Of a stretch of DNA of 64,000 bases, positions 1 through 64,000 are shown piece by piece. A program made the translations under genes and the position numbers. How positions within the stretch are numbered: the first letter of the stretch is position 1; every line of letters begins with the position of its first letter. This stretch comes from an uncultured Verrucomicrobiae bacterium (GTDB lineage: Bacteria > Verrucomicrobiota > Verrucomicrobiia > Chthoniobacterales > Terrimicrobiaceae), in assembly GCA_963763735.1 (NCBI GenBank), contig CAVXQK010000012.1, positions 14,803 through 78,802 on the forward strand, given 5' to 3'. The notes beneath the pieces were generated by a model. The model was not told the origin of the DNA. It did not search any database and worked only from the letters and a program-made list of their open reading frames with translations.

Positions 1-1050
1 ACGGTGGATCACTTCATCGAACAGCCGCGCCTTTCGCTCGCGGACCGGAAGCGCTTATGGCAGGAAAACTGTCCCGGGTTTGCCGGCTGGGATGTGGCGG
101 AGCAGCGGCGGCTGGCCGGCAGTTACCGTCTGCACGCCGGCCACATCGTCGCGATCGGCACGCGCGGGGCGGCCACGGCGGGCGAGGCCGCAGAGCTGGC
201 TCGTGAAGCCACCCGCAGCGATCTCGGCGAGCTGGGCCAGCTCCTGCGGTGCAGTTTTCGCTGGGACGATATCGTGCTCAAGCCACAGGCCCTCGCGGCA
301 CTCCGCGATCTTGCCTACGAGGCGCAGGAGCGCGCGGAGTTCTGGGAGAACCCGGAGGCCCGGCGTCTCTTCCCACGCGGCACCGGCCTCAGCGCGCTCT
401 TTACCGGAGATCCCGGCGGCGGCAAGACCATGGCGGCGCAAATCATCGCTGCCGCTCTGGAGCTCGACCTCTACCGCATCGACCTCGCGCGAGTCGTCAG
501 CAAATACATCGGCGAGACCGCCAAACACCTGCGAGAAGTCTTCACGCGGGCTGCCGAGATGTCGGCGATTCTGCTCTTCGACGAAGCGGACGCACTGTTC
601 ACGAAGCGCACCGACGTCCGCGACTCCCACGACCGCTACGCGAATGCGGACACGAGCTACCTGCTTCAACTCATCGAGGAGTATCGCGGCCTGGCCATTC
701 TCACGACGAACAAGCGCGGCAATGTGGACCCCGCGTTCTTTCGCCGCCTGCGTTACGTCTTCGACTTTCCCAAGCCCGGCCCCGAGGAGCGGCGGCAAAT
801 CTGGCGACGCATCATGACCGGACTGCTGGGAGACGAAACGGCCGGGCGGCTCGAACCGGCTTCAGCCCTGCTCGCGCGGCAGGTGGAAGCCTCAGCGGCG
901 CAGATCAAAAACGCGCTGCTCGCCAGCATTTTCATCGCGCGGCGGAATGGCTGCGAGGTGCAACCGAGCCACCTCGTGCTGGGGTTGGACCGCGAGCTGG
1001 CCAAGGAAGGGCGCTCCTCCGGCCAGCATGTGCGCAACGAGCTTTACTGA
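1..1050 (+). CDS. AAA+ ATPase typical of contractile-injection-system loci (Afp15/Pvc15-like); 5' end probably outside the window
   Basis: Frame is open from base 1. Walker A GDPGGGKT, Walker B LLFDEAD, AAA core 'SKYIGETAKHLREVF'. Lies directly upstream of tail/baseplate genes. Confidence 0.85.
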   Translation, partial: TVDHFIEQPRLSLADRKRLWQENCPGFAGWDVAEQRRLAGSYRLHAGHIVAIGTRGAATAGEAAELAREATRSDLGELGQLLRCSFRWDDIVLKPQALAALRDLAYEAQERAEFWENPEARRLFPRGTGLSALFTGDPGGGKTMAAQIIAAALELDLYRIDLARVVSKYIGETAKHLREVFTRAAEMSAILLFDEADALFTKRTDVRDSHDRYANADTSYLLQLIEEYRGLAILTTNKRGNVDPAFFRRLRYVFDFPKPGPEERRQIWRRIMTGLLGDETAGRLEPASALLARQVEASAAQIKNALLASIFIARRNGCEVQPSHLVLGLDRELAKEGRSSGQHVRNELY

Positions 1051-1054
1051 AATT

Positions 1055-1315
1055 ATGGAAAACTCTCCGCGATCCCCCGGTCTCAGAATCGGCCAGATGA
1101 GCCTCCGGGTTCCCGGCGGCGACGCCGGGGCCGGCCATCGCATTGCCCAACAAACCGGCGAGTTGCTGGCGGCCGGCTCCGCGGGTCTCGCGGGCCGGCA
1201 CCTCGGAGCGATGCGCCTGCGCGTGCCGGCGGCTCCCGGAGCCAGTGAGGCGGACATCGCCCGCGCGGTGAGTCGCGCCATCCTCGATCGCCTGAAATCC
1301 CCATCCGATGCCTGA
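1055..1315 (+). CDS. small hypothetical protein (86 aa) with two 'M-x-LRVP' half-repeats
   Basis: ATG lies 4 nt after the ATPase stop. Third codon positions are G/C-rich. Its stop overlaps the next start (ATGCCTGA), suggesting translational coupling. Confidence 0.45.
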   Translation: MENSPRSPGLRIGQMSLRVPGGDAGAGHRIAQQTGELLAAGSAGLAGRHLGAMRLRVPAAPGASEADIARAVSRAILDRLKSPSDA

Positions 1316-2006
1316 CACCGGCCTCGCCAACAGCCCGAACCTCGTGAAGGGCGCGATCGTGCAGCTCATCGAGGACATCATCGGCGTTTTGCCGAATGTC
1401 ATCCCGTTCCAATACAATCCCACGAAACTTTCCCACACGATCACCCCGTGGAATCCCTTCGAGGTGGACCAGACGCAGCGCGGCGCGCAGGCCCCGAACG
1501 TCCAGCCGTTCGAGCCGAAGCACAGCATCACTCTCGAGCTCGAGCTGGACGCCGCGGACGATCTGGAGGACGGCGATCCCGTCGCCTCGGTGTTCGGTGT
1601 CGCCGATCGCATGGCCGCGTTGAAGAAGCTCATCCTGCCGACGAAGGGCCTGCTCGGTGACCTGGTCGGGAGCGTGCAGGCCCTGGTTGGTGGCGCCAGC
1701 GCGCAGGCCAGCCGGCCGACGGTTCCGGTGGCATTTTTCGTCTGGGGACCGAGTCGCATTCTGCCCGTGCGCGTTAGCAGTTTTTCCGTCGAAGAGATGC
1801 TCTTCTCGCCCACGCTCCATCCCCTGCAGGCCACCGTCTCACTCGGCCTCGAAGTGCTTACGCCGGACGTTTTCAAATGCCAAAGCGGCATCAGCAGTGA
1901 TCTGGCGGTCGCGGCTTACAATTTAACCAAACTCCAGGAAGATGCGCTGGCCGTCGCCCACATTGCCAGGGCCGTCGATGCCGTAAAGGGCATTCTCCCC
2001 TTCTGA
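1308..2006 (+). CDS. CIS tube-fold protein, probable tube initiator (Afp7/Pvc7 N-domain-like)
   Basis: 'IPFQYNPTKLSHT' resembles the signature of contractile-tail tube-fold/initiator proteins. A separate LysM-like ORF follows. Confidence 0.55.
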   Translation: MPDTGLANSPNLVKGAIVQLIEDIIGVLPNVIPFQYNPTKLSHTITPWNPFEVDQTQRGAQAPNVQPFEPKHSITLELELDAADDLEDGDPVASVFGVADRMAALKKLILPTKGLLGDLVGSVQALVGGASAQASRPTVPVAFFVWGPSRILPVRVSSFSVEEMLFSPTLHPLQATVSLGLEVLTPDVFKCQSGISSDLAVAAYNLTKLQEDALAVAHIARAVDAVKGILPF

Positions 2007-2009
2007 CTC

Positions 2010-2291
2010 ATGGCCGAATTCAACAAAAAAAGCCGCTATGTCCGCTTCGCCTCCCTGTTCGAGGCGACCGACAGGCGCGGGCGCACCGTGCAATGTTTCA
2101 CACCGGCGGTCCCGCCAGCGCCCGCGCTGCTGGGCGAGCATCTGCTGCGGCAGGGGCAGCGGCTCGACCACCTGGCGTCCCACTACCTCGGCAACCCCGA
2201 AGGCTTCTGGCAGATCGCGGAGATCAACGACGCGGTTCTCCCCGATGCCGCGCTGGGCGGAGCCAGCCTGAAGATACCGCGCAAAAGCTGA
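2010..2291 (+). CDS. LysM-like / phage tail protein X-like small protein
   Basis: 'GQRLDHLASHYLGNPEGFWQIAEINDAV...SLKIP' matches the LysM/gpX-like pattern common in tail-like clusters. Confidence 0.6.
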   Translation: MAEFNKKSRYVRFASLFEATDRRGRTVQCFTPAVPPAPALLGEHLLRQGQRLDHLASHYLGNPEGFWQIAEINDAVLPDAALGGASLKIPRKS

Positions 2292-2297
2292 AATCCC

Positions 2298-3458
2298 ATG
2301 GGCCTTGGCGCCATCATCGCATCCGGAGAGGAGAACGAACTGCTCTCGAACGAACTATTCGACTGCATCACCGAGGTGCGGGTCGAGCAGACGCTCGATC
2401 AGCCGATTCGCTTCGCGATCCGTTTTCAGGAAGACCTTCAGGATGGCGAGCCGCGAGTCCGCCAGACGCCGGAGTTGCAAGCGGAACAGATCATCGCTAT
2501 CGCCGTGGAGACAAGGGACGAAATCAAGTGCCTGGTGCGGGGACCGATCACCGAGACGAAAGGCTCGACCACGCTGGGCGGCCCGGGCTCGTGGTACGAA
2601 GTGCGCGGCCAGGATCGCCGCATCGAGATGAGCCGTGTCTGCGCCCGCCGCGCCTGGATCGGCCGCGCTTCGGAAGTCGCCGAGTCGATCCTCTCTTCGC
2701 ACGCGTTTACGCCCGAGACCCAGGAGACGACGCGAGTGTACGAGGAAAGTACGGGCACACTCAACCAGCGCGGCAGCGACCTCGACTTTATCCGGCAGCT
2801 CGCGCGGACCAACAATCTCAGTTTCTGGGTCTCCTACCAGAGCCAGTCCGGCGGCCTGAACCCGCTGGGTCCCAGCTCTCTGACCATCGAGGAAATCGCC
2901 AATTTCACGTCGTCGCCTCCACGGCCCGAAGGTGGACTCGACGTGCCTCTCCCGCCGATTCCTCTCGTCGCGTCGACCGACGTCGCCTTTCGAGTCAATG
3001 TCGAACCGGGTCGCTGCCAGACGGTTTCGAGCTTCGACCTCAACGTCGACACGGAACGCGCGTCCCAATTCAGCGGGAGCGCGGTTGACGATCGGTCCGT
3101 GCGGACCGAGACCGCTTCGGCGGAGGACACGCAGCCGCCGATTTTTCAGGGTGGAGATCCGCTGCCCAGCCTCGCACCCTCCGAACGGATCGCGTGCCTC
3201 ACGGTGGCCGGGAACCAGGAGGAATTGCAGACCCGTTCCCAGGCGGCTCTGACGGACGCAGGCTGGTTCGTGACGGCCACGGCCCATACCACCGCGCACA
3301 TGCTGGAGGGGGTCGTCCAGCCGCACGACGTCGTGCCGGTCGAAGGTCTCGGCACGCGGGATAGCGGTGACTACCAGGTGAGCGCCGTGACCCACATCAT
3401 CAATTCGGCGGATCACCATATGGAGGTGCGGCTCCGCCGGAACTCATTGGGAAAGTAG
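2298..3458 (+). CDS. gpD / gp27-like baseplate hub (late control D / VgrG N-terminal-like)
   Basis: 'GSDLDFIRQLARTNNLSFWV' hub-type motif. 386 aa. Immediately precedes the gp5-like spike. Confidence 0.7.
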   Translation: MGLGAIIASGEENELLSNELFDCITEVRVEQTLDQPIRFAIRFQEDLQDGEPRVRQTPELQAEQIIAIAVETRDEIKCLVRGPITETKGSTTLGGPGSWYEVRGQDRRIEMSRVCARRAWIGRASEVAESILSSHAFTPETQETTRVYEESTGTLNQRGSDLDFIRQLARTNNLSFWVSYQSQSGGLNPLGPSSLTIEEIANFTSSPPRPEGGLDVPLPPIPLVASTDVAFRVNVEPGRCQTVSSFDLNVDTERASQFSGSAVDDRSVRTETASAEDTQPPIFQGGDPLPSLAPSERIACLTVAGNQEELQTRSQAALTDAGWFVTATAHTTAHMLEGVVQPHDVVPVEGLGTRDSGDYQVSAVTHIINSADHHMEVRLRRNSLGK

Positions 3459-4169
3459 ATGCTCATGGATGACGCAATGCTCAGTGGGGTGCTGGAGAGC
3501 ACCGCCAGTCACTTCTACGGAAAGTATCGCGGACTGGTGGTGGACAACGAAGATCCCACGCAACGCGCCCGGCTCCAGGTAACCGTCAACGCGGTAATGG
3601 GGGAGGAGCCCGTGTGGGCGATGCCGTGCCTGCCCTATGCCGGACCGGGGATGGGCACCTATCTCATCCCGGAAGTCGGCGCCGGCGTGTGGGTCGAATT
3701 CGAGGCCGGCGATCCTTCGTATCCGGTCTGGACGGGATGCTTCTGGGGCGACGGTCAGGCGCCCGAAAGCGAGCGCGGCCAGACCGCCTCGCCCACGCTG
3801 AAAGTCATCCGCTCGAAGGAGGGGCTGATGGTGACGATGGACGACACGAGCCAGGTCATCTCGGTCAGCGACCAGGATGGCTCCAACCTGCTCACGATCG
3901 AAGTGCAACGCGGACAGATCACGATCAAGGGCGCCACCAAAGCCGTCGTCGAAGCGCCCCAGATCGAGCTCGTCGAGAACGCCACTCACCCGGTCGTGTT
4001 CGGCGACGAGCTCCTGAACTACCTCACGCAGATCGTACAGATCTATCAGACCCATCTGCATCCCGGGGAGCTCGCAGCCGGATTCATCCCGGTCACGCCG
4101 GCGCCGCCGGTTCCGCCGATGCCGCCGCCGACCCCGGCGCTGCTTTCCACCCGGGTCAAGGCTGGCTGA
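3459..4169 (+). CDS. gp5/gpV-like central spike protein
   Basis: OB-fold signature 'YGKYRGLVVDNEDPTQRARLQVTV...GAGVWVEFEAGDPSYPVWTGCFW'. Pro-rich C-terminus. Confidence 0.85.
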   Translation: MLMDDAMLSGVLESTASHFYGKYRGLVVDNEDPTQRARLQVTVNAVMGEEPVWAMPCLPYAGPGMGTYLIPEVGAGVWVEFEAGDPSYPVWTGCFWGDGQAPESERGQTASPTLKVIRSKEGLMVTMDDTSQVISVSDQDGSNLLTIEVQRGQITIKGATKAVVEAPQIELVENATHPVVFGDELLNYLTQIVQIYQTHLHPGELAAGFIPVTPAPPVPPMPPPTPALLSTRVKAG

Positions 4170-4175
4170 AATCGC

Positions 4176-4517
4176 ATGCTTCATCCCGGAAAATTCAACG
4201 ACACTTCAGCCTCGACGATGGCGGGAGCGATCGAAGCGGCGTTCAAGAACCAATGGCAGCTTTTCAATCCCGACCTCCCGCTCCCGGATGAGGAGCAGCT
4301 CGTGCCGATGCGGCTTTTCTTCGTCGCGGTCGCGCAGGGTATCGTGCAACACCTCCGTGATAATCCGGATGCTTTCAAGCTTGCGGTAACGAACACCACC
4401 CACAGCCATTCCGGCGGGGCGCACGTTCATGGCGACGGCTCGCATTCCCATTCCGACGGCAGCCACTCGCACCCCGCCTCGATCGCCGAGATTTCCACCC
4501 AGCAAACCACCGCCTGA
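4176..4517 (+). CDS. His-rich hypothetical protein occupying the spike-tip (PAAR) gene slot
   Basis: 113 aa. C-terminal 'THSHSGGAHVHGDGSHSHSDGSHSHP'. No PAAR motif seen. Tightly packed between the spike and gp25 genes. Confidence 0.5.
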   Translation: MLHPGKFNDTSASTMAGAIEAAFKNQWQLFNPDLPLPDEEQLVPMRLFFVAVAQGIVQHLRDNPDAFKLAVTNTTHSHSGGAHVHGDGSHSHSDGSHSHPASIAEISTQQTTA

Positions 4518-4519
4518 GC

Positions 4520-4897
4520 ATGGCCTCCGCCGTTCAACGCATTCGTTTTCCTTTTGGCATCAATGGCAGTGTCGGCCGATTGCGACAGGAGCCCGACTAC
4601 GACGCCTACATTGTGCAGCTGATCAAACAGGTGATTTTCACCGGCGCGGGGGAGCGTATCAATCGCCCGCAGTTTGGCGCGGGCGTGCGGCGCCTGCTCT
4701 TCGCACCGAACTCGATCGGGACGGCCTCGCTTGCACAGACCGTGGTCTTTCAAGCCCTCAACACCTGGCTAGGAACTCTCATCCGCGTGGATCGCGTCGA
4801 AGTCGCGGCTGAGGCGGAGAAGCTCCTGATCGATGTGAGCTACACCATTCTCCAAAAGGGCGAGCAACGCTTTCTCAACCTCGAAGCCACCCTCTGA
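4520..4897 (+). CDS. GPW/gp25-family baseplate wedge protein
   Basis: 'YDAYIVQLIKQVIFTGAGERINRPQFGAGVRRLLF' is a typical gp25-like core. 125 aa. Confidence 0.85.
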   Translation: MASAVQRIRFPFGINGSVGRLRQEPDYDAYIVQLIKQVIFTGAGERINRPQFGAGVRRLLFAPNSIGTASLAQTVVFQALNTWLGTLIRVDRVEVAAEAEKLLIDVSYTILQKGEQRFLNLEATL

Positions 4898-4900
4898 TTC

Positions 4901-6475
4901 ATGCCCGGCACTGACAGGCTTACGGCTCTCTGCGAGCAGAATGCGCTCACGGGGATCGACTTCATCCAGATCGTCGACCCGGAGACGCAGACGCTGTTGA
5001 GAGTCTTCTTCCTCATCGATCCCGATCGTCTCGTTCTGCCGTGGATCGTCATTCCGCCGCTGCCCGCGCCGCAGGAGGCGCCGTTCAATACGGCCGCCAT
5101 TCGCATCGTGAGTGTCGGCGGGGGTGACTCTGTCGCCGAGGTCGACGCGACCGCCGCGCGGTTCGTCCGGGGTCTGTTTGCCGGTCAGGAGCGGGTGGTG
5201 CTCGAGATCGAGACGGCGCAGCCCGGCGACTTCTCGATCTACACGCTGCACATCGACTCGGACCAGCTCGATCCGTTCTTCAACGACATCGAGTTCAGCT
5301 TCAAGCAGGGGTGCCCGAGCCGGTTCGATTGCCGGCAAAAGGATCCGCCCTGTCCCGACGAGGCGCTGGTCGATTTTCCTGTCGACTACCTCGCGCGCGA
5401 TTTCACGAGTATCCGCCTGGCGTTGCTGGATTTCGCGGCGCAGCGATATCCCGGCTGGCGAGAGCGTCTGGAAGCGGACGCGGGCGTGATGCTGTCGGAG
5501 GTGATGGCGGCCCTCGGCGACGAGTTTGCCTACGTTCAGGATCGTCACGCGCGCGAATCCCACTTTGAAAGCGCGACGCAGCGTCGCTCGCTTCGCTGGC
5601 ACACTTCGCTCGTCGATTACCCGATCCACGACGGACTGTCCGCGACGACGCTCCTGTCGATCGAGGCGATCGATGGTGGCCATTTTATCAGTGCCGGTAT
5701 GCGCGTCTGGGGCAGCGCGGACGACGGGAGCGCGATCCCGTTTGAAATTGGAGAAGGTCTGCGGGATGTCCGTCGATTCTGGGCAAACGAGGCCTGGAAC
5801 GCGATCCCGGCCTATCTGCCCGATGGCTCGCAGCCGTGCCTTCCCATTGGCAGCACCGGGATGTTCCTGCTCGGCCACTTTCCCGAGGTGGCGCAGCAAC
5901 CCCTCCCGGCAGACGTGCAGGCGAACGATGATGACGGTGACTGGGTGGGACGGCTCCTCGTGCTGCGGTCGCTGCCGGATGATCCGTCCCTTCCGGAGCG
6001 GAATCACCTGGTCCGCGTCACCGAGGTGCAGCCGCTCGACGACGAGTTGCTGCTCACGAGCGGGGCGCCGACTCCCTATACGCGAATCGCTTGGGATGCC
6101 TCGGAAGCGTTGCCCTTCGAGCTGCATCTGCCGAGCACGGTCGCGCTCGCCAACATCGCTCCGGCCACGGCGGGGGAGACATTCACCGAATTTTTTGCCA
6201 TCGGGCGCAACGGCGCTTCGTCCGGGGATGCAACGCCCGCCGTCGAGCGCGAAGGCATTTGCAACGAGCTGACCGAGGAGCGCGCCGTTACGTTCCTCCA
6301 CTCCCTGGCCGCCACGGAGACACTCGGGCTCGGCTGGCGGGGCGAATTGCGCACGGCGGCGCCCGAAATCGAATTGCTCGAAGCCGACCCGGTCACCCGG
6401 CTTCCCATCTCGCCGGCTCGCGAATGGATTTTCTTTCCGAGTCTGCTCGATGCCGCCAGTCAGGAGCTTCGCATT
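4901..6475 (+). CDS. baseplate J-like protein, N-terminal portion (frame 2)
   Basis: Plausible protein sequence up to about nt 6470 ('...REWIFFPSLLDAASQ'). Beyond that the frame-2 translation becomes Arg/Pro-rich nonsense. Confidence 0.7.
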
Positions 6476-7457
6476 CACGCTGGAAAATGGAACGTGGAAA
6501 ACCATATTCGAAGTCGAGCGATTTGGCCGGTTTGTACGGCACGAGGACTACGCGAGCCAGTCCGGATTTACCGTGCGCTTTGGCGACGGGGAGTTCGGGA
6601 TGCCGCCGCCCGAGCAGACGGTTTTCCGGGTCCGCTACCGCACCGGGTCCGGAACCGTCGGCAACCTCCCCAAGGACACCGTCACGCTGATCGTCGATCC
6701 GAATCCCGCGATTCCACCGGCGCCCACGCTCGCCGGCATCGCCGACGGGGTGACGAACCCGTTTGCGATCACCACGGGCATCGATCCCGAGAGCGCGGAA
6801 TCCGTGAGGCAGCTCGCGCCCGAAGCCTTCCGGGCCGAGACGCTTCGCGCCGTGCGCGATGAGGACTACCGCGCCCATGCCGAGCGCATTCCCGGTGTCC
6901 AGCAGGCGGGCGCGAAGGCGCGCTGGACGGGAAGTTGGTTGTCCGAGTTTGTCACCGTCGATCCCGCGGGGGCGTTTTCGCTGAGCGGGGAATTGCGGGC
7001 GGAAGTGCAGCGGGTGCTGGACTGCGTCCGGCAGGTCGGCCGCGAGGTGTTCGTGCGCGATCCGCGTTATCTCAGCCTCGACCTCGAGATCGACATTTGC
7101 GTGCAGTCGTCGGCGTACCCGGGGCAGGTGCAGGAACGCGTCATCGAGGCGCTGGTGATTCGGCGGCCCGGTCTGTACGAGCGCAATCCGTTCTTTCACC
7201 CGGACAACTTTACCTTCGGAACGCCGCTCTACCGGGCAGCCCTCGAAGCCGCGGTGCAGGCCGTGCCGGGCGTGCGCGCGGTCGAGGAAATCCGTCTGCG
7301 CGCCCGCGGTGTCACCGACTGGAGGGTCTTCGAAGAAAACGTGTTCGTGGTGAGCGACGACCAGATTCTGCGATTGCAGAACGACCCGCGCTTTCCCGAT
7401 CGCGGCTCCCTGATGGTCCGGGTCCACCAGGGAATGACGAACACCGCCATGCCATGA
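6450..7457 (+). CDS. baseplate J-like protein, C-terminal portion (frame 3), continuation of the previous ORF after a +1 frame change
   Basis: 'FTLENGTWK...VRFGDGEFGMPP...YRTGSGTVGNL...ESVRQLAPEAFRAETLRAVRDEDYRAHAE' is a Baseplate_J-type signature. Frame 3 upstream of 6450 is nonsense. Confidence 0.7.
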   Translation: MPPVRSFAFTLENGTWKTIFEVERFGRFVRHEDYASQSGFTVRFGDGEFGMPPPEQTVFRVRYRTGSGTVGNLPKDTVTLIVDPNPAIPPAPTLAGIADGVTNPFAITTGIDPESAESVRQLAPEAFRAETLRAVRDEDYRAHAERIPGVQQAGAKARWTGSWLSEFVTVDPAGAFSLSGELRAEVQRVLDCVRQVGREVFVRDPRYLSLDLEIDICVQSSAYPGQVQERVIEALVIRRPGLYERNPFFHPDNFTFGTPLYRAALEAAVQAVPGVRAVEEIRLRARGVTDWRVFEENVFVVSDDQILRLQNDPRFPDRGSLMVRVHQGMTNTAMP

Positions 7458-7528
7458 AGCGCGAACGTTCCGCCTGCGCCGGCCCGCGACCCTGGGGCCT
7501 CATTAAAAATTTGCCAATCCGCTGAGCC

Positions 7529-9988
7529 ATGTCTCTCACTTCCTCGATCGCCGGCTGCCGCTGCGACCGGCTGGACCTTCCGCAGAAGCCGCGCATTCCG
7601 GCCGGCCTGAGCGCGCTTCCCCGCCAGCTCGCGGGCTTTCCGGAGTTCCGTCTGGCGATGCTCCGGCAAATCCCGGCGCATCAGCTCCTGGACGCGGCGG
7701 AGATCCCAGCAACCCTGCAGCGTCCGCTCCGGGACTGGCGCGCGCGGGAGGGAAGCGACCTCGGCATCATGCTCGTGGAGATGTGGGCCTACGTGCTCGA
7801 CCTGCTCGCTTTCTACGAGGAACGGATCGCGAACGAGAGCTACCTCCCGACGGCGGTCCGACCCGCTTCCTTGCAGGAACTCGTTGCCCTGATCGGCTAC
7901 CTGCCGCGCCCGGCCGTCGGCGCCGAAGTAATGCTCGCGCTCGTTGCAGACACCGGCAAGGGGCTCATCCGGGTGCCGGCTGGCACGGGCTTCCGGTCCG
8001 GTGCGTTTGCGGGCGAGAAGCCACAAGTTTTCGAAGCCTCCGCGGACGGCACCGTCGATCCCGCTCTCAACGAATGGACCCTCGCGCCCATTGTCGGCGC
8101 CGCTTTCGATGGACGCTTCACGATGCCTCCCGGCGACGCCCGGCTGGCTCGCGACGACGTCGCGCTTTTCACCTGGGGCAATTCATCGGCGTCGGCGCGC
8201 GTCCAAAGCGTGACCCCGATGCGACGGCTCGATGGCAAAACCTACCTCGATCTTGCGCTCCTACCGCCCCCGGCCATCGGCGCCGGTGTTGCGCCCCGAG
8301 ACATCTCGGTTTTCAAGCCGACAGCACTCTCCGGCGTCTCGGAGGTGACGAGCTCCCGGTCCACCATTCAACTCGACTCGCTTCAGGGCGGTATTCGCGT
8401 GGGAGATCGCCTTGTCATCGAGCGGGATGACGGCCTGCTTCCGTTCCAGGTGACCGATTTGGGTCCGGGCACGCTGTATCTCGACTCGACATCGGCGGCT
8501 GCGCGCGCCGCGCAACTCTCTCCGCAGGCGACCCTTCTCGGCTTTGCCACGCCGAATCTCAATTCGATATCCCCTCGCGCAGTCCGTCCTTTTTTGCAGG
8601 TGACCAGGCTGACGGTGAGTCCCGCGTTGCCGGCGGGCTGGGCGAGCCCGGTGAGCAAGCTGACCGTCCATTTTGGCATGGTTCGGGCCGGCTCGCTCAC
8701 GGCGCCGGCGAAGACCCGGCTGGGTGTCGACGATCTCCTTCCGAGCGCGACCTTCGTGATGCCGGTCGAGCCTCCGATGCTCGAGCCGCCCGGCACCGTG
8801 CTGCTGGCCGGCGCAGACGGCGGTGGCGCGAATCTCACCGCCAGCGTGTCGATCGATCCGGACGCGGGAACGGGCTCGCTTACGCCTCAGCAGAGCGCCG
8901 CACCATTCGCCACGGATTTGCGTACGCCCGTCACCGTCTACGGAAATCTCATCCACGCCACGCGCGGCGAATCCGTGCCGAACGAAGTGCTTGGCAGCGG
9001 AGACGCCACGATTGCATTCCAATCCTTCAAGCTGAAGAAAAAGCCGCTCACCTATCTTACCGACGAGTCGGCGCCCAATGGCCGGCGCTCGACGCTGGCG
9101 GTGCGGGTGAACGCGATTCTTTGGAGCGAGGTGGGGAGTTTCTTCGGGACCGGCCCCCAGGACGAAGTCTACATCGTGCGGCAAAACGAGGACGGCGAAA
9201 GCATCGTCACGTTTGGCGACGGCCAGACCGGCGCACGGCTCCCGAGCGGAGTAAAGAACGTGACCGCAACCTACCGGTTCGGCGCGGGCGCGGCGAAGCC
9301 ACCGGCAAATCTGATCACGCAAATGTCTCGGCCCGTGCCGGGCATTCGTCGCGTGGTGAATCCCGTCGGTGCCGGCGGCGGAGCGGATGCCGATGCTCCG
9401 AAGGACCTCCAACGCAACGCGCCCGAGAGCGCCCTGCTGTTGGGTCGCGCAGTCTCGCTGCCGGATTTCGAGGCTCTCGCCCGGGAGTTTGGCGGAGTGG
9501 TGAACGCCCGGGCATCATGGGCCTGGGATGCCATGATGCAGCGCGCAGTCGTGAAAATCTGGTTCATCTCCGACGGCGGTTCGATCGCTCCGGACCTGCG
9601 GAAGTTTCTCCTCGGGCAGTCCGATCCAAACACGCCTGTCGCCGTGAGCGAGGCGATCCCGCTGGATTCGAGCCTGACAGTCGATCTGATCGTCGATCCG
9701 CGATTCCGCTCGGATGACGTCGAGCAGGCCGTCGTCACGGCCCTGACCGAACCGGAAAAGGGGCTGCTCGCGTTGACGAATATTCCAATAGGACTTCCGC
9801 TGTTTCGCAGCGCCATCCTCGCGCAGATTCACGCCGTCCCGGGAGTCACCTCGGTGCGGGCGCTTCGGTTCAATGGAACGGAAGCGCCCTTTGGCATCGT
9901 GGCGGGCGAGGGTGAGTATCACAACTTTCTGTCCGGCCTCGTCGTCGGCAACACCGCGGCGGGAGACGTTCTGTTTTCCGCCACCTGA
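7529..9988 (+). CDS. second baseplate J-like / large baseplate wedge protein (819 aa)
   Basis: 'TFGDGQTGARLPSG...YRFGAGAAKPPANL...DLQRNAPESALLLGRAVSLPDFEALAREF' parallels the J-like signature of the preceding gene. Confidence 0.7.
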   Translation: MSLTSSIAGCRCDRLDLPQKPRIPAGLSALPRQLAGFPEFRLAMLRQIPAHQLLDAAEIPATLQRPLRDWRAREGSDLGIMLVEMWAYVLDLLAFYEERIANESYLPTAVRPASLQELVALIGYLPRPAVGAEVMLALVADTGKGLIRVPAGTGFRSGAFAGEKPQVFEASADGTVDPALNEWTLAPIVGAAFDGRFTMPPGDARLARDDVALFTWGNSSASARVQSVTPMRRLDGKTYLDLALLPPPAIGAGVAPRDISVFKPTALSGVSEVTSSRSTIQLDSLQGGIRVGDRLVIERDDGLLPFQVTDLGPGTLYLDSTSAAARAAQLSPQATLLGFATPNLNSISPRAVRPFLQVTRLTVSPALPAGWASPVSKLTVHFGMVRAGSLTAPAKTRLGVDDLLPSATFVMPVEPPMLEPPGTVLLAGADGGGANLTASVSIDPDAGTGSLTPQQSAAPFATDLRTPVTVYGNLIHATRGESVPNEVLGSGDATIAFQSFKLKKKPLTYLTDESAPNGRRSTLAVRVNAILWSEVGSFFGTGPQDEVYIVRQNEDGESIVTFGDGQTGARLPSGVKNVTATYRFGAGAAKPPANLITQMSRPVPGIRRVVNPVGAGGGADADAPKDLQRNAPESALLLGRAVSLPDFEALAREFGGVVNARASWAWDAMMQRAVVKIWFISDGGSIAPDLRKFLLGQSDPNTPVAVSEAIPLDSSLTVDLIVDPRFRSDDVEQAVVTALTEPEKGLLALTNIPIGLPLFRSAILAQIHAVPGVTSVRALRFNGTEAPFGIVAGEGEYHNFLSGLVVGNTAAGDVLFSAT

Positions 9989-9994
9989 GAGTTT

Positions 9995-12157
9995 ATGGCT
10001 GAAGACGTCCTCACGATCATCAACCCGGCTCGCGACGAGTTTGAGCGTTACTACGCCGAGAAGCTTTGGGAATGGATTCCGCCCATCTACCGGCAGGAGG
10101 ACGGGCTGGCGGAGCAGCCCCATGTGCTGCGCGCGCTGGTGGAGATTCTGGCCTGTCAGGCTGCGGTCGCGCGGCGAAGCACGGACCGGCTCTGGGACGA
10201 CTCATTCATCCAGACCTGCGACGATTGGGCGGTCCCCTATATCGGCGCGCTGCTCGGCACGCGGCTTTTAGGCAGCGCCAACCGGCGCGGAAGGCGCGCG
10301 GACGTGGCGAAGACGGTATTCTACCGGCGAAGGAAGGGGACGCCGGTCGTGATGGAGGCGCTCATCCAGGACATCACGGGTTGGGAAGGCGCGGTCGTCG
10401 AAAGTTTCAAACGCCTCGGGCGCGCGCGACACCGCCTCGATCCGGAGCCGGGGCCGTTCGCGGGAGCCATCACGCAGTCGCCGCCTGGCGGCACCGCCAA
10501 TCTTCGCCGCGCAAGGGTCAGTGAAATCCTCGACGGGGCCTTCGACGATCTTGCGCACACGGCCGATTTTCGGCGGCTGCGCGGGTTCCGCGGCCGCTAC
10601 AACATTCCCAAACTCAACTTTCATCTCTATCGGCTGGGTGTTTTCGAGGTGAATCTGGCGACGCCCTTCGACTTCGGGAACGGGCGGTTTTCCATCGATC
10701 CCTCGGGGCGTGATGTGGCGCTCTTTCGTCCGAGCCGCCGCGGGCCGGACGTTGAGTGGACGCCGGTGGAGGAATGGCAGCTCCCGGCTGCGATCCCGTG
10801 CCGCCTTTTCAACGTCGAAAAAGATCACCTGGTTCCGGACGCGCTCGCCGTTACGATCGGAACGGGGCCGCAGGATCCGCCCCTCGATGAAACGCAGCTC
10901 CACGCCGCCAATCTTTCGACGTGGACGCTGCCGTCCGGCCTGCACTTCGAGGCGGTGGTCGATCCGCACACGGCGCGGCTCGTGCTCGTAAACCCGCTCG
11001 CCGGCAACGACCGGCTGTTCATTCCCCGGTATCACTACGGCTTTTCCGCTCGTCTTGGTGCGGGCACTTACGACCGCTCGGCGAGCGTTCGCACGGAAGC
11101 AGTGACGTCGTTTCCCGACGGCGGCAACGCGCCCGGAACCGTGACCGGCTTCGCTTTGCCGGTCGACGGCACCCACAGTTTCGTGAACAGCAAGACGTAT
11201 CGCCCCGACACGCCGCCCGGCAACCGGCTCTCGGGCATCGAGGACCTCTGGCTTCAAGGGGACGACCGGGAGCGTCCGTATGTTTCGCTCGTCCCGGGCA
11301 ATAACGCGCGCGAATGGATCGTCGAGGCCGCGCCCAAGGTGGCCGACGAGGACCAACGCTGTCTCACGCTGGAAGGACTGTGGATCGGCTTGAACCCGGA
11401 CGGCATACCGGACGAGGTGCTGGCAAACCCGGATGACGCCTGCACCCCCGTCGAAGCGGTGCTCGCCATCAACGGTGAGTTCGACCGCGTCGTGATTCGG
11501 CATTGCACGCTCGATCCGGGGGGGGAACGCGCACGGCTCGTCGCGGGTACGTGCACGCCCATCGCGTCCGTGGTGCTCGAAATCCGCGGGCAGGTGAAAG
11601 AGCTCGTCATCGAGTCCTCGATTGTCGGTGCGATTCGCGAAGTGACCGACGACACCGACCCGTGCTCGGTCGGGCGCATCGTCATTCGCGACTCCGTCGT
11701 GCAAAGCCTGCTGCCGGACATACCCGCCATCGCCACGCGAGTCGGCGCGGTCGAGCTCGAGCGGGTGACGGTTTTTGGCGGCGTCACGGTCAATCGCCTG
11801 GATGCCAGCGAATCGCTTATCCAGGGGCTTGTGCTCGTTCTCGACAATCAGCACGGCTGCTTCCGCTTCAGCGCAACGGACCGGCATCCCGACCGTCGCC
11901 TGCCGCGCCAGTTCGAATCCCATCTGTTTGCACCCGGGGTCCCGAATCACTTCTTCGCCTCCCGGCGTTTTGGTGATGCGTCCTTCGCGCAACTCAGCAA
12001 AACCGCACCCGACGCGATCCTGACGGGCGCGGAGAACGGATCGGAAATTGGCGCCTTCGGCGGGCTGCTGAATTCCATCAAGTCCCGCGATCTCGAACGA
12101 AAGGTCATCGAGTTCATGCCGTTTGGCCTCATCCCGCAGTTCATTTTCGAAACCTAA
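9995..12157 (+). CDS. P2 gpI-like phage tail/baseplate protein (720 aa)
   Basis: N-terminus 'LWEWIPPIYRQEDG...LRALVEILACQ...CDDWAVPYIGALLG' resembles tail protein I family. Position after the J-like genes fits. Confidence 0.65.
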   Translation: MAEDVLTIINPARDEFERYYAEKLWEWIPPIYRQEDGLAEQPHVLRALVEILACQAAVARRSTDRLWDDSFIQTCDDWAVPYIGALLGTRLLGSANRRGRRADVAKTVFYRRRKGTPVVMEALIQDITGWEGAVVESFKRLGRARHRLDPEPGPFAGAITQSPPGGTANLRRARVSEILDGAFDDLAHTADFRRLRGFRGRYNIPKLNFHLYRLGVFEVNLATPFDFGNGRFSIDPSGRDVALFRPSRRGPDVEWTPVEEWQLPAAIPCRLFNVEKDHLVPDALAVTIGTGPQDPPLDETQLHAANLSTWTLPSGLHFEAVVDPHTARLVLVNPLAGNDRLFIPRYHYGFSARLGAGTYDRSASVRTEAVTSFPDGGNAPGTVTGFALPVDGTHSFVNSKTYRPDTPPGNRLSGIEDLWLQGDDRERPYVSLVPGNNAREWIVEAAPKVADEDQRCLTLEGLWIGLNPDGIPDEVLANPDDACTPVEAVLAINGEFDRVVIRHCTLDPGGERARLVAGTCTPIASVVLEIRGQVKELVIESSIVGAIREVTDDTDPCSVGRIVIRDSVVQSLLPDIPAIATRVGAVELERVTVFGGVTVNRLDASESLIQGLVLVLDNQHGCFRFSATDRHPDRRLPRQFESHLFAPGVPNHFFASRRFGDASFAQLSKTAPDAILTGAENGSEIGAFGGLLNSIKSRDLERKVIEFMPFGLIPQFIFET

Positions 12158-12176
12158 CCCACCCCGAGGAATTCCC

Positions 12177-15100
12177 ATGGCCACCCCTGATATTTCCCGC
12201 CAGCTTTTCCAGCCGGAGAAGCGTTACGTCGGCACTTTCATGCAACAGGGCCGCGTCGTCACCGACGAGGATCTCAACGCCCATCGTCGTCTGGATGCCG
12301 AGGATGAGCGACTGACGTTTCGCGACATCATCTGCTCGAAGGGAAGCCCGAATCATGGCTTCCGCATCGGTGCTCCGACGCCGGTGAACCTGAACCTCGA
12401 CCGCAGTGCCTATGACTTCCCCGTCGCCCACGGCAGTTTTTATATTGGAGGCCTGCGTTTCGAGGCGCTCGCGGGGCAGCCGGAGACGTTCCTGACGCAG
12501 CGCGACTGGCTGCAAATCGACGCCGACCCGGCGGCGCTTCCGACCATTCCAAGCGTGGCGGACCTCACCAACCCGAATGACGGCACGACCGCCGAGCGCG
12601 TCGACCTCGTTTATCTGCGAGGCTGGGAGCACTGCGTGAGCGCGGTCGAAGACCGTGAGGTGCTCGAATATGCGCTGGGCGGTCCCGACACGTCGGTGTT
12701 CCGTCGCCGCCAGCGCCGCATCGAGGTGCTGACCGATGTCGGGGAAGACTGCACGGCGGCGTCCGTCGATTTGATCGACTCACTGACCGCACCGCTCCCC
12801 GGCGATACCTCGGGGGATCCGCATCGGTTCGACGAAGGGAGCTGCGAACTGGGGTCGAAGGGCCGACTCACGGTGGGTTTCACGGGCGGTCCACCGAGCG
12901 ATGATCTGTGCCAGCCGCCCGTGCTGGGCGGTTATCTGGGAGCGGAGAATCAGGCGATTCGAGTGCAGCTCACCTCGACGAACCGCTTCATCTGGGGCTT
13001 CGACAATGCCGCGCCTCTCTACCGGGTGCAGGTGGTCGAAGAGCAGGGGTTGAATGTCATCCAGTTCCTGACGCTGCCACGGGATGAAGTCGCGCAACCG
13101 GTTGCCGGGCAGGCGGTCGAAATTCTCCCTTGGGGCGCGCTCCTGCCCAATCAGGAAAAAGTCGGGGAATTGCAGGGTCATCTCACGACCGTCGCGACAA
13201 GTTTCGATCCGGATACGGCTCGCATCACCATAGAGACGCCCGTTCCGCAGGCCATGGTCGACTGGCTGAACGACCCGGAGCACGCGACCTTCCTCAACGA
13301 CCGCGACGAGCCCGCGGCGCAACGATTTTTTTATCTCCGTGTCTGGACCGGCGGCTCCGGCGACGCCGCTCAGCCCGATCACTCGTATGTCCCCGGCACG
13401 GCGGTTCCGCTGGCCGGCACCGGCCTCGAAGTCACCTTCAGCGACTTTGGCCTTCCCGGCTCCTATTGGGTCATTGCCGCCCGGCCCAACACGCCGGACG
13501 AAGTCGTGCCGTGGATTCTGACCGACCAGGCTCCCGCGTTCGGACCGCGGCAATTTTTCGCGTCCCTGGCCTTGATTCGCTGGAGCGTCGACGCGACGGG
13601 CGAGGGTGTCGTCGGCAAGGTTCAGGATTGTCGCTCGCGCTTCCGGCCGCTCTGCCAGATCAAGGGTTGCTGCACGATCATCGTCGGGGATGGCTCGCAA
13701 AGCGACGGGGAGTTCACGTCCATCCAGGATGCGGTGGACGCCCTGCCTCCGGCTGGCGGGGAAATCTGCGTGCTGCGCGGAAGGTACGAGGAACACGTGC
13801 GCGTCGTGAATCGCGCCAACATCCGGATTCGAGGCTGCGGGCCGGACACGCTGGTCGTCGGGGAGGGCAACGCGCCGGTAATCGAGATCGTCAATTCGCA
13901 GCGGATCGAAATTACCACGCTGGCCATTGAAGCCCTCGATGCGCCCGGCATCTTCTGCCATGCGATCAGCGAACGGATCAGCCGCGCCGGTGCGGTGGAG
14001 AACATCGTCCTGACCTGGCTGCGAGTCCTCTCGCGCGACCACGTCTCGGTTGCCGTCCTGCGCGGGCGATTCATCACCCTGGCTTATAGCGAGGTGCGCG
14101 TGGCGCCGGGCCGGGAGGGAACCCTCGGCCAGGAGCCCGCTGTGTTCCTTCAAGGCCAGGACATGCGGATCGAGGCCAATCGCATCCTCGCCGAGGGCAA
14201 ACGCGCCGCGCTGCTCGGCTACGGCGGGCTGCAAATCGCGGGCGGCTCCTCGCGCGTCGAGATTCGCCGGAACCTCATTCGCGGAGGCAACAACAACGGG
14301 ATCACGCTGGGTCACACGATTCTTCGCCGCGTTCGGATTCCCAACGAGAACGACGACTTTACGGTCGGCGTCAAGTCGCCGGGCGGAGCGCGCATTTTCA
14401 TCGATGACAAAGGGTGCATCGTCATCGACCCGTTTCCTCCCGGCCAGCCGCCCGACGGCGGAGAGGGCACCGTGCTTGAGGCCGGCCCGGCGCTGCGCGA
14501 CATTCGGATCGTGGACAACCGGATCGAGGACATGGGCCGGTGCGGCATTTCCGTGGAGCGGTTTTTCGACATGGAGGAGAATCCCGACTTCATCAGCGTG
14601 GAGGATTTGCTCATCGAGCAAAACCGCATCACGGGCTGCATGCGTCTCGAGGTCGGCACGATCCCTTTTCCCCTGCGCGACGTGATCGGATTTGGCGGTA
14701 TCGCCCTGGCCGATGTCGAATATCTCGTCATTCGGGAAAACCTGATCGTCAAAAATGGCAGCTCGAGTCGGGACCCGATCTGCGGTGTTTTCGTGCTGCA
14801 CGGGGCGGGCATTGCCATCGACGGCAATCGCATTCTGCACAATGGCGTGACCGCCGCGACGGACGACCAACTGCCGCGGCCGGGCCGGCGGGGCGGCATT
14901 GTGCTGGCCTTCGCCCGGGCTCGCGCCGACGAGGAGTTGAACGTCGCGCTGGGCCGGCTGGAGTTCAGTGGTCGGAGGCAGGATGGCGTTCCCGCCGCGC
15001 GAATCCATGACAATATCGTGGTCGCGCAACAGGGACGGGCCCTGGAGATTCTGGCGCTGGGACCGGTCTCGGTGGTGGCGAATCAGCTCACGGCGAAAGG

Positions 15101-15794
15101 CAGCGCCTTCCAGCGCCAGATACCGGTGCCAGGCAGCGTCACGACGACGACCACGACCACGGCCGGCACTACCGTCGGGCTGGCCGCGAAGGTGCCGATC
15201 AAGAATCGTGCCGCGACGAGCAACCCGCTCCTTGCCTTTCTTGACGTGCTTGGAGGCTCGGCAGTCTGGATTTTCAACCTGGGAGTTTCGAATGAAATCT
15301 ACCTGCAGCTCTTCGGCCTGAGCGGGCTTTTCCTGCTGGACGATCTTCCGACCGAGGAAGCAGTCGAGGGGAACGACGACACGCGGCTTTTCGTGGGGGG
15401 CAACGTGCTCTTCAACGGCAACCAGGTCGTGTTCGACGCGCTCGGGCCGGTCGCGACCTTCAGCGTGAGCTCAGTCTTTCTTGGCAGCCTCGACGACGTC
15501 TCCCTGAATGCCAACCAGTGCGACTGCGACCTCGCGCAGGACGCGGTGATCACCAACGCCCTCACCTTCGGTTGGTCGCAACGCATGGCCGGGAACCGCT
15601 TCAAGGAAGGCCTGGTGAACGCCTTGCTCTCGGGCGTGTCGCTCGCGCCGATGAACACAACGACCGACAACCAGGGCACCCATTGCTTCTTCCCTGTCGG
15701 AAGGTTTGCGATCTCGCACATCGAGGGCAATCGCAGTCTCGTGCAACTCAACCCGGACACGCCCTGCCCGCGAAATGACTTCAAGCAGGGCTGA
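12177..15794 (+). CDS. DUF6519-like N-terminus plus right-handed parallel beta-helix protein (1205 aa); candidate tail fibre, receptor-binding or depolymerase protein
   Basis: ATG 12177 is preceded by GAGGA. 'FQPEKRYVGTFMQQGRVVTDEDLN' is DUF6519-like. Repeated 'N..I....GNNGITLG'-type beta-helix turns. Poly-Thr tract VTTTTTTTAGTT. Confidence 0.6.
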   Translation: MATPDISRQLFQPEKRYVGTFMQQGRVVTDEDLNAHRRLDAEDERLTFRDIICSKGSPNHGFRIGAPTPVNLNLDRSAYDFPVAHGSFYIGGLRFEALAGQPETFLTQRDWLQIDADPAALPTIPSVADLTNPNDGTTAERVDLVYLRGWEHCVSAVEDREVLEYALGGPDTSVFRRRQRRIEVLTDVGEDCTAASVDLIDSLTAPLPGDTSGDPHRFDEGSCELGSKGRLTVGFTGGPPSDDLCQPPVLGGYLGAENQAIRVQLTSTNRFIWGFDNAAPLYRVQVVEEQGLNVIQFLTLPRDEVAQPVAGQAVEILPWGALLPNQEKVGELQGHLTTVATSFDPDTARITIETPVPQAMVDWLNDPEHATFLNDRDEPAAQRFFYLRVWTGGSGDAAQPDHSYVPGTAVPLAGTGLEVTFSDFGLPGSYWVIAARPNTPDEVVPWILTDQAPAFGPRQFFASLALIRWSVDATGEGVVGKVQDCRSRFRPLCQIKGCCTIIVGDGSQSDGEFTSIQDAVDALPPAGGEICVLRGRYEEHVRVVNRANIRIRGCGPDTLVVGEGNAPVIEIVNSQRIEITTLAIEALDAPGIFCHAISERISRAGAVENIVLTWLRVLSRDHVSVAVLRGRFITLAYSEVRVAPGREGTLGQEPAVFLQGQDMRIEANRILAEGKRAALLGYGGLQIAGGSSRVEIRRNLIRGGNNNGITLGHTILRRVRIPNENDDFTVGVKSPGGARIFIDDKGCIVIDPFPPGQPPDGGEGTVLEAGPALRDIRIVDNRIEDMGRCGISVERFFDMEENPDFISVEDLLIEQNRITGCMRLEVGTIPFPLRDVIGFGGIALADVEYLVIRENLIVKNGSSSRDPICGVFVLHGAGIAIDGNRILHNGVTAATDDQLPRPGRRGGIVLAFARARADEELNVALGRLEFSGRRQDGVPAARIHDNIVVAQQGRALEILALGPVSVVANQLTAKGSAFQRQIPVPGSVTTTTTTTAGTTVGLAAKVPIKNRAATSNPLLAFLDVLGGSAVWIFNLGVSNEIYLQLFGLSGLFLLDDLPTEEAVEGNDDTRLFVGGNVLFNGNQVVFDALGPVATFSVSSVFLGSLDDVSLNANQCDCDLAQDAVITNALTFGWSQRMAGNRFKEGLVNALLSGVSLAPMNTTTDNQGTHCFFPVGRFAISHIEGNRSLVQLNPDTPCPRNDFKQG

Positions 15795-15820
15795 GCGGCT
15801 CCCAACCCGTCCCGATTCCC

Positions 15821-17311
15821 ATGGCCACCGAACGTATTCTCAACGACGACGAACTGAACGAGGAGATCGCGCAAATTCTCCCCGCCGCCGACCGCTTGCG
15901 ACTGGTCGCGCTCGACCGCACCCGGTCGCTCGCCGCGGCGAAAACGAAGAGCCTCCAGCGCGAGTTGCGGATCGTGCAGGTGCTCGCTCCAGACGACACC
16001 GCCAGCATTGCGGAGGCGGCGCGGCGAGTCGAGTCGCAGCAGCGATTCGAGAGCCTGGCGGCCGTCGAAATTCAACGCGGCGAGGTTGAGGCACCTGCGC
16101 GCAACCCAGCCGCTCTCGTTCTGTTCGGGCGGGTCGTCGACGGGAGGCGTATCGGGCAGGCCGGACTCGTCGTCAGCGCGACGGGTGCCGAAGGGCGCGC
16201 TCTCGTTTTCGGCTGCACGGATACGAACGGCAACTTTCGGCTCGACGTGCCGGCCAACCAACTCTCGAGTTCCAGCGCGCGGCCGGTCGTCACGTTACTC
16301 GTCAGCGATTCACAGCAGGCAATCCGGTACCGCGGCACCGAAGTCTTTCCGGTGGAAGGCAACAAGGTCATCTACCGAGAGATTGTTCTTGGAGACGAAC
16401 CCGGCAAGCCGACGCCCCAACCCCCACCGCCGGTATCCGAGCAAGTCCTCGTGCCCAACGTGGTTGGGGCGGAGCGCTCCACCGCGATCGCGGTGCTGAA
16501 ACGCACCGGTCTCCTGGCGGAGGAAAAAGCCGAGAAGGTCGATGACGACAAAGTGGGACTGGTCGTGGCGCAGGACCCGAAGCCCGGCACCTCGGCGCAA
16601 GCTGGCTCGGCGGTCGCGATTTCCGTCGGCATCGCCTCGGAAAGCGTTGTGGTTCCCGACGTGGTGGGTAGCGTTTTTGGCGAGGCCTCAGCCGCCCTCA
16701 AGCGAGTCCGGTTGTTGGTTGGCACGGTCGAACCGCCCAATCCCGGCGCCGATGCCCCCGTGCTCGACCAATCGCCAAAAGCCGGGTCTCAGGTCGCGCG
16801 CGGCTCGTTTGTGAACTTGAAACTCCAGCCGAAGGTCACCGAACTGCCGACGGTGGAAGTCCCCGATCTCACACGCCTGGCGCCGGACGAAGCCCGCGAA
16901 AAGCTCGAATCGCAGAAGTTGAAACTCGGCGTGGTTACGACCGCGCCAACGGCCGGCAACCAGGTCGGGCGCGTCCTCAGCCAAAATCCGAAAGCCGGGA
17001 GCCAGGTGGCCCCGCAAAGCGTGGTCGCAATCGTGATCGGCGAAAAGGAGGGTGACAGCCCGATACCGTCACGAACCGCCGCCGAGACGATCAAGCTCGT
17101 CGCCCGCGAGCCGGATTTCGAGAAGACCGGAGCCACCGAAGCGAAGCTGCTGCGAATCGCCGAAGAGCAGGGCCTGCAAAGCGAGAACGACCTGCAGAAA
17201 ATCGTCGACACCACCGAAGACGCCGAAGTGCGTGATCGCTTCAAATTGCGCAACCTCGACCAGGCCCGTGCCCTGAAGGAAATCCTGCTCCGCGTGATCA
17301 AACGTCGTTAA
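15821..17311 (+). CDS. PASTA-repeat protein (N-terminal coiled coil, carboxypeptidase-regulatory-like domain, 3 PASTA repeats), last gene of the structural operon
   Basis: Three repeats of the type 'VPNVVG...A...L...GL......V.....G.V..Q.P..G..V..GS.V.I'. 'GRVVDGRRIGQAGLVVSA...TDTNGNFRLDV'. Confidence 0.7.
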   Translation: MATERILNDDELNEEIAQILPAADRLRLVALDRTRSLAAAKTKSLQRELRIVQVLAPDDTASIAEAARRVESQQRFESLAAVEIQRGEVEAPARNPAALVLFGRVVDGRRIGQAGLVVSATGAEGRALVFGCTDTNGNFRLDVPANQLSSSSARPVVTLLVSDSQQAIRYRGTEVFPVEGNKVIYREIVLGDEPGKPTPQPPPPVSEQVLVPNVVGAERSTAIAVLKRTGLLAEEKAEKVDDDKVGLVVAQDPKPGTSAQAGSAVAISVGIASESVVVPDVVGSVFGEASAALKRVRLLVGTVEPPNPGADAPVLDQSPKAGSQVARGSFVNLKLQPKVTELPTVEVPDLTRLAPDEAREKLESQKLKLGVVTTAPTAGNQVGRVLSQNPKAGSQVAPQSVVAIVIGEKEGDSPIPSRTAAETIKLVAREPDFEKTGATEAKLLRIAEEQGLQSENDLQKIVDTTEDAEVRDRFKLRNLDQARALKEILLRVIKRR

Positions 17312-17506
17312 AGCGCGGAAGAATGGGCCCGGTAGCTGCTGAATTTCGCCGAATGGAGCGCGGCGGCAATCTCTTGGTCCCGCCACGTCGGCATCGATGG
17401 GGGGCCGCTTTGGTTAGGATTTTGGCCGGGTCCGGATTCACCGCGAGGCCCGGCGGCGGAGGCGGCAGCGACGGGGAAACTCAACACTCGAGATGCAACA
17501 GGTAGA

Positions 17507-19160
17507 ATGGAAATGCCAGCGTTGATCGCGCATCAAAGTAAGAGGAGGCCTGCGCAATCGCAGCACCCTCACGCAAGGTCCGCGGCAACCCGGGGAATGG
17601 TGCGGGCCGGCGTTTCTCTTGCGCCGTTCGTGCAGGCGAAACTTCGGGTTGGCACGCCGAACGACCGCTTCGAGCAGGAAGCCGATCGAGTCGCGGAGAG
17701 AGTTATGCGCATGCCGGATACCGCAAGTGCCCCGGCTCACCCGGCCGGTTATGCCGGGGACGCCGTACAGCGGAAATGCGCGGCCTGCGCCAGCGGGCAC
17801 GGGCTTTGCACCGAGTGCGCCGAAGAGGAGCGCCTCCAAACTAAACCTGTCGTGGGCGCGAGCAACAACGCCTTGGAACGAGGAGCGGATCGGGTCGCCA
17901 ATTCAGCGAATGCCACGCCATCCACCGTCGTCGGCGGGATGCCACTGTCCCTCCCGGGATTTTCCGAAGGATCGATCAAGCAGACGAATTCGGCTTTAGC
18001 CGGCGTGGAGCGGACGTTAGCCGGTGCCGGTCGACCTTTGGATCCGCCGCTCAGGCGGGACATGGAGAGGCGCTTCGGCCATGACTTTTCCCCGGTCCGG
18101 GTGTATTTCGGCGGCATTGCTGGACAATCAGCCAGAGACTTGAATGCCGACGCCTACACGGTTGGGCAAAGCATTGTGTTTGGTGTTGATCCGCCCGCGC
18201 TGGAATCGACTGGCGGGCGAAAGCTGCTCGCGCACGAGTTGACGCATGTGGTGCAGCAAACGAAGGCATCCGCGCCGTCGATCGTGCAGCGCCAGGCAGG
18301 CGGAGGCGGACCCGCAGGCGGGCCTCCTGCGGCCGGAGCCCCGTCGTTGTCGGTGAAATACAAGGGTTGTGGAAAGGCGCCGTTCACCCAGCCGGTGGTC
18401 GAGGCGGCTGCTCTCGCGGCATACAATAAGGTCGTCGGCAGCAATTGCATAAAAAGCACGGAGCTACGGGACGAGATATTGAGCGAATTCGCCGACCTGA
18501 CGATCGATTGCGAGCAGGGGAGCGGCAGTTCGCCCTGCGGCATGGCCTGGCGGTTCCTAAGCCACACGGTGAACATCTATCCCAAGGCGCTGGCCGGCGG
18601 CAGTTGCGGGCCTTTGGAATCGACCATCCTGCACGAAGTCGTGCACCTTACGGAATTGCGGCTCATCGAGCACGGCGATCTGGCAGACGCCTGCGAAGCT
18701 TCGTGTTTTGGCTGGGGGAGCGGTGACCCGGCGAAGTGCGACGAAAAGACGCTCGTGCTCCATGGACCTCGCGTTGCCCTGGGTGCGAGCCTGGCCGGCG
18801 GCCGTGGTCCTTTCGGCCGGATCGGCTATGAGGTTCTCAGGAGCTGGACGGGAACCGCGTTTTCTCTGGGCCTTCATTTGGATGTGCCGCTGACCGACCG
18901 CGACTCATTTGTGCGAGCGGGGCTCGAGGTAGGGTCGAACTTCCAGCTCCTCGGTTCCCTCTACGGCAGGCTGTACGGCGGCTTGTCGGTGCCCTTGCCG
19001 CCTGGCGGTGCTTTGCCCGACACAACGGTTGGCGCTGGTCTCGGCTTCGATTTTGGCCGAACGCAGCTGGAAGTTCTTTACGAAGTGCTGAACGTTCAGT
19101 CCAGGGACGTGCGGACCCAACAAGCTCCTGGTTGGGCTGGGCTTTCGATTCGGAAAATAA
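17507..19160 (+). CDS. DUF4157 (eCIS core domain) protein 1 with a second HExxH module; 3' end probably frameshifted
   Basis: 'VQAKLRVGTPNDRFEQEADRVAERVM', 'RRDMERRFGHDFSPVRVY', 'LLAHELTHVVQQ', second 'ILHEVVHLTE'. The frame-2 ORF runs to 19360. However, frame 3 from about 19110 gives 'NKLLVGLGFRFGK*' (stop 19158-19160), similar to the protein-5 terminus. An alternative start is ATG 17597. Confidence 0.75.
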
Positions 19161-19202
19161 CTGACGGTTCCCTCGTACGAACCCCAAGGAGGCAGGCATC
19201 GA

Positions 19203-21117
19203 ATGAAGCTTGGCATCTGTCCGCATCGCGCGCCGCGCGAAGCCTCCATGCGCCCGCGATCTCGCAAAGCGGAATCGCCCGGCCGCCGCGCCGCAGGATC
19301 GTCGTCCAGCGCCTTGCATCCCGTCATCCAAGCCAGATTGAGGACGCGCCTTCCGAGTGATTGTGAACGGGAGTCGGATCGGTTTTCTCAAGATGGGAGG
19401 CGCCCGACAGACCCGGGCCTGCGACGGCCCCGCTCCTCCGGCGGAGAGTGCGCGAGGAGTCGAAACGAGGGCAGGGAGCACGTCGGGCCCGTCCCCGACG
19501 GCAAGGCCGCGAACTGGCCGAAGAGGCGCTGGCTGCCGAGCGGATCGAAGAAGTCAACGGGCAGGTGGAATTCGGAATCAGGAAAGTTGCGGGCGGCATG
19601 CCCATGCAGAAATCCGCACGGGTTATTTTCGAGCCACGCTTCGGTCGCGACTTCAGCCACGTGCGCCTCCACACGAACCCCGCCGCGATATCTCTTGCAC
19701 GGGCGCTTCGCGCCGCGGCCTTTACCTGCGGCTCCGATATTTTCTTCAATGCCGGAGAGTACGCGCCCAACAGCGTGGCCGGCCGGGGATTGCTCGCGCA
19801 CGAGCTGGCGCACACGATTCAGCAAGCGACCGGAGATGTGCGCGTCCAGCGGGCAATCATCCCCTACCGGCCAATCACCTGGGCCGACTTTCTGGCTGCT
19901 CCTCCGGCCGGTCAGAACCCGGCCGAGGGCGCCGGAATTCTTTCCAGATTCGACCTGATTCCGTCCTACACCCCGGTGATCACAGCCAAGCCAACGAAAA
20001 AGCCGTGCCGCGCGGGCCGGATTCGCGCCGAGGAAGTTGAAGCGACCGCCGCGCCCGATCCCGCCGATTTCAACAAGCCCGAGGCGGTCATGGATCAGGA
20101 CCAGTCGTGGGCGCTGCCGCGCTACACGGGCAACGGCAACGACTTTTGCGCGAGCGAGGTGACCCGGTGCGAAAACCAGTTCGACAGCGTCCGGGCCTCG
20201 GTGCGGACAAATTGCGAGCGGAGCGCCAGCGGAATGCGAGCAAGCTTTCGATCGGGGAGAAAAGGCCTTTGGGATCGCCCTTGGCCGCGATTCCGTTCGG
20301 GTGACCCGCAAAGCCGATTGCCGAACCACGTTTCTGACAAGGTGCCAGGAGATAACTTCCAAGGCGGCAACGGTGTCGATCGGCTCAACCATCGTCCGAA
20401 CGAAGGAGGATTGCCAGCGTACCTACTTTCGCCAATGTCTGACGAGCGAGGTCACGAGCGGGCACGCCTTTTGAGGCATGAGCAGGGACATTTCGACATC
20501 ACCAACGTCATGGCACGAAATGCCCGGGAGAGCATCAAACTAAAGGCTGCGGGTCTGTCGGTGAAGGAAACGGGCTGCGGTGAGGACGCCGCCCGCGACG
20601 CCGCCAGAGGAACCTACGACAGCACTGTGAAGTCGGTGCTGCGACAGTTGAGCAATGATTGGCTGGCCGCCAAGGATCGGGCGCAACAGGACTATGACGG
20701 CCAAACCATGCACAGCTCGAACGCGGCCAAACAACGGGCTTGGGAGACGGACATTGCGGCTGGATTAAAGGCTTACGTCCCTGCGAATGCTCCCGTCCCC
20801 GCGGCGGCACCGGCCCCAGCCGCCGGGAAGTCGTCCGGCCGCGCCGACTCCGGCCAACCCTCCGGCGAATCCTCCGCCGGTCGCGGCTCCGAAGCGCCCG
20901 GGAGAGCCGCGGTGACTTATCGGCCTCGTTCGATGTCACTTTGCTCTTCTCGAATCGTCCGACTTCCCTCCCGCCACCCGGCGACTCGAAGCAATTCGTG
21001 GCGCTCCCGATCCACGTTGAGCGGATAGTCCGAGTCATGAAACTGGCCTCGCTCCAGGAGTCGAAAGTGAAAGCGATAAATGGTGGGAAACACTGCAAGC
21101 GGACGACCGGGGCGTGA
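19203..21117 (+). pseudogene. DUF4157 (eCIS core domain) protein 2, disrupted by several frame changes; DUF922-like HEQGH module
   Basis: AAGGAGG lies 10 nt upstream of ATG 19203. The leader 'HPVIQARLRTRLPSDCERESDR' is in frame 3. The core 'FEPRFGRDFSHVRLH...LLAHELAHTIQQ' is in frame 2. The segment 'CEQAFDRGEKAFGIALGRDSVRVTRKADCRTTFLTRCQEI...' (about 20235-20470) is in frame 3. 'LLRHEQGHFDI' is back in frame 2. The tail is in frame 1. Confidence 0.65.
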
Positions 21118-21144
21118 TGCGTCGGAAAATTCAAGCGTTGCAAA

Positions 21145-21438
21145 ATGCAAACGCCGGTCACCGTCAATCAGACACCGGCAAGCCCGCTGCGAAATATTGA
21201 AGCCACGCGATTTTCCGCGATGAAGGCGATCGGCCTGGGCACCTCGTTCTCGTTCCCCCTGGGCGAAGGAAAATTCCTGACCATCGGGCACATGCTCTAC
21301 CTGCCGGGCACGGGCAATACGCCTGTCCGGACGGACCTCCTTTTGCCGCCTTACGTATCGGATCGGGACGAGAAAGTGCGCCTGGTTTCCGGGTTCCAAT
21401 TCAGCGGTTCGTTTGACGAGACCAAGTGGTTCAAATGA
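21145..21438 (+). CDS. hypothetical 97-aa protein (or former C-terminal part of DUF4157 protein 2)
   Basis: Strong G/C preference at third codon positions and non-biased amino-acid composition. It is in the same frame as the 20930-21117 coding-like segment, separated by a single TGA. Confidence 0.45.
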   Translation: MQTPVTVNQTPASPLRNIEATRFSAMKAIGLGTSFSFPLGEGKFLTIGHMLYLPGTGNTPVRTDLLLPPYVSDRDEKVRLVSGFQFSGSFDETKWFK

Positions 21439-21595
21439 ACTAGTCCTGGCCATCGCATTGATCCAAATCGCGCCACTCGAATCCGCTCGCCGTCTGAGCC
21501 CCTTTCCGCAATGAAATGCGTGCCGCTGCAAAACCGTAAGCCCCGCTTCCCGCTGTCCACCTCGAACCGCACGCACTCGCGAGCCGCCGCGTTCG

Positions 21596-23221
21596 ATGGC
21601 TCCGTCCGCGCTCTCGCATCCGATCATCCAGGCCAGGCTCCGCGTCGGCGCTCCGAATGATCGCTTCGAGCAGGAGGCCGATCGTGTTGCGGAGAGAGTC
21701 ATGCGCATGCCGGATACCGAAAGCGCGCCAGCTCTCCCGGCCGGTATCGCGGACGACGCCGTGCAGCGGAAATGCGCGGCCTGCTCCAGCGGCGGGCACC
21801 TCTGCCCGGAGTGCGCGGAGGAGGAGGAGAAAGTGCGTCGGAAGCCGGGCGACCATCAATTGCTTCAGGCCAGAGAATCGCCGGGAGCCGTGCCGCGACT
21901 GAGCCGCGGAGTCGAAGCCAGGATTCGTGGATTTCAGGGAGGTGGCCGGCCTTTACCGCAGGGCGAACGAGCCTTTTTCGAGCCGCGTCTGGGGGCGGAT
22001 TTTTCGCAGGTTCGCATCCACACCAATACGCCGGCTGCCGAGACCGCCGCCGCGATTCAGGCGCGAGCCTTCACGACAGGCTCGGACATTGTCTTCGGGG
22101 CGGGTGAATATCAGGGGGAGCCGACTTCCCGCAGCCGGGAATTGCTGGCGCATGAACTTGTCCACGTCGTCCAGCAGGGAGCCGCGCGCGGCGGAGCCTC
22201 CCCGGGGGTGATCCAGCGCAGGAAGCCGCCCGCTGCGGTTCCCACGCAGCTTGTCTCCCCAATCCTGGCCGGAGATGCGATCCTCGAGGATGTGATAAAC
22301 GATCGATCCGTTCTCCGGCAGGGGAGCAAGGGAGACGCGGTTCGCCGTGTGCAGGAGGCTCTCCTGAGCGAGGGTTATCCGCTGCCGAAATTCGGCGCCG
22401 ACGGCATTTTCGGACCCGAGACGGCGAAGGCGGTGCGCATGTTCCAGCAGCGATGGCGGCTCGACGTGGACGGTATCGTTGGCGATCAGACTTTGGGGCT
22501 GCTGGACAGCCATCTCTTCAACAAGGGCGTGCTCCAGTTTGGAGAAGAACGGGGCGGTCTCATCGGCGGCATTGCCAAGCGACTCGCCACCGCCGGGCTG
22601 GACATCAGGGAGGCCGACTTTGCGAGAACCGACTGTCCCGCGGCCAACAAGGCGGAGCGGCTCACCGCGTGCATCCAGCCGGTGGTCATCGCCGAGGACG
22701 ACGGCTCGAATCCCACCGCGTCGCCCCCGTTCGAGGTGGCTCAGCGCATCTGGGAGAAATGCTGCATCAACTACTCCGTGCTTCCCACTCAAACGGTGAA
22801 CAAGTCGGACTTCAAGGTGCTCGACGAATCTCCGAACAACATACCCACGGCCGAGGAGACTGCTCTGTTTACGGCGGCAGGAGCGAGCCGGTGCATCCAG
22901 GTGTTCGTGCCGGAGACCTTCGAGCAGGGCGGCGTCATCAGCAAGGCGATCTCAGGTGGCGGCGCAACGTACGACGGTGGCGCCGCCAACGCCAAGGTCG
23001 TAGTGGTGGAGGGCACGGTGTCGGAAGTCGTCGCACACGAGCTCGGGCACGCCACCGGTTTCGGCGGGCACGATGGAAACCCGACTGTCATGAAGCCGAC
23101 CGGCGCCCATAACGTACCGAATTCCACTGCCGTCTCCAAGGACGTTTGCACACGCGCCCGCACCGGCGGGACTCTGGCCACAACCGGCGGAACCGCCGAT
23201 TGCTGCATGGATCCACGCTAA
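21596..23221 (+). CDS. DUF4157 (eCIS core domain) protein 3 with peptidoglycan-binding domain and C-terminal metzincin-like HExxH module
   Basis: 'IIQARLRVGAPNDRFEQEADRVAERVM', 'FFEPRLGADFSQVRIH', 'LLAHELVHVVQQ'. PG_binding_1-like 'GSKGDAVRRVQEALLSEGYPLPKFGADGIFGPETAKAVRMFQQRWRLDVDGIVGDQT'. 'VVAHELGHATGFGGHDGNPTVMKP'. Confidence 0.8.
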   Translation: MAPSALSHPIIQARLRVGAPNDRFEQEADRVAERVMRMPDTESAPALPAGIADDAVQRKCAACSSGGHLCPECAEEEEKVRRKPGDHQLLQARESPGAVPRLSRGVEARIRGFQGGGRPLPQGERAFFEPRLGADFSQVRIHTNTPAAETAAAIQARAFTTGSDIVFGAGEYQGEPTSRSRELLAHELVHVVQQGAARGGASPGVIQRRKPPAAVPTQLVSPILAGDAILEDVINDRSVLRQGSKGDAVRRVQEALLSEGYPLPKFGADGIFGPETAKAVRMFQQRWRLDVDGIVGDQTLGLLDSHLFNKGVLQFGEERGGLIGGIAKRLATAGLDIREADFARTDCPAANKAERLTACIQPVVIAEDDGSNPTASPPFEVAQRIWEKCCINYSVLPTQTVNKSDFKVLDESPNNIPTAEETALFTAAGASRCIQVFVPETFEQGGVISKAISGGGATYDGGAANAKVVVVEGTVSEVVAHELGHATGFGGHDGNPTVMKPTGAHNVPNSTAVSKDVCTRARTGGTLATTGGTADCCMDPR

Positions 23222-23339
23222 AGGCGATCGCCGGAGTCGTCGCGCCGCGCCACCCCTTGCGTTGCTTCGTCGGCTTGCCGCCCCCGATTTGTTACCATCG
23301 CCGGAGCGGCCCACTTCGAGGCGCGCCATTGAACGTGCC

Positions 23340-26300
23340 ATGCCCGTTACCCACGCCCGCGTCCTGAGAGTGGACGCCCGTTCGCCAACGCGGCCGGGTC
23401 GACAGCGCGCCCCGGCCAGTCACGAACGGAACGAGTCGCTTCATCCGGTCGTCCGGGCGAAACTTCGCGTCGGCGCGCGGAACGACCCTTACGAGCAGGA
23501 AGCCGATCGTGTGGCCGGCGAGGTGATGCGGAGGCCGGATGCTTCGAAGAACGCGGCGGCCGACTCCTGTCCCGTGCAGGCGGATCCGGGCGCCGACCGC
23601 CCCCTAACGGAACTGGGTGAGGATCTTGCCTCTTCCCAAAACCAGCGTCTGGACCCCACCACCCGGACATTCATGGAATCCCGCTTCGGCCACGACTTCG
23701 GCCGGGTGCGGCTGCATGCGGACGAAAGCGCCGCCGCGGCGGCGCGCAGCCTGCATGCCCGGGCGTTTGCGGTGGGGCGGGATATTTTCTTCGGTGCCGG
23801 CCAGCACGCGACGGAACGTGCCGATGGGCGGCGGTTGCTCGCTCACGAGTTGACGCACGTGCTGCAGCAGACCGGGCGCCTCGGGCGCCCGGCGATGGCG
23901 CCACGAGCCATTCAGCGCCAGCCGGTTGAGGAGGCACCCCCAGCGGCCGAGGAGGAGCAGGAGTCGTCGGAAGAGATTGACGAGGAGGCCGGATCCACAA
24001 ACGAAATCGAGGCGCTCGCGGCCGACGCCCTGGCCGTCGGGCGCCAGAATGCCCCCGAAGTGCTCGCGAAAATTGCCGCCTTCAATCCGCTCCCGGAGGC
24101 GGTTGCCCGGCTAGACGGGGACGATGACGCCCTCGGACATCTCCTGAAGGTGCTCGGACCCGACGCCTGGCGGCCGGAGAACCGCAAAAGCCTGCTTGCC
24201 ATCCTGCCGTTGCGTACCGCCAAGCGCAACGTCGAGGCCATCCAGAACGAGGTCGACACGGGCCTGCTCAAACTCGACTTAGGCGTGAGCGCGGACGAGG
24301 CGCACCTGGCCTACGAAGTTTTCAAGGCCATGAGTGAAGCCGATCGCGCGCGGTTCCTGCAGACTCCCGAAGGACGGCAGGCATTTGAAAAGGTGGGCGA
24401 AAGAGCCAGCTCGGAGCTCCGGATCTCGCGGGAGTTCGGGTTCTACGATGCCGATGTCGAGGCCCTCCTGGCCGAGCTCGAAAAGCTGGAAACCTGGAGC
24501 GAAGACCAGCGGGGCTGGTTGCGCACGGTCTTGGCGATGATTGTTCAGGGCGGTCACGCCGGAGACCCGCGCGTGGTGCAATTCGTCCGGCACAATTGGG
24601 AGCTCGATCCGGAGTTTTTCGCCGGGCTGGGATTTACCGGGCAGGGAGAAATCACCCCCGAAGAATTGCACGATACGCCGAATCCCCGCTGGCTCGGGTG
24701 GTTCACGAAGGTTGGCTTGACGGGCCTCTGGGCCGACGCCCCTGGAACCATCCAACTCGGCCTGCAATTCGTGGGAGGCAAACGAAGCCACGTCGAGGGC
24801 GTGCCTGTGGCCAGTCTGCCGTTGGGTTCTTTGCTTCGCGGCCTCGGGGGATCGCTGTCCGGCATCGACCTCGAGGAGATTCCTGGCATCGAGGATTCGG
24901 GTCTCGCCACTGTCTCGATCGATAAGCGGGAAGGCTTGTTCATTCTGGACGTCACGGCGGCCGCGATTCCAACGGTCGATCTGACGGGAAAAGGGGAAGC
25001 GGGCGCGACGCTCACGGTGACCGCGATGAACGGCAGCTTCGGCGATCTTCATGTCGAGGCGCGCTGGCCCGCCGAGGAGAATCCGACCCAACTCCCCGAT
25101 TTGCGGGTGCGGGTCGGCTGGCTCGGCCTGAGCACCGTCGTTCTTTCTTCCGGAAATCTGCTCGTCGGAGCGGATCACCTCCGGTTGCAGAATCTGGAGT
25201 TCGACGCCTCCCTCTCCGCCGCAAGCGAAAACGGCCGGTTCCGGATGAAGCAGTTCGTCGGAAATCTTCAAAGCCAGCTCGCCGCGGTCATTTCCGTCGT
25301 CCAGAGCGCGCTTTTCGCCGTGGTGACGACCGGATTGGGGCAGCAGCAATCGCCCGACGAAACTGAGGTGCGCGATGCCGCCTGGTTTACGAACGTGTTG
25401 CGCGAAACAATGGCGACCGAGTTCGACGACGCCCTTCTGAGTCACCTGAGCGTAGGGTCGCTGGCCGCCGAGAATGTCGTTTTCGCCAGTGGCGAGTCTC
25501 TTGACCGGGTCGCAACCTCCCTCGATCTGACCATTGCGGCCGGTCCCCGGGCGCTGGCGAGCCTCGAGATGGCCCGGATCGAAGAGGGGGCGGCGGATCG
25601 CGACCTCACTCCAGAGGAAAAAATGAGGTTGGACGAACTGATGCGGGTCGAGGCGTCCGATCCGACGGAGGCTCGCGAGCGCATCGCAGCGATGGGCATG
25701 GATCCGGATGCCGTGGAGTTGCGCCTTAAACTGGACAGCCCGGACAGCGAAGAGGCGCTCTCGGTTGCCGGCATGAACATACCGGGCGTGGTGCAGTCCC
25801 CGGGCACGATTTCCCCGGACCGGGCCACGATCGAGCTTCGGTTTCCGGGAGAGAGCGTTCAGATTCCACCCGGCGCCGATTCGGATGATCAGGGACGCAT
25901 CCTGTTCACCCTGGAGCTCGATGCGCCCGGCACGCTCCAGACGTCGCGCGATCTCGGGGTCGCCGGTCTGCCGCCGCTTGGCCCGATCACGGTTGAAGGC
26001 GCGACGGGCGAAGCCATCGTCCGCGAAGGCGGCGTCGTGAGCCTCGAGGTTGTCCTGCCGAGGGTGGGTTTTGAAGGCGTGCGCTCGGCGATCACGGTCG
26101 ACGCGCAGGAAGGCGTCGCGCAGGGCGTCCACCTTGTCGCCGACCTGGTAATGGACCCGACTCGCCGGCTCGGAATCCTGCAAATTGACAATTGTGCCGT
26201 CTTTGTCGAAGCCGTGACGGCGAAGGAGGTCGTCGTGGAGCGCCCAGGGGCATGGAGCGTGCAGGTTTTCGATCCTGTTCTCAACGGGCTGAAGCTCACG

Positions 26301-28733
26301 GCGGGACTCATCGACGGGAAGCTGGTGGCAGAGACGCTGCACGTCGGCCCCGGTCAGGTCTCCGGACTCGAGGCCTCACTCGGGACCTTGCTCAAGGCGA
26401 GTTCCCGGGAGACGTTGAGCTTCGGGGCCATCGATATCGAGGAGATCGTGCCCTACAAGAGACACGGGTTTACGATCTCGGACCTGGATGCGAATCAGGT
26501 GCGGGTGGAGGCCGGCGACCAGTCCGTTCGCGTCGTGCGCTTCGACAGCAAGGAAGTCGAAGGCGAGCTGGGGCTCGATCTCGAGACCGGAGAGTTCCAG
26601 GGCGGCGAGCTTTCGATCGCGGGCGGAAGCATGGATCTCGGCGCTCTCGATTTCGATTTCCCGTGGGGCGGAGTCACTGCCCGATCCGCGACCCTGCCGT
26701 CGTTCTCGGCTACCGCCAGGGCCACTGTCGAGAATCTGGGGGCGGGCGACGCGACCGAGTCGCTCGGTGTCACCATCGAGGCGGTCGATGCGCCGGTGGT
26801 CGCAGCGGAGGGCATCGGCTTCGAGATCCCGACCGTGGGTGTTCGCGGTCGGTTGGACAGCCAGCCGGGTATTCTCGAGGGGCTGGCGATTCGCGACGTC
26901 GGCCTGACCCTGGACGCGAAGGGCATCACGACGAAGGGTGGAACGGTCACTGCCGACCGCACGCGATTGACGGAACTCGAGACGTGGGTGCGGGATGTCG
27001 CCTTTGCGCGAACCTCGGCGAGCACTGGAAAACTGAGCTTCCAATTTTTCTCCGACGGCACCGGCGGACAGTTTCGGGTCGAGGATCTGGAAGTCGATTC
27101 GAACGGCTGGGTGCAGGTGAAGAACGGTCAGAGGGGAGCCTTCGTGCTGGAGGCCTTCACGGCCGACGCTGTCGAGGGCGCCGTCACGAAAACGGGTGTC
27201 GAGGCGAATGTTCCCGCCGGAAGCCTCGATCTTGGTCCACTCGACTTCACATATGCCGGGGTCCACGTGAAATGCACCGGTGCCTCGGCGCCCGACGTCC
27301 TGCTGAAGGTGCGAGCGGCGGCGGGCAAGGCGCCCTCCGGCGGCGCGACTCCGTTGCAGATCACCCTCGAGCAAGCGGAGGCGCCGCTTGTGCATGTCGA
27401 GGGACTGGAATTTGATCTCCTGAGGCTCGGCGTGCATGGGTCGCTGCTGGATCATCCTGGCGTGCTCGAAGGCGTGACCCTCGCCGGGATCGAGGCGGTG
27501 CTCACGCCGCAGGGCTTCACTCTCGAAGACGGAACCGTGACGATCAATCACACCCAGGCCGGCGGCGCGAAAGTGCAGGTGGCGAATCTGCTGTCCGGAA
27601 GGGCCAGCGCAGGCACGGGCGCCGTGACAGTCCAGTTCTTCAGCGACCAGCAGGTAAAGTTTGGCGCCAAGGACATTACCGTGGAGGCAGATGGAAATGT
27701 GACGATTGCGACCGGCAATCCAGGCAGGTTCGTGCTCGTTGCGGGATCTGTCCGGACGATCGAAGGCGAACTGAGTCCGGAAGGTATCGAGGGGAGCGCG
27801 CGGGGAATCCTGCTGGGGCCCGGCACCTATGACGACGGCAACCTGCAGATCAACTTTCAGATTATGAAGGTCGACGCCGCGTTTTCGAAGGGAGCACTTG
27901 CCCTGGACGCTTATCGTCTCCTTTCCCCGCCACTCCTCGCGGCAATGGAAGCCAGAGGCATCGGCACCCTTCTTGGAATCGACCTCGAGTCGGCTACGAT
28001 TCTCATTCGAGACGTGTGGTCGCTGCCAGGGGCCGGCAACCCCTTGGATCCGAGCCGCCTGGAAGGTTTCAAGGCGCTCGCCCGGGGTGCGAGCGGCGAA
28101 CTCTCCGGCAGGGTCGTCACCGACGAGGATGCGGCTTACGCCAATCTCGAAGCGACCGTGACGGACGGCCTGGCCAGCGGCCGGCTTTTCGACACGTTCT
28201 TTTCGTCTCCGATTCCAGCTCCGGATCCCATTCCCTTTCAGTGGGACCTTGTGACCCTGCTCGACTCGGCGACGTTGGGAAAAGCCTTCGCGGATAAATT
28301 GAGTGGAAGGGTCGCTCCGCAACCGGCCGGCGCCCCGAGCATGGCGGAAGTCCTGTTGGTGCGCGTGCTGCAGAAGACCGAGTTTCGGGACATCAACGGC
28401 CATCTGGAAGTGCGGCTCGAGACCATTCCCATCGGGACGCTCGGCTACCTGCGCGCGGCCCGGCAGAATGCGCCTCAGGTGTCATTGGTTCTTTCCGGAA
28501 ACACGGCGAGAGATCTCCAGGCCGGCTTCTCCCTCGGCGCGCTCAGCCTCGATACCGTGGTGTGGAATTTGTTTGTGTCCTCCGCGCAAGGGGTGGTGAT
28601 CGATCAGGGGCAGGTTCGGGTCACTTTCGACGGCCTCATCCCGCGAAGCGTCAGCGGCACCATCCAAAAGGGGCACATCGACGCGCTGAAGCTCTTCGGG
28701 CCGCCGCAGGCAGCCACCGCGGGCGGGCACTAG
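23340..28733 (+). CDS. giant DUF4157 (eCIS core domain) protein 4 (about 1800 aa) with repeat-rich C-terminal region of unknown function
   Basis: 'VVRAKLRVGARNDPYEQEADRVAGEVM', 'FMESRFGHDFGRVRLH', 'LLAHELTHVLQQ'. A single uninterrupted ORF (the longest version starts at 23262). Contains internal repeats of about 195 aa. Confidence 0.8.
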   Translation: MPVTHARVLRVDARSPTRPGRQRAPASHERNESLHPVVRAKLRVGARNDPYEQEADRVAGEVMRRPDASKNAAADSCPVQADPGADRPLTELGEDLASSQNQRLDPTTRTFMESRFGHDFGRVRLHADESAAAAARSLHARAFAVGRDIFFGAGQHATERADGRRLLAHELTHVLQQTGRLGRPAMAPRAIQRQPVEEAPPAAEEEQESSEEIDEEAGSTNEIEALAADALAVGRQNAPEVLAKIAAFNPLPEAVARLDGDDDALGHLLKVLGPDAWRPENRKSLLAILPLRTAKRNVEAIQNEVDTGLLKLDLGVSADEAHLAYEVFKAMSEADRARFLQTPEGRQAFEKVGERASSELRISREFGFYDADVEALLAELEKLETWSEDQRGWLRTVLAMIVQGGHAGDPRVVQFVRHNWELDPEFFAGLGFTGQGEITPEELHDTPNPRWLGWFTKVGLTGLWADAPGTIQLGLQFVGGKRSHVEGVPVASLPLGSLLRGLGGSLSGIDLEEIPGIEDSGLATVSIDKREGLFILDVTAAAIPTVDLTGKGEAGATLTVTAMNGSFGDLHVEARWPAEENPTQLPDLRVRVGWLGLSTVVLSSGNLLVGADHLRLQNLEFDASLSAASENGRFRMKQFVGNLQSQLAAVISVVQSALFAVVTTGLGQQQSPDETEVRDAAWFTNVLRETMATEFDDALLSHLSVGSLAAENVVFASGESLDRVATSLDLTIAAGPRALASLEMARIEEGAADRDLTPEEKMRLDELMRVEASDPTEARERIAAMGMDPDAVELRLKLDSPDSEEALSVAGMNIPGVVQSPGTISPDRATIELRFPGESVQIPPGADSDDQGRILFTLELDAPGTLQTSRDLGVAGLPPLGPITVEGATGEAIVREGGVVSLEVVLPRVGFEGVRSAITVDAQEGVAQGVHLVADLVMDPTRRLGILQIDNCAVFVEAVTAKEVVVERPGAWSVQVFDPVLNGLKLTAGLIDGKLVAETLHVGPGQVSGLEASLGTLLKASSRETLSFGAIDIEEIVPYKRHGFTISDLDANQVRVEAGDQSVRVVRFDSKEVEGELGLDLETGEFQGGELSIAGGSMDLGALDFDFPWGGVTARSATLPSFSATARATVENLGAGDATESLGVTIEAVDAPVVAAEGIGFEIPTVGVRGRLDSQPGILEGLAIRDVGLTLDAKGITTKGGTVTADRTRLTELETWVRDVAFARTSASTGKLSFQFFSDGTGGQFRVEDLEVDSNGWVQVKNGQRGAFVLEAFTADAVEGAVTKTGVEANVPAGSLDLGPLDFTYAGVHVKCTGASAPDVLLKVRAAAGKAPSGGATPLQITLEQAEAPLVHVEGLEFDLLRLGVHGSLLDHPGVLEGVTLAGIEAVLTPQGFTLEDGTVTINHTQAGGAKVQVANLLSGRASAGTGAVTVQFFSDQQVKFGAKDITVEADGNVTIATGNPGRFVLVAGSVRTIEGELSPEGIEGSARGILLGPGTYDDGNLQINFQIMKVDAAFSKGALALDAYRLLSPPLLAAMEARGIGTLLGIDLESATILIRDVWSLPGAGNPLDPSRLEGFKALARGASGELSGRVVTDEDAAYANLEATVTDGLASGRLFDTFFSSPIPAPDPIPFQWDLVTLLDSATLGKAFADKLSGRVAPQPAGAPSMAEVLLVRVLQKTEFRDINGHLEVRLETIPIGTLGYLRAARQNAPQVSLVLSGNTARDLQAGFSLGALSLDTVVWNLFVSSAQGVVIDQGQVRVTFDGLIPRSVSGTIQKGHIDALKLFGPPQAATAGGH
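26040..27850 (+). repeat. protein-level tandem repeats (about 590 nt / 195 aa per unit, at least two clear units, probably three to four) inside DUF4157 protein 4
   Basis: Anchor motifs 'MDLGALDFDFPWGGV' (about 26630) and 'LDLGPLDFTYAGVHV' (about 27225). Parallel segments 'EAVDAPVVAAEGIGFEIPTVGVRGRLDSQPGILEGLAIRDVGL' and 'EQAEAPLVHVEGLEFDLLRLGVHGSLLDHPGVLEGVTLAGIEA'. Confidence 0.6.
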
Positions 28734-28748
28734 CAAAATGCGTGGCGC

Positions 28749-29786
28749 GTGATTAGTTTCAAGAAGATCATGTCCCTAGCCCAACTTCAAAAATCAAAGA
28801 GACCGGGAAGGAATTCGGGGCGGATTCCAGCCAGTCCCATCCGGCGCGCCCCCGGGCAAAACGCGTCGATTGCGCCGGTAATCCAAGCCAGGCTGCGCAT
28901 AGGCGCTCCCCATGACCGTTTCGAGCAGGAGGCGAATCGGGTCGGCCGCGCTGTCGTGGCTGCACCGCGTCCCACCGGGGCGCATCGCTCGGGCCTCGCC
29001 GACAGTCCGCGGACCCTGCCGGGTGAGATGCCCGGGGCTTCGGTCGGAGCGGGGATGGACTTCGAGAAGCTCTGCGGTCATGGCCAGCCGCTGGCGCAGC
29101 CTTTGCGCGGATTCTTCGAGTCGCGGTTCGGTCGCGACTTCGGCCATGTCCGCATCCACGCGGACGCACAGGCGGCCGGGCTGGCCGAGTCAGTGAGAGC
29201 GAGAGCGCTTGCAATTGGACGGGATGTTGTCTTTGGCGCGGGAGAGTTCGCGCCCGGCACGAGTCGCGGGCGGGAACTGGTGGCGCACGAACTGACTCAC
29301 GTCGTGCAACAGGAGGGAGGGGCGGCGCAATCCCAGCCCGGCACCATTCAACGGCAGCCGAAGACGGACACGGCGCCTCCGGTGTTCCCCGATTTTCCGA
29401 ATTTCGCGTTGAAGCTTGAAGACGACATTGGGCAAAACCTGTTCGATTACGGGCACCAGTTTTACCGCCTGGCGACCCTCTTTCCCGATCAACCGGAACT
29501 GCTGCAGCAAGCCTTTGGCCGCTATGCGCTGGGCAAAAACGTGCTCGACACCGGTTTCCGTTTCCTGGGTCTCGATGAGAGCACTGCGAGCCGTCTTGCC
29601 CTTGGAACGGGCATCCTTTTCAAGGGACTGAATTTCGTGAAGGACGGCGAAATCGTACTCGATTTTCAGTTCGACATTGGCCGTGGACTGAAGCTCGAGA
29701 CCAGCCTTGACCTAGGAGTGAACCCCCAGGATCGCAATCAGGTGCGAAAGGCAGAGGCTGGAATCGGCATCGTCGGACGCTTTTGA
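28749..29786 (+). CDS. DUF4157 (eCIS core domain) protein 5 (short, about 340 aa)
   Basis: 'VIQARLRIGAPHDRFEQEANRV', 'FFESRFGRDFGHVRIH', 'LVAHELTHVVQQ'. Alternative ATG start at 28770. Confidence 0.8.
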   Translation: MISFKKIMSLAQLQKSKRPGRNSGRIPASPIRRAPGQNASIAPVIQARLRIGAPHDRFEQEANRVGRAVVAAPRPTGAHRSGLADSPRTLPGEMPGASVGAGMDFEKLCGHGQPLAQPLRGFFESRFGRDFGHVRIHADAQAAGLAESVRARALAIGRDVVFGAGEFAPGTSRGRELVAHELTHVVQQEGGAAQSQPGTIQRQPKTDTAPPVFPDFPNFALKLEDDIGQNLFDYGHQFYRLATLFPDQPELLQQAFGRYALGKNVLDTGFRFLGLDESTASRLALGTGILFKGLNFVKDGEIVLDFQFDIGRGLKLETSLDLGVNPQDRNQVRKAEAGIGIVGRF

Positions 29787-29917
29787 AAAGCTTGATACAG
29801 CCTCCTCTCCGACGCCGGGGCCTCGCTTCGATGGCGCGCGCCTGCGGAAGCTGAGCGGCATCCTGCGCGTTGGGGATGTGACAACCAGTGAATCCAAGGG
29901 AGAGTGTCACAAAATTG

Positions 29918-31219
29918 CTATATTTTGCTTAGCCGAGCTATGAGACCCTTTTGCACGGAAGAATGAATCTCTTCGGGAAATCCGGCGGGAAGCTGCTTTA
30001 CCACTGCCTTTAACGCCGTTTCTACGTCCCTCGCAATTTCCTCTAACGCGTTCTGCGCAATGGCGGCCGGCAAGCCGGCTCGCTCAACATTCTGCACGAA
30101 ATGCCGTCCCTGAATGGACTCCATCGTGTAGTGCCGGCTATTTCCCGCCGACATTGCCAGCTTCATTTGCTTTTTGACGATGTGGTGAGCGTCAAGGCTG
30201 GGCTGCGCCGTGAGAACATCATAAAGCGGCGTCATGTTGAAGCGTCCGCCCGGACCGAGAAAGATGCTGAAGTTCTTGGCGTGGCCGTCGGTCGCGCCGA
30301 TCAGCCAATAGAGAATTTGCGCCTTCAAAAAATTCTTCTGGTCGTCAGCGGGGGTATCGCTGCCTTTTAGGAGAGTGAGAATATCCACCATTCCTGGCCC
30401 GCCCTCGGTTTGATATTTTCGGGTCGGCGGCGTGGAAAGCGCCTGGCAGCAATCTTCCTGGGGAACGCGGAGCAACCGTCCATCCTTTGTCCATGTCCGG
30501 TCAAAGCGCTCGATCACGAGAGCTTTCGTCTTTCCAAAAATGTGGATGCCGGCGGCGTTTACGGGCGGCCCGAAAGCCGCCATGAGCTTTAGGCAATAGT
30601 ATTCATTTTCAACGCTGTTCGAAAGGTCGATGCCGTTCGGAAGAGTGCCGATTTGCGTCTTGAAAATGTGGGTTGTCGGCGTCGTCCCGTGAGGCTTCCA
30701 CCATTTATCTTTATGGAACAGGAGCGCTGTCTTTTCCTGCGCCCCGGCAACGGAAATGCGGAACTCCTGGTCTCGATCAAGACCCAAGGGGGCTTGGGCT
30801 AGGTTCTGGAGAAGCTTCTCAATGTCTTCTTCACTGACGGCCTGACCCTCAATGCTCGAAGTATCATAAACGGCATCGTCGTCATCGGGAATGAATTGCA
30901 AAGCGCCGACGCAGTCGCGCCCGATCCGGGATAACAGACTGTAAGAATCTGTTCCATCAGCGGCAACTTTCTCGGCGACCCGCCGCCGGAGCGCTTCGGA
31001 ATCGGGCAACAGGTTCTCGAAGACAGCAATGACGGGTGCGCCTTTATAAGCATCTTCCCGCAGCGGAAGGGAAAGCGACACGGGGATCGCCCGTTCCCAT
31101 GCGAGCCAGCTTACATCATAGCGAAAATCAATCCCGCCACCGGTCTCTTTCGAGAGGTGTCCGACGGGGCGATTATTGAGGAGGACGCGCAGGGGCGCGT
31201 ATTGGCGTTTGCGGGCCAT
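29918..31219 (-). CDS. hipA: HipA-family serine/threonine kinase toxin
   Basis: 433 aa. N-terminal 'LRVLLNNRPVGHL...IDFRYD' coupling domain. Catalytic loop 'GATDGHAKNFSIFL'. Its start overlaps the hipB stop. Confidence 0.9.
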   Translation of the reverse strand: MARKRQYAPLRVLLNNRPVGHLSKETGGGIDFRYDVSWLAWERAIPVSLSLPLREDAYKGAPVIAVFENLLPDSEALRRRVAEKVAADGTDSYSLLSRIGRDCVGALQFIPDDDDAVYDTSSIEGQAVSEEDIEKLLQNLAQAPLGLDRDQEFRISVAGAQEKTALLFHKDKWWKPHGTTPTTHIFKTQIGTLPNGIDLSNSVENEYYCLKLMAAFGPPVNAAGIHIFGKTKALVIERFDRTWTKDGRLLRVPQEDCCQALSTPPTRKYQTEGGPGMVDILTLLKGSDTPADDQKNFLKAQILYWLIGATDGHAKNFSIFLGPGGRFNMTPLYDVLTAQPSLDAHHIVKKQMKLAMSAGNSRHYTMESIQGRHFVQNVERAGLPAAIAQNALEEIARDVETALKAVVKQLPAGFPEEIHSSVQKGLIARLSKI

Positions 31220-31470
31220 CAGAAGTCACTTTCTATGTCACGGCCCCAGCCTTTCGAGCGGGGAGCAATCTGAAACTCCAGATCAAGGGCGGAGAGGACA
31301 GCCAGCAGGGTCTCAATCCTGGTCGCCGAATTGCCGGTCTCAATCAAGGAAATGGTTTCCTGGCGCAGGCCGACCTTGTCGCCGAGCTGCTGCTGGCTGA
31401 GGGAGTGTCGCTTGCGGGCACGCCGGACGAGGGCGCCAATTTGCCTGGGATCGCGGGCCGGATCATTCAT
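31219..31470 (-). CDS. hipB: HipB-type XRE-family HTH antitoxin
   Basis: 'IGALVRRARKRHSLSQQQLGDKVGLRQETISLIETGN' HTH. ATG at 31470 (the longest ORF starts at 31548). Translationally coupled to hipA. Confidence 0.85.
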   Translation of the reverse strand: MNDPARDPRQIGALVRRARKRHSLSQQQLGDKVGLRQETISLIETGNSATRIETLLAVLSALDLEFQIAPRSKGWGRDIESDF

Positions 31471-31477
31471 TTCCCCA

Positions 31478-31579
31478 TTATGCGCCAAATCCGATAAAGC
31501 GTCAATATCGGAAATGGCGCATAATATAGATATTATGTGGTAAATCACATAAACTCAGATTATCGCGTCCGGCGCATAA
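31478..31579. promoter_or_regulatory. hipBA promoter/operator region with nested palindromes
   Basis: Inverted repeat TTATGCGCCAAATCCGATA (31478-31496) / TATCGGAAATGGCGCATAA (31506-31524), 17 of 19 positions complementary. Palindrome ATAATAT-AG-ATATTAT (31521-31536). Third half-site GGCGCATAA at 31571-31579. Confidence 0.6.
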
Positions 31580-31805
31580 GCCGTCCCAGGGAAGCACTCG
31601 AACGATAAGTTCGTCCGGTGTTACGAGGAGTCGAGAGCGTAAAGGGGGATTATCCTGTTGAGCTTGTAGCTCAGCACGCTCTGCGGAGTGGCTTCGCCCA
31701 AAGACTTTCGCGCTTTGCGCGAGGCAGTCGAACCGAGGTTCTCATCCCTGCCGTGGCGTGTTATCGGTGTCGGCCTTTGCAAGGGAACTGCGGCGGTAGC
31801 GGGAC

Positions 31806-31895
31806 TGGCGGATGGGCAGGGATTCGAACCCTGGGTTCCGGTTAAGGAACACACGCTTTCCAAGCGTGCGCATTCGACCGCTCTGCCACCCATCC
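31806..31895 (-). tRNA. tRNA-Ser (anticodon GGA), type II with long variable arm, CCA encoded
   Basis: Reverse complement: GGATGGG-TG-GCA..TGC-G-CACGC-TTGGAAA-GCGTG-T-GTTCC..GGAAC-C-CAGGG-TTCGAAT-CCCTG-CCCATCC-G-CCA. All stems pair. Confidence 0.9.
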
Positions 31896-31981
31896 GTTTA
31901 CAAAAACGCTACATAGTCGGTGTTGCGGCGCTTGGCAACTCATGGTTGGCGGACGCCCCGCGACACGGCGGTTGCCCGATC

Positions 31982-31999
31982 GGCCCTTCGCAAAGGGCC
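31982..31999 (-). terminator. hairpin immediately after the lysC stop (GGCCCTT-CGCA-AAGGGCC), no obvious U-tract
   Basis: 7-bp perfect stem directly adjacent to the stop codon at 32000-32002. Confidence 0.3.
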
Positions 32000-33226
32000 T
32001 CAAGCCGCTTCCCCGCCCGCCAACCCGAAGGCTTCGTGGGCGAGATTGGCAGCCTCGACGATCTTGGCTTCGTCGATAATCACGGCGATTTTGATTTCGG
32101 ATGTCGAGATCATTTGGATGTTGACGCCGCCTTTGCCGAGGGCTTCGAAAAGGCGCGCCGCGACGCCCGAGTGCGAGCGCATGCCGATGCCGACGACACT
32201 GAGCTTTGCGATGCCGTCGCGCTTGACGATCTCCCCCGCGCCGATCTCCTTGACGACCTGGTCAAGCATATCCCCCATCTTGTCGAGTTCTTCGCGGTTC
32301 ATGGTGAAGGAGATGTCCGTGGCGCCGCTGATGGAGACATTTTGCACGATGACGTCAACGATCACGTTGGCCTCGGCCAATGCTGTGAAAACGCGGGAAG
32401 CGACGCCCGGGTGGTCAGGCGCGTTGGTGATTGTGACCTTGGCCTGGTTGCGTTCAACCGAGATGCCGCGGACGACGACTTTTTCCAATCCGGGGGTTTC
32501 TTCTTTCACGATGGTTCCTCTGTGGGTGTTAAAGCTGCTGCGAACTTCAAAGGGGACTTTAAACTTCTTGGCGAATTCGACGGAGCGCGATTGCATGACC
32601 TTCGAACCGGAAGCAGCCATTTCGAGAAGTTCGTCGTAGGTGATGACGTCGATTTTCCGGGCCGCGGGCACGATGCGCGGATCGCAGGAATAGACGCCAT
32701 CGACGTCGGTGTAAATTTCGCAATTGTCGGCCTTGAGAGCCGCGGCGATTGCGATGGCGGTCAGGTCGCTGCCGCCCCGTCCCAGCGTGGTGATCTGTCC
32801 CTGCAAGGTCTGGCCTTGAAAGCCGGCGACGATGCAGATGAATCCATCGGCCAAATATCTGCGGATCTGGCGCGGGGAGATGTTGGCGATTTTAGCTTTC
32901 GTATGGAGACCGTCGGTGAGGATGCCAGCCTGGGCGCCGGTAAGGGAGACCGCCTTTCCCCCTATCGCGTTCAGGGTCATCGCGGTGAGGGCGATGGTGG
33001 TCTGCTCGCCGGTGGCGAGAAGGACGTCGAGTTCGCGCTCGGTTGGGGAAGGCGCCAGCTGCCTGGCCAGTTTGATGAGGTTGTCCGTGACGCCAGACAT
33101 CGCGGAGACGACAACGACAACAGCGTTGCCTGCTCGCTGGGTTTCCAGCACGCGCCGGGCGACATTTTGGATGCGCTCGGGCGTGCCGACGGAGGTTCCT
33201 CCATATTTTTGAACGACAAGGGGCAT
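32000..33226 (-). CDS. lysC: aspartate kinase
   Basis: 'VVQKYGGTSVGTPERIQNVARRV...VVVVVSAMSGVTDNLI'. C-terminal ACT domains. Confidence 0.95.
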   Translation of the reverse strand: MPLVVQKYGGTSVGTPERIQNVARRVLETQRAGNAVVVVVSAMSGVTDNLIKLARQLAPSPTERELDVLLATGEQTTIALTAMTLNAIGGKAVSLTGAQAGILTDGLHTKAKIANISPRQIRRYLADGFICIVAGFQGQTLQGQITTLGRGGSDLTAIAIAAALKADNCEIYTDVDGVYSCDPRIVPAARKIDVITYDELLEMAASGSKVMQSRSVEFAKKFKVPFEVRSSFNTHRGTIVKEETPGLEKVVVRGISVERNQAKVTITNAPDHPGVASRVFTALAEANVIVDVIVQNVSISGATDISFTMNREELDKMGDMLDQVVKEIGAGEIVKRDGIAKLSVVGIGMRSHSGVAARLFEALGKGGVNIQMISTSEIKIAVIIDEAKIVEAANLAHEAFGLAGGEAA

Positions 33227-33261
33227 GAGTCGCGGATCGGGAGGTTAATCGTTGGTTGTGA

Positions 33262-34317
33262 TCAGGCGCTCTCGAGGACGCGGCGGATCGCCGTGAGATC
33301 CGCCGCGGCTTCGATCGGGCGATAATCGCCCGTCGTCAGCGCGGTATCGGGATCCTTGAGTCCGTGGCCGGTCACGGTGAGCACTATCCGGCGCGCGCCG
33401 GTCTTTCCCAGCTGGAAGAGTCCCGCGACGGAGGCTGCGCTTGCGGGCTCAACAAAGATCCCCTCACTCCTGGCAAGCCAGCCCTGGGCGGCCAAAATCT
33501 CCTCATCGGTGACTGTGCCGATTTGGCCGCGGCTTTCAGCGACGGCGGAGTTTGCGCCGATCCAACTCGCAGGGTTCCCGATGCGAATTGCGGTGGCGAC
33601 GGTGTTAGGGGATTCGATGATTCGGTTGTGAAAGATGGGCGCCGAACCGGCTGCCTGAAAGCCTATCATGCGCGGAAGCACCGTCGCGCGGTTCAGCGCG
33701 CGAAATTCCCGGTAGCCCTGCCAGTAGGCGGTGATGTTGCCGGCATTTCCGACGGGGAGGACGTGGAGGTCCGGGGCGTCTCCGAGCTCTTCGATGATCT
33801 CGAAAGCAGCCGTCTTCTGCCCTTCGATGCGGTCGGGATTGATGGAATTGACAATCGCGATGCCGTCCAATCCGCCGAGTTCGCGAACAAGGCGCAGGGC
33901 GTCATCGAAATTTCCCCGCAGCGCGATCACCTTTGCGCCGTAGAGGTAGGCCTGCACGAGCTTGCCGCTTGCGATCTTCCCCGCCGGCAAAAGGACGGCG
34001 CAGAGGATGCCCGCACGAGCAGCGTAGGCGGCAGCCGAGGCCGAGGTGTTGCCGGTGGAAGCGCAGATGACCGTGCGCGCTCCTCGCTCGAGGGCTTTCG
34101 AAACGGCGACCGTCATCCCGCGATCCTTGAAGGAACCCGTCGGGTTGAGACCTTCGTACTTGATGAAAACCTCGGCCTCTGCGCGTTCGCTGAGGCGCGA
34201 GGAATGGATAAGGGGCGTCGAGCCCTCGTTGAGCGAAATTACGGGCGTCGCGTCCGTAATCGGAAGGTATTGGCGGAACCGGCTAATGACGCCGTGATCG
34301 TGGAGCGGTCCGGGCAT
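33262..34317 (-). CDS. thrC: threonine synthase
   Basis: 'EGSTPLI...[23 protein letters not shown]' PLP-lysine motif. Confidence 0.95.
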
Positions 34318-34376
34318 TTGATCGTGGCGTTAGCAGCCTGTCAGAGAGGGTGACGTCATTTCAAGTCCGGCAGCTG

Positions 34377-35675
34377 TTACGAAAAAGACTCGACGTGAAG
34401 GAGCACCGGGGTCCCCCTTACACAGGCGAGCGCTGCGATTTTCTCCACCGCGCTCCGCATCGCGCCGAAAGGTGCGTCATGGAGCATCAAGACGAGTATT
34501 GCCGATTCCTCGGCCTGGCTTTCCGGCTGGATGACGGAAAGAATGCCGATTTCCGATTCGCCGAGAGCGCCCGCAATCTGCGCGAGCACGCCGGGCCGGT
34601 CTTCGACAGACAGGCGAAGGTAATATTTGGAGACGGCCTGCTCGACGGGCTGGCATTTCCCGTAAAGGTCGTGGGACGTGAATCCATAAGAGGAGCGCGA
34701 ACTCTCGAGGCCGACAGCGGCTTCGGCAAGGTCGGCCAGCACCGAACTCGAAGTCGGATCACGGCCTGCACCGCGCCCGTAAAAAAGGGTTTCGCCAACG
34801 ATGTCTCCGCGGACGGCAATGGCATTGAAGACGCCATTTACTGAGGCAAGGACATGGCTCTTCGGGATCAGGGTGGGGCAGACGCGCACCTGGATGGCAT
34901 TGCCCGCAGCCGCTCGAATGGTGGCCAGCAGTTTGATTCTGTAGCCCAATTCATCGGCAAATCGAATATCCGAAGCCGTCAGGTTGTCGATGCCCGCGAC
35001 GAAGATCCTCGAAGGGTCCAGCCAGAAGCCGTAGGCCAGGGAGGCCAAAATAACGGCCTTGTGGGCGGCATCCCATCCATTGATGTCGAGGGCCGGGTCC
35101 GCTTCCGCGTAGCCCAACTGCTGGGCTTCGGCGAGCGCCGGGGCGAAATCCATTCCCGTGTCGGTCATCCGGGTCAGGATGTAGTTGCTCGTGCCGTTCA
35201 GGATGCCGTGAATGCTCTCGAACCGGTTGCCGATAAACGATTCGCGAACCACCTTGATAATCGGGATGCCGCCCGCCACGGCGGCTTCGTAGAACACCGG
35301 GACGCGATGCTCGCGAGCAAGGTGAAAAATTTCCTGACCGTGTTCGGCAAGCAAGGCCTTATTGCCCGTCACGACGCTCTTTCCCGCTTTGATGGCCTTC
35401 TTTATGAACGCGAGAGGAGTGTCAATCCCGCCGATCAATTCGACGACGATCCGAATATTCGTGTCGGCAATCAAATCGTCGATGTCTGCCGTGAAGAGTT
35501 CGGCGGGAGCGGCAACGTCACGCGATTTTCCCGGGTCCCGGACTGCAATGCGAAGCACTTCGAAACGAGCGCCGAGCCGCTGCGCGAGCAGGTCGCCGTT
35601 GAGCGCGAGGTTCCTGAACACCCCGGCGCCCACGGTGCCAAAGCCTGCAAGGCCGATGCCGATGGACTGATTCAT
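34377..35675 (-). CDS. hom: homoserine dehydrogenase
   Basis: Start 'MNQSIGIGLAGFGTVGAGV' at ATG 35675 (the longer ORF upstream is Arg/Pro-rich junk). C-terminal ACT domain. Confidence 0.9.
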   Translation of the reverse strand: MNQSIGIGLAGFGTVGAGVFRNLALNGDLLAQRLGARFEVLRIAVRDPGKSRDVAAPAELFTADIDDLIADTNIRIVVELIGGIDTPLAFIKKAIKAGKSVVTGNKALLAEHGQEIFHLAREHRVPVFYEAAVAGGIPIIKVVRESFIGNRFESIHGILNGTSNYILTRMTDTGMDFAPALAEAQQLGYAEADPALDINGWDAAHKAVILASLAYGFWLDPSRIFVAGIDNLTASDIRFADELGYRIKLLATIRAAAGNAIQVRVCPTLIPKSHVLASVNGVFNAIAVRGDIVGETLFYGRGAGRDPTSSSVLADLAEAAVGLESSRSSYGFTSHDLYGKCQPVEQAVSKYYLRLSVEDRPGVLAQIAGALGESEIGILSVIQPESQAEESAILVLMLHDAPFGAMRSAVEKIAALACVRGTPVLLHVESFS

Positions 35676-35839
35676 GTTGAGCCGAGGGAGTATCCGCGCC
35701 GCGCCGTGATTTCCAAAGCAAATTTGCGCGAATTCGGCCGGAGACGGATGCGCCTTTCGCCGGAAGGGTTGAGAGGGGAGACGAAAGGTCGGGCGGTTTC
35801 TTCGGCTCGGCGGGAGCCTCGCCCTCCCGGGCTGGATTC

Positions 35840-36035
35840 TTACAGTTCGAGTCGGTAGCCGAGGCCGTGGACGGTCAGCAGGTGCCGGGGTTCGGAAGGT
35901 CGGCGGCCTGGCGCTCGATGAGGACGCGCTGTTCGCCGGCTGTGCGAAGCGCCAGCCAGCCCGGGACGAGACTGGGAACGAAAATGGCGGCAAGGAATAT
36001 TAGGGTGTAGCGTTTCAATGTTTGCGTCTCTGCTA
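35840..36035 (-). pseudogene. possible relic of a two-component system (OmpR-type winged-helix C-terminus plus sensor-kinase-like N-terminal TM segment in another frame)
   Basis: One frame ends '...EPRHLLTVHGLGYRLEL*'. A neighbouring frame gives 'LKRYTLIFLAAIFVPSLVPGWLALRTAGEQ'. There is no intact receiver or kinase domain. Confidence 0.3.
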
Positions 36036-36309
36036 GATTTACTCATCTTACGTTCCGTGTCCTCAACCAAAGCGTTATCATCAGTCGGCGATCGCGGCGG
36101 CTCCCGCGAGATCCCAGGGTATGCACCGGAGATCGGTGCGCTTCAATGATCGCAACGCGAAGTCCCTGTCAAATTCCGGGTCTTCCTGCCGGACCCCGCG
36201 ATCGTCCTGCAAGCCTTTTGCGAACGCTTGCTTGTTCGCGGGATTGGGAGCGGCGAAATTGACTAGACCAACCGTCGGAAAGCGGTAGGCTCCCGACTCC
36301 CATTTTGCC

Positions 36310-36657
36310 ATGAAACACCGACTCCAACGGGTGTGTGAAGTTCTCAAGCGCGAGCTGGGGCTTATCATCCTGCGAGAGCTGACGTTCCCGACCCCGCTGG
36401 TCACTGTCAGCGCCGTCGACATCACGCCCGATCTCAAGCAGGCTTTCGTTTACGTGAGCGCACTTGGGAACGACGCCCAGAGGCTGGAAGTGATAACCCT
36501 GCTTGAGCAGAATCGAGGGACGCTTCAGGCGCTGGTCTCGAAGCGCGTTGTACTCAAGCATACGCCTCACCTGAATTTCAAGCTCGACGATTCGATCGCG
36601 CGCGGATCGCGCGTATTGAATATTCTGGATGATTTGGGTTTGGACGAGTCGAGATGA
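36310..36657 (+). CDS. rbfA: ribosome-binding factor A
   Basis: 'RLQRVCEVLKRELGLIILRELTFPTPLVTVSAVDITPDLKQAFVYVS'. Confidence 0.9.
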   Translation: MKHRLQRVCEVLKRELGLIILRELTFPTPLVTVSAVDITPDLKQAFVYVSALGNDAQRLEVITLLEQNRGTLQALVSKRVVLKHTPHLNFKLDDSIARGSRVLNILDDLGLDESR

Positions 36658-37631
36658 ACGCCTCCTTCTCCGAGATCGCCGCGTCCCTTGAGAGCGCAGA
36701 TAATATCCTTGTGGTGAGCCACCTACGACCCGATGGTGATGCGCTGGGCTCGACCCTCGCCTTCGCGTTGTGGCTCCTGTCGCTGGGCAAGACCGTTACC
36801 GCGTGGAACGAACATGGCGTGACGCACAAATACCGCTACCTGCCACGCCGTGAGCTCATTGGTCTGCCGGATTCTCTTCCGCGCGCCTTTGACGTGGTTG
36901 TCGCCTTGGATAACTCGGTCAAGAAGCGCCTGGGTAGCGCGCTCGACAGCGTGGCTTCCATCGGGACCCTCATCAACATCGACCACCACGTCAGCAATGA
37001 ACTGTACGGCGACTTGAACTATATCGACCCCAGCGCGCCCGCGACAGGCCAGATCGTTTACGAATTTTTCAGGGAAAGAAAGGTGTCGCTTTGCCGGGAC
37101 ATTGCCACGAACCTCTTCGTAGCCATTTCGACGGATACCGGATCATTTCAATACGCCGGCACGAACTCACGCACCTTCGATGCGGCATCGGCCCTCGTCG
37201 CCGCTGGAGTGGACGTCGCCGCCCTTTCCCAGGAGATGTATGACACGCAGCCGCGCCGCCGGCTGGACCTGCTGCGCCATGCGTTGAACCAGGCTCGGTT
37301 TTCCTGCGACGGGCACATCGCGAGCTTCTCGTTGTCGCTTGCGGCGGTCGAGGAGTTGGAACTCCTGCCCGAGGACAACGAGGGCGTGATCGATCATTTG
37401 CGTTCGGTCGAGGGGGTGGTCGCTGCGGTCTTTTTCGAGGAGTTGCCAGAGGGCAGCGTTCGAGTGAGCGCGCGTTCGAAGGACCCGCGAGTGGACGTTT
37501 GCGAGATCTGCGCGCTCTTTGGCGGCGGAGGACATCCGCGGGCCGCCGGTGCGCGCATTCGCGGAACGATCGAGGAAGTCGAAGAGAAATTTCTGCAGGC
37601 TGTCTGCCATGAGATCCGTAACCGAAATTGA
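36654..37631 (+). CDS. DHH/DHHA1 phosphoesterase (NrnA-like oligoribonuclease/pAp phosphatase)
   Basis: 'HLRPDGDALGS', 'NIDHHVSN', 'GGGHPRAAG' motifs. Confidence 0.85.
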   Translation: MNASFSEIAASLESADNILVVSHLRPDGDALGSTLAFALWLLSLGKTVTAWNEHGVTHKYRYLPRRELIGLPDSLPRAFDVVVALDNSVKKRLGSALDSVASIGTLINIDHHVSNELYGDLNYIDPSAPATGQIVYEFFRERKVSLCRDIATNLFVAISTDTGSFQYAGTNSRTFDAASALVAAGVDVAALSQEMYDTQPRRRLDLLRHALNQARFSCDGHIASFSLSLAAVEELELLPEDNEGVIDHLRSVEGVVAAVFFEELPEGSVRVSARSKDPRVDVCEICALFGGGGHPRAAGARIRGTIEEVEEKFLQAVCHEIRNRN

Positions 37632-38331
37632 CGGTGTGCTGCTGGTGGACAAGGCGCGTGGCATGACCTCGCACGACGTCGTGGCGATTGCGCGGCGCGC
37701 GCTCGGCACGAAGAAGGTGGGACACTGTGGAACGCTTGATCCCCTTGCCACCGGTCTTCTGCTCATCACAATCGGCCGCGGCACGAAGATCCAGGACTTG
37801 CTGATGAGCGAGGACAAGGAATATGTGGGCACCATGCGGCTTGGCGAGGTGACCGACAGCCAGGATGCCGACGGACTGGTGATCGAAACGTGCCCGGTGC
37901 CGGAATTGTCCCGGCAACAGATCGAGGAGGCATTCGCCAAATTCAAAGGCGACTTTTACCAGACGCCACCGATGGTTAGCGCGATCAAGAAGGATGGCGT
38001 TCCCCTTTACAAGCTCGCCCGCCAGGGCAAGCACGTCGAGCGGGAGCCACGCTTCGTGCGCGTCTATGCCCAAGAGATCCGGGCGATTCGTCTTCCCGAG
38101 ATCGATTTTCAGGTTGTGTGCAGCAAGGGGTTTTACGTGCGCACGTATGTCAATGACATCGGTCGGGAACTCGGATGCGGCGCACACCTTATGGGGCTGC
38201 GCCGCACGAAGTCCGGGCGCTTCAGTGTCGACAAGGCGGTGAACGTTGAGGAGCTCAAAACGCTTCCTCGTGAACAGTTGGTGCCCCGTATTTTGAGCCT
38301 GCCGACGGTCTCGCGCCTTCGCGGCGCCTAA
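37609..38331 (+). CDS. truB: tRNA pseudouridine(55) synthase
   Basis: 'GVLLVDKARGMTSHDVV...VGHCGTLDPLATGLL'. ATG 37609 overlaps the preceding gene. Confidence 0.9.
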   Translation: MRSVTEIDGVLLVDKARGMTSHDVVAIARRALGTKKVGHCGTLDPLATGLLLITIGRGTKIQDLLMSEDKEYVGTMRLGEVTDSQDADGLVIETCPVPELSRQQIEEAFAKFKGDFYQTPPMVSAIKKDGVPLYKLARQGKHVEREPRFVRVYAQEIRAIRLPEIDFQVVCSKGFYVRTYVNDIGRELGCGAHLMGLRRTKSGRFSVDKAVNVEELKTLPREQLVPRILSLPTVSRLRGA

Positions 38332-38339
38332 GAGCAACG

Positions 38340-39287
38340 ATGAAAGTCTTTCATTCCCTGTCGGAACTCTCTGAGATTCCCGGTCCGCTTTGCGTGGCGA
38401 TAGGGGTATTCGACGGAGTGCACCTCGGCCATCAGGCGCTTTTGCGGCGGGCGATGAACGAAGCGGCCCGCATGCGAGGGTCAGCTTTGGTCCTGACCTT
38501 CCACCCCCATCCAGCGCGCGTCCTGCGACCGGATTCGGCTCCACGTCTTCTGACATCGACCCCGCACAAGGTGCGTCTCATCGAGGAACTGGGGTGCCCG
38601 TATCTCTTGCAAGCAACCTTTGACATGGCGTTTGCCGCCCAGCCTCCCGAAGTTTTCGTCGAACAGCTCGTGCGCTCCGCGGGTTCGCTGCGCATGATTT
38701 GCGTCGGGCACAACTGGGCCTTTGGGAAAGGGCGTTCGGGAAATGTCACGTTGCTCACCGCACTTGGCGGCAGGTTCGGCTTCGAGACGGTGGAGATCGA
38801 GCCGGTGGAGATCGACGGAGAGTTGGTCAGCAGCACACGGATCCGGAAGGCGGTCGAGGAGGGGGATTTTGAAACGGCCCGGCGCCTTCTGGGCAGGGAC
38901 TATACAATACTTGGCACCGTCCGGCCCGGGGCCGGACTGGGACGTGGAATCGGCTTTCCCACGGCGAATCTTTCCGCGCACAACGAACGATTTCCGCCAA
39001 ACGGTGTCTATGCGGTGCGTGTTTCGGTGAGTTCCCGATGGCTCGAAGGTGTGGCCAACGTCGGGGTGAGACCCACCGTGGGAGGCGCCGCAGAGCGCCT
39101 TCTCGAAGTCCATATTTTTGACTACTCCGGCGATTGTTACGGACAGGATCTCGAAGTGAAGTTCGAGCGCTTTCTCCGTGCCGAGGTAAAGTTTTCCTCG
39201 ATCGAGGAATTGCGAGCGCAAATTGCTCGCGACGCGATTCAGGCGCGCCAGGTTCTCAGTTTGCAGCCCTCAATGCCGCACGCATGA
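38340..39287 (+). CDS. ribF: bifunctional riboflavin kinase / FAD synthetase
   Basis: 'AIGVFDGVHLGHQALL', 'GFPTANL', C-terminal riboflavin kinase 'LEVHIFDYSGDCYGQ'. Confidence 0.9.
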   Translation: MKVFHSLSELSEIPGPLCVAIGVFDGVHLGHQALLRRAMNEAARMRGSALVLTFHPHPARVLRPDSAPRLLTSTPHKVRLIEELGCPYLLQATFDMAFAAQPPEVFVEQLVRSAGSLRMICVGHNWAFGKGRSGNVTLLTALGGRFGFETVEIEPVEIDGELVSSTRIRKAVEEGDFETARRLLGRDYTILGTVRPGAGLGRGIGFPTANLSAHNERFPPNGVYAVRVSVSSRWLEGVANVGVRPTVGGAAERLLEVHIFDYSGDCYGQDLEVKFERFLRAEVKFSSIEELRAQIARDAIQARQVLSLQPSMPHA

Positions 39288-40185
39288 CCTCCAGCGGCGC
39301 GGCCCGACCGAACCAGATTTCGAAGGAGAGCGCGCCCTGATGCAGCAGCATGGAAAGGCCATTGGCTACCCGGGCACCGGCTGCCTCGGCGTCCTCGATC
39401 AAGCGGGTTTTGCCGGCTGCGTAGACCGTATCATACACCATGAGGTTCGGCGTGAGCAATCCGGCGGGAACCAGCGCGGGATCCGTGCGCTTCATTCCGA
39501 CGGAGGTGGCGTTGATAACAAGGTCGGACTTCGCGAGGTGTTCCCGCAGGGCGCGCTCTTGATGCGGGATGGCTTCGAGGCGTTCGGCGGGACCGACCAG
39601 CCGGTCGCTTTGAAAATAGGGCGAGAGCTCCTGTGCCAGCGTGCGGGCCTTCTCGAAGGTACGGTTGACAAGGACAAGACGTTCGCAGCCTTCGAGGGCA
39701 CACTGGAGCGCGATGGCGCGCCCCGCGCCGCCTCCGGCGCCGAGCAGCATCACCCGCAGATCGCGCAGGTCCGCGTAAAATTCCTCCCTTAGGGCTCGCA
39801 GAAGGCCGGGGCCATCGGTGTTGAATCCGATGAGTTTCCGGCCGTCCACAACGACGGTATTTACGGCGCCCGATTTACGGGCGTAGTCATCAGCCTCGTC
39901 CACGGTTGCGAGCGCGCCCGCCTTGTGCGGAATGGTGACGTTGGTACCGAGAAACCCCGCCGCCGGGAGCGCGCGCAAGGCGGCGGAGAGCTCGTCCGGG
40001 TGCGCGTGGATTTTGACGTATTGCGCGTCGATTCCGCAGGAGCGGAGAGCGGCATTCTGAAACGCCGGAGATCTGGAGTGAGCGACCGGATCGCCAAAAA
40101 CCGAAAGACGTGCCGGCGGGATCAGCGATCGGAAACTCTCCCCGTTCCTGATGAGCTGGTTTGCCTCGTAAATTGTGTCATTCAT
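39256..40185 (-). CDS. aroE: shikimate dehydrogenase
   Basis: 'FGDPVAHSRSPAFQNAAL', 'LLGAGGGAGRAIA' NADP site. Confidence 0.9.
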   Translation of the reverse strand: MNDTIYEANQLIRNGESFRSLIPPARLSVFGDPVAHSRSPAFQNAALRSCGIDAQYVKIHAHPDELSAALRALPAAGFLGTNVTIPHKAGALATVDEADDYARKSGAVNTVVVDGRKLIGFNTDGPGLLRALREEFYADLRDLRVMLLGAGGGAGRAIALQCALEGCERLVLVNRTFEKARTLAQELSPYFQSDRLVGPAERLEAIPHQERALREHLAKSDLVINATSVGMKRTDPALVPAGLLTPNLMVYDTVYAAGKTRLIEDAEAAGARVANGLSMLLHQGALSFEIWFGRAAPLEVMRAALRAAN

Positions 40186-41519
40186 CCGATGTTGCGTTTC
40201 CCCTGGACGAGGGCTTCGGCTCTCGCAAAGCGCGCCAGGACGCGTTCCTTGCCGAGGACTTCAAGCATTTCATAAAGCCCGGGGCCGACGGATTTGCCGC
40301 TCACTGCGACTCGCGCAGGGTGGACAAGGTCCCCGACTTTGACGCCGAGCGTCGCCGCGGTTTCTTTTAAGTTCGACTCGATTGCGGCATGGGTCCAGTC
40401 AGCAAGGCCGCCGAGCGCTTCGCCGAGCGCTCTCAACCGGTCCGCGGCTCCCGGTTTTCTCAATGCCTTCTCGAGGGAGGCCTCTTCGAAAGCGTAGTTT
40501 TCGGTGAAGAGAAAAGCGATCCACTCCGGCACATCACTGAGGTGCTTGACCTTGGGTTTGACGATGGCCAGCGCGCGGAGCAGCGCGCCGTGCGATCCGT
40601 ACGCAATTCCCGCTTTTTCCACGAAGGGAAGGGAAAGCTTGTAGAAGCGCTCCAAGCTCATCTGGAGAATGTACTGGCCGTTGAGCCAAAAACATTTGTC
40701 GAGGTCGAAAATGGCATTGCGCCGGTTGATCGATCCCAACTCGAACAGTTCGCGAATTTCCTCGAGCGGGAGCATCTCGCGGTTGTCTTTGGGAGACCAG
40801 CCAAGCAGACAAAGATAGTTGAGCACCGCCTCCGGCGCGTAGCCTGCCTCCAGGAAGTAGGCCACGCTCGATCCCCCGTCCCTCTTGCTGAGCTTCTTGC
40901 CTTCGTGATTCAAGATGAGGGGAATGTGGGCGAATCGCGGCGGTTCAGCACCAAGGGCACGGTAAAGTTCAATGTGCTTCGGCGTATTGGAGAGATGATC
41001 TTCGCCGCGGATGACGTGCGTTATCTTCATCTCCAGATCGTCAACGACGTTGACGAAATGAAAGATCCATGAGCCGTCGGGACGCCGGAGAGTCATATCG
41101 GGATGCGTGCCGGGATTCGACATGTCGAACTCGATGCGCCCGCAAACGAGATCCTCGACCACGACAGTCTTGCGCGGCGAACGGAAGCGGATTGCCCCCT
41201 CATCCACGTAGGTGTGACCCTCCGCCTCCAATTGCGCGAGATGCTTTTCGTAGATCGCGTTCCTCTGGCTTTGCATGTAGGGCCCGAAGTGGCCCCCTTT
41301 GTCCGGGCCTTCGTCCCAGTCAAGATCAAGCCAGTTCAATCCCTCGTAGATCGCTTGCATGGCCTCCGCGGTGTTCCTTTTCTCATCGGTATCCTCGATG
41401 CGGAGGACGAACGTTCCTTTGTTCTTGCGCGCGAAAAGCCAGTTGAAGAGCGCGGTACGCGCGCCGCCGACGTGGAGATAACCGGTAGGTGACGGAGCGA
41501 ATCGAGTGCGGACAGACAT
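40182..41519 (-). CDS. gltX: glutamate--tRNA ligase
   Basis: 'RFAPSPTGYLHVGGARTALFNW' HIGH motif, 'KLSKR' KMSKS motif. Confidence 0.95.
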   Translation of the reverse strand: MSVRTRFAPSPTGYLHVGGARTALFNWLFARKNKGTFVLRIEDTDEKRNTAEAMQAIYEGLNWLDLDWDEGPDKGGHFGPYMQSQRNAIYEKHLAQLEAEGHTYVDEGAIRFRSPRKTVVVEDLVCGRIEFDMSNPGTHPDMTLRRPDGSWIFHFVNVVDDLEMKITHVIRGEDHLSNTPKHIELYRALGAEPPRFAHIPLILNHEGKKLSKRDGGSSVAYFLEAGYAPEAVLNYLCLLGWSPKDNREMLPLEEIRELFELGSINRRNAIFDLDKCFWLNGQYILQMSLERFYKLSLPFVEKAGIAYGSHGALLRALAIVKPKVKHLSDVPEWIAFLFTENYAFEEASLEKALRKPGAADRLRALGEALGGLADWTHAAIESNLKETAATLGVKVGDLVHPARVAVSGKSVGPGLYEMLEVLGKERVLARFARAEALVQGKRNIG

Positions 41520-41524
41520 TTCTT

Positions 41525-41549
41525 AATCCTGTAAATCCTGCGAATCCTG
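41525..41549. repeat. three AATCCTG heptamers at 9-bp spacing in the short gltX / yqeY divergent intergenic region
   Basis: AATCCTG at 41525, 41534 and 41543. Confidence 0.8.
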
Positions 41550-41565
41550 TCTATTGATTTCCTTG

Positions 41566-42018
41566 ATGACTCTCCAATCCCAAGTTGACAGTGATATCAA
41601 GGACGCGATGCGGGCCAGAGAAACGGTGCGGCTCAATGCGTTGAGAATGCTCAAGGCGGCCATGAAAAACGCGGCCATCGAAAAGGGGGGCGCCGAGGCC
41701 GTGCTTGAAGATTCCGAGGCCACGGCCGTAATCCGGAAGCAGATCAAACAGAGGCAGGACTCCGTTGAGGGATTTGAGAAGGGAGGGCGTCTGGAGCTTG
41801 CGGCGGCGGAAACTTCCGAGATTGCCGTGCTCTCCGCCTATCTGCCCCAGAGTTTGTCACCGGATGAAATCACAGCGTTGGTTACGGAGGCTATTGCTGA
41901 ATCCGGAGCGACCTCGAAACGGCAGATGGGAGCCGTGATGAAAATCGTCACCGCCAAGGCGGCCGGCCGGGCCGATGGTAAGACCTTGAGCGTGGCAGTG
42001 CAGAAACTCCTCCCTTGA
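41566..42018 (+). CDS. GatB/YqeY domain protein
   Basis: 'MTLQSQVDSDIKDAMRARETVRLNALRMLKAAMKN'. The longest ORF starts at TTG 41554. Confidence 0.85.
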   Translation: MTLQSQVDSDIKDAMRARETVRLNALRMLKAAMKNAAIEKGGAEAVLEDSEATAVIRKQIKQRQDSVEGFEKGGRLELAAAETSEIAVLSAYLPQSLSPDEITALVTEAIAESGATSKRQMGAVMKIVTAKAAGRADGKTLSVAVQKLLP

Positions 42019-42722
42019 ATACCGCATCTTCAGACCTGGCAGCCATCGTCGTCGCCGCGGGAGTGAGCCGGCGGATGGGTTTCGACAAACTCTCGGCCCC
42101 GCTTGGCGGGCGTCCGCTCATCGTCCACAGCCTCGCCGCATTCAGCGACTGCCCGGATGTCGATCATATCGTGCTAGTTTGCGCCGCCGAGCGAATCGAG
42201 GAATTTCGCGCGCATGCGGCTGAATTTCCAAAAGTTCGCCAGATCGTTCCCGGCGGCAAAGAGCGCGTGCAATCCGTCTTGGCGGGCACGGCGGCGTTTG
42301 CGGAGCCGCGGCCGATATTTGTCGCCGTTCACGATGGGGCGCGGCCGTTGATCACGCCGGAGGCTGTTTCGGCTTGTTATCAAGCAGCCAGGGAGTTTGG
42401 CGCGTCGGTGAGCGCCGAACCTGTCACGGACACAGTCCACCGCGTGAACAACCAATTGCTTACCGTCGAAACGGTTTCCCGGAAGAATCTTTGGGGGATG
42501 CAGACGCCGCAGATTCTCGAGCTGGCTGTCCTCGAGTCGCTTCTTCAAGACGTTCGCGAGGCAGGAGGAACGATCACAGACGAGATCTCCCTTCTCATTC
42601 GCTCGGGCGGCAAGGCGAGGGTGGTGGAGAATCCGGATTGGAATATCAAGGTCACTTATCCGCGCGATCTCGAGCTTGCGGAAATGATCCTGGAACGGCG
42701 CAGGAAAAAGTCCGCGGGCTAG
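42015..42722 (+). CDS. ispD: 2-C-methyl-D-erythritol 4-phosphate cytidylyltransferase
   Basis: 'AAIVVAAGVSRRMGFDKL...', 'VAVHDGARP'. Confidence 0.9.
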   Translation: MNTASSDLAAIVVAAGVSRRMGFDKLSAPLGGRPLIVHSLAAFSDCPDVDHIVLVCAAERIEEFRAHAAEFPKVRQIVPGGKERVQSVLAGTAAFAEPRPIFVAVHDGARPLITPEAVSACYQAAREFGASVSAEPVTDTVHRVNNQLLTVETVSRKNLWGMQTPQILELAVLESLLQDVREAGGTITDEISLLIRSGGKARVVENPDWNIKVTYPRDLELAEMILERRRKKSAG

Positions 42723-42771
42723 CGGCTGCGTCCCTGTGCCCATTCATCCGTACGATGCAGTCTTCGATTCA

Positions 42772-44037
42772 ATGAAATCCCAATTGACGACCCTTCCGAG
42801 CGGCCTCCGCATTGCCACCTGCGAGTTGTCCCATGCGCAGACGTCTGCGATGGGAATATGGGCGGGCGTTGGCGGCCGGCATGAGCCAGCCAATCTTAAT
42901 GGCATCTCCCATTTCATTGAGCACATGCTCTTCAAGGGAACCTCTCGGCGATCCGCCCGCCGCATCATGGAGGAGGTGGAAGGCGTGGGCGGAGACATGA
43001 ACGCGTACACGGCAGAGGAGCGCACGTGTTATTACGCAGCCGCTCCCGCCGAGTTCTTTCCGCGCCTCTGCGATGTCCTCTGCGATCTGTACATGAATCC
43101 GAAATTCGCGGTGACCGATATCGAGCGTGAGCGCGGGGTCATTTGCGAAGAGATCCTGATGTATCATGACGAACCGTCCTCGCACGTGCAGGAGATCCTT
43201 AACGGTCATTTTTGGCCCAATCACCCGCTGGGCCGTCCTCTCACGGGCACGCCCGACACCGTCGAGAGTATTCGGCGCGATGATTTTCTTTCCTATCGTG
43301 CGACCCATTATCATGCGGGGAGCACCGTGGTTTCCGCCGCGGGAAAGATACGCCACGAAGAGGTGATCGAGTATGCTTCCCGGCTCTTGGAAAAGATTCC
43401 GCCGCGAAGGCCGATCCGCAACGCGAAGGCGCCCGGCCAAGCCCGTGAACCGCGCGTCGCTTCCGAGAGGCGTGACGTCCAGCAAACGCAGCTTGCGCTG
43501 GGTTTGCCTGGTCCCAGCCATCACGATCCGAGGCGTTATGCCATGCAGATCCTGAACGTGATCCTCGGGGGCAATGCCAGTTCGCGACTTTTCCAGGAGT
43601 TGCGTGAAAAGCGGGGGCTGTGCTACTCCGTCAGCGCGCATCCCTCAAGTTTCAGGGATACGGGGATGCTCAACATCTCGATGGGGCTGGAGCAACGGAA
43701 CGTGGAAAAGTCGCTGCGTTTGATTCTCTCCATATTTGAGGATTTGCAGAGGCGTCCTGTTCGTTCCGCCGAGCTGAAGCGCGCAAAGGAATATACCGTG
43801 GGAACGAGCCGGATGTCCCTTGAACGAACCTCGACTCAAAACATGCGTCTCGGTGGTTCGGTCCTGGTCTACGGGAAAATCGTCGATCCCGAGGAAATCC
43901 ATTCCAAGCTGCGCGCTGTGACCTGCGAGGAAGTACAGGCGGCGGCGAAGGACTTTTTGAATCCCCGCACCGCGACCGCGGCGATTGTTGGGCCCGCGCC
44001 TGATGAAACAGCCATCAGCAAGATCCTCCGATCATGA
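42772..44037 (+). CDS. M16-family (pitrilysin-like) zinc peptidase
   Basis: 'GISHFIEHMLFKGT' inverted zinc motif HxxEH. The longest ORF starts at GTG 42736. Confidence 0.85.
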   Translation: MKSQLTTLPSGLRIATCELSHAQTSAMGIWAGVGGRHEPANLNGISHFIEHMLFKGTSRRSARRIMEEVEGVGGDMNAYTAEERTCYYAAAPAEFFPRLCDVLCDLYMNPKFAVTDIERERGVICEEILMYHDEPSSHVQEILNGHFWPNHPLGRPLTGTPDTVESIRRDDFLSYRATHYHAGSTVVSAAGKIRHEEVIEYASRLLEKIPPRRPIRNAKAPGQAREPRVASERRDVQQTQLALGLPGPSHHDPRRYAMQILNVILGGNASSRLFQELREKRGLCYSVSAHPSSFRDTGMLNISMGLEQRNVEKSLRLILSIFEDLQRRPVRSAELKRAKEYTVGTSRMSLERTSTQNMRLGGSVLVYGKIVDPEEIHSKLRAVTCEEVQAAAKDFLNPRTATAAIVGPAPDETAISKILRS

Positions 44038-44720
44038 GCAAATTCGCGGCGATTTTCGACTGGGACGGTGTAGTGATCGACTCCTCTGCGCAGCATGAAA
44101 AATCCTGGGATCTCCTTGCCGCGGAAACGGGCAAGTCGCTTCCGGCCGGCCACTTCAAGAAGGGCTTCGGAAAAAAGAACCAGGTAATCATTCAGAACAT
44201 TCTCGGTTGGAGTCACGATCGGGAGGAGATTGACAGCCTTGGGGATCGCAAGGAGGAGCTGTACCGCGAATTGATAAGGCAGGGCGGGGTGGCGGTCCTG
44301 CCCGGAGCCAGGGGGTTGCTTGCCGCATTGAGAACTTCCGGAATTCCCCGGGCCGTCGGCTCATCAACACCCCGCGCCAATCTGGACTCCATTTTCGCGT
44401 CAACCGGCTTGGGCGAATTCTTCGACGCCGTCGTCAGCGCGGACGACGTTGTGAACGGCAAGCCCGCGCCGGACGTCTTCCTGAAGGCCGCCTCGCTTCT
44501 CGGCGTTCCAGCGCAACGATGCGTTGTCCTGGAAGACGCCCTGTTCGGCATCGAAGCCGCCCAGCGCGCAGGAATGAAGGTCGTCGCTGTGGCGACGACC
44601 AATCCGCTGGAGCTCCTGCGGCACGCGGACTGGGCGGTCGAGAGCCTCGAGGAGGTCAGCGTGGAAGGCCTGCAGGCATTGATTTTTCCGCCCGTCTCCG
44701 GCGCGCGCGCTGATTCCTGA
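44034..44720 (+). CDS. HAD-superfamily hydrolase (beta-phosphoglucomutase-like)
   Basis: 'AAIFDWDGVVIDS' DxDG motif, 'GKPAPDVF', 'VVLEDALFGIEAA'. Confidence 0.8.
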   Translation: MSKFAAIFDWDGVVIDSSAQHEKSWDLLAAETGKSLPAGHFKKGFGKKNQVIIQNILGWSHDREEIDSLGDRKEELYRELIRQGGVAVLPGARGLLAALRTSGIPRAVGSSTPRANLDSIFASTGLGEFFDAVVSADDVVNGKPAPDVFLKAASLLGVPAQRCVVLEDALFGIEAAQRAGMKVVAVATTNPLELLRHADWAVESLEEVSVEGLQALIFPPVSGARADS

Positions 44721-44771
44721 CAGGTCCGTCGATGAAAACATCGCCCGTGCGATGCGCCCCCGTTTCGGTCC

Positions 44772-45149
44772 CTAGTCCTTGTTTGTTTGGGAACTTTTGA
44801 AAGCGTCTTCGACGCTCTTTGCCGTATCCTTCAAAGCTTCCCCGAAACCCTGAATGGCATTCCTGGCGTCCTGCAAAGCCCTGGCCATTTTAGCGGTTTG
44901 ATAGTCATCGCGCAACGAAGCGAGCTGCCTCTTCAATTCGTCGGCTTTCGGATTGCCTCGCTGCTGGAGCACCGCGATCTGGTTTTCCAATTTCGCGAAG
45001 CCCGCTTCGATTTTCGCCTGCTTCGTCTGGTCAGGGGCTGCCTTGAATTCCGCAAGTTCCTTCCGGATCGAATCGACAGTTCTCTGCGGATTGTCGCAGC
45101 CGGCCAACAGCGCGGCGCCAAAGACGAGAACTGCAAGGGCGCGCTTCAT
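44772..45149 (-). CDS. coiled-coil lipoprotein, hypothetical
   Basis: 'MKRALAVLVFGAALLAGC' signal peptide plus lipobox. ATG at 45149. Confidence 0.6.
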   Translation of the reverse strand: MKRALAVLVFGAALLAGCDNPQRTVDSIRKELAEFKAAPDQTKQAKIEAGFAKLENQIAVLQQRGNPKADELKRQLASLRDDYQTAKMARALQDARNAIQGFGEALKDTAKSVEDAFKSSQTNKD

Positions 45150-45294
45150 AGGGGCCGAAATGCGGTCTCCGCAACCGCCCTTTTCCCGGCCTCCGCACTC
45201 GGCCCGTGGCCCGCACAACGAAGACAAGGTTTCTGAGATCGGTTCCAAATGGAGGTTGAGCACGTTCTTGGCAGCGAACTAGATTCACCTTTCC

Positions 45295-45753
45295 ATGGCA
45301 AACCGAAAACCGCTGCTCGACGAACTGTTCTCCCGAGAGGGCGTGCTCTGCCGGACTCCGGAAGAAACGGTCTGCCTGGGCAAAGAGGTTTCTGCCTTGC
45401 TGGAGCCGGGCATCGTCATCAGCCTCGAGGGACCCCTCGGCGCGGGAAAGACCCAGTTTACGAAAGGCGTTGCCGCGGCCCTCGGATGCGTCGATGAAGC
45501 CTCAAGCCCCAGCTTCACGCTCGCCCACGAGTATTCCGGGGGACGCTTTCCCGTCCATCACTTCGATTTCTATCGACTCGAGCGTGTGGAAGAGCTTGAC
45601 GGAACCGGCTACGAAGACTGCCTTGCCGCGGGTGGCATCGTGGTGGAATGGGGCGATAAGTTTCCCGAGGCGCTGCCCGCCGGGTCCATTCGGTTGTTTT
45701 TTGAAATCCTGCCCGAAGGCGGTCGTCGCATTCGCGGTCTGCGCGCGCCATGA
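45295..45753 (+). CDS. tsaE: tRNA t6A biosynthesis ATPase TsaE
   Basis: 'LEGPLGAGKTQFTKG', 'HFDFYRL'. Confidence 0.9.
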   Translation: MANRKPLLDELFSREGVLCRTPEETVCLGKEVSALLEPGIVISLEGPLGAGKTQFTKGVAAALGCVDEASSPSFTLAHEYSGGRFPVHHFDFYRLERVEELDGTGYEDCLAAGGIVVEWGDKFPEALPAGSIRLFFEILPEGGRRIRGLRAP

Positions 45754-46346
45754 TCCTTGCACTGGACGCTTCAACGACGCGCGGATCGGTGGCTCTGGTC
45801 AGCGACCATGAGCCTCTGCGGGAGATTTTCATTGATTCCCCTCGCGGTCGCGGAGGCGCGCTCTTCTCCGCCCTCGAGAAGATCGTGGGCGAGGCGGCCG
45901 ACATCGAGCGCGTTATCGTCGGAGTGGGGCCCGGAAGCTACAATGGAATCCGCTCGGCCCTTGCGGTGGCATGGGGTATCGCCACGGCGCGCGGCATCCC
46001 GCTCGTGGGCATTTCTTCGCTCCTGGGGCTTGATGAAGGCAGCTATTGCGCCGTAGGCGACGCCCGGCGCGGGCAGTACTACTTTGCCCGGGTCAGCGGC
46101 GGAAGATTCGTCGTGGAGCCGGAACTGTTGCAGAAAGCCCAGCTCGTGGTTTTGCTCAGCCAGACACCCGATATTCCGATCCTCGCGCCCGCGCCTATCG
46201 AGTTTCTTCAGGGCGTCGTGGTACGAACCCCGAGCGCAGCCAGACTGGCTCGTCTCGCGGCAGACTGGCAACCCAATCGGCCGGAACCCCTCTACCTCAA
46301 GGCGCCACATATCACGGGCCCGAAAGGCGGAACGAAATGTTCCTGA
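45750..46346 (+). CDS. tsaB: tRNA t6A biosynthesis protein TsaB (YeaZ)
   Basis: 'MILALDASTTRGSVALV...GVGPGSYNGIRSALAVAWG'. Confidence 0.85.
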   Translation: MILALDASTTRGSVALVSDHEPLREIFIDSPRGRGGALFSALEKIVGEAADIERVIVGVGPGSYNGIRSALAVAWGIATARGIPLVGISSLLGLDEGSYCAVGDARRGQYYFARVSGGRFVVEPELLQKAQLVVLLSQTPDIPILAPAPIEFLQGVVVRTPSAARLARLAADWQPNRPEPLYLKAPHITGPKGGTKCS

Positions 46347-46385
46347 CTGCTGACGATCAGGCGCGCTTCGAGAGAACCGAAGGGC

Positions 46386-46697
46386 TTACTTTCCGATCCC
46401 TGCAAGCTCCGCAGGCGGCGTCAAGGCCTTGGCGAGCGACGCCAGGCCACGGTATTTCTTACCGCTCTTCTTGACCATGCCGCGGGATACAAGATTCTGA
46501 AGTTTTTCGTAAGCGCGAAGGCGAAGCATCTCCTCACCCCCACTTGCCGCATTGCGGGCACGCAGGCGTTCATGGACGACGTCAAAGAGTTGCTTGAACT
46601 CAAACGAAGAGCCTTTCTTCGAGAGAGCGGCAACCAACTCTTCAGTCACCAAATCCGGAAGACGACGAGAGAACGCACTTTTTCTTTGCATAAGCAT
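46386..46697 (-). CDS. small conserved hypothetical protein, paralog A ('GGEEMLRLRAYEKLQNLV' family)
   Basis: 103 aa. Strong similarity to the ORF at 56343-56723. Confidence 0.6.
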   Translation of the reverse strand: MLMQRKSAFSRRLPDLVTEELVAALSKKGSSFEFKQLFDVVHERLRARNAASGGEEMLRLRAYEKLQNLVSRGMVKKSGKKYRGLASLAKALTPPAELAGIGK

Positions 46698-46782
46698 GAG
46701 CGGTCAGCATAACACACATTCGGCGCATTGTCATACGATTTTTCCCGCGACGTGGCCTTCCTGGTTGGGAATTCGCCAAGAC

Positions 46783-47322
46783 TCAGGGTTTCGCGAGCGA
46801 CTTTGCGAAGCGAACCAACTCCTGCGCGAGTTCATCGATTCGACCGGCGACTTTGCGGTCCGAAACGACGCCGTCCCGAAAAGCCGACCCTGTCGCGTAG
46901 ACGAAGCGCGGCACGATGACGCATCGGAAGTCCAGCATCAGGCTGCTTGCCATGCTCATCACCGACATGTAGCTGGTGTCGCCGCCCGCGGCATTGAGGA
47001 ATCCGACAACCTTTCCTTCCCAGGCGCTGCCAGTCAGCTCCACGAGGTTCTTCAAAGCGGCGTTCATATCGAAATTGTACACGGGTGCGGCGACGAGAAT
47101 TCCCGCGACCGCTTCAATACGCGCCCGGGTTCGTTCGACTTCGGGGTCGGAGTAGGCTGTGTCGCCATCGCACATGGGAAGCTTCACCTTCTGGAGATCG
47201 ATAAAGTCGACTTGCGCTCCAAGGGCGTTCAGCGAGTTTGCTGCATATTGGGCCATCTGGCGGCTCAAGCTCTCGGGATTCAAGCTTCCGCTTACCAAGG
47301 CGATGCGAACTGATTCCTGCAT
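46783..47322 (-). CDS. NAD(P)H-dependent FMN reductase family protein
   Basis: 'RIALVSGSLNPESLSRQMA...', flavodoxin-like fold pattern. Confidence 0.75.
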   Translation of the reverse strand: MQESVRIALVSGSLNPESLSRQMAQYAANSLNALGAQVDFIDLQKVKLPMCDGDTAYSDPEVERTRARIEAVAGILVAAPVYNFDMNAALKNLVELTGSAWEGKVVGFLNAAGGDTSYMSVMSMASSLMLDFRCVIVPRFVYATGSAFRDGVVSDRKVAGRIDELAQELVRFAKSLAKP

Positions 47323-47369
47323 TCAAGGATCTTTGCAGATTGCCCGGCGGCCGACTCGGGAAATCTTCT

Positions 47370-47639
47370 TTATTTCGTGCTTTTGACGGTGATCCTCTGA
47401 GGCACGAAAACGGTCCGCTGAGCGGCGGTCTGAGCCGCAGCGACGCTGAGCTGAAACTGCCGTTGATTGAGCTGATTGATGATCTGGCTCATGGTCGCCT
47501 GATTGGAAGCGGCCGTGGTCGCGACAGGTCCTTGCGCTTGAGCGGAAATTGCGGGCGGCGGCGAAATGAACATTGACTGTCCCATGCCCGCCGAGCTCGC
47601 AGCCACTAGCAAACATCCCATAATGAACACTTTCACCAC
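47370..47639 (-). CDS. small secreted hypothetical protein
   Basis: N-terminal hydrophobic signal 'VKVFIMGCLLVAASSAG'. Q/A-rich mature part. Confidence 0.4.
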   Translation of the reverse strand: MVKVFIMGCLLVAASSAGMGQSMFISPPPAISAQAQGPVATTAASNQATMSQIINQLNQRQFQLSVAAAQTAAQRTVFVPQRITVKSTK

Positions 47640-47699
47640 TCAAATTAGCCTCTCGCGGACTCTTCTGCAAACGGTGCGTTGCCGAGCGGTTAGGGGAGA

Positions 47700-49034
47700 C
47701 TACAGCGCGTTGGGAAAGTAGCTGAGCACAAGGGCTGCAAGACCGAGGAACAGAAAGAACCCGACGACGTCTGTGACTGTCGTCAGCATGATTGCCGAAG
47801 CGAGAGCGGGGTCGATCCGAAGCGCCTTCAATCCGAACGGAATCAAGACGCCTGCTATTCCCGCGGTAACCATGTTCAGAACCATTGCGGCGAAAGTGAT
47901 CACGCCCAGGACAAGGTCCTTCTTCCAGAGCCACGAAACTCCCCCGACGACGAGACCTATTGCCAGACCATTGAGCAGACCCACCAGTATTTCCTTCATC
48001 AGGATGGAATGGTGGTGCTTGTCCGGAACGTGCCCCAACGCCATGGAGCGGACGATGATCGTCAGTGTTTGAGTGCCGGCGTTTCCGCCCTGTCCCGCGA
48101 TGATGGGCAGGAAAATGGCCAGCACCGCGTACTTTGCGATCGTTGTTTCGAACAGTGAAACAACCCAACCCGCCAGGAACGCGGTGGCGAGATTGACGTA
48201 GAGCCAAGGCAGGCGATTGCGAACGGAATGGCTCCAGGGGGTCTCCGCCGTTTCCTCGCCGGAGAGTCCAACCATGCGCTGCATGTCCTCGGTAGCCTCC
48301 TCCTCGACGATTTCGAGAACGTCGTCCGCGGTCACCACCCCGCTCAGCCGTTGAAAATCGTCCACCACCGGGATGGCGCTGAATCCATAGGCGCGGAACA
48401 AGCGCGCGATCTCCTCCTGGTCCGCATGCACCGACACAGCCCGAACCTCGGGGACCATGATGTCCCGGATCTTGAGATGGGACGGGCGAAAGAGCAGGTC
48501 GCGCACGCGAAGCACGCCGCGAAGCCTCTTTTCGGAGTCGGTCACATAAATGTAAAAGATGCCGTTGGGGAGCTCCTCCTCTTCACGTCGAAGCCTCTCG
48601 AGAGCCTCGGCGATGCTAAGGTCTTCGGAGACGGAAATAACCTCCGTCTGCATGATGCCCCCCGCCGTGTCCTCCGGGTATTCCAGGAGATCGCTCAACT
48701 GTCTGGCCTCTTCGGCGGGCATCCCGCTCATGATCTCCCGAAGGCGCGCACTCGATACGTGGCCAAGCACGTCCGCGACGTCATCGCTGAACATTTCGCC
48801 GACGATCCCGGAGAGGCTGGAGACTTGCATGGACTCGAAGAGCCGCACCTGCACTTCCTGGGGCAGTTCCGAGATGACTTCCGCGGCCAAAGCATCCGGA
48901 AGCTTGCGCAGGAAATCCCGGACGCGAGCCAGGGGAAGATCGCGCATCTCTTCGGCAATGTCCCTGGGATGGCGGTTTCGAAGGCCCTTGGGTTCGTCCG
49001 AACCTTGCCCGTAAGGAGGCGCCTCACTTGCCAT
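47700..49034 (-). CDS. mgtE: magnesium transporter MgtE
   Basis: MgtE N-domain, CBS pair, 'IAGQGGNAGTQTLT' TM domain. ATG at 49034. Confidence 0.9.
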   Translation of the reverse strand: MASEAPPYGQGSDEPKGLRNRHPRDIAEEMRDLPLARVRDFLRKLPDALAAEVISELPQEVQVRLFESMQVSSLSGIVGEMFSDDVADVLGHVSSARLREIMSGMPAEEARQLSDLLEYPEDTAGGIMQTEVISVSEDLSIAEALERLRREEEELPNGIFYIYVTDSEKRLRGVLRVRDLLFRPSHLKIRDIMVPEVRAVSVHADQEEIARLFRAYGFSAIPVVDDFQRLSGVVTADDVLEIVEEEATEDMQRMVGLSGEETAETPWSHSVRNRLPWLYVNLATAFLAGWVVSLFETTIAKYAVLAIFLPIIAGQGGNAGTQTLTIIVRSMALGHVPDKHHHSILMKEILVGLLNGLAIGLVVGGVSWLWKKDLVLGVITFAAMVLNMVTAGIAGVLIPFGLKALRIDPALASAIMLTTVTDVVGFFLFLGLAALVLSYFPNAL

Positions 49035-49225
49035 GCCGGCAAAATAGAAAAAAGATTCCTCCAGTGACAATGGAATCCACCACGGACACGGCTTTTTGAG
49101 AGGGAGGTGACTCTTGAGAGGGGAAGAAACAGGCCCCGGCCGGCCGCCATCGCGGCAGCAATTGGCTTGATCGCGAAATAATTCCAAGGGTTAGGCTCCG
49201 CGGAGGCAGCTTCCGAAGGAACGTT

Positions 49226-49660
49226 ATGAAAATCCCCCCGTTCTCTTGCCTTCGCATGGCAAGATCTTCCTTGTTACTCGTCTTCTTTGTTTTGGCTGGA
49301 TCCACACGACGGTCGCAAAGGACAAGGTGTTGCGCGTCATCGGCTGGGAGGGTTACGCTTTGGAACGAATTCAAGGCGCAATAGCCGCCGATGCGAAATG
49401 ACTTGGCGCAGGCAATCATAGCTGGCGCGTTGCCGGCGGTTTCGAACTACCCGATGAGGGTCGGGTATTTATCGCGGGCGTGGATGTCTCGGAGGTTCCC
49501 GCGCACCGCCGGGATCCATTCCACCGAATATCTGATCGCCTCTGGTTCGCAGCTTCTGCGCGCTTTGGAACTCCGGCGGCGCAGCGCGATCCCGCTCCGG
49601 GAGGGGCTGGGCTGCTGTCGGGCTACAGCGGGATTGGGAAAACGCGGTGATCTACCGTGA
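49226..49660 (+). pseudogene. fragments of an ABC importer (signal peptide/substrate-binding-protein N-terminus and ABC ATPase pieces) in different frames
   Basis: 'MARSSLLLVFFVLAGS' then, in another frame, 'VAKDKVLRVIGWEGYA'. Further on 'AGFELPDEGRVFIAGVDVSEVPAHRRD' and 'GYSGIGKT' (Walker-A-like). There is no long intact ORF. Confidence 0.35.
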
Positions 49661-49710
49661 CCAGGAGTGAGCGGGACTCGCAGCGAGGGCCGGCCTCTTC
49701 GCAGTGAGAC

Positions 49711-50262
49711 CTATTTTTGCAAGAATCTCGAGGTAAGACGGACCATGTCTGCCAGATCCACGTCGCCATCTCCGTCGGAGTCGAGAAATTGCGCAAGAAT
49801 AGGATTTGTATGGCCGCCGGCTGTCGCGCCCATCGCGGGCGTCGCTGCCGTGCCCGCAGGCGCGGCGGTTGTCCGCCCGGACTGCAACAGGCCGATCACG
49901 GCCGGAAGCACAATAGGCAGGAGACGAAAAATGGCGTTCGCATCGAGGCCGGTCTTTTGCTGGGCACCTCCGACCATTTGATCCATGCGACCGGCTCCCA
50001 AGACCTGCCGGAGCTGATCGGGCGAATTGGCACTCTGCTTGATGTTTTGCAGGAAGTTTTCAACGCCCTGCGTTCCACCGGCGGCATGCTGCTCTTGAAG
50101 CGCGGGCTTCAGAAACCCGCCGATGAGACCGGCGATTTGATCGGCATTCGCAGACGAGGCGCCGCCGCCGCCGAAGGCGGAGGCCAGGTTCACGAGATCG
50201 TTCTCTTGGGTTGCGCGGGACGGGTCGTTCAGGGAGGCAAGGACGGTATCAAAAAGGCTCAT
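49711..50262 (-). CDS. DUF937-like protein with C-terminal EF-hand-like 'DSDGDGDVDLADM'
   Basis: 'MSLFDTVLASL...' N-terminus. Gly/Ala-rich middle. Acidic calcium-binding-like loop. Confidence 0.5.
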   Translation of the reverse strand: MSLFDTVLASLNDPSRATQENDLVNLASAFGGGGASSANADQIAGLIGGFLKPALQEQHAAGGTQGVENFLQNIKQSANSPDQLRQVLGAGRMDQMVGGAQQKTGLDANAIFRLLPIVLPAVIGLLQSGRTTAAPAGTAATPAMGATAGGHTNPILAQFLDSDGDGDVDLADMVRLTSRFLQK

Positions 50263-50298
50263 AGTCTGTAAGTTGGCTGAAGGATTTTGCCGAGGATT

Positions 50299-50610
50299 TC
50301 AATAATAATAACGGTAACCGCTGCGATAATGATACCGATGGCCGGGCCGGTAATAGTAGCGCCTTCCCCCGTAGTAATAGGCTGGCCGTCCCCGATAAAT
50401 GTAGACAGGATAATTCCGGTAATAGTAGCCGGCGGGGGTGCCGTAGAAGCCGATGTTCAACGAGGGTCCGGGGACGGGCGGCGGGCCAACCACGACTTCG
50501 CTTCCGGGGTATGGGTAGACGCACCCCGTCAACGCAAGAAGATCCCCGACGCAAAAGCCCATTAGCAAGGTTGCGACCAACCAGGATTTATCCAGCCTGA
50601 GGGGATTCAC
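50299..50610 (-). CDS. Tyr/Arg/Gly-rich small lipoprotein
   Basis: Lipobox 'LALTGC'. The mature part (about 73 aa) contains 21 Tyr ('GYYYRNYPVYIYRGRPAYYYGGRRYYYRPGHRYHYRSGYRYYY'). Confidence 0.55.
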   Translation of the reverse strand: MNPLRLDKSWLVATLLMGFCVGDLLALTGCVYPYPGSEVVVGPPPVPGPSLNIGFYGTPAGYYYRNYPVYIYRGRPAYYYGGRRYYYRPGHRYHYRSGYRYYY

Positions 50611-50744
50611 GGCGCAGTAAATTACGCCCGGGGCGCCGCACTTGTCAAATCGGCCCTCACTTTACAAGAGCCGCCCGGTTGACAAATAATCAAACGATCT
50701 CCTGGAAAGTGGCCGGTCGCCTGGGCATATATTCAGGCCAGCCA

Positions 50745-51488
50745 ATGACCATTCTTGCGGACACCTTCGTCGACATCGCCACCTGGCGCGGACCAATGCG
50801 GGTGCATCTGTTCATCCCCCAGGGGAGTGGACGCCATCCCGGAGTCATCTTCTATTCTGAAATTTTCCAGGTTACCGGGCCGATTCGGCGGATGGCTTCC
50901 GCCCTGAGCGGCCACGGATATCTCGTCGCGGTTCCGGAGGTATATCATGAGTTTGAGCCGGCCGGCACCGTGCTGGCCTACGACCAGGCGGGTTCCGATC
51001 GGGGAAATGAGCTCAAATACACCAAGGAGCTGGCTTCCTATGATGAGGATACCGACGTTATCGTGAATTTTCTCCGTGGACATGAGAGATGCACAGGCCG
51101 GGTCGGAAGCTACGGGGTTTGTCTTGGCGGGCATCTTGCGGTGAGGGCAGGTTTTCATCCGGATGTCAGCGCCGTGGCCGCCTTTTATCCCACGGATATC
51201 CACTGCGGTTCGCTGGGCGCTGGCAGAAAAGACGACACGCTGGAGAGGCTTGGAGGAATCCAAAAACCTTTGCTCTTCGTCTGGGGAAGACAGGACCCGC
51301 ACGTGCCGCTCGAGGGCCGGCTCAAGATTGCGCAGCGGCTCAATGAAACCGGGGTGGACTTTGAATGGCATGAGTTCGATGCCGCCCACGCGTTTCTGCG
51401 CGACGAAGGGCCGCGCTACAATCCGGCGCTGGCACATGTTTGCATGACTCTTCTTCTGCGCTTCTTCAGCGAGAAGCTGGCGAGCTGA
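50745..51488 (+). CDS. dienelactone hydrolase family protein
   Basis: 'HPGVIFYSEIFQVTGPIRRMA', nucleophile 'GVCLGGHLA', 'AAHAF'. Confidence 0.8.
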   Translation: MTILADTFVDIATWRGPMRVHLFIPQGSGRHPGVIFYSEIFQVTGPIRRMASALSGHGYLVAVPEVYHEFEPAGTVLAYDQAGSDRGNELKYTKELASYDEDTDVIVNFLRGHERCTGRVGSYGVCLGGHLAVRAGFHPDVSAVAAFYPTDIHCGSLGAGRKDDTLERLGGIQKPLLFVWGRQDPHVPLEGRLKIAQRLNETGVDFEWHEFDAAHAFLRDEGPRYNPALAHVCMTLLLRFFSEKLAS

Positions 51489-51493
51489 GAAAA

Positions 51494-54010
51494 GTGGCGC
51501 TCGACCCGATCACCTTTCCCACGTCTGTGTTGCAGACTGCTCCCGAGGCGAACATCGAGGATCGGATCGATGATCTTCTGGCACAGATGACTTTGAAGGA
51601 GAAAGTGAGCCTTTGTCATGCGGGGTCCAAGTTCGCCGTTTCGGCGATTCCCCGATTGGGAATCCCTGAGTTCTGGATGTCGGATGGCCCGCACGGCGTC
51701 AGGCATGAAATCTGTCGTGACAGTTGGGACCCGGTGGAGACCGAAGAAGACCGTTCGACCTATTTGCCCACCGGAACGGCTTTGGCGGCGACTTGGAATT
51801 CCGCTTTGGCTCGCAGGTTTGGCGAAGTGCTTGGCGCAGAGTCGCGGCATCGCGGCAAGGACATGATCCTGGGGCCGGGAATCAACATCGTTCGCACGCC
51901 GATTTGCGGCCGGACCTTCGAATATTATGGGGAAGACCCCTTTCAAATCGGGAAGATGGTTGTTCCCGTTGTCCAGGGAATTCAGAGCCAGCAGGTCGCC
52001 GCCTGTGTGAAGCACTACGCCGCGAACAGCCAGGAGCTCAACCGTCAGGGAGTTGACGCCCGGATGGACGAGCGCACGCTGCGCGAGATTTATCTCCCGG
52101 GGTTCGAAGCAGCCGTGGTTCAGGGTGGGTGCCTCGCAGTGATGGGGGCATACAACAAGTTTCGCGGCCAGTATTGCTCGCACAATGAGCATCTCGTGAA
52201 CCGTATCCTCAAAGGGGAGTGGAGTTTCGAGGGCTGTTATGTCTCGGATTGGGCCGCTGTTGAGGACACCTTTGAAGCGGCGCGTTTTGGACTTGATCTG
52301 GAGATGGGCACCGACAAGCCCTATGATGAGTATTATCTGGCCCGTCCGTTTCGGGAGGCCATCCAGCGCGGCGATCTGGACGAGGCCCTGGTGGATGAGA
52401 AAGCGCGCCGCAACTTGCGGGTTATGTTCCAGGTTGGAATGTTCGATCCCAACCGGGCGCGGGGCGAGCGCAATTCGGCCGGGCATCATCGTGCCGCGCT
52501 CGAAATCGCCCGTGAGGCGATCGTTCTGCTCAAGAACGAAGGAGATGTTCTGCCGCTCGATAGGAATCGCCTGTCGCGCGTGGTCGTGGTTGGCGACAAC
52601 GCTGTGGCCCGCCACGCTCAGGGAGGGCATAGCTCGGGGGTCAAAGCTCTTTACGAAGTGACGCCTTTGGAAGGATTGCGTGACAGACTCGGGGATGCGG
52701 TTGCGATCGATTTTTTCCAGGGTTATCCAGCTCAAGGCGCCGATTTCGAACCCATCGATCCCGCGTTCCTCGGGCTGGCGGACGAGGGAGCCGGCACACG
52801 CGGGTGGAAGGCTGTCTACTGGAGCCAGCGAGATGGCCGCGGGGAACGGCTGTCGAGGGCGGACGTGGCGATCGATTTCGATTGGACGCAGTCAACCCCG
52901 CTTCCCGGCACTGCGCCCGGGCAGTATTCGGTGAATTGGGTAACGACCCTGGTCCCTCCCGAGTCGGGCGCCTATGAGTTTGTTTTGGTCGGAGCCTGTC
53001 ACGCGAGTTTCTTGATCGACGGAATTCCGGTGATTCATCGTTTCGATCAGGGAACTGGAACCGTTTTCAAGTCCGTCGATCTCCAGGGCGGGCGCAATTA
53101 TGAGTTACGCGTTGAGTTGAGGCCGGGCCATTCAGCGGTCAGGATCAAGGTGGGCTGGATTCCGCCTTGGAAACGCCGGGATCCGGACGACGAGGGCCAG
53201 TTCGTGCAGGCGGTCAAGTCGGCCGATGCCGTTCTCTTTTTCGGTGGACTCAATCATCAGTACGACCTCGAGGGCACGGATCGCCGTGATATGGCGCTTC
53301 ACGAAGGCCAGAACGAGCTGATAGCTCGCATCGCGGGCTTGAATCCGAAGACCGTGATCGTGCTGGTGAGTGGTTCGCCCGTCGAAATGCCGTGGGTCAG
53401 CGAGGTTCCGGCGATTGTTCAAATGTGGTATGCGGGGATGGAGGGAGGCAATGCGATCGCTGATGTCCTGGTCGGAAACACTAATCCGTCCGGAAAGCTG
53501 CCGATGACTTTCCCCAAAGCGCTGGGGGATTCCCCCGCGCACGCTTTAGGCGATTACAACGCCGCGGTTTGCCGGTACGAGGAAGGAATCTTTGTTGGCT
53601 ACCGCTGGTTTGACGCAAGAGGAATCGAGCCATTGTTTCCTTTCGGTCACGGTCTCAGCTACAGCGAATTCGAATTGGCTGCGCTTTCCGTCGAAACGAC
53701 CGATGAGGGCGTTCGCGTGTCTCTCGTCGTGAAAAATACAAGCGATCGCGCCGGTGCGGAGGTCGTCCAACTGTATGTTGGCCAGTTCGTTTGTTCGGTT
53801 GAACGTCCGCCTCGCGAACTCAAGGAGTTTGCCAAGATTGCTCTTGCGCCGGGTGAATCGAGGCGGGTGCAATTTGATCTTCCTCGACGGGCATTTGCTT
53901 TTTGGAGCAATGCGAAGGGCGACTGGGTCGTCGAACCAGGGCAATTTCTCCTGGAAGTAGGAGTTTCCTCCCGTCGAATCAACCTAAGGCAGGCGATCGA
54001 ACTGGAGTGA
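51494..54010 (+). CDS. glycoside hydrolase family 3 beta-glucosidase
   Basis: 'MTLKEKVSL', 'GRTFEYYGEDP', nucleophile region 'CYVSDWAAV', C-terminal Fn3-like domain. Start uncertain (the longest ORF starts at 51440). Confidence 0.9.
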   Translation: MALDPITFPTSVLQTAPEANIEDRIDDLLAQMTLKEKVSLCHAGSKFAVSAIPRLGIPEFWMSDGPHGVRHEICRDSWDPVETEEDRSTYLPTGTALAATWNSALARRFGEVLGAESRHRGKDMILGPGINIVRTPICGRTFEYYGEDPFQIGKMVVPVVQGIQSQQVAACVKHYAANSQELNRQGVDARMDERTLREIYLPGFEAAVVQGGCLAVMGAYNKFRGQYCSHNEHLVNRILKGEWSFEGCYVSDWAAVEDTFEAARFGLDLEMGTDKPYDEYYLARPFREAIQRGDLDEALVDEKARRNLRVMFQVGMFDPNRARGERNSAGHHRAALEIAREAIVLLKNEGDVLPLDRNRLSRVVVVGDNAVARHAQGGHSSGVKALYEVTPLEGLRDRLGDAVAIDFFQGYPAQGADFEPIDPAFLGLADEGAGTRGWKAVYWSQRDGRGERLSRADVAIDFDWTQSTPLPGTAPGQYSVNWVTTLVPPESGAYEFVLVGACHASFLIDGIPVIHRFDQGTGTVFKSVDLQGGRNYELRVELRPGHSAVRIKVGWIPPWKRRDPDDEGQFVQAVKSADAVLFFGGLNHQYDLEGTDRRDMALHEGQNELIARIAGLNPKTVIVLVSGSPVEMPWVSEVPAIVQMWYAGMEGGNAIADVLVGNTNPSGKLPMTFPKALGDSPAHALGDYNAAVCRYEEGIFVGYRWFDARGIEPLFPFGHGLSYSEFELAALSVETTDEGVRVSLVVKNTSDRAGAEVVQLYVGQFVCSVERPPRELKEFAKIALAPGESRRVQFDLPRRAFAFWSNAKGDWVVEPGQFLLEVGVSSRRINLRQAIELE

Positions 54011-54033
54011 GATGCGCGCGTGTTTGGCCGCCT

Positions 54034-54471
54034 CTACTTCAATTCCGCGTTATAGAATTCTGTCCAGTCGTCCAGATTGTTGAGGTTGACGGCGTCGCGC
54101 GGAGCGCCGTCCGGGAGGCCCGCTGCGCCGAGGACTGTGCGTCGCGTCTCGTCGTCATGAATATAGCCGGTGATCGATCCGTTGAGCTTTTCGATCGACT
54201 CCTTATCGATCCTGGCGCCGGGCTGCTCGCGAACCCACTGTTCGAACTGCGGATAGGTCGGACGTTTCCCGGCGATGAAAGAGACCACCGCGTCGCGATC
54301 CAGACCGAGACCGTCGATGACCATCTGATCGAAGCCGTGGCCAACCGCTGGGTAGCCCGTTGCGAGTTTATCGCGGGCGTCGAGCGAGACCTTTAGCCAG
54401 AGACGTGGAAGGTGCAAAACGCCGAGCGGCCCGGCGATGCCTGAGCTGATGAGGGGAACGAATTTTGACAT
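54034..54471 (-). CDS. DUF5069-like hypothetical protein
   Basis: 'GPLGVLHLPRLWLKVSLDARDKLATGYPAVGHGFDQMVIDGLGL'. ATG at 54471. Confidence 0.5.
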   Translation of the reverse strand: MSKFVPLISSGIAGPLGVLHLPRLWLKVSLDARDKLATGYPAVGHGFDQMVIDGLGLDRDAVVSFIAGKRPTYPQFEQWVREQPGARIDKESIEKLNGSITGYIHDDETRRTVLGAAGLPDGAPRDAVNLNNLDDWTEFYNAELK

Positions 54472-54585
54472 AGCGCTGTCAATAGAACGCATGCCGGCTG
54501 AGAGGTCAATCCGGGCGGCGGAACCGCGCACGAAATTTCCGGAAGGTCTTTGCCTGCAACGAGCGACGATTTTGGGCGTCGCTTC

Positions 54586-56121
54586 TCAGGGGTCTTCGAT
54601 CCAGCCAGCCTGTTCCAGGAATCGCAGCAGGCGAGGATCGTGGATTGACAAGGCGGGCAGCCACGGTCCCAATTCCTCCCGGGTCCACCAGAGACCCTCC
54701 GGGTTCGCCGGATTGGCGAATTTGTAGCGGTAAAGTGTGGCGCGGACGAAGCGGGGTGGTTTATCGGGAAAGGGATTGCCCGCGAAAAGGCCCAGGGCGC
54801 CGGGGTCGTTGTGGAGCAGCTTCCAAACGAGATGGAGAGCCCAGGGATAGTCCTGGGCAGTCGCCATGGAGGCGAACCACATTTGCCAATCGAGCCGCGG
54901 CTGATAGGGCGCAATTTGCGGTGGCATTTTCCTTGGGTCCGTGGGCAATGCAACATACGGATACGCCTTCCAGACTGCTTGAGGGTCATCCGGCGTGTCG
55001 GCGTCGGTTCCTTCGAAAACCACATTGAGACGCTCGCGGCCCACGCTTCCAAATGCCCCATAGGTATTCACCAGATTGAGAGGATCGAAGGAGGTGTTCA
55101 TGATCTGGCGGGCGGAAAGCATGTTTGTCACGGGCGGGATGCTGAGAATACCGACCAGCGCTGCGACAGCCCAACTGCTCGCTTCCATCGCCCGGCTTCG
55201 AGTCGCGTGAATCGTCGCAAGATTGGCCCGCCGCAAGAGCTGGCTGGGAAGAACTTTCGACCAGACGGCGTCATCAAAGCACGCCAGCGCGGGAACGATG
55301 GTCAACCAGTTCAAAAAGGAAAGATTTCCACTGGCAATGAGTGCGAGTTGGAATGCGATAATTACTCCTCCCGCTAGGCGCCGGGCAAGACAAGGCCAGA
55401 ACACAAGCCAGGGCGCGATGAGCTCGGCGATATGGCTGAAAAGGACGCCTGTCTTGAGGACAGCTTTGGGCAGGAAGTGAAACCAACGGCTAAGTGGATT
55501 GGGAATTGGCTGCGTCTCAAAGTGATAGTTCAACGCCGTGAGATCCCGCCAAGCCGTATCACCCCGCATCTTGATCAGTCCTGCTCCGAGCATGATCCGA
55601 AAGATCAACCAGCGAAACAGCCAGAGCACCACCAAGGGCGGTGCACACCTGGGAAACGGCCGGCCATCCCACAGAGGGCAGAGAAAGATCGCCAGAAAGC
55701 CTGTTTCGATGAGCTGGATTTCCCATCCGTAGCCATACCAATCTTGTCCGATGTGAACGATGGAGAGGTAGAGCGCCCACAATGTGGCCATGAGAATGGC
55801 GTTCGCGTAGCCGAGAACAACGATGCACGCCAGCGCGAGACCCGCCCATGCCGTCCCCATGAGCGTGGAATCCGAGTGGCCCAGCCAAAAAAGCGAGGGT
55901 AACGCAACGAACGCCGAAGACGTCGAGCCGAAGTAATCGCGCGCTCGTTCCAGAAAGGAGCCGGCGGGCGTCAGCCCGTGTTCACCCACCAGAGGAACAA
56001 GCTGCCTCGCGGCCGCCAGAAACGCCACGGCGTAGACCACCCCCAGGAGCCGGAGAATGACGAAGCGCGTCAGCCAGTAACTCTTTTCCGAGAGTTGGGC
56101 TGATCCGTTGGGTCGCGTCAT
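54586..56121 (-). CDS. lipase maturation factor family membrane protein
   Basis: 511 aa polytopic protein. 'YWLTRFVILRLLGVVYAVAFLAAARQLVPLVGEHGLTP', 'PRLDWQMWFA'. Confidence 0.7.
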   Translation of the reverse strand: MTRPNGSAQLSEKSYWLTRFVILRLLGVVYAVAFLAAARQLVPLVGEHGLTPAGSFLERARDYFGSTSSAFVALPSLFWLGHSDSTLMGTAWAGLALACIVVLGYANAILMATLWALYLSIVHIGQDWYGYGWEIQLIETGFLAIFLCPLWDGRPFPRCAPPLVVLWLFRWLIFRIMLGAGLIKMRGDTAWRDLTALNYHFETQPIPNPLSRWFHFLPKAVLKTGVLFSHIAELIAPWLVFWPCLARRLAGGVIIAFQLALIASGNLSFLNWLTIVPALACFDDAVWSKVLPSQLLRRANLATIHATRSRAMEASSWAVAALVGILSIPPVTNMLSARQIMNTSFDPLNLVNTYGAFGSVGRERLNVVFEGTDADTPDDPQAVWKAYPYVALPTDPRKMPPQIAPYQPRLDWQMWFASMATAQDYPWALHLVWKLLHNDPGALGLFAGNPFPDKPPRFVRATLYRYKFANPANPEGLWWTREELGPWLPALSIHDPRLLRFLEQAGWIEDP

Positions 56122-56342
56122 GATAACAAAGCCCCGATTGGCCGGGTCTTCGGACCATGAGCAAGAGCCCTGTTTCAGTCAACAGCTCTAGCTGTAGCGG
56201 CGATGTCCCCATCGCCGAAATTGATTTGGACGGATTGGAGGGCGATCTCCCATTGCGTTCGCTCGAGACTTCCTGTGGACAACACGGTAATCCCTTCGGC
56301 GATGTCCCCATCACCGCCACAGGTCTAAAAAGCCAACCAGTG

Positions 56343-56723
56343 CTACTCGGCTTTTGTCTTCTGACTCCGCTCGCGAAGCGGCTTGGCAGAAACAACCGGT
56401 GGCTTTGGAACAAAGGCCCGGCCGTTTTCTCGCATGACTTTCAAGTCCTTCGAAAGAGCAACGAGCGCCTTGGGTATTCCCTTGTATTCCTTGCCGGTCT
56501 TATGGACCTGGCCCTGCTGCACGAGATTCTGAAGTTTCTCGTAGGCGCGCAGTCGCAGCATTTCCTCGCCGCCGCCGGCAACATTTCGAGCCCGAAGACC
56601 CGCATGCACCAAAAGGAAAAGCGCTTTGAATTCGTATGATCTTGAATCCGATAGCACCGACACTAATTCTTCAGTGACGTTGTCGGGGCCGCGGCGTGAA
56701 AAGGAACTGTATTTTGAGCTGAT
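56343..56723 (-). CDS. small conserved hypothetical protein, paralog B ('GGEEMLRLRAYEKLQNLV' family); canonical start possibly lost
   Basis: The listed ORF starts at GTG 56663. Homology to paralog A continues upstream ('FSRRGPDNVTEELVSVL' vs 'FSRRLPDLVTEELVAAL') up to ATC 56721-56723, which sits right after an in-frame TAA. Confidence 0.5.
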   Translation of the reverse strand: MSSKYSSFSRRGPDNVTEELVSVLSDSRSYEFKALFLLVHAGLRARNVAGGGEEMLRLRAYEKLQNLVQQGQVHKTGKEYKGIPKALVALSKDLKVMRENGRAFVPKPPVVSAKPLRERSQKTKAE

Positions 56724-56957
56724 GGATTAAAATAACACAAATTTCCTAAATGTCCCGAAAGAGTGTGCAGAACTTCAAATTTAGCCGTTTCCAGCCGCTT
56801 GAATTCTCGCGAAATTGTGCCATATTGTGCACAGGCAAGGTTAGCTCCACTGGTTTCGCTGGATAGGTGAAATTGGTTCTCTTAAAAGAGGAGAGAAGAA
56901 ACAGCGTGAGCGGACCTTGCTCCTTTTTTATTTGAACGTTGGGCGTGTGAGCCCAAT

Positions 56958-58796
56958 TCATTTTTCGGTGGCCAGCGGGGTAGCCGTCATCGGAATTCGC
57001 CAGACACGATGGGGCGCGTCAAATCCTCGAAAGCGGACCTCGGAGAGTTGGGGTTCCGGTGGGGTTGGCCAGCTTTTCAGGAATGCGGCCATTTCCGGGC
57101 GCTGGAAGATTTCCTCCGAGACGGCGAGGTCGCCGCCGTGACAACAGGACACCATGCGTGCCGCCAGGTTGATCGTTGTGCCGAAGAAATCGAGCCGCTC
57201 GTTTGCGTTTACGGCAAGGCAGGCTCCGACATGGAGGCTGGCTTTCAACATCAGGGCGGCGGCGTTTGAGCGCGGCAGCGGGAGATCGCGGTTCATGTCG
57301 CGAACGGCTTCCAAAGCTTCATCCACACGGCTAAAGCACGCCATCACGGCATCGCCGATCGTCTTGACGACCGTGCCGTGATAGCGGCCGACAGCCGAAG
57401 TCAGGACGTTGAAATGGTCCCGCACCAATGCGTAAGCGGGCGCGTCGCCGATATCACGGTAGATCGCCGTGGAGCCGCGCAAATCGGTGAACAGGATCAC
57501 TTGCGATCCGACTTTGATATCTTCGTCGGCAGAGACAACCTCACTCGAAAAGAGATCGCGGAATTCCTGCCAATTCGTTACTCGGGCAGCGGTCAGGATG
57601 TCATCGCTCCATCCAATTTGATCAAGATTCAGCAAGACAGGGAAAGGATTCGGATTGTGGACGCGAGCGACGCTGCCCTCTTCGGAACCGCGCTCGTATT
57701 TGATCTGGAATCCGGAGGCGTCTGTGCGGATGAAGGCCGGGCAGTCCTCGCGGAGTTGACCGGGATCGAGGGTGACGGAGCCCTTCACTTGCGGCGAGCG
57801 CAACCGCATCGTTCGCGTCATGGGTGGCAGCTTCCAGGTTCGTTCCTGGCCGGCTTCCAAATAAGTTTGGCTGATCACGTGCGGTCTGCCTCCCGGTCCG
57901 GCGAGACAGAACGTTTGCTCTTCGCGCCTGCGAACAGCCGGATTTACCGCGAACTTGAGCTCGACGGATTTATCGAGCTCGGCGTCAAACTCGATCTGGC
58001 ATACGTCGCAATGCGATGTTTGAGTCAGACCCTTGAGGGATTTGACCTGCTCCCGCGATGAACGGCAGTTCGGACACAGAATTTCCCAGCGGAAGTCCAG
58101 CAGACCGCTGCGCGTGGCATGCAGGAAAAGGGAGAGGACCTCCCACGAATCGGCACCCCAATGTCTCGCGACGGCCAAGGGGCGAATGTGCGTCAGTTCC
58201 ACATCGGGCGCCTCGCGCAGCATCCTTTCCAGGCGATCGATATTCTCCGTGGGGAGCCCGGCCCCCCGCAGCCTGTCGAGGCCGGCTCGCAGCGCGGCTT
58301 CGTCCACGGGTTGAACGGTCAAGCGCGGCAGGGCCACCGGCTTCTGCCCGCGCAGAAAATCGGTCACATGGGCCGTGATGCGGCGCATATCGAGCCGCAT
58401 CTTTGGAAAAAGGACTCTTTCCGCCAGGAATTTTCCGAGCGCATTCCGCGGAAAAATCTCGGCAACGACCTTCACACGTGTCCCGCCAGGTTGCCGAATC
58501 AGGTCGATCCCGCCGTTGGCTTCGCGCAATGGACCCCCTTCGAAGACCCGCCGGACGCGATAGAACTCCGGTTCGAGCCACTCGAAGGGGAATTCCTGCC
58601 AGACGGCCTCGAGGCCGGCCAGGCGCGTTCGAGCGTGGGTCGTGCTGCCGCCTTCGGGATTCGCGGTGAACTCATAGCGCACGGCCGGGAGTCCGAGCGC
58701 GCGGTTCATCCAATCCGTATTGCTCAGGGCGGGCCAGATCACCTCCGGGGCGAAGGGCAAGTCGTGCAGGACTTCGAATTGAATTGCGCCTTCCAT
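56958..58796 (-). CDS. class III adenylate/guanylate cyclase with N-terminal SRPBCC-like and zinc-ribbon regions
   Basis: 'VILFTDLRGSTAIYRDIGD...GTVVKTIGDAVMACF', 'CPNCRSS...CDVCQIEF'. Confidence 0.85.
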   Translation of the reverse strand: MEGAIQFEVLHDLPFAPEVIWPALSNTDWMNRALGLPAVRYEFTANPEGGSTTHARTRLAGLEAVWQEFPFEWLEPEFYRVRRVFEGGPLREANGGIDLIRQPGGTRVKVVAEIFPRNALGKFLAERVLFPKMRLDMRRITAHVTDFLRGQKPVALPRLTVQPVDEAALRAGLDRLRGAGLPTENIDRLERMLREAPDVELTHIRPLAVARHWGADSWEVLSLFLHATRSGLLDFRWEILCPNCRSSREQVKSLKGLTQTSHCDVCQIEFDAELDKSVELKFAVNPAVRRREEQTFCLAGPGGRPHVISQTYLEAGQERTWKLPPMTRTMRLRSPQVKGSVTLDPGQLREDCPAFIRTDASGFQIKYERGSEEGSVARVHNPNPFPVLLNLDQIGWSDDILTAARVTNWQEFRDLFSSEVVSADEDIKVGSQVILFTDLRGSTAIYRDIGDAPAYALVRDHFNVLTSAVGRYHGTVVKTIGDAVMACFSRVDEALEAVRDMNRDLPLPRSNAAALMLKASLHVGACLAVNANERLDFFGTTINLAARMVSCCHGGDLAVSEEIFQRPEMAAFLKSWPTPPEPQLSEVRFRGFDAPHRVWRIPMTATPLATEK

Positions 58797-58855
58797 TTGC
58801 TCTGACGCTGATTCAAACTCCTCGTGCCGAACAACTTAGCTTGTCAAATTTCCCC

Positions 58856-59133
58856 ATGATCGGCAGTTTCGTGCAAATGAACACAGGAGCACTTCCCGTG
58901 ATCCTGATGCATGGCGAAGGTGATATATTGCATGCCTTTGGTGAAGAAGTTATCGTTCATCTGTCCGGTGCGCAAACCGCCGGAAAAGCCGGATGCTTGT
59001 CGAGACAAGTCCGGCTGGATTCGAGACGTTTTTTGCGCGTTGCGCCCAGGAATTTGCCAAGCCGGGCGGGCTCGACAGGCAACACGTTGTCGCCATCAGC
59101 TCGGAGCATGGCATTCACTTTGTTGGCCCCTGA
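58856..59133 (+). pseudogene. cupin-family gene remnant with internal deletion/frame change
   Basis: Frame 2 gives 'ALPVILMHGEGDILHAFGEEVIVHLSGAQTAGK'. Another frame then gives 'RMLVETSPAGFETFFARCAQEFAKPGGLDRQHVVAISSEHGIHFVGP*'. The metal-binding cupin core between them is missing. Confidence 0.45.
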
Positions 59134-59239
59134 AGTTCGCTCTCGCTGAACCGCGAGATTTCCAGGTAGGTTTCCTGGAATCGATCCCTCCCCAAAATCG
59201 TCCAGGCAGGCAAGGCGGCCAGGTCCCTCGGCGTGGCGC

Positions 59240-60520
59240 TTGCTGGTCTTTAGTCTCCTGACCCTTGGAATCATCGTATCTGTATTTTTTCCCGTAGTCA
59301 TTTCGAGCAAACAGCCTCAGAAAGCTGCGGCGGCGCCCGTCCCGCCGAGCCCTGATGTGATGGAGGAACAGGCGCTCGCTCTTCAGGACAAGGGAGACTT
59401 CGCGGCTGCGGAGGATCTGTTTCGCAAATGCCTGGCGGAGCGCCAGAGGGTGCTTGGAAGCGAGCACATCGACACGCTTGCGGCTGTGAACAACCTCGCC
59501 AATCTGCTGCACGATCGCGGCAGCGATACCGAGGCGAAGTCCCTTCACCAGCAGTGCCTGGAAGCCCGGGAGCGCACTCTTGGGCCGGACCATCCCCACA
59601 CCCTGGCCAGCTTGACCAATTTGGCGCTCGTTCTATCCGCAAAAGGCGATTACGCCGCCGCGGAACCGCTTTCCCGGCGGGCGTGGGAATCGATGCGGCG
59701 CATTGCGGGTCCCGAGGATTCCGACACGCTTTCCTGCCTGAACAATCTGGCTAACTTGCTCTCGGACAAAGGAGATTACGCCTCTGCCGAGCCGTTGTAT
59801 CGACAGTTGGTTCAGTCGCTCGAAGACAGGTTTGGACCGGAGAATCGGGCGACGCTCGCCGGGCAGGGCAATCTGGCGAACCTCCTCTTGCGAAAGGGCG
59901 ATCCTTGGGCGGCCGGACCGATTTATCAGCGTTGTCTCGAAGTCCGCGAACGTACCCAGGGTCGCGACCATCCCGAAACCCTGCTGGCGCTCAACAATTT
60001 CGCCGCGTTTCAGTTGGAAACGGGCAACTATTCGGAGGCCGAATATCTTTACCGTCGCTGTTTGGAGAGCCGGCAAAAATCCCTGGGGTCGGACCATCCC
60101 GATACCCTTGCCAGCACGGAGAATCTGGCACGGACTCTGAGGAAAGCGGGCAAGCTCGATGAAGCCGAACTCCTGGCGCGCAGCGGACTTGCTGATCGCG
60201 AGCGGGTGCTCGGCTCCAAACACCCCGATACCTTCAGCAATCTGGCCACCCTCGCGGACATCTTGCGCGACAACGGGGATATCTCCAGCGCGGCGGCGCT
60301 TTACGATCAAGCCTTGGAAGGCCTGCGCCAAGCGTCGGGTCCGGCTCATCCCGATACCCTGCGTGTGCTTTACGAATATGCCCTGCTTCGAAAGAATCAG
60401 CGCAAAGATATCGAGGCGCGACGCCTGGCATTTCAACTCGTGGCAGCCGCTCGCCGCACCCTCCCTCCGAACAGCCCCGACCGGGTGAAATACGAGCAAC
60501 TCGTGGAGTCCCTTCGGTAG
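59240..60520 (+). CDS. membrane-anchored tetratricopeptide (TPR_10/12-type) repeat protein
   Basis: N-terminal TM helix, then about 8 repeats of the type 'AEPLYRRxLExxxxxLGxxHPDTLxxxxNLAxxL'. Confidence 0.85.
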   Translation: MLVFSLLTLGIIVSVFFPVVISSKQPQKAAAAPVPPSPDVMEEQALALQDKGDFAAAEDLFRKCLAERQRVLGSEHIDTLAAVNNLANLLHDRGSDTEAKSLHQQCLEARERTLGPDHPHTLASLTNLALVLSAKGDYAAAEPLSRRAWESMRRIAGPEDSDTLSCLNNLANLLSDKGDYASAEPLYRQLVQSLEDRFGPENRATLAGQGNLANLLLRKGDPWAAGPIYQRCLEVRERTQGRDHPETLLALNNFAAFQLETGNYSEAEYLYRRCLESRQKSLGSDHPDTLASTENLARTLRKAGKLDEAELLARSGLADRERVLGSKHPDTFSNLATLADILRDNGDISSAAALYDQALEGLRQASGPAHPDTLRVLYEYALLRKNQRKDIEARRLAFQLVAAARRTLPPNSPDRVKYEQLVESLR

Positions 60521-60531
60521 GCTAGGGCTGA

Positions 60532-60571
60532 GTTGAGAGTTGAAAGTTGAGAGTCGAGAGTTGAAATTGAG
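60532..60571. repeat. five in-phase heptamers GTTGARA/GTCGAGA plus a partial sixth
   Basis: GTTGAGA GTTGAAA GTTGAGA GTCGAGA GTTGAAA TTGAG, starting 12 nt after the TPR stop. Confidence 0.8.
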
Positions 60572-60575
60572 CTCT

Positions 60576-60731
60576 ATGAAGTCCACGGAATTTAACCTCC
60601 CCGAAAAGGAAGTTGAAACGGAAGCCGAACAGCACGCCGAGGAAACTCGGCGAGCCGTCGCGGCAGCTTCCAAGAGCCAGCAGCCGATGCGGAAGAAACA
60701 GCCCAGCCGCCGCAAAGGCCGCCGTCTCTAG
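60576..60731 (+). CDS. possible 51-aa acidic/basic small protein
   Basis: ATG lies directly after the heptamer array. G/C-rich third codon positions. 'MKSTEFNLPEKEVETEAEQHAEETRR...RKKQPSRRKGRRL'. Confidence 0.3.
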   Translation: MKSTEFNLPEKEVETEAEQHAEETRRAVAAASKSQQPMRKKQPSRRKGRRL

Positions 60732-60828
60732 CTTGGAATAATAAGCAGTCAACCGGGGCGTTGAACCGGTCGCTCAATCTGAGAGCCGGACCGGAAGGCG
60801 GTTTGCGCCCCAAGCCCCTGGCCTTGCT

Positions 60829-61857
60829 TCAAAGATCCCCTGCAATCTCACAGCCGCAGAAATTGCAGAGATTGCCGGCAAGGTTCCATTCGCCCAGTTC
60901 GTACCCGTCGCGCTCGACAAGGAGATTGCCGCAGCCCGGGCACCATGTGCTGCCACCGGTCGAGTCATGCACATTGCCGGTGTATACATAGTTAAGCCCC
61001 TTGGACCTCGCGATTTCTCTTGCGCGCGCAAGCGTCTTCGCGGGCGTGCGCGGTTTGTCGAGCATCTTGAAGTCGGGATGAAAAGCCGTGAAATGCCAGG
61101 GCACATTCGGCCCAAGGTTTTCGGCAAACCACTCGGCGGCCCGATGAATTTCCGCGTCGCTGTCGTTTTCACCGGGAATGAGAAGCGTCGTGACTTCAAA
61201 CCAGACGGCCGTCTGGCGCAGGAATTTCAGCGTCTCGAGCACCGGCGCGAGGCTCGCGAAGCAAAGCCGGTGGTAGAACTCTTCGGAAAACGCTTTGAGA
61301 TCAACGTTCGCGGCATCCATGTGCCGGTAGAATTCAGGTCGCGCGTCGGGGGTGATGTAGCCCGCCGTGACCGCGACAGCCCGGACGCCGAGTTCGTGAC
61401 ACGCCTGCGCGACGTCGATCGCATACTCGGCGAAAATGACCGGATCGTTGTAGGTGAATGCGACCGACCGGCAGCCAAGCCGTCGTGCCGCGCGCGCAAT
61501 CTGTTCCGGTGAGGCCGCATCGGCGAGCTTGTCCCATTCGCGAGCCTTGCTGATGTCCCAATTCTGGCAAAAGCGACAGCCCAGATTGCAGCCGGCCGTG
61601 CCGAATGACAAGACGCTGCTTCCTGGCAGGAAATGGTTGAGAGGCTTCTTTTCGATCGGATCAACGCAAAACCCGCTGCTTCGTCCGTAGGTCGCGAGTT
61701 CCATCGCATCGCCCACGCGCCTCCGGACAAAGCAGAATCCACGCTGGCCCTCGTTGAGCTTGCAAAAGCGCGGGCACAGCCGGCACTCGACGCGTCCATC
61801 GGCCAGCATCGTCCACCAGCGTCCCGGGTGATCGGACTGTGTTATTGGCGCAGCCAT
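60829..61857 (-). CDS. AmmeMemoRadiSam-system-type radical SAM enzyme
   Basis: 'CRLCPRFCKLNEGQRGFCFVRRR', 'GCNLGCRFCQNWDIS', C-terminal 'WCPGCGNLLVER...CNFCG'. Confidence 0.85.
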   Translation of the reverse strand: MAAPITQSDHPGRWWTMLADGRVECRLCPRFCKLNEGQRGFCFVRRRVGDAMELATYGRSSGFCVDPIEKKPLNHFLPGSSVLSFGTAGCNLGCRFCQNWDISKAREWDKLADAASPEQIARAARRLGCRSVAFTYNDPVIFAEYAIDVAQACHELGVRAVAVTAGYITPDARPEFYRHMDAANVDLKAFSEEFYHRLCFASLAPVLETLKFLRQTAVWFEVTTLLIPGENDSDAEIHRAAEWFAENLGPNVPWHFTAFHPDFKMLDKPRTPAKTLARAREIARSKGLNYVYTGNVHDSTGGSTWCPGCGNLLVERDGYELGEWNLAGNLCNFCGCEIAGDL

Positions 61858-62687
61858 GGCTTCTCCAAATGAGGCGGGGCCTCGAAATGTAATATAGCCA
61901 CTCCGTAGCCGACGCCAAACGGCGCCTCGTAGCTCAAGAATTCATTGCCATCCGCGCTGAACCCGGTTGCGCCGAGCGCGACGAGGAGGGTATCGAGCGC
62001 ATCCTCCTCGGCGGCTTCCTCCAGATCCGGACTGAAATCCAGGACTTCGCGGTAACTGCCGCGGCGCAAGGCGCCGATCAACCAGTGATCAAATTCGGCT
62101 CCCCGCGGGTCGAATTCGCGCCGGACGCCCAACCGATGGCTCATGTCGCCGCTCGCGATGAGTGCCACGCACCTGCCGGCGCAGGCCCCGGCGTCGGCTA
62201 TGGCCTCGCCAAACTCCACAACTTTGAAATGGTCCGCAAGGCTCAATCCCGCCGCCACGACCGGTCCGCGCCAGCCCGTCTCAGCGAAAAACCAGAGCGG
62301 AACCACTGACCCGTGGTCGAGGGCGAGATCGGCAATCGGTCTTGTCCGGATGTCCGCGCTTCGCGGCGTGATGCGCGATTTGAGCCGCGAAGCGTTACGT
62401 CGTTTTGGAAATCCACACCCTCCGCCGGCGCGCCAAAGGCCTCGAGCGTTCCGCGCAGTCGTTCGCCGGTCCAAATTCCGAACGCTTCCGGCTCGCGCGG
62501 CGCATGCGGAGAAATCACGACCACCGCGTCGGCGTTCGTCGCCGCACCGCTCCCCGCCGCTTCGCGCATCGCCGCGACGGTTGACTCGATCCTTCCCGCG
62601 CGGTCGACGGCCGACGGACGGGATCAGGACTGGCGCATGCGGCATCAGCGCGGCGTAGACGACGGAGCAAGATGAAGGGTTGCCCAC
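61842..62687 (-). pseudogene. class III extradiol dioxygenase (LigB/MEMO-like) family gene, partner of the radical SAM enzyme, with multiple frame changes
   Basis: 'VVYAALMPHAPVLIPSVG' (frame A). 'VDRAGRIESTVAAMREAAGSGAATNADAVVVISPHAPREPEAFGIW...' (frame B). 'AAQIAHHAAKRGHP' (frame C). '...ADLALDHGSVVPLWFF...ASGDMSHRL...APFGVGYGVA' (frame A). Confidence 0.6.
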
Positions 62688-62744
62688 GAAAGAGAGCCTA
62701 CACCTGAAAGCCGGTTCTGTCCCTGTGCTGCGCCGGGTTTCTCT

Positions 62745-63278
62745 TCAGGAGCCTGCGCTGCCCGCTCGTTCCTCCGGCGGAGGGAGGGCCAAACTCTCCC
62801 CGAGAGCGGCAGAGGGGGACGCGGAGCTTGGGAGCACCTTTCGAATGAGCTTGGATAGTCCGCTCTCCGCGGCGTCCTGATCCGCGGTGGCTTGGCGGGC
62901 AGCTTGCTCCCACGCCTGGGCGAAGCCCGGAGCCTGTTCGCGCATTCGTGCCACGGCCGTTTCCAGGATCTGCAACTGACGCGCTTCGGCGCGCCCGGGC
63001 CTTTGCTGAAGGGCAGCGATGTTCACCCGCAGGTTCTCGTTTTGCTCCTTCAAGGACGCCAGGTCCTTCTCGAGTCGATCATTGCCTGTCGCGGTGATCT
63101 TGAGGTGGGTATTGAGGTGTTTTTGGAGCTGGTCGAGTTCGTCCTTCAGTCGCTTAATTTCCCGGTTTTGATGGGCCTTGGAGGTAAGGCCATTCTTCAG
63201 AACGAAGCCGGCGATCAGCAATCCGAGAGCCAGCCCCCAGGTGAATGGGTGCGAGAGGATCGGCCATAACGTGTCCAT
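62745..63278 (-). CDS. membrane-anchored coiled-coil hypothetical protein
   Basis: N-terminal TM 'FTWGLALGLLIAGFVL', then a heptad-rich region 'EIKRLKDELDQLQKHLNTHL...'. Confidence 0.5.
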   Translation of the reverse strand: MDTLWPILSHPFTWGLALGLLIAGFVLKNGLTSKAHQNREIKRLKDELDQLQKHLNTHLKITATGNDRLEKDLASLKEQNENLRVNIAALQQRPGRAEARQLQILETAVARMREQAPGFAQAWEQAARQATADQDAAESGLSKLIRKVLPSSASPSAALGESLALPPPEERAGSAGS

Positions 63279-63386
63279 GAGTTCACGTTAAAGCGGCCAG
63301 CCTGCATGGCAAACGAAAACCCGGGACGCGGCTACGACCAGAAGCGCCTGTTGCTCCAACGGCACGACAGCTTCGAGCGGTCGAAT

Positions 63387-64000
63387 CTAACGCGGGTCCG
63401 CCACGCGCCCGAGGAAGAGGCAGGCTCCGCTTGGACGATGTTGAATGGCGAAGAGGAACGGCCGATCGACGCGAACTTCGATCGGCTTGGGCTTTTGTTC
63501 GAAATGGCCGGTTGCCATCATCATCACGACCGCGGTGGCGGCAGCGGCTTCGGTGCCCTTTTCGTCGACATCCACGAACGTCTTGTGAAAGACATCGGAG
63601 ATGTAGAGGTAGTCGTCCGGCCGTTTCGGGGCGATGCCATTGAAATTGGCGCTTCCCTTGGGGACGTTGAAGGCGCTTTCCATCCCCAGAGCCTCCAGCA
63701 TCTTGCGTAGGGCGAAGAGAGGCGGCTCGAGCTTGAACCTCGGCAAATACAGTAAGATGTCCTGACTCTTGAGGCCGGCGCACTCCATCAGCAGGGCCGC
63801 AGTCAGTTTGCTTTCCAGCTTGGGCAGGCCGACCGCCGTGTCCGGGAGCAGGATCAGAAGTTGGAGATCGCCGCCGCTGTAGGGGAGTGCGACTGCATCG
63901 AATCCCTCGTGTTTGGCGTAGCCAAAGGAATCCTGGCGCGTCATCGTTGGCACATCGACGGTTTCTCCGCCTGCCAGGTGGAATGGGCCCGGCTTTGTGG
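63387..64000 (-). CDS. serpin-family protease inhibitor, C-terminal part (5' end beyond the window)
   Basis: 'HKTFVDVDEKGTEAAAATAVVMM' hinge/RCL, 'RVDRPFLFAIQH'. The frame is open to the window edge. Confidence 0.85.
   Translation of the reverse strand, partial: TKPGPFHLAGGETVDVPTMTRQDSFGYAKHEGFDAVALPYSGGDLQLLILLPDTAVGLPKLESKLTAALLMECAGLKSQDILLYLPRFKLEPPLFALRKMLEALGMESAFNVPKGSANFNGIAPKRPDDYLYISDVFHKTFVDVDEKGTEAAAATAVVMMMATGHFEQKPKPIEVRVDRPFLFAIQHRPSGACLFLGRVADPR

Follow-up and report, generated by a model that had tools for sequence, protein, structure and literature searches.

A PASTA-repeat protein as the probable distal part of a two-piece eCIS tail fibre in Verrucomicrobia

In an eCIS operon of an uncultured Verrucomicrobiae bacterium, a PASTA-repeat protein most probably forms the distal piece of a tail fibre that is built from two separately encoded parts. 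The other part is the product of the gene directly upstream, which carries DUF6519, published as the eCIS baseplate anchor eBAP5 (Nachmias et al., Nat Commun 2026, PMC12923769). A joint reading, in which the distal subunit also uses its PASTA arm as an adhesin for peptidoglycan (PG)-type ligands on target bacteria, is judged probable, with moderate confidence.

The features on which this account is based were located in the window, i.e., the whole 64,000-nucleotide stretch of DNA that was analyzed, and are collected in Table 1. The PASTA ORF starts with an ATG and is separated from the DUF6519 fibre gene by a gap of 26 nt. The fibre ORF opens at a TTG at 12123, while alignment points to the ATG at 12177 as its likely true start. 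The original prediction regarded the PASTA gene as the last structural gene of the operon, and the surrounding genes agree: tube, hub, spike, baseplate, and fibre genes lie on its 5' side and five eCIS_core effector genes on its 3' side. In a sister assembly, sheath, tube, cap, and ATPase genes are found upstream of the locus. The same prediction put the PASTA gene in the tail-fibre slot. That slot belongs to the upstream DUF6519/beta-helix gene, and the PASTA ORF is its near-obligate downstream partner or probable distal portion. The PASTA ORF itself gave no Pfam match to DUF6519, and the domain sits on the upstream gene.

Table 1. Features of the PASTA gene and its neighbours, in positions of the window
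Feature	Residues	Positions	Strand	Basis
Baseplate wedge genes, Baseplate_J-like (819 aa) and a 720-aa protein, 5' of the fibre		7529..12157	+	Syntenic in all related loci
eCIS tail fibre, DUF6519 (eBAP5) baseplate anchor and right-handed beta-helix		12123..15794	+	Pfam, PMC12923769, alignment
PASTA-bearing fibre-partner gene: N-module, three PASTA repeats, C-terminal helical domain	496 aa	15821..17311	+	ORF call, Pfam, full-length homologues
Conserved N-module	1-192	15821..16396	+	AF2 model, Foldseek, phmmer
Proline-rich linker	193-207	16397..16441	+	Alignment, pLDDT
Three PASTA repeats	208-271, 275-337, 344-408	16442..17044	+	Pfam, custom HMM, PDB profile search, Foldseek
C-terminal five- to six-helix domain	418-496	17072..17308	+	AF2 model, family comparison
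Five tandem eCIS_core (DUF4157) effector genes		17507..29786	+	Domain matches
Third eCIS_core effector: PG_binding_1, plus Reprolysin_5 (M12 metallopeptidase) weakly and below threshold (E=0.0033)		21596-23221	+	Domain matches

Architecture of the PASTA protein

The PASTA repeats proposed from the DNA alone were recovered with PF03793 in three stretches (E=3e-33; score 114 bits, threshold 23.2), and their boundaries were set with a purpose-built HMM. Matches in a profile search of the PDB were confined to the PASTA part, with PknB at the top (2kui, 8.7e-21). Foldseek with the AF2 model matched PASTA structures from PknB, PrkC, and PBP2x, the best being 5e12 from PknB (E=3e-15), with 3py9 from PrkC at E=3e-12. 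The model reproduces the characteristic ~65-aa alpha/beta fold at a pLDDT of 80-90 across the repeats. The repeats are nearest to the Stk1/PknB type (NCBIfam NF033483, E=4.7e-28), in a match limited to model positions 363-562, the PASTA part, and scoring 98.6 bits against a cut-off of 450. There was no Pkinase or transpeptidase match in Pfam or NCBIfam, as expected for a protein that had been described as lacking a kinase or PBP domain.

The N-module joins a helical hairpin (helices 23-55 and 60-86) to a transthyretin/CarboxypepD_reg-like beta-sandwich (99-189). The hairpin accounts for what had been called a coiled coil; the two long helices are there, but AF2 folds them back on each other and their heptad character is weak. 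For the carboxypeptidase-regulatory-like sandwich, CarboxypepD_reg is sub-threshold in this protein (E=0.046), but the fold is backed by transthyretin-like Foldseek matches and by PF13620 in 78 of 138 family members. Neither PHROGs nor NCBIfam supplied a name for the N-module. The linker holds a PPP motif that is invariant in the alignment of the close family; it is predicted to be disordered, with a pLDDT below 50 at residues 192-204.

The ~80-aa helical domain at the C terminus was missing from the earlier description. Relatives were found neither in Pfam nor, by Foldseek of the domain modelled alone, in the PDB. It occurs in about half of the PASTA-bearing members and shares 65% identity with a distant Verrucomicrobial group. 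Together with the last PASTA repeat it forms the best-kept part of the protein within Verrucomicrobia (64-65% identity). The idea that the last repeat is a distinct conserved type, comparable to StkP PASTA4, was rejected; it is true within Verrucomicrobia only and fails family-wide. Frame-broken copies of the C-terminal end were found among the effector genes, and because of these copies recombination may, judging from sequence, have caused the local conservation of this end.

No signal peptide or TM segment was found in the PASTA protein. Its N-terminus is acidic and hydrophilic, and the maximum of a 19-residue Kyte-Doolittle window is 1.71, within a PASTA strand (family median, 0.92).

Gene order, partner family, and natural fusions

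The family was delimited with an exhaustive phmmer search (E<1e-3), which gave 236 representative clusters with every match at the N-terminus. The N-module is the family-defining part and a putative docking module. Roughly half of the family consists of the ~200-aa module alone, which argues that its core function is something other than PG binding. The C-terminal additions seen in other members are adhesin-type modules. PASTA, in one to six repeats, is the commonest single addition (27 of the 138 members scanned), alongside Big_1 (14), SdrD_B (13), and PKD (7). Ig-like and HHH modules are found as well. PASTA is an optional add-on to the conserved N-module and not the feature that defines the family. 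Minimal members of 200-230 aa, without PASTA, fill the same slot 6-17 nt past the fibre gene. Generic Ig-like or PKD spacers take the PASTA position in other members.

Full-length homologues of the PASTA protein (35-90% identity) are found in conserved synteny. The order of baseplate genes, a ~1,200-aa DUF6519/beta-helix fibre, the PASTA gene, and eCIS_core effectors is kept at 35-42% identity, and the same order occurs in the genome of Desulforhabdus sp. TSK, where the corresponding protein is WP_244082485.1. Co-occurrence with eCIS loci, proposed earlier as a check, is therefore seen for these homologues, but distant PASTA-only matches (P0034, P0035, and P0031) have no eCIS context, so PASTA similarity alone is no marker of eCIS proteins. 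The earlier view of the protein as a conserved, targeting-associated eCIS component holds.

Metagenome scans with the PASTA-protein alignment as the query gave no matches. Searching with the fibre gave ~400 DUF6519-fibre loci, and 55 metagenomic loci whose fibre reached 1,000 aa or more were assessable. The long DUF6519 fibre is followed by an N-module in 53 of these, as a separate gene just downstream in 52 and as a fusion in one. Two independent Verrucomicrobial genomes (loci L012 and L013) encode the fibre and PASTA protein as a single ORF of 1,836 and 1,840 aa, respectively, which is intact in both at a nucleotide divergence of 23%. The order in the fusions is fibre, N-module, PASTA, and C-domain, all in frame, and Pfam finds DUF6519, Beta_helix, CarboxypepD_reg, and four PASTA repeats along the chain. 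A profile made from non-PASTA members only matches fusion residues ~1307-1430 (E=6e-22). Such fusions are rare, given that none of 120 DUF6519 fibres searched had a fused PASTA.

Several other explanations of the gene were rejected. A programmed frameshift joining fibre and partner was considered, with the partner frame open from 15779 and overlapping the last codons of the fibre, but a slippery heptamer was not seen there. A tape-measure role falls because domains as globular as the sandwich and the PASTA repeats would not fit the tube lumen and the gene is located 3' of the fibre. An effector role fails on the lack of the eCIS_core domain, which is common to all 33 neighbouring effectors.

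Proposed function of the PASTA arm

In the proposed arrangement, the N-module would dock on the C-terminal end of the DUF6519/beta-helix fibre. Past the proline-rich hinge, a beads-on-a-string arm of three PASTA repeats would project from the fibre tip with the small helical domain as a cap. Because it has no export signal, the protein would leave the producer only as part of an assembled, released particle. On target bacteria, the arm would then act as an adhesin for a PG-type ligand such as lipid II, a stem peptide, or a muropeptide. It would hold the particle at the cell wall and so bring to that site the delivery of the spike and of the eCIS_core effectors, of which several bind PG themselves. 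We infer the docking, the presence in mature particles, the binding of a ligand by PASTA, and the bacterial target.

An antibacterial, wall-recognizing particle, one of two readings offered originally, is plausible from the sequences, given repeats of the serine/threonine protein kinase (STPK) type and PG_binding_1 or OmpA domains in 8 of the 33 effectors across these loci. These features suggest a particle that may grip bacterial cell-wall material. PG binding by the arm itself we only infer, and it is consistent with the domains of those effectors. As a counterpoint to PG targeting, such domains are present in only a quarter of the effectors. Peptidoglycan is not exposed by a Gram-negative target. 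Binding to it is not common to all PASTA domains either; the PASTA domain of PonA2 from M. tuberculosis reportedly does not bind it, and we know of no conserved sequence motif for PASTA ligand binding.

The alternative that survives best, although unlikely, accepts the fibre subunit but treats PASTA as a rigid spacer or shaft that sets reach. The ligand would not be peptidoglycan, and the part that binds it would be either the helical domain at the C terminus or the main fibre's beta-helix. The presence of PKD, Big_1, SdrD_B, or Ig modules at the same position of other members fits this reading, as do the varying copy number of PASTA, the lack of a positional repeat type kept across the family, and the strong conservation of the C-terminal domain and last repeat in Verrucomicrobia. 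PASTA is elsewhere known only in PG-associated proteins, however, and is the addition most often chosen here. Ligand binding is documented for STPK-type repeats such as these, and PG-binding effectors are encoded in the same loci.

A tail-fibre assembly chaperone or transient cap, which would help fold the beta-helix fibre and have no function in the mature particle, is improbable. The genes for gp38 of T2 and for Tfa of Mu and P2 lie immediately 3' of the fibre gene, and their products are modular, part conserved and part variable. The PASTA gene shares the position directly 3' of the fibre (52 of 55 loci) and the combination of conserved and variable parts, and the minimal members, at ~200 aa, are of typical Tfa size. 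Some tip proteins of this type remain on the fibre tip and share in receptor binding. Pfam, PHROG, and NCBIfam show no similarity to Tfa or chaperone families, and there is no sequence or profile similarity to the phage proteins; here the N-terminal part is conserved and the variable part is an adhesin-type repeat chain. The natural fusions hold the module covalently at the C terminus of the fibre, and adhesin-type repeat arrays would have no purpose on a released chaperone.

Still less likely is an arm that works as a sensor, binding free muropeptides or exposed wall material and signalling through the fibre to the baseplate to trigger firing. PASTA arrays of STPKs are ligand sensors, the fibre is the signal input of contractile tails, and the L012 and L013 fusions locate the protein on the fibre. 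A disordered proline-rich hinge between N-module and PASTA is nonetheless a poor transmitter of conformational change, and half of the family has no arm.

The second of the original readings, a tether to the producer's own wall as in an anchored or intracellular CIS, draws on the affinity of PASTA for wall material in other proteins but is highly improbable. With neither a signal peptide nor a TM segment, the protein could not get to the wall in the periplasm of a diderm Verrucomicrobium until the cell lyses. The locus also has a true, full fibre together with a Pvc16_N cap, as is usual in released eCIS. The anchored CIS known so far use membrane-inserted baseplate extensions. The PASTA system differs from the thylakoid-anchored tCIS and the Streptomyces CIS in the absence of a TM segment from the PASTA protein, the presence of a fibre gene, and the Pvc16_N cap and sheath upstream.

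Relation to known systems and implications

The proposed two-part fibre with a PASTA arm is closest to the catalogued eCIS tail fibres. Like these, the PASTA gene lies downstream of the baseplate genes in an eCIS operon, here one gene beyond, directly after the eBAP5 fibre. It shares its loci with eBAP5 fibres (PMC12923769), the partner gene being directly 3' of the eBAP5/beta-helix fibre and part of one polypeptide in the two fusions, and follows the same logic of a conserved anchor with swappable distal modules. It differs in having no eBAP5 (DUF6519) domain of its own, so the search strategy of that catalogue would miss it; its anchor is the N-module, which apparently docks on the fibre and not on the baseplate. 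A downstream fibre partner, PASTA, or cell-wall binding is not described in the 2026 work, but its supplementary Pfam table includes DUF6519 proteins with C-terminal PASTA matches, which go undiscussed in the text (PMC12923769). The earlier statement that PASTA had not been described as a CIS targeting domain thus stands for discussion in the literature searched, but not for tabulation of PASTA on DUF6519 fibres.

With the kinases PknB, Stk1, PrkC, and StkP and the class B PBPs, the protein shares the fold and sequence family of PF03793 and a tandem, beads-on-a-string array of variable number. Unlike them, it has no kinase or transpeptidase domain and neither a TM anchor nor a signal peptide. 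Its gene belongs to a phage-tail-like operon of Gram-negative phyla, and it joins PASTA to a putative module for docking on the fibre and to a new helical domain at the C terminus. Uncultured tailed phages also encode PASTA-containing proteins that are probably associated with the virion (BFVD A0A6J5NDH4 and others); the match to these covers the PASTA part only.

A PASTA fibre subunit provides a concrete hypothesis of bacterial-wall targeting for environmental eCIS, and one carrier, Desulforhabdus sp. TSK, is cultured. A broader and tentative possibility is that these systems are natural antibacterial injection devices whose fibres take dockable, swappable adaptors, with the PASTA version homing in on Gram-positive neighbours through their exposed peptidoglycan or lipid II and delivering wall-binding, metallopeptidase-type effectors. 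In that case the N-module might serve generally as a plug-in connector by which eBAP5-class particles could be retargeted. If this is true, peptidoglycan or lipid II would be a receptor that is hard to lose by mutation. Whatever the ligand, ~96% of long DUF6519 fibres (n=55 loci) are accompanied on their downstream side by a conserved partner gene, which also has natural fused forms and is a component that the current fibre catalogue lacks. The two-piece modular design to which it points could serve the retargeting of engineered injection systems.

Gene order and domains of the PASTA protein

The PASTA ORF lies 26 nt behind a DUF6519/beta-helix gene (the fibre) in what was originally predicted to be the operon of an eCIS, a phage-tail-like injection particle. 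This context is correct: structural genes stand upstream and eCIS_core (DUF4157) genes downstream (table), and a sister assembly with an identical tube protein covers the operon's upstream half (sigma54 activator, NusG paralogue, sheath, gp19 tube, Pvc16_N cap and ATPase). In this assembly (L007 1-9743), whose source organism is the same or nearly identical, the sigma54-dependent activator and NusG paralogue open the operon and directly precede the sheath gene, a hint of dedicated control of transcription and antitermination. Its baseplate genes are frameshift-split relative to the window, probably through assembly indels.

Features of the eCIS operon and its right-hand flank in the window
Feature	Position	Strand	Remarks
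AAA ATPase gene	first in window	+	truncated by window start
CIS tube-like protein gene	after AAA ATPase	+	
gpD-like hub, then gpV spike genes	after tube-like gene	+	
Small genes, two Baseplate_J-like wedge genes, 720-aa baseplate gene	between spike and fibre; tandem Baseplate_J/gp6-like wedge paralogues at 4901-6862 and 7529-9988	+	
DUF6519 + beta-helix protein (fibre)	12123-15794	+	1,223 aa; likely start ATG 12177
PASTA ORF	15821-17311	+	496 aa; ATG start
Five eCIS_core (DUF4157) genes in tandem	17507-29786	+	downstream of PASTA ORF
Giant eCIS_core protein	23262-28733		1,823 aa
HipA-like toxin kinase gene	29918-31219	-	
tRNA-Ser(gga)	31806-31895	-	

The two wedge paralogues cross-match in tblastn and PHROGs, and the duplication is kept in all related loci. 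Each of the five eCIS_core proteins has an HExxH-containing core; the third adds PG_binding_1 and a weak M12-like peptidase match, and the giant one has no further recognisable domain. Around the HipA-like gene and the tRNA the GC content falls from ~64% to ~57-61%, and the eCIS island probably has its right-hand boundary in this stretch (29918-31895).

The three predicted PASTA repeats are well supported. PF03793 matches three stretches (E=3e-33; 114 bits, cut-off 23.2), and a purpose-built repeat HMM places the repeats at residues 208-271, 275-337 and 344-408. Domain profile searches found neither a kinase nor a transpeptidase domain, as anticipated. Matches of the family profile to the PDB are confined to the PASTA regions (best, PknB 2kui, 8.7e-21), and the AlphaFold2 model (mean pLDDT 77; repeats 80-90) matches PASTA structures of PknB, PrkC and PBP2x in Foldseek. 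The nearest NCBIfam entry to the repeats is the PASTA region of Stk1/PknB kinases (E=4.7e-28), a match that covers model positions 363-562 only and falls far under the full-length cut-off. Ahead of the repeats lies an N-module of ~200 residues. Its carboxypeptidase-regulatory-like sandwich scores below threshold on the protein's own sequence (E=0.046) but is real, given the modelled strands (residues 99-189), transthyretin-like Foldseek matches and PF13620 matches in 78 of 138 relatives. The proposed coiled coil corresponds to two long helices (23-55 and 60-86), which the model folds into a hairpin and whose heptad character is weak. The original prediction omitted a C-terminal helical domain of ~80 aa (418-496), which matches no Pfam family and no fold in the PDB. 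The protein carries neither a signal peptide nor a TM segment, and just one or two of 143 relatives reach borderline hydrophobicity values. Its nearest relatives carry the names Terrimicrobiaceae or Chthoniobacterales, within Verrucomicrobiota.

A probable two-part fibre

The PASTA ORF had been placed in the tail-fibre slot, which is in fact held by the upstream gene. DUF6519 is eBAP5, one of five N-terminal baseplate-anchor domains marking eCIS tail fibres, and beta-helix (pectin-lyase-like) C-terminal regions are frequent on eBAP5 fibres (Nachmias et al., Nat Commun 2026, PMC12923769). By this definition 12123-15794, not the PASTA ORF, is the catalogued fibre of the window. It is listed from TTG 12123; all homologues align from Met19, and starting there leaves a 19-nt gap to the preceding baseplate gene in place of an overlap.

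Sequence comparison indicates that the PASTA protein is most likely the distal part of this fibre, made as a separate chain in most genomes, mainly because of "Rosetta-stone" fusions and near-obligate adjacency. Two independent Verrucomicrobial MAGs encode fibre and PASTA protein as a single intact ORF (L012, 1,836 aa; L013, 1,840 aa), free of stops and frame breaks and sharing 75% protein and 77% DNA identity over their full length. These fusions are collinear with the window fibre followed by the window PASTA protein: DUF6519 (4-91), Beta_helix (928-1006), CarboxypepD_reg (1377-1424) and four PASTA repeats by Pfam, then the C-terminal helical domain. A profile of minimal, non-PASTA members matches both at residues ~1307-1430 (E=6e-22 and 3e-18). 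The supplementary Pfam table of PMC12923769 holds further DUF6519 proteins with C-terminal PASTA (e.g., VUKD01000004.1_426, with two) and one with late CarboxypepD_reg and HHH_5 that looks like a fibre–partner fusion.

Full-length homologues, known down to 35% identity, all lie in loci of one order: ~840-aa and ~715-aa baseplate genes, a ~1,200-aa DUF6519/beta-helix fibre, the PASTA protein and eCIS_core effectors. The expected co-occurrence with eCIS loci holds for these homologues but not for more distant proteins sharing PASTA alone, whose loci lack eCIS context. An exhaustive HMMER search with residues 1-200 gave 236 representative clusters, the match always N-terminal. About half of the family's proteins are merely 190-260 aa, so the core role of the N-module is not peptidoglycan binding. 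Additions among 138 scanned members are PASTA (27), Big_1 (14), SdrD_B (13), PKD (7) and HHH_5 (4); PASTA-bearing members carry 1-6 repeats straight after the N-module, and about half of them also have the C-terminal helical domain. Three PASTA-less members (25-31% identity) lie 6-17 nt 3' of ~1,130-aa DUF6519/beta-helix genes, with the same baseplate genes ahead of the fibre. In the reverse direction, 80 metagenomic DUF6519-fibre loci were scanned downstream with the N-module profile; 55 assessable ones have a fibre of 1,000 aa or longer. Among these 55, a separate N-module gene follows the fibre in 52 (median 60 nt from fibre stop to match start), one is fused and two have no N-module. PASTA occurs on 4 of 54 separately encoded partners (52 after long fibres, two after short). 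PASTA-type partners are found in at least three Gram-negative phyla, including a cultured carrier, Desulforhabdus sp. TSK (WP_244082485.1), in which this fibre–partner arrangement was confirmed. Curated families (PHROGs, NCBIfam) hold no name for the N-module.

Verrucomicrobial PASTA-type loci have 3-5 eCIS_core genes, versus none within ~6 kb downstream of the partner in most non-Verrucomicrobial loci (among L018-L097), so effector placement or type is lineage-dependent. At two loci (L001 11977-12336 and that of protein P0306), TIR_2 and SIR2_2 domain genes directly 3' of the fibre–partner gene may be NAD-depleting effectors or neighbouring defence genes.

A proposed target for the PASTA arm

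In the proposed mechanism, the N-module would dock on the C-terminal end of the fibre, a proline-rich segment (pLDDT below 50) would serve as a hinge, and the PASTA arm would point outward to bind peptidoglycan-type ligands on target bacteria. We consider it reasonably probable that the protein is such a distal subunit, with an arm that binds bacterial wall material. STPK-type PASTA repeats are documented to bind muropeptides and lipid II, although peptidoglycan binding is not a property of all PASTA domains. Both the STPK type of the ORF's repeats and the standing of PASTA as the family's most frequent single addition lend indirect support to a bacterial-wall target. So do the 33 eCIS_core effectors of nine such loci: four have PG_binding_1, four have OmpA domains, and a eukaryote-directed domain is recognisable in none.

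Generic Ig or PKD spacers fill the PASTA position in other N-module members, which lends some weight to the unlikely reading that the repeats are a spacer only. No positional repeat type stands out across the whole family. Between Verrucomicrobial groups the last repeat and C-terminal domain are best conserved (64-65% versus 37-45% elsewhere); this local conservation may reflect recombination, since frame-broken copies of this region occur among effector genes (L002 16479-16739 and 19973-20293; L008 13227-13325), with none in the window. These remnants suggest that the 3' end of the PASTA gene is a recombination joint for effector-cassette exchange. It is improbable that the whole protein is a chaperone or transient cap, and still more so that the arm is a sensor or trigger. 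Self-tethering to the producer's wall, put forward in the original prediction beside antibacterial recognition, is the least credible reading, since a protein with no export signal meets the wall only after particle release.

Relation to known eCIS fibres

Among known systems, eBAP5-class eCIS fibres come nearest to the fibre with its PASTA partner. The PASTA protein differs in having no eBAP domain of its own, in being built on a distinct, unnamed N-module, in its distal modules being PASTA repeats, and in apparently lengthening the fibre as a second chain. PASTA was predicted to be undescribed in CIS targeting, and literature searches found no discussion of it in any CIS; the text of the 2026 catalogue (PMC12923769) is silent on PASTA, peptidoglycan and the downstream partner, but its supplementary table already contains DUF6519 proteins with PASTA. 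Uncultured tailed phages also have PASTA-containing proteins, as yet uncharacterised. The original observation holds up, and its interpretation does so in part. Rather than something categorically new, this is a modular eCIS fibre apparatus whose near-universal partner subunit, PASTA-tipped here, had gone unrecognised. The partner subunit is a component missing so far from the fibre catalogue, and its PASTA form offers a concrete, testable handle on the targets of environmental eCIS.

Follow-up and report, generated by a model that had tools for sequence, protein, structure and literature searches.

In the PVC-metallopeptidase toxins (Zhang 2012, PMC3482391), Tox-HET-C tails and second C-terminal peptidase-like domains have already been catalogued, and the frequent absence of immunity genes was noted as typical of the class in 2012. 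Autoproteolytic release of the tail was predicted in the same paper, experimentally untried. In AlgoCIS, two DUF4157 proteins, Cgo1 and Cgo2, are cargo of the tube lumen (Xu 2022, PMC8894135). Loading in AlgoCIS needs a disordered N-terminal leader, DUF4157 being dispensable (bioRxiv 10.64898/2026.05.27.728243), and the toxicity of Cgo1 is independent of its HExxH motif. The linkers of eCIS-associated toxins (EATs) that carry DUF4157 sometimes exceed 1000 aa, and most EATs are without an annotated toxin domain or immunity gene (Geller 2021, PMC8213781; Danov 2024, PMC11297309). The DUF4157 metallopeptidase of the T6SS protein VgrG2b acts in the bacterial periplasm (Wood et al. 2019, PMC6899460).

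We analysed a 64,000-nucleotide window of DNA from a soil bacterium of the Terrimicrobiaceae, in which a row of five DUF4157 genes (g1 to g5) follows the genes of a phage-tail-like injection machine (Table 1). We consider it likely that this array is a set of recombining eCIS effector cassettes, made up of a leader, a DUF4157 core, a linker and an exchangeable tail.

Table 1. Features of the locus, in positions of the window.
Feature	Position	Strand	Basis
eCIS structural operon, 3' part	4..17311	+	Pfam and NCBIfam matches
AAA+ ATPase	4-1050	+	Pfam/NCBIfam
Tube-like	1308-2006	+	Pfam/NCBIfam
gpD-like	2298-3458	+	Pfam/NCBIfam
VgrG OB	3459-4169	+	Pfam/NCBIfam
gp25	4520-4897	+	Pfam/NCBIfam
Baseplate J-like	4901-7457	+	Pfam/NCBIfam; GC3 (see text)
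Baseplate	7529-9988	+	
Structural operon ORF	9995-12157	+	
DUF6519/beta-helix	12123-15794	+	Pfam/NCBIfam
3xPASTA protein, last structural gene before the array	15821-17311	+	Pfam/NCBIfam
Relic 1, DUF4157 core fragment	17355..17450	+	Repeat family, translation
g1 (ORF as read 17507-19360)	17507..19160	+	PF13699 match, strain comparison
g1 module A, Cys-rich HEVVH domain	~18344-18748	+	
g1 module B, predicted 8-stranded OmpX-like beta-barrel	~18806-19160	+	AF2, Foldseek
g2, pseudogene (ORF 19448-21028)	19203..21028	+	Frame analysis, strain comparison
Relic 2, last 123 codons of a DUF4157-Het-C effector gene	21066..21438	+	Het-C profile, L084 alignment
g3	21596..23221	+	PF13699 and PG_binding_1 matches
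g4, 1797 aa (ORF 23262-28733; real start ATG 23340)	23340..28733	+	PF13699 match
g5, 338 aa (ORF 28749-29786; probable start ATG 28770)	28770..29786	+	PF13699 match
hipA/HTH (hipB-like) pair, right boundary of the locus, then housekeeping genes	29918..31548	-	

Setting of the array and its shared head

The preliminary description had placed the array directly after the structural operon, and this was borne out by the eCIS genes that lie upstream, through the PASTA gene. The end of the latter is separated from the start of g1 by 196 nt, and all five genes share one strand a few genes downstream of the eCIS core genes, a position characteristic of eCIS cargo. The baseplate J-like gene seems to switch frame near 6400-6470, as judged from GC3.

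A profile search with PF13699 (eCIS_core, formerly DUF4157) matched all five ORFs with E values of 1e-26 to 1e-29 and scores of 91.6-102.1 bits (gathering cut-off 22), in agreement with the earlier proposal of five consecutive plus-strand DUF4157 genes. The heads are 37-55% identical, and the tails showed no pairwise similarity at E<=1e-3, as expected from the complete divergence claimed for them. HExxHxxQQ (H243, E244, H247, Q250 and Q251) is invariant in the five heads. The g2 ORF lacks the first of the head motifs described earlier, this being in another frame. The leader motif, ΦQAKLRVGxPxDxxEQEAxRV, is a conserved amphipathic helix. Among 154 diverse cores, the QAKLRVG...EQEADRV leader motif occurs in 45, and ΦQR is found within 30 aa past HExxH in 47%, as compared with a background of 2%. 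Tandem cores are common, with 2-5 lying within ±10 kb in 33 of the 53 loci of at least 15 kb, in many phyla.

In the AF2 models, the N-terminal domain is predicted to be disordered (pLDDT <50; in g5, residues 1-45 and 72-95), the core is confident (~90), and the linker is again disordered. The predicted disorder of the leader, together with the Afp15/Pvc15-type AAA+ ATPase of the locus, corresponds to what is expected of eCIS cargo. The HExxH signature occupies a single helix (residues 142-161 in the P0143 model and 165-185 in the g5 model), which runs straight into the disordered linker. Zincins of the HExxHxxQ-E type are expected to carry a third ligand (Glu) on the following helix (Zhang 2012, PMC3482391); neither of the two models contains such a helix, an observation that may count against the proposed explanation. 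Invariant acidic residues (E58, E187 and D193) sit upstream of HExxH in the heads. No PDB chain gave a sequence match at E<=1 in the comparison with VgrG2b-type DUF4157.

Tails, relics and strain turnover

The tail motifs named in the preliminary description, HEVVH in g1, HEQGH in g2, and PG_binding_1 plus HELGH in g3, were all present. In g1, the leader motif (VQAKLRVGTPNDRFEQEADRV) is followed by a CxxC...CxxC stretch, the DUF4157 core (HELTH at 18233), a VQRQ junction at 18284, and modules A and B. Because of a 1-nt insertion at 19119, the last 11 codons are lost to a frameshift, and the ORF is prolonged to 19360 with its final ~80 aa out of frame. The true end, '...LLVGLGFRFGK' and a stop codon (19125-19160), is intact in the sister strain. 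On a 79%-identical proxy of module B, AF2 predicted eight strands (pLDDT about 67-86), and Foldseek retrieved NspA (E 2.7e-6, TM 0.57) and PagL (TM 0.64). Hydrophobicity alternates in seven of the eight strands, and longer loops take turns with shorter ones, their lengths being 5, 2, 7, 2, 7, 3 and 8. These predictions give module B the features of an 8-stranded outer-membrane barrel (OmpX/NspA/OmpA-TM/PagL-like), which is the least expected feature of the locus. Inspection of g1 revealed no Sec signal peptide; its N-terminus is the eCIS leader, which has no hydrophobic signal, and g1 is therefore not a conventional outer membrane protein of the producer. Modules A and B occur apart in 71 and 29 cluster representatives, respectively, and together in just 2; in its 29 representatives besides g1, module B lies at the extreme C-terminus behind varied middle domains.

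We found that g2 is a pseudogene with at least three frameshifts. Its leader ('HPVIQARLR', 19203-19343) is in frame 0 and its core (HELAH at 19799) in frame 2, split by a frameshift near 19504, and its tail between 20232 and 20453 is readable solely in frame 0 (+1 at 20226, -1 at 20454), which leaves 76 codons of the 526-aa ORF out of frame. The HEQGH motif at 20477 comes with a sub-threshold DUF922 match. In the sister strain, g2 is also broken, at another site. Relic 1, which sits between the PASTA gene and g1, reads 'GARRQSLGPATSASMGGRFG' and 'DFGRVRIHREA' separated by an in-frame TAG. Relic 2 changes from one frame to another at an indel (21142), and its larger piece is the 97-aa ORF (21145-21438). 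It matches Het-C (E 1.1e-7, 31 bits, cut-off 21) and is 84-89% identical in amino acids to residues 509-631 of a gene that is intact in full on metagenome contig L084. The 97-aa ORF, once put forward as a candidate immunity gene, is thereby ruled out as such, since it is an orphan left over from the 3' end of a DUF4157-Het-C effector gene. No cognate immunity gene was found directly downstream of the array toxins, the sole interleaved ORF being this toxin-gene fragment. The dN/dS of 0.1-0.3 for the g2 pieces and relic 2 is not explained by a simple 'old pseudogene' reading. The intact array genes are g3, g4 and g5 only.

The g3 product comprises a leader, a CxxC...CxxC stretch, the DUF4157 core (HELVH at 22151), an IQRR junction at 22211, PG_binding_1 at aa 246-303, and a C-terminal metzincin-like domain. 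The zinc motif of the latter, HELGHATGFGGHD at 23036, has a spacing one residue over the HExxHxxGxxH consensus, and TVMKP follows 7 residues later. All matches of this domain were sub-threshold: Reprolysin_5 at E 0.003-0.007, Peptidase_M10 at E 0.07, and metzincin and matrilysin chains of the PDB at E 0.12-1. After a gap of 118 nt, g4 encodes a leader, the core (HELTH at 23844), an IQRQ junction at 23910, and a tail of ~1580 aa. The 'repeat giant' of the preliminary description was overstated, since a single significant tandem duplication of ~200-240 aa was detected (nt 26499-27830; aa 1054-1300 versus 1258-1497, E down to 4e-20). Just four homologues of this tail were found among 5.8 billion proteins. 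A g4-like giant in L003 is without an eCIS within 10 kb, which speaks against the cargo explanation. At a distance of 36 nt, g5 encodes a disordered leader, the core (HELTH at 29286), an IQRQ junction at 29346, and a tail of ~140 aa ending in ...GIVGRF, with four helices and three strands predicted. The g5 tail family has 35 homologues, some with a DUF4157 head and some with a core-less LQxxxGNRAV leader. Module B of g1 and the tails of g4 and g5 matched no Pfam, NCBIfam or PHROG family.

Three related strains carry different sets of genes in the slot that separates the PASTA gene from g4, whereas g4 and g5 themselves are conserved across them. L001, the sister strain, carries seven consecutive DUF4157 genes, and L002 has the PASTA gene, one unique DUF4157 gene, g4 and g5 (about three head-bearing genes). 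As compared with L001, dS is 0.17-0.22 for g1-g3 and 0.013-0.02 for g4-g5, with a roughly ten-fold drop inside the 3' end of g3 (boundary 22885-23062). In P0147 and P0024, the g1 and g5 tails stand behind an LQRxxGNxA...QRQ leader without the DUF4157 core. Identities, turnover, relics and the dS jump together reveal the constant N-terminus and the unrelated, recombined C-termini typical of polymorphic toxins. The claim of a diversified payload set with swappable tails is thus upheld by the turnover of the slot, the two orphan fragments and the tails found behind another leader, and it agrees with published work (PMC3482391, PMC8213781, PMC8894135).

Proposed explanation and its alternatives

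The cassette explanation draws directly on domain content, synteny, strain turnover, relics and predicted folds. For the products of g1-g5 we infer loading, injection, processing, toxicity and target as follows. [quoted passage not shown] Because AlgoCIS loading needs the leader and not DUF4157, the loading role earlier proposed for the whole head would fall to its first ~70-100 residues. For the zincin-like DUF4157 core, the foremost of the published proposals is that it frees or matures the tail by autoproteolysis. A flexible Gly/Pro/Ala linker begins at the conserved ΦQR(Q/R/A) motif, and the exchangeable C-terminal domain would be the effector. The tails appear to point to the bacterial cell envelope, with PG_binding_1 and a metzincin-like peptidase in g3, a Cys-rich HExxH domain and OmpX-like barrel in g1, and a DUF922-like HExxH domain in g2. 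The array probably evolves in the manner of a polymorphic toxin locus, its cassettes being inserted, deleted and replaced by recombination that takes place within the conserved heads and at the QRQ junction. This would happen in the slot bounded by the PASTA gene and the conserved pair g4-g5, and would leave behind orphan fragments and pseudogenes.

It is doubtful, though conceivable, that the barrel is an outer-membrane-inserting part and the junction a release site. After injection into a Gram-negative target, module B might enter the outer membrane spontaneously or via the victim's BAM and serve there as an anchor or toxic part. ΦQR(Q/R/A), 12-18 residues past HExxH, might be both the site of autoproteolytic release and the place where DUF4157 heads and core-less LQRxxGNxA leaders exchange their tails. 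If true, this would be a new effector principle for contractile injection systems, for which we found no description of barrel insertion.

Much of the damage described above could also be taken to mean that the array is a decaying remnant without current function, the eCIS and its cargo being lost. Besides the 3' frameshift of g1, the broken g2, the two relics and the possible frame switch of the baseplate gene, the indel cluster at 19119-21577 is unlikely to be sequencing error, because two assemblies differ by a single indel over 15 kb from 23000 onwards. However, dN/dS is 0.10-0.45 in all intact parts, the g3, g4 and g5 frames are open in both strains, at least four contigs preserve the 1797-aa length of g4, and active polymorphic toxin loci normally hold pseudogenes and orphan fragments, so that we regard current loss of the whole as improbable. 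The eCIS may nevertheless be partly defunct in this strain, because g1, g2 and apparently the baseplate gene are frameshifted. The repeated heads and the probable MAG source might raise the suspicion that the tandem array is an assembly artefact, produced when repeats were collapsed or joined into chimeras in a metagenomic contig. This is extremely improbable, since an independent contig of another sample (ERZ25039490 contig_16489) agrees in gene order from g1 to beyond g5, with 97% identity along 18.3 kb, and the heads, with 60-85% DNA identity in stretches of at most 173 nt, are too dissimilar to mislead an assembler.

Alternatively, the DUF4157 proteins might not be injected and might act on the producer's own envelope for lytic particle release, with g3 endolysin-like and the g1 barrel working in the outer membrane. 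Producer lysis does release eCIS particles (PMC8213781), PG_binding_1 of g3 matches the cell-wall-binding domains of endolysins and spore-cortex-lytic enzymes, and module B resembles outer-membrane barrels. Sec signal, holin and spanin are absent, however, the leader and DUF4157 head are the same as in the AlgoCIS tube-lumen proteins (PMC8894135), and close strains differ in how many of these genes they have and in which ones, as would be expected of weapons more than of a housekeeping lysis module. We thus think such a lysis role quite improbable, and prefer recombining cargo cassettes.

On a small scale, the locus lets the natural diversification of an eCIS cargo set be followed. Its hypervariable slot is flanked by a conserved fibre-like gene on one side and by two conserved effectors on the other, and breakpoints, orphan fragments and head-swapped relatives are visible. 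The 1580-aa g4 tail, the g5 tail and the beta-barrel module are candidates for toxin discovery. The QRQ junction gives a defined site at which to examine DUF4157 as a possible releasing peptidase, a matter at issue since 2012, and together with the conserved leader motif it offers candidate portable parts for engineering eCIS delivery.

Comparison with known systems

The T6SS protein VgrG2b (PMC6899460) is likewise a contractile-injection effector with a DUF4157 HExxH domain, and its action in the periplasm agrees with the apparent direction of the g1 and g3 tails towards the envelope. In VgrG2b, however, DUF4157 is a C-terminal toxin fused to the spike, whereas here it is an N-terminal constant module. 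As in Rhs/CdiA loci, where cassette replacement strands orphan 3' fragments downstream, relic 2 follows g2; in contrast to those loci, this one has no Rhs/FHA repeats, no immunity gene beside the orphan and another delivery machine. EATs share the N-terminal DUF4157 and the DUF4157 neighbour genes, while none of their validated domains (ADP-ribosyltransferase, deaminase, nuclease, transglutaminase and others) is present in g1-g5.

By description, AlgoCIS Cgo1 and Cgo2 are similar in being encoded by adjacent genes and in having a disordered N-terminal domain, DUF4157 and differing C-terminal domains, one a predicted metalloprotease and the other very long, with an AAA+ ATPase in the cluster as here. 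AlgoCIS has two cargo genes as compared with five plus relics, and its N-terminal domains are described as system-specific (bioRxiv 10.64898/2026.05.27.728243), whereas the N-terminal motif found here is widely conserved. There is a close likeness to the PVC-metallopeptidase toxins (PMC3482391), in which the N-terminal HExxHxxQ peptidase stays constant while the C-terminal toxin domains vary greatly, and which lie beside PVC/eCIS genes, several per genome. Relative to that work, module B and the g4 and g5 tails are unassigned by the three family databases, a comparison that does not extend tail-by-tail to the paper's catalogue. The constant-head/variable-tail array beside an eCIS was already described in 2012, and the known picture of eCIS cargo systems is unchanged by this locus, which is a clear example and not a new kind, and which directly displays strain-level turnover and orphan 3' fragments.

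Organization of the DUF4157 array

The five consecutive + strand genes g1 to g5 all matched PF13699 (the 'eCIS core domain', formerly DUF4157) with E-values of 3.5e-26 to 1.9e-29, far over the gathering score, which bears out the tandem array seen in the preliminary description. The heads showed 37-55% identity among themselves, with HExxHxxQQ and FExRFGxDFxxVR invariant across all five, and no pairwise similarity of the tails was detected at E<=1e-3, in agreement with the earlier view of a shared head with unrelated tails. At the DNA level the heads were just 60-85% identical over at most 173 nt, so they are old paralogues rather than recent duplicates. The G+C content of the array part was about 64%. 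The ATG preferred as the start of g4 gives the protein the same length as that of P0001, its 99%-identical homologue.

Upstream of g1, and sharing its strand, is the 3' portion of an extracellular contractile injection system (eCIS) operon, with genes for an AAA+ ATPase, tube-like, gpD, VgrG-OB, gp25, Baseplate_J and TIGR02243 baseplate proteins, followed by a DUF6519/beta-helix gene and a gene with three PASTA domains. This PASTA gene is the last structural gene, so the array directly follows the operon, as had been proposed. Its product could be a peptidoglycan-directed receptor-binding protein; the 2026 catalogue of eCIS receptor-binding domains does not name PASTA in its main text. The locus ends directly after g5 at a toxin-antitoxin pair of a hipA kinase and an HTH (hipB-like) gene, beyond which amino-acid biosynthesis genes are found. 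A scan for promoters and terminators returned no more sites than expected by chance, and exact-protein look-ups of g3, g4, the PASTA protein and P0194 returned no record.

Coordinates of features in the window
Feature	Position	Strand	Remarks
Baseplate J-like gene, first ORF	4901-6862	+	TIGR02243 positions 1-84
Baseplate J-like gene, second ORF	6450-7457	+	Baseplate_J domain; 412-nt overlap with first ORF
PASTA gene	15821-17311	+	496 aa; three PASTA domains in C-terminal half, E 3e-33
Relic 1	17355-17450		between PASTA gene and g1
g1	17507-19360	+	ORF as read, 617 aa
CxxC...CxxC stretch, g1	17741-17830		
g2 leader	19203-19343		'HPVIQARLR'
g2	19448-21028	+	ORF as read
Relic 2	21066-21438		includes 97-aa ORF, 21145-21438
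g3	21596-23221	+	
CxxC...CxxC stretch, g3	21830-21880		
dS switch site	22885-23062		in 3' end of g3, near its HELGH motif
g4	23262-28733	+	likely start ATG 23340, 1797 aa
g5	28749-29786	+	likely start ATG 28770
hipA/HTH pair	29918-31548	-	

Two further observations concern individual genes. The heads of g1 and g3 carry a CxxC...CxxC stretch ('QRKCAACxSGxxLCxECAEEE') that follows the leader helix and precedes the DUF4157 core; it resembles a small zinc ribbon and is missing in g4 and g5. The baseplate J-like gene shows an apparent frame change without a stop near 6400-6470, where the GC3 periodicity also changes frame; a core structural gene may be frameshifted at this point.

A search with the head alignment gave, among the matches listed, 80 loci from many bacterial and archaeal phyla and no close relative of the window. 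When cores were counted within +-10 kb in the 53 listed loci of at least 15 kb, 20 loci had one core, 15 had two, 13 had three, four had four and a single locus had five, almost all on the same strand. Tandem DUF4157 arrays are therefore the rule, and arrays of five, or of seven as in the sister strain, are at the upper end of the range.

Broken genes, relics and turnover between strains

The sister-strain contig L001 (ERZ25039490 contig_16489), which comes from a different sample, is 97% identical to the window across 18.3 kb (17624-35900), and exact-sequence matches of its housekeeping neighbours carry NCBI names from Terrimicrobiaceae MAGs (Verrucomicrobiota). GC3 mapping of frames was clear for the structural genes and too noisy within the array for placing frameshifts; the frame corrections rest on a base-by-base alignment with L001. 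We found a 1-nt insertion at 19119 in g1. The L001 copy terminates '...HQLLVGLGFRFGK*', and the same peptide occurs in the window in another frame at 19125-19160, so the final ~80 residues of the 617-aa ORF are out of frame. The leader of g2 lies in another frame than its DUF4157 core, and because of two indels, +1 at 20226 and -1 at 20454, its apparent ORF has 76 codons out of frame, the sensible peptide for 20232-20453 being in frame 0. The g2 copy of L001 is broken too, elsewhere in the gene, into pieces of 417 and 130 aa.

As thirteen 1-2-nt indels are clustered in 19119-21577, outside homopolymers, and from 23000 on the two sequences differ by one indel in 15 kb, the cluster is probably genuine rather than the result of sequencing error. 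The dN/dS values between the window and L001 were 0.10-0.45 throughout, even in the g2 pieces and relic 2, so the inactivation of g2 looks recent. For the orphan fragment at 21145-21395 and the g2 segments the values were 0.11-0.31, although the truncated or broken state is common to the two strains; the low values of relic 2 and the g2 pieces mean either that inactivation was recent or that the fragments are still constrained. The homologue of the giant gene g4 in the related contig L002 (8812-14280) was called in four pieces of 375, 1013, 237 and 144 aa, as was the DUF6519/beta-helix gene of L002 in two, and another contig has g4 in pieces of 898, 205 and 690 aa; the split g4 calls reflect either assembly indels or repeated inactivation.

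The 97-aa ORF between g2 and g3 had been singled out as the only candidate immunity gene, a role that does not fit its single relative in the metagenome scan. In contig L084 the matching sequence forms the C-terminus of an intact protein of 631 aa that combines a leader, a DUF4157 core (E 1.7e-33) and a Het-C domain (E 1.1e-7, over the cut-off). Window positions 21066-21438 match the last 123 residues of this protein with 84-89% identity in two frames, and the ORF is therefore the orphaned 3' end of another, DUF4157-Het-C effector gene, not an immunity gene. A g3-like gene comes next after the Het-C effector gene in L084, as it does after relic 2 in the window. That the ORF is instead a broken, module-B-like end of g2 (module B is described below) was excluded, since HMMs of modules A and B and of the g5 tail gave no match. 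Relic 1, reading 'GARRQSLGPATSASMGGRFG*DFGRVRIHREA', is the beginning of a DUF4157 core and contains an in-frame stop.

The L001 array contains at least seven consecutive DUF4157 genes, in the order of 619 aa, 483 aa and 265 aa (the last without DUF4157), then homologues of g1, g2, relic 2, g3, g4 and g5. L002 is 81-86% identical to the window in the structural genes and g4-g5, and has between the PASTA gene and g4 a single unrelated DUF4157 gene of 406 aa, in the place of relic 1, g1, g2, relic 2 and g3. The gene sets between the PASTA gene and g4 thus differ from contig to contig, making this slot hypervariable, and g4 and g5 are conserved. In comparison with L001, dS was 0.17-0.22 for g1, g2, relic 2 and g3 and 0.013-0.02 for g4 and g5. 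Across the switch site in g3 the divergence falls from ~6% (dS ~0.17) to under 1% (dS ~0.015); this interval is likely a recombination breakpoint.

Within the L001 array, the 483-aa gene (1532-2983) has its leader motif in two copies. The 265-aa gene (3395-4192), the sole non-head gene there, gave only faint methyltransferase-like matches and is possibly an accessory or immunity gene.

Tail domains and the QRQ junction

Searched exhaustively as a profile, the g1 tail yielded 103 cluster representatives, in which the tail separates into two modules. Module A (~150 aa, Cys-rich, HEVVH) occurs by itself in 71 representatives. Among the DUF4157 proteins that carry it are some named from Gemmatimonadetes and from the archaeon Methanoperedens, and an OmpA-type domain is sometimes present as well. 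Module B (~120 aa) stands alone in 29, in every case as the very C-terminus behind differing middle regions, and only two representatives combine both. Two candidate homologies proved too weak: module A with the DUF4157 core (hhalign E 9e-4, just 34 columns around HExxH) and module B with the g5 tail (E 0.09, probability 0.6%).

An AF2 model was built for the full-length homologue P0143, which shares 79% identity with g1 in the tail (34 sequences, mean pLDDT 77). The leader was disordered save one helix covering the EQEADRI motif, the DUF4157 core (pLDDT about 90) and module A were confident, and a disordered linker immediately followed the HExxH helix. Module B was predicted as eight antiparallel strands. 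Its best Foldseek matches in the PDB were 8-stranded outer-membrane barrels, namely NspA (E 2.7e-6, TM 0.57), OmpX, Ail, the OmpA transmembrane domain and PagL (TM 0.64); hydrophobic and polar residues alternate in seven of the eight strands, and short loops alternate with long ones. By inspection there is no Sec signal, and the protein therefore does not belong among the producer's usual outer-membrane proteins. In the literature searched, no paper links CIS effectors with OmpX, and the passages on DUF4157 that were consulted describe no barrel-type cargo module.

Sequence searches of the PDB with all five full-length proteins gave only PG-binding matches for g3 and none for DUF4157. The g2 tail matched DUF922 below threshold, and its score remained so after frame correction and reconstruction. 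In g3, a PG_binding_1 domain (E 3e-15) is accompanied by a C-terminal domain with HELGHATGFGGHD...TVMKP, whose metzincin matches all fall below threshold. The g4 protein, described as a repeat giant, is not very repetitive, with just one significant tandem duplication (aa 1054-1300 vs 1258-1497, E down to 4e-20). Its tail had no family match and only four homologues among 5.8 billion proteins. One of these relatives, in contig L003 (9970-14649, 36% identity, 1559 aa, DUF4157 head), is flanked by genes for an ammonium transporter and a methyltransferase; eCIS genes are absent within 10 kb, and it is an orphan effector far from any injection-system locus. The family of the g5 tail counts 35 members, with identities of 50% or more throughout. 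The g5 model (mean pLDDT 64) repeats the disordered leader, core and disordered linker of P0143, with a helical/beta tail of low confidence (pLDDT 58-82); in Foldseek it gave nothing below E 0.6 and no PDB match.

The g1-tail and g5-tail families also occur behind a short leader, '...LQRQVGNAALAGILQRQ' or 'HPLLRLQQSVGNRAVA...LIQRQ', without a DUF4157 core, and in P0147, P0024 and others this leader joins the tail exactly at the QRQ motif. In all of g1-g5, [IV]QR[QRA] is located 15-22 residues past the HExxH motif. Among 154 diverse cores (80 genome loci listed), ΦQR was present within 30 residues past HExxH in 47%, peaking at +12 to +18, as compared with 2% in the downstream tails.

Proposed mechanism and comparison with published systems

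The array is a real feature, and the preliminary description was correct in outline; what is established for the locus is domain order, synteny, turnover and predicted folds. By analogy with AlgoCIS, the AAA+ ATPase would recognise the leader, and the unfolded protein would be kept in the tube. After delivery, the DUF4157 core may cleave or mature the tail, as the position of QRQ and the proposal of Zhang et al. 2012 suggest. The PG-binding, Cys-rich, barrel and PASTA features point to bacterial envelopes as possible targets; the toxins might then be harmless in the producer cytoplasm, which would account for the missing immunity genes.

The payload reading was right in substance, and the class is already known. 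Zhang et al. 2012 (PMC3482391, section 13) named DUF4157 the PVC-metallopeptidase. In their description it is the N-terminal module shared by polymorphic toxins that PVC/eCIS systems export, and they proposed autoproteolysis as its way of releasing the toxin; they noted several such toxins per genome, immunity genes that are frequently missing, Tox-HET-C tails, and second C-terminal peptidase-like domains. Geller et al. 2021 (PMC8213781) described DUF4157 as an eCIS core marker, found at the toxin N-terminus, with linkers sometimes over 1000 residues, and in toxin-flanking genes. Of the toxins predicted by Danov et al. 2024 (PMC11297309), 51% contain it. In AlgoCIS, two adjacent DUF4157 proteins fill the tube lumen (Xu et al. 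2022, PMC8894135), and according to a 2026 preprint (10.64898/2026.05.27.728243) loading needs the disordered NTD, not DUF4157. Modestly new in comparison with these systems are a slot whose hypervariability is explicit, breakpoints and orphan fragments included, a QRQ junction common to two leader types, the PASTA-domain protein as final structural gene, and the predicted OmpX-like barrel module.

Follow-up and report, generated by a model that had tools for sequence, protein, structure and literature searches.

The DUF4157 domain is a marker of eCIS proteins, in which it lies at the N-terminus and is accompanied by 'linkers' that sometimes exceed 1,000 aa, and 983 of 1,130 predicted DUF4157 effectors carry no other annotated domain. 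The best-described examples are Cgo1 and Cgo2 of the Algoriphagus machipongonensis particle AlgoCIS, whose N-terminal domain is needed for loading and whose DUF4157 domain is dispensable; Cgo2, a DUF4157 protein of 1,228 aa and 134 kDa, is loaded in the inner-tube lumen. Packaging in PVC has succeeded with a cargo exceeding 1,100 aa, and the cargos in the literature cover a range of 1,100–2,250 aa. At the upper end, Tme of Streptomyces davawensis (BN159_7576), a DUF4157 protein of 2,247 aa, is associated with a contractile injection system (CIS), and 'tme-like' genes have been defined by relative ORF length, an N-terminal DUF4157 and position (Nagakubo 2024). DUF4157 also occurs in some T6SS effectors. 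The antifeeding prophage particle of Serratia entomophila delivers the toxin Afp18.

The window analysed here is a stretch of 64,000 nucleotides from an uncultured Verrucomicrobiae bacterium. It holds most of a CIS gene cluster and, near the 3' end of the cluster, a very long DUF4157-headed gene, whose product we call the giant. An earlier note on this DNA had asked whether the giant is a cargo, a surface or fibre component, or a processed polyprotein. We reason below that it is probably a cargo.

The giant gene lies in an array of DUF4157 genes

The open frame spans 23262..28733 on the forward strand, with the first ATG at 23340 and a stop codon that ends at 28733. The translation has 1,797 aa, a computed mass of 189.9 kDa and a pI of 4.7, in agreement with the single intact ORF of about 5.4 kb and about 1800 aa that had been described before. 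The GC content at the three codon positions (0.71/0.47/0.77) is like that of the neighbouring genes, and intact homologues of full length were found with identities of 99, 77, 38, 33, 29 and 22%; 23340..28733 is therefore a real gene and not a chance ORF.

No obvious Shine-Dalgarno sequence was seen before the ATG. Compared with the copy in the 99%-identical strain, the gene shows 18 synonymous and 23 non-synonymous differences, and the resulting dN/dS of 0.445 is just mildly below 1, with few changes behind the figure.

The giant is the fourth of five consecutive same-strand DUF4157 genes, which stand at the 3' end of the complete CIS cluster directly after the fibre and PASTA genes (Table 1). 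Between the end of the ATPase gene (1050) and the start of the tube-initiator gene (1308) there are 257 bp, and the giant follows ~21 kb further downstream. Sheath, tube, Pvc16-type cap and ATPase genes were found on a contig (L009) that encodes an identical tube-initiator protein and represents the region upstream of the window. With 1,797 aa the giant is the largest ORF of the cluster, the next in the window having 1,223 aa and the sheath 812 aa. The gene after it also follows the giant at two other loci (L002 and L003), and the number of DUF4157 genes among close strains is 3, 5 or at least 7, a variability that fits the expectation for cargo cassettes. The bodies of the DUF4157 sister genes in the window are unrelated, while an N-terminal motif is shared. 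No immunity gene adjoining the giant was evident, and no long canonical tape-measure gene could be recognised in the cluster.

Table 1. Features of the CIS cluster and of the giant, in window coordinates
Feature	Position	Strand	Evidence
AAA+ ATPase, cut by window edge	4-1050	+	Pfam/NCBIfam
Tube-initiator-like CIS_tube	1308-2006	+	
Hub (GPD)	2298-3458	+	
Spike	3459-4169	+	
Baseplate (Baseplate_J/TIGR02243)	6450-9988	+	
DUF6519 (eBAP5) + beta-helix tail fibre, 1,223 aa	12123-15794	+	Pfam
Protein with three PASTA repeats	15821-17311	+	Pfam
Upstream paralogous DUF4157 gene	17507-19360	+	Pfam
Upstream paralogous DUF4157 gene	19448-21028	+	Pfam
Upstream paralogous DUF4157 gene with PG_binding_1	21596-23221	+	Pfam
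DUF4157-headed giant, complete gene	23340..28733	+	ORF, translation, codon-position GC, full-length homologues
N-terminal region aa 1-103, basic, disordered-looking, putative loading sequence	23340..23648	+	Alignment, DNA repeat, charge-hydropathy
eCIS_core / DUF4157 domain aa 104-180	23649..23879	+	Pfam PF13699; HExxH at 23844-23858
Acidic Pro/Glu/Ala-rich linker aa 181-220, disordered-looking	23880..23999	+	Translation, charge, charge-hydropathy
Conserved alpha-helical domain aa 221-450	24000..24689	+	Family alignments, AF2 model
Middle region aa 451-1089, mainly beta	24690..26606	+	Low-confidence AF2 secondary structure, hydropathy, period-2 hydrophobic signal
Repeat module R1 aa 1090-1286	26607..27197	+	Self-BLAST, module HMM, hhalign
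Repeat module R2 aa 1287-1485, tandem duplicate of R1	27198..27794	+	Self-BLAST, alignment, module HMM, hhalign
C-terminal region aa 1486-1797	27795..28730	+	Family alignments
Fifth, last DUF4157 gene, 345 aa	28749..29786	+	Pfam; starts 15 bp after the giant

N-terminal region, DUF4157 head and linker

Protein alignment revealed the motif VVRAKLRVGARNDPYEQEADRVAGEVM in the N-terminal region of the giant and in three of the four other DUF4157 genes of the window, and the similarity is visible in the DNA as well, as a repeat family (D1) that occupies 23436-23540 in the giant. A charge-hydropathy heuristic classed 14 of 15 windows in aa 1-103 as IDP-like, and by analogy with characterized cargos this stretch is a putative loading sequence. 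Hydropathy showed no Sec-type hydrophobic segment within the first 100 aa; the 19-aa stretches of highest hydrophobicity are all located after aa 480.

The DUF4157 head that had been read from the sequence alone was confirmed by Pfam, since PF13699 (eCIS_core, the same as DUF4157) matched aa 104-179 over profile positions 2-77 of 79, with E 1e-28 and a score of 99.7 bits (cut-off 22). Its HExxH motif is H169-E170-L-T-H173, and H169, E170 and H173 are invariant in six family members. Among PDB entries, the head gave a weak, non-significant profile match (E 0.21) to the VgrG2b effector domain 6H56. The acidic linker EEAPPAAEEEQESSEEIDEEAG pointed out earlier was likewise found in the translation, at about aa 196-217, within a segment (aa 181-240) that has a net charge of -11 and a pI of 4.1 and is IDP-like in the charge-hydropathy plot. 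The same heuristic thus divides the protein into an IDP-like N-terminus and linker and a folded-like DUF4157 domain and body, only 9 of 153 body windows being IDP-like.

Layout of the body

The best-conserved part of the body is aa 221-450, which carries the motif VQ[GS]GHA[DG]DPRV..FV.HNW and is helical in the AF2 model, where pLDDT values of 70-83 are limited to about aa 221-300. In a low-confidence AF2 model, the mainly beta middle region is interrupted by helices near aa 636-665 and 736-784. A hydrophobic stretch (aa 648-666) in this region was considered as a transmembrane helix and rejected, because the equivalent segment is not hydrophobic in the homologues. Modules R1 and R2, ~200 aa each, share 35-37% identity (self-BLAST E 1e-21; hhalign probability 99.9%), and the second copy was not seen in the homologue P0004. 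The last ~100 aa are conserved in the family (..VxVxFDGLxPxxVxGxIxxGxIDxxxxFG), and this end is also present in three fragments (P0022, P0024 and P0025). The 79 invariant body residues include 24 Gly and 20 Leu, with no clustered polar or catalytic-looking motif among them, and the Cys and aromatic content of the giant is low. Overall, the predictions let the body look beta-rich, acidic and folded.

Two further ideas about the fold were discarded. That the whole beta region might be one repeated unit was dropped because a profile-profile comparison of nine segments gave the R1/R2 duplication alone, and a TamB/AsmA-like beta-taco, suspected by eye, found no Pfam support at E ≤ 10.

The intact, invariant HExxH, the disordered-looking acidic linker directly behind the head and a modular body of several segments with a tandem duplication could also be read as a self-processing polyprotein, in which the head or a host protease would cut at the linker, and perhaps between the modules, to free functional pieces; 'cargo processing' is indeed among the roles suggested for DUF4157 in the literature. 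However, we identified no cleavage motif or conserved junction, the growth inhibition by Cgo1 is reportedly independent of its metalloprotease motifs, and Cgo loading does not need DUF4157, so that we regard self-processing as rather improbable. A polyprotein would be compatible with the cargo explanation.

Searches of the body by sequence and structure

The remaining ~1,580 aa had no match in Pfam, NCBIfam, PHROGs or PDB sequences, and these four resources were silent beyond DUF4157, in line with the earlier observation that the giant contains no recognisable toxin or enzyme motif. Pfam searches of the whole giant and of five segments at E ≤ 10 returned sub-threshold noise only apart from DUF4157, NCBIfam gave no match to the giant, and nothing in PHROGs was better than E 0.085. 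No PDB sequence matched the body significantly, whether a single sequence or family profiles served as the query. Two weak similarities, one to the N-terminal domain of Tse3 (Pfam E 0.14; PDB E 1.8) and the other to Cas3_C (E 0.005), fell below every threshold and were rejected. AlphaFold2 models of aa 1040-1797 (3-sequence alignment, pLDDT 30.9) and aa 221-1090 (4 sequences, pLDDT 43.9) were unusable except for rough secondary structure, and the best Foldseek match of the latter model (pLDDT 43.9) against the PDB, with E 0.06 and a TM below 0.15, was meaningless.

The giant shows several traits that are typical of fibres and adhesins, namely its size, a beta-rich make-up, internal repeats and few Cys and aromatic residues, and one homologue (P0013) has an OmpA-like tail (26.9 bits, slightly under the Pfam cut-off of 27.2). 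This raises the alternative that the giant is an external structural part, such as a fibre, a decoration or a surface adhesin, or a cell-envelope protein of the producer. Yet Pfam revealed no fibre, eBAP or adhesin domain in the giant (among eBAP1-5, just DUF6519 has a Pfam model), nor did it find the homology to a structural tail-fibre family that the earlier note had set against its own reading. Moreover, the cluster already has its DUF6519/eBAP5 beta-helix fibre, the cargo-type head is common to the small sister proteins, and a Sec-type segment is missing from the first 100 aa. An external role is very unlikely on these grounds.

A rare family found mostly in CIS clusters

The body belongs to a very rare family, with 23 matches among 1.84 billion representatives. 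Word-indexed searches of 5.8 billion proteins recovered, besides the giant itself, just P0004 and two close relatives or fragments. Scans of GTDB genomes and JGI metagenomes for patterns from the family alignment, and tblastn searches of plasmid and phage collections, found nothing. Every full-length member has the DUF4157 head, and family lengths vary through module duplications. Homologues lie inside CIS clusters at L002, L003, L004-L006 and L007, and four of the five full-length members whose loci were examined are located in a CIS cluster. The exception, P0004, is an orphan: no CIS gene lies closer than 10 kb, and its N-terminal region is missing; therefore the body can exist outside a cargo context.

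The rarity of the family could be taken as a sign that the giant is a decaying gene, a large, non-functional remnant that has lost its expression or its use. The dN/dS of 0.445 to the closest strain with its few changes, the lack of an obvious Shine-Dalgarno sequence and the copy at L003, which is broken by at least 6 frame changes, would agree with this. However, conserved blocks span the whole length of the giant, the 5.4-kb frame has remained open even where identity falls to 22%, and the codon-position GC is the same as in the neighbours. The frame changes at L003 probably reflect assembly indels, since the fibre gene, a single 1,223-aa gene in the window, is also split into two called genes on the L003 contig, and we rejected the view that the L003 copy is a pseudogene. 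Decay thus has very little probability.

The locus of P0005, which is 38% identical over the whole body, bears on another alternative. This homologue is flanked by the ATPase/89-aa gene on one side and by the tube-initiator, spike and baseplate genes on the other, which is the position of tme. In the tape-measure-related role proposed for Tme, the N-terminal region would bind the spike/tube-initiator complex, and the protein would line the lumen during assembly, possibly help to set tube length and be ejected first. The giant agrees with two of the three published 'tme-like' criteria, being the largest ORF of its cluster and carrying DUF4157 at its N-terminus, the cluster is without a recognisable long canonical tape measure, and duplicated modules account for length differences in the family. 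Nevertheless, the gene in the window stands at the 3' end and not upstream of the baseplate genes, PHROGs and Pfam gave no tape-measure family match, and the C-terminus has no EndA-type nuclease. The folded-looking, beta-rich body also contrasts with the ~70% disorder, coiled coils and several predicted transmembrane helices of Tme, the one hydrophobic stretch of the giant not being hydrophobic in its homologues, and an orphan copy (P0004) exists. Furthermore, the slot that precedes the tube initiator is filled by 1-4 DUF4157 genes of 370-2,475 aa at 30 or more of 80 related loci, and it is therefore a general cargo slot rather than the place of a single ruler gene. We consider a Tme-like role for the giant unlikely.

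The size of the giant is a weak argument against loading

The earlier note had held the giant to be far larger than what a tail-tube lumen is usually believed to hold. This is contradicted by the large published cargos, by related ORFs of up to ~2,470 aa and by our own volume estimate, according to which 190 kDa corresponds to ~230 nm3, whereas a lumen with a width of 4 nm and a length of 100-120 nm offers ~1,300-1,500 nm3. The median DUF4157 ORF in the related loci sampled has 601 aa (n=69), but such ORFs reach about 2,470 aa, with bodies mostly devoid of Pfam domains; three of the other giants have about 2,470 (L072), 2,063 (L066) and 1,689 aa (L084). Their bodies are unrelated to that of the present giant and to each other, and the heads alone align. 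The size argument is weak because cargos in the literature and DUF4157 ORFs in related loci reach such sizes and more.

A predicted cargo of the adjoining injection system

Based on the DUF4157 array at the 3' end, the tripartite layout and an N-terminal motif that is shared while the bodies are unrelated, we predict, with a probability of roughly 0.6, that the giant is a cargo (effector) of the adjoining CIS and belongs to the DUF4157-headed class. Of the three roles offered by the earlier note, cargo is thus best supported by the locus, the layout and the shared motif, and the fibre is disfavoured, as the cluster has its own DUF6519 fibre at 12123-15794 and no fibre family was matched by the giant. 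On the model of the AlgoCIS cargos Cgo1/Cgo2 and of PVC, the first ~100 aa would serve as the loading signal, which the AAA+ ATPase of the cluster (4-1050) may read in order to feed a largely unfolded chain into the inner-tube lumen. Sheath contraction would then drive the chain out, and the body would refold and act in or on the target. In such a scheme the HExxH module of DUF4157 would be an accessory, possibly a chaperoning or processing one.

What the body may do at the target is a matter of speculation. The invariant residues are nearly all structural, P0013 has an OmpA-like peptidoglycan-binding tail, a sister protein carries PG_binding_1 and a PASTA protein follows the fibre, and for these reasons we imagine not a cytoplasmic enzyme but a modular, acidic and beta-rich protein without enzymatic activity, which would work at a bacterial cell envelope and bind or disturb its membrane or wall. 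The envelope hints are circumstantial domain associations, and the OmpA match is below its cut-off.

A bolder and unlikely reading is that the body represents a previously undescribed kind of injected giant, modular, beta-rich, acidic and without an enzymatic domain, that fills much of the lumen. It would be either a Tme-like assembly or ruler element in a CIS lacking a recognisable tape measure, or an envelope-spanning or wall-binding antibacterial effector, and its family would have shifted among the DUF4157 slot near the baseplate genes, the cargo arrays at 3' ends and orphan loci.

As a predicted cargo, the giant is the expected type of gene in the expected place, and it illustrates the upper size reach of the DUF4157-headed proteins, which form the largest predicted class of eCIS cargo and mostly have no known activity. 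Its rare and well-delimited body family is a possible test bed for the loading of very large cargos and for non-enzymatic cargo roles, and a natural cargo of 190 kDa, if true, would bear on the payload limit of particles for engineering.

Comparison with known systems

The only solved structure with any profile similarity to the giant, confined to the head and not significant, is the C-terminal metallopeptidase domain of Pseudomonas aeruginosa VgrG2b (6H56), which is part of a T6SS spike fusion, unlike the giant. Afp18, set beside the giant by description alone, is likewise very large, and its gene stands at the 3' end of its eCIS cluster. It has about 2,360 aa, recognisable toxin domains and insect targets. 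To our knowledge, Afp18 has no DUF4157 head.

EATs with DUF4157 as their sole annotated domain (Geller 2021; Danov 2024) share with the giant the 3'-end location and the N-terminal DUF4157; some have more than 1,000 aa between head and toxin domain, and most lack any other Pfam domain. Compared with a typical EAT, the giant is far longer, and no terminal toxin domain was detectable in it. The giants of L072, L066 and L084 have the same head, belong to the same CIS clade and are of comparable size, but their bodies differ.

Tme resembles the giant in being very long, the largest ORF of its cluster and N-terminally headed by DUF4157, and both occur in CIS clusters spread over distant phyla. It is the homologue P0005, not the giant itself, that stands where tme does, directly before the tube-initiator and spike genes. 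Tme further differs in its ~70% disorder, several predicted transmembrane helices, coiled coils, remote tape-measure homology and EndA-type nuclease end, none of which was recognised in the giant by Pfam, PHROGs, hydropathy and the charge-hydropathy heuristic.

In relation to AlgoCIS Cgo1/Cgo2, compared here by their published description, the giant, a predicted cargo, is about 570 aa longer than Cgo2 and belongs to another CIS lineage. To the disordered N-terminus, DUF4157 and large ordered C-terminal domain of the Cgo proteins correspond, in the same order, its disordered-looking N-terminus, DUF4157 and folded-looking body, and in both cases a sister DUF4157 gene and an AAA+ loader gene lie in the same eCIS cluster.

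The giant is a real gene with a single recognisable domain

The reading frame of the giant is open from 23262 to 28733 on the plus strand with the first ATG at 23340, and its translation has 1,797 aa, a computed mass of 189.9 kDa and a pI of 4.7, in line with the single ORF of about 1800 aa described in the earlier note. A rival explanation holds that this gene is decaying, and one copy, in the close strain at locus L003, does show six or more frame changes. Indels introduced during assembly are the probable cause, since the window's single 1,223-aa fibre gene likewise has a homologue there that is called as two genes. The GC content of the giant by codon position (0.71/0.47/0.77) equals that of the neighbouring genes, and intact homologues were found down to 22% identity. 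Therefore, the ORF is a real gene.

Its only Pfam domain is PF13699 (eCIS_core, the former DUF4157) at aa 104–179, which at 99.7 bits far exceeds the cut-off of 22, contains HELTH at aa 169–173 and is followed, as had been noted, by an acidic linker. Beyond this head, five overlapping segments gave only sub-threshold noise in Pfam at E ≤ 10, NCBIfam gave no match, and the best PHROGs match had an E of 0.085. Neither the single sequence nor family profiles matched PDB chain sequences; the sole exception, which was insignificant, paired the head with the VgrG2b effector domain in a profile search (E 0.21). The earlier failure to recognise anything beyond the head was thus borne out.

The layout of the protein is given in the table, where disorder was judged by a simple charge-hydropathy heuristic and the AF2 models of the body, of low confidence for want of alignment depth, were used for rough secondary structure. 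The N-terminal region carries the motif VVRAKLRVGARNDPYEQEADRVAGEVM, common to three of the four sister DUF4157 genes at the protein level, and this region is also shared with the same sisters at the DNA level (repeat family D1). Among DUF4157 ORFs of related loci, 39 of 69 have an ExEA[DNE] motif upstream of the head. Two sisters (17507–19360 and 21596–23221) bear a Cys-rich motif, e.g. QRKCAACASGxxLCxECA, between the N-terminal motif and DUF4157, perhaps an element of the zinc-knuckle kind. Several giant homologues (P0005, P0009 and P0013) have comparable Cys clusters on the N-terminal side of their DUF4157 domain; the window giant lacks the motif.

The body is acidic throughout, with Cys and Tyr nearly absent, and comparison of its segment pairs detected no kinship apart from the tandem duplication. 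Six family members share 79 invariant body positions, including 24 Gly and 20 Leu and only a few, scattered polar ones, and no clustered catalytic-looking motif was found among them.

Features of the giant (aa) and of the surrounding injection-system cluster (window nucleotides)
Feature	Position	Strand	Character and basis
N-terminal region	aa 1–103		basic; IDP-like in 14/15 windows (charge-hydropathy heuristic)
DUF4157	aa 104–180		
Acidic stretch holding the linker	aa 181–240		net charge -11; IDP-like
Body	aa 221–1797		folded-like; IDP-like in only 9/153 windows
Helical domain opening the body	aa 221–450		low-confidence AF2 secondary structure and hydrophobic periodicity
Rest of the body	after aa 450		mainly beta, few helices; same basis
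Tandem duplication	aa 1090–1286 and 1287–1485		35–37% identity, E 1e-21; hhalign probability 99.9%
AAA+ ATPase	4–1050	+	truncated at window edge
Tube initiator	1308–2006	+	CIS_tube-type
Hub	2298–3458	+	
Spike	3459–4169	+	OB domain
Baseplate	6450–9988	+	Baseplate_J / TIGR02243
DUF6519 plus beta-helix protein	12123–15794	+	
PASTA protein	15821–17311	+	496 aa, three PASTA repeats
DUF4157 array	17507–29786	+	five consecutive genes, the giant being the fourth

A very rare body family

Among 5.8 billion proteins, word-indexed searches matched nothing but the giant's counterpart in a 99%-identical strain (P0001), a relative at 77% (P0002), a frameshifted fragment (P0003) and, at 36% identity, P0004. 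An exhaustive HMMER search of 1.84 billion representatives with a profile of aa 598–1797 returned only 23 matches at E ≤ 1e-3 and added the full-length members P0005 (1,801 aa), P0009 (1,674 aa) and P0013 (1,791 aa). On inspection, six short, low-scoring matches (P0019, P0021, P0022, P0024, P0025 and P0026) were apparent fragments of family members; P0020 was rejected as an unrelated repeat protein. Searches of 185,579 GTDB species genomes, the JGI metagenome collection, and plasmid and phage collections recovered no member. The family of the body is very rare.

All full-length members carry the DUF4157 head, and other Pfam domains are absent except at the C-terminus of P0013, where an OmpA-like peptidoglycan-binding domain scored 26.9 bits, just under the cut-off of 27.2. 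P0013 (L007:8597–13972) duplicates another internal module than the window giant does. P0004 (L001:9970–14649; 1,559 aa) is an orphan amid housekeeping genes, next to succinate dehydrogenase, ammonium-transporter and sigma-factor genes; no CIS genes lie within 10 kb of it, and it lacks both the packaging-like N-terminal region and the second repeat module.

The giant lies in a contractile-injection-system cluster with a DUF4157 array of varying gene number

The giant belongs to a genuine contractile-injection-system (CIS) cluster (table), the tube initiator of which is 92–94% identical to its counterparts in Chthoniobacterales MAGs; a verrucomicrobial origin of the window is therefore probable. 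On a contig with an identical tube initiator (L009), the stretch upstream of the window equivalent holds a sigma-54 activator, a NusG-like gene, an 812-aa sheath, the tube, three small genes, a Pvc16-type cap and the ATPase. The tube-to-cap interval (L009:4557–6249) contains nothing but three ORFs (257, 199 and 67 aa), none of which matched Pfam significantly, and no long tape-measure-like gene was recognisable in the cluster, including these upstream genes. The ATPase is followed by a conserved 86–89-aa gene, which separates it from the tube initiator (L009:9748–10008) or, in L004, a locus of P0005, from the giant.

The PASTA protein sits between the DUF6519 beta-helix fibre and the cargo array. 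PASTA repeats are peptidoglycan- or muropeptide-binding modules, and this protein might serve the particle as an accessory that binds cell walls, a role that would hint at bacterial targets; PASTA is not mentioned in the main text of the paper cataloguing eCIS receptor-binding domains. DUF6519 has been defined as the tail-fibre baseplate-attachment domain eBAP5, which means that the cluster encodes a fibre of its own; the rival reading of the giant as an external structural component must be set beside this.

Past the last DUF4157 gene come hipBA (hipA at 29918–31219 on the minus strand; an HTH, hipB-like gene adjoins it in the 99% strain, L002) and then housekeeping genes. The island appears to end at about 29800–31300, and this end at hipA, the fall in GC from ~64% to ~59% and the onset of housekeeping genes suggest horizontal acquisition.

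The array itself looks like a site of cassette turnover. Its genes have 5' DNA repeat modules D1–D7 in common and differ in their bodies. Gene number varies among close strains: five in the window (17507–29786), at least seven called in L002 (L002:1–16447) and fewer in L003 (L003:7166–15331), where one sister, the head-bearing 5' piece of the broken giant and the small final gene were called. All three retain the giant and the small terminal gene, and in L002, as in the window, the giant is the penultimate DUF4157 gene before hipBA. In L007, the giant (P0013) is the only DUF4157 gene called past the DUF6519 fibre. In L004–L006, it (P0005) follows the ATPase/89-aa gene and precedes the tube initiator, spike and baseplate genes, with flanking genes homologous and colinear to those of the window. 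The gap that separates the PASTA gene of the window from its DUF4157 array contains a DUF4157-like DNA remnant at 17396–17441 (..RFG*DFGRVRIH.., interrupted by an in-frame TAG), probably the relic of a lost cargo gene.

The giant as a probable cargo

With the tube initiator as query, we retrieved 80 related CIS loci from genomes. At least 30 of them hold one to four DUF4157 ORFs of 371–2,475 aa ending just before the tube-initiator gene, and therefore this slot is a general DUF4157 cargo slot rather than the place of a single ruler gene, which bears on the rival view of the giant as a Tme-like lumen or ruler protein. These loci span many phyla, archaeal MAGs included; in the window and its nearest relatives among Verrucomicrobiota, no DUF4157 ORF occupies this slot and the array is found at the 3' end. 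The 69 DUF4157 ORFs have a median of 601 aa, with eight of at least 1,000 aa and two of at least 1,797 aa. Three of five scanned among the largest had no Pfam domain beyond the head, and among the 13 largest no body is related to that of the giant or to any of the others.

The description in the earlier note stood and its interpretation was partly supported, but not its premise that such a protein is far larger than a tube lumen is normally thought to hold, since published cargos or CIS-associated effectors range from 1,100 to 2,250 aa. By our own estimate, 190 kDa occupies ~230 nm3 and the lumen (~4 nm wide, 100–120 nm long) ~1,300–1,500 nm3, so a chain that enters unfolded, as has been proposed for AlgoCIS, would not run out of space. 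In the most likely mechanism, modelled on AlgoCIS and PVC, the N-terminal ~100 aa would steer the protein to the AAA+ loader, the chain would be threaded into the lumen, and contraction would eject it for the body to refold at the target. Self-processing of the protein into pieces is one of the less likely rivals, along with the lumen or ruler, external structural and decaying-gene readings named above. The near absence of Cys, few aromatics and acidic, beta-rich make-up would fit unfolded transit through a narrow channel. Our best guess, of low confidence, is that the body acts at a bacterial cell envelope, because the conserved residues are structural, P0013 has an OmpA-like tail, a sister cargo carries PG_binding_1 and a PASTA protein adjoins the fibre.

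Comparison with known systems

DUF4157 has been described as a core eCIS domain, N-terminal in putative toxins and sometimes more than 1,000 aa ahead of the toxin domain, and 983 of 1,130 predicted DUF4157 effectors have no other annotated domain. Tme of Streptomyces davawensis (2,247 aa, with DUF4157) is related to tape-measure proteins, co-purifies with tip, spike and tube initiator, and is encoded directly upstream of the baseplate genes; 'tme-like' genes have been defined by ORF length, N-terminal DUF4157 and synteny. The giant shares the first two but not synteny, whereas P0005 shares all three. Unlike Tme as described, the body of the giant showed no tape-measure homology or nuclease in Pfam and PHROGs and no multiple transmembrane helices by hydropathy, and by the charge-hydropathy heuristic it is not mostly disordered. 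The AlgoCIS cargos Cgo1 (498 aa) and Cgo2 (1,228 aa) are located in the tube lumen and consist of a disordered N-terminal domain, DUF4157 and an ordered C-terminal domain; their loading needs the N-terminal domain, not DUF4157, and is mediated by an AAA+ protein. Compared by published description, the giant has the same layout. Because related loci hold DUF4157 ORFs of varied size with unrelated bodies, the giant is a large member of the known, heterogeneous class of DUF4157-headed putative eCIS cargos.
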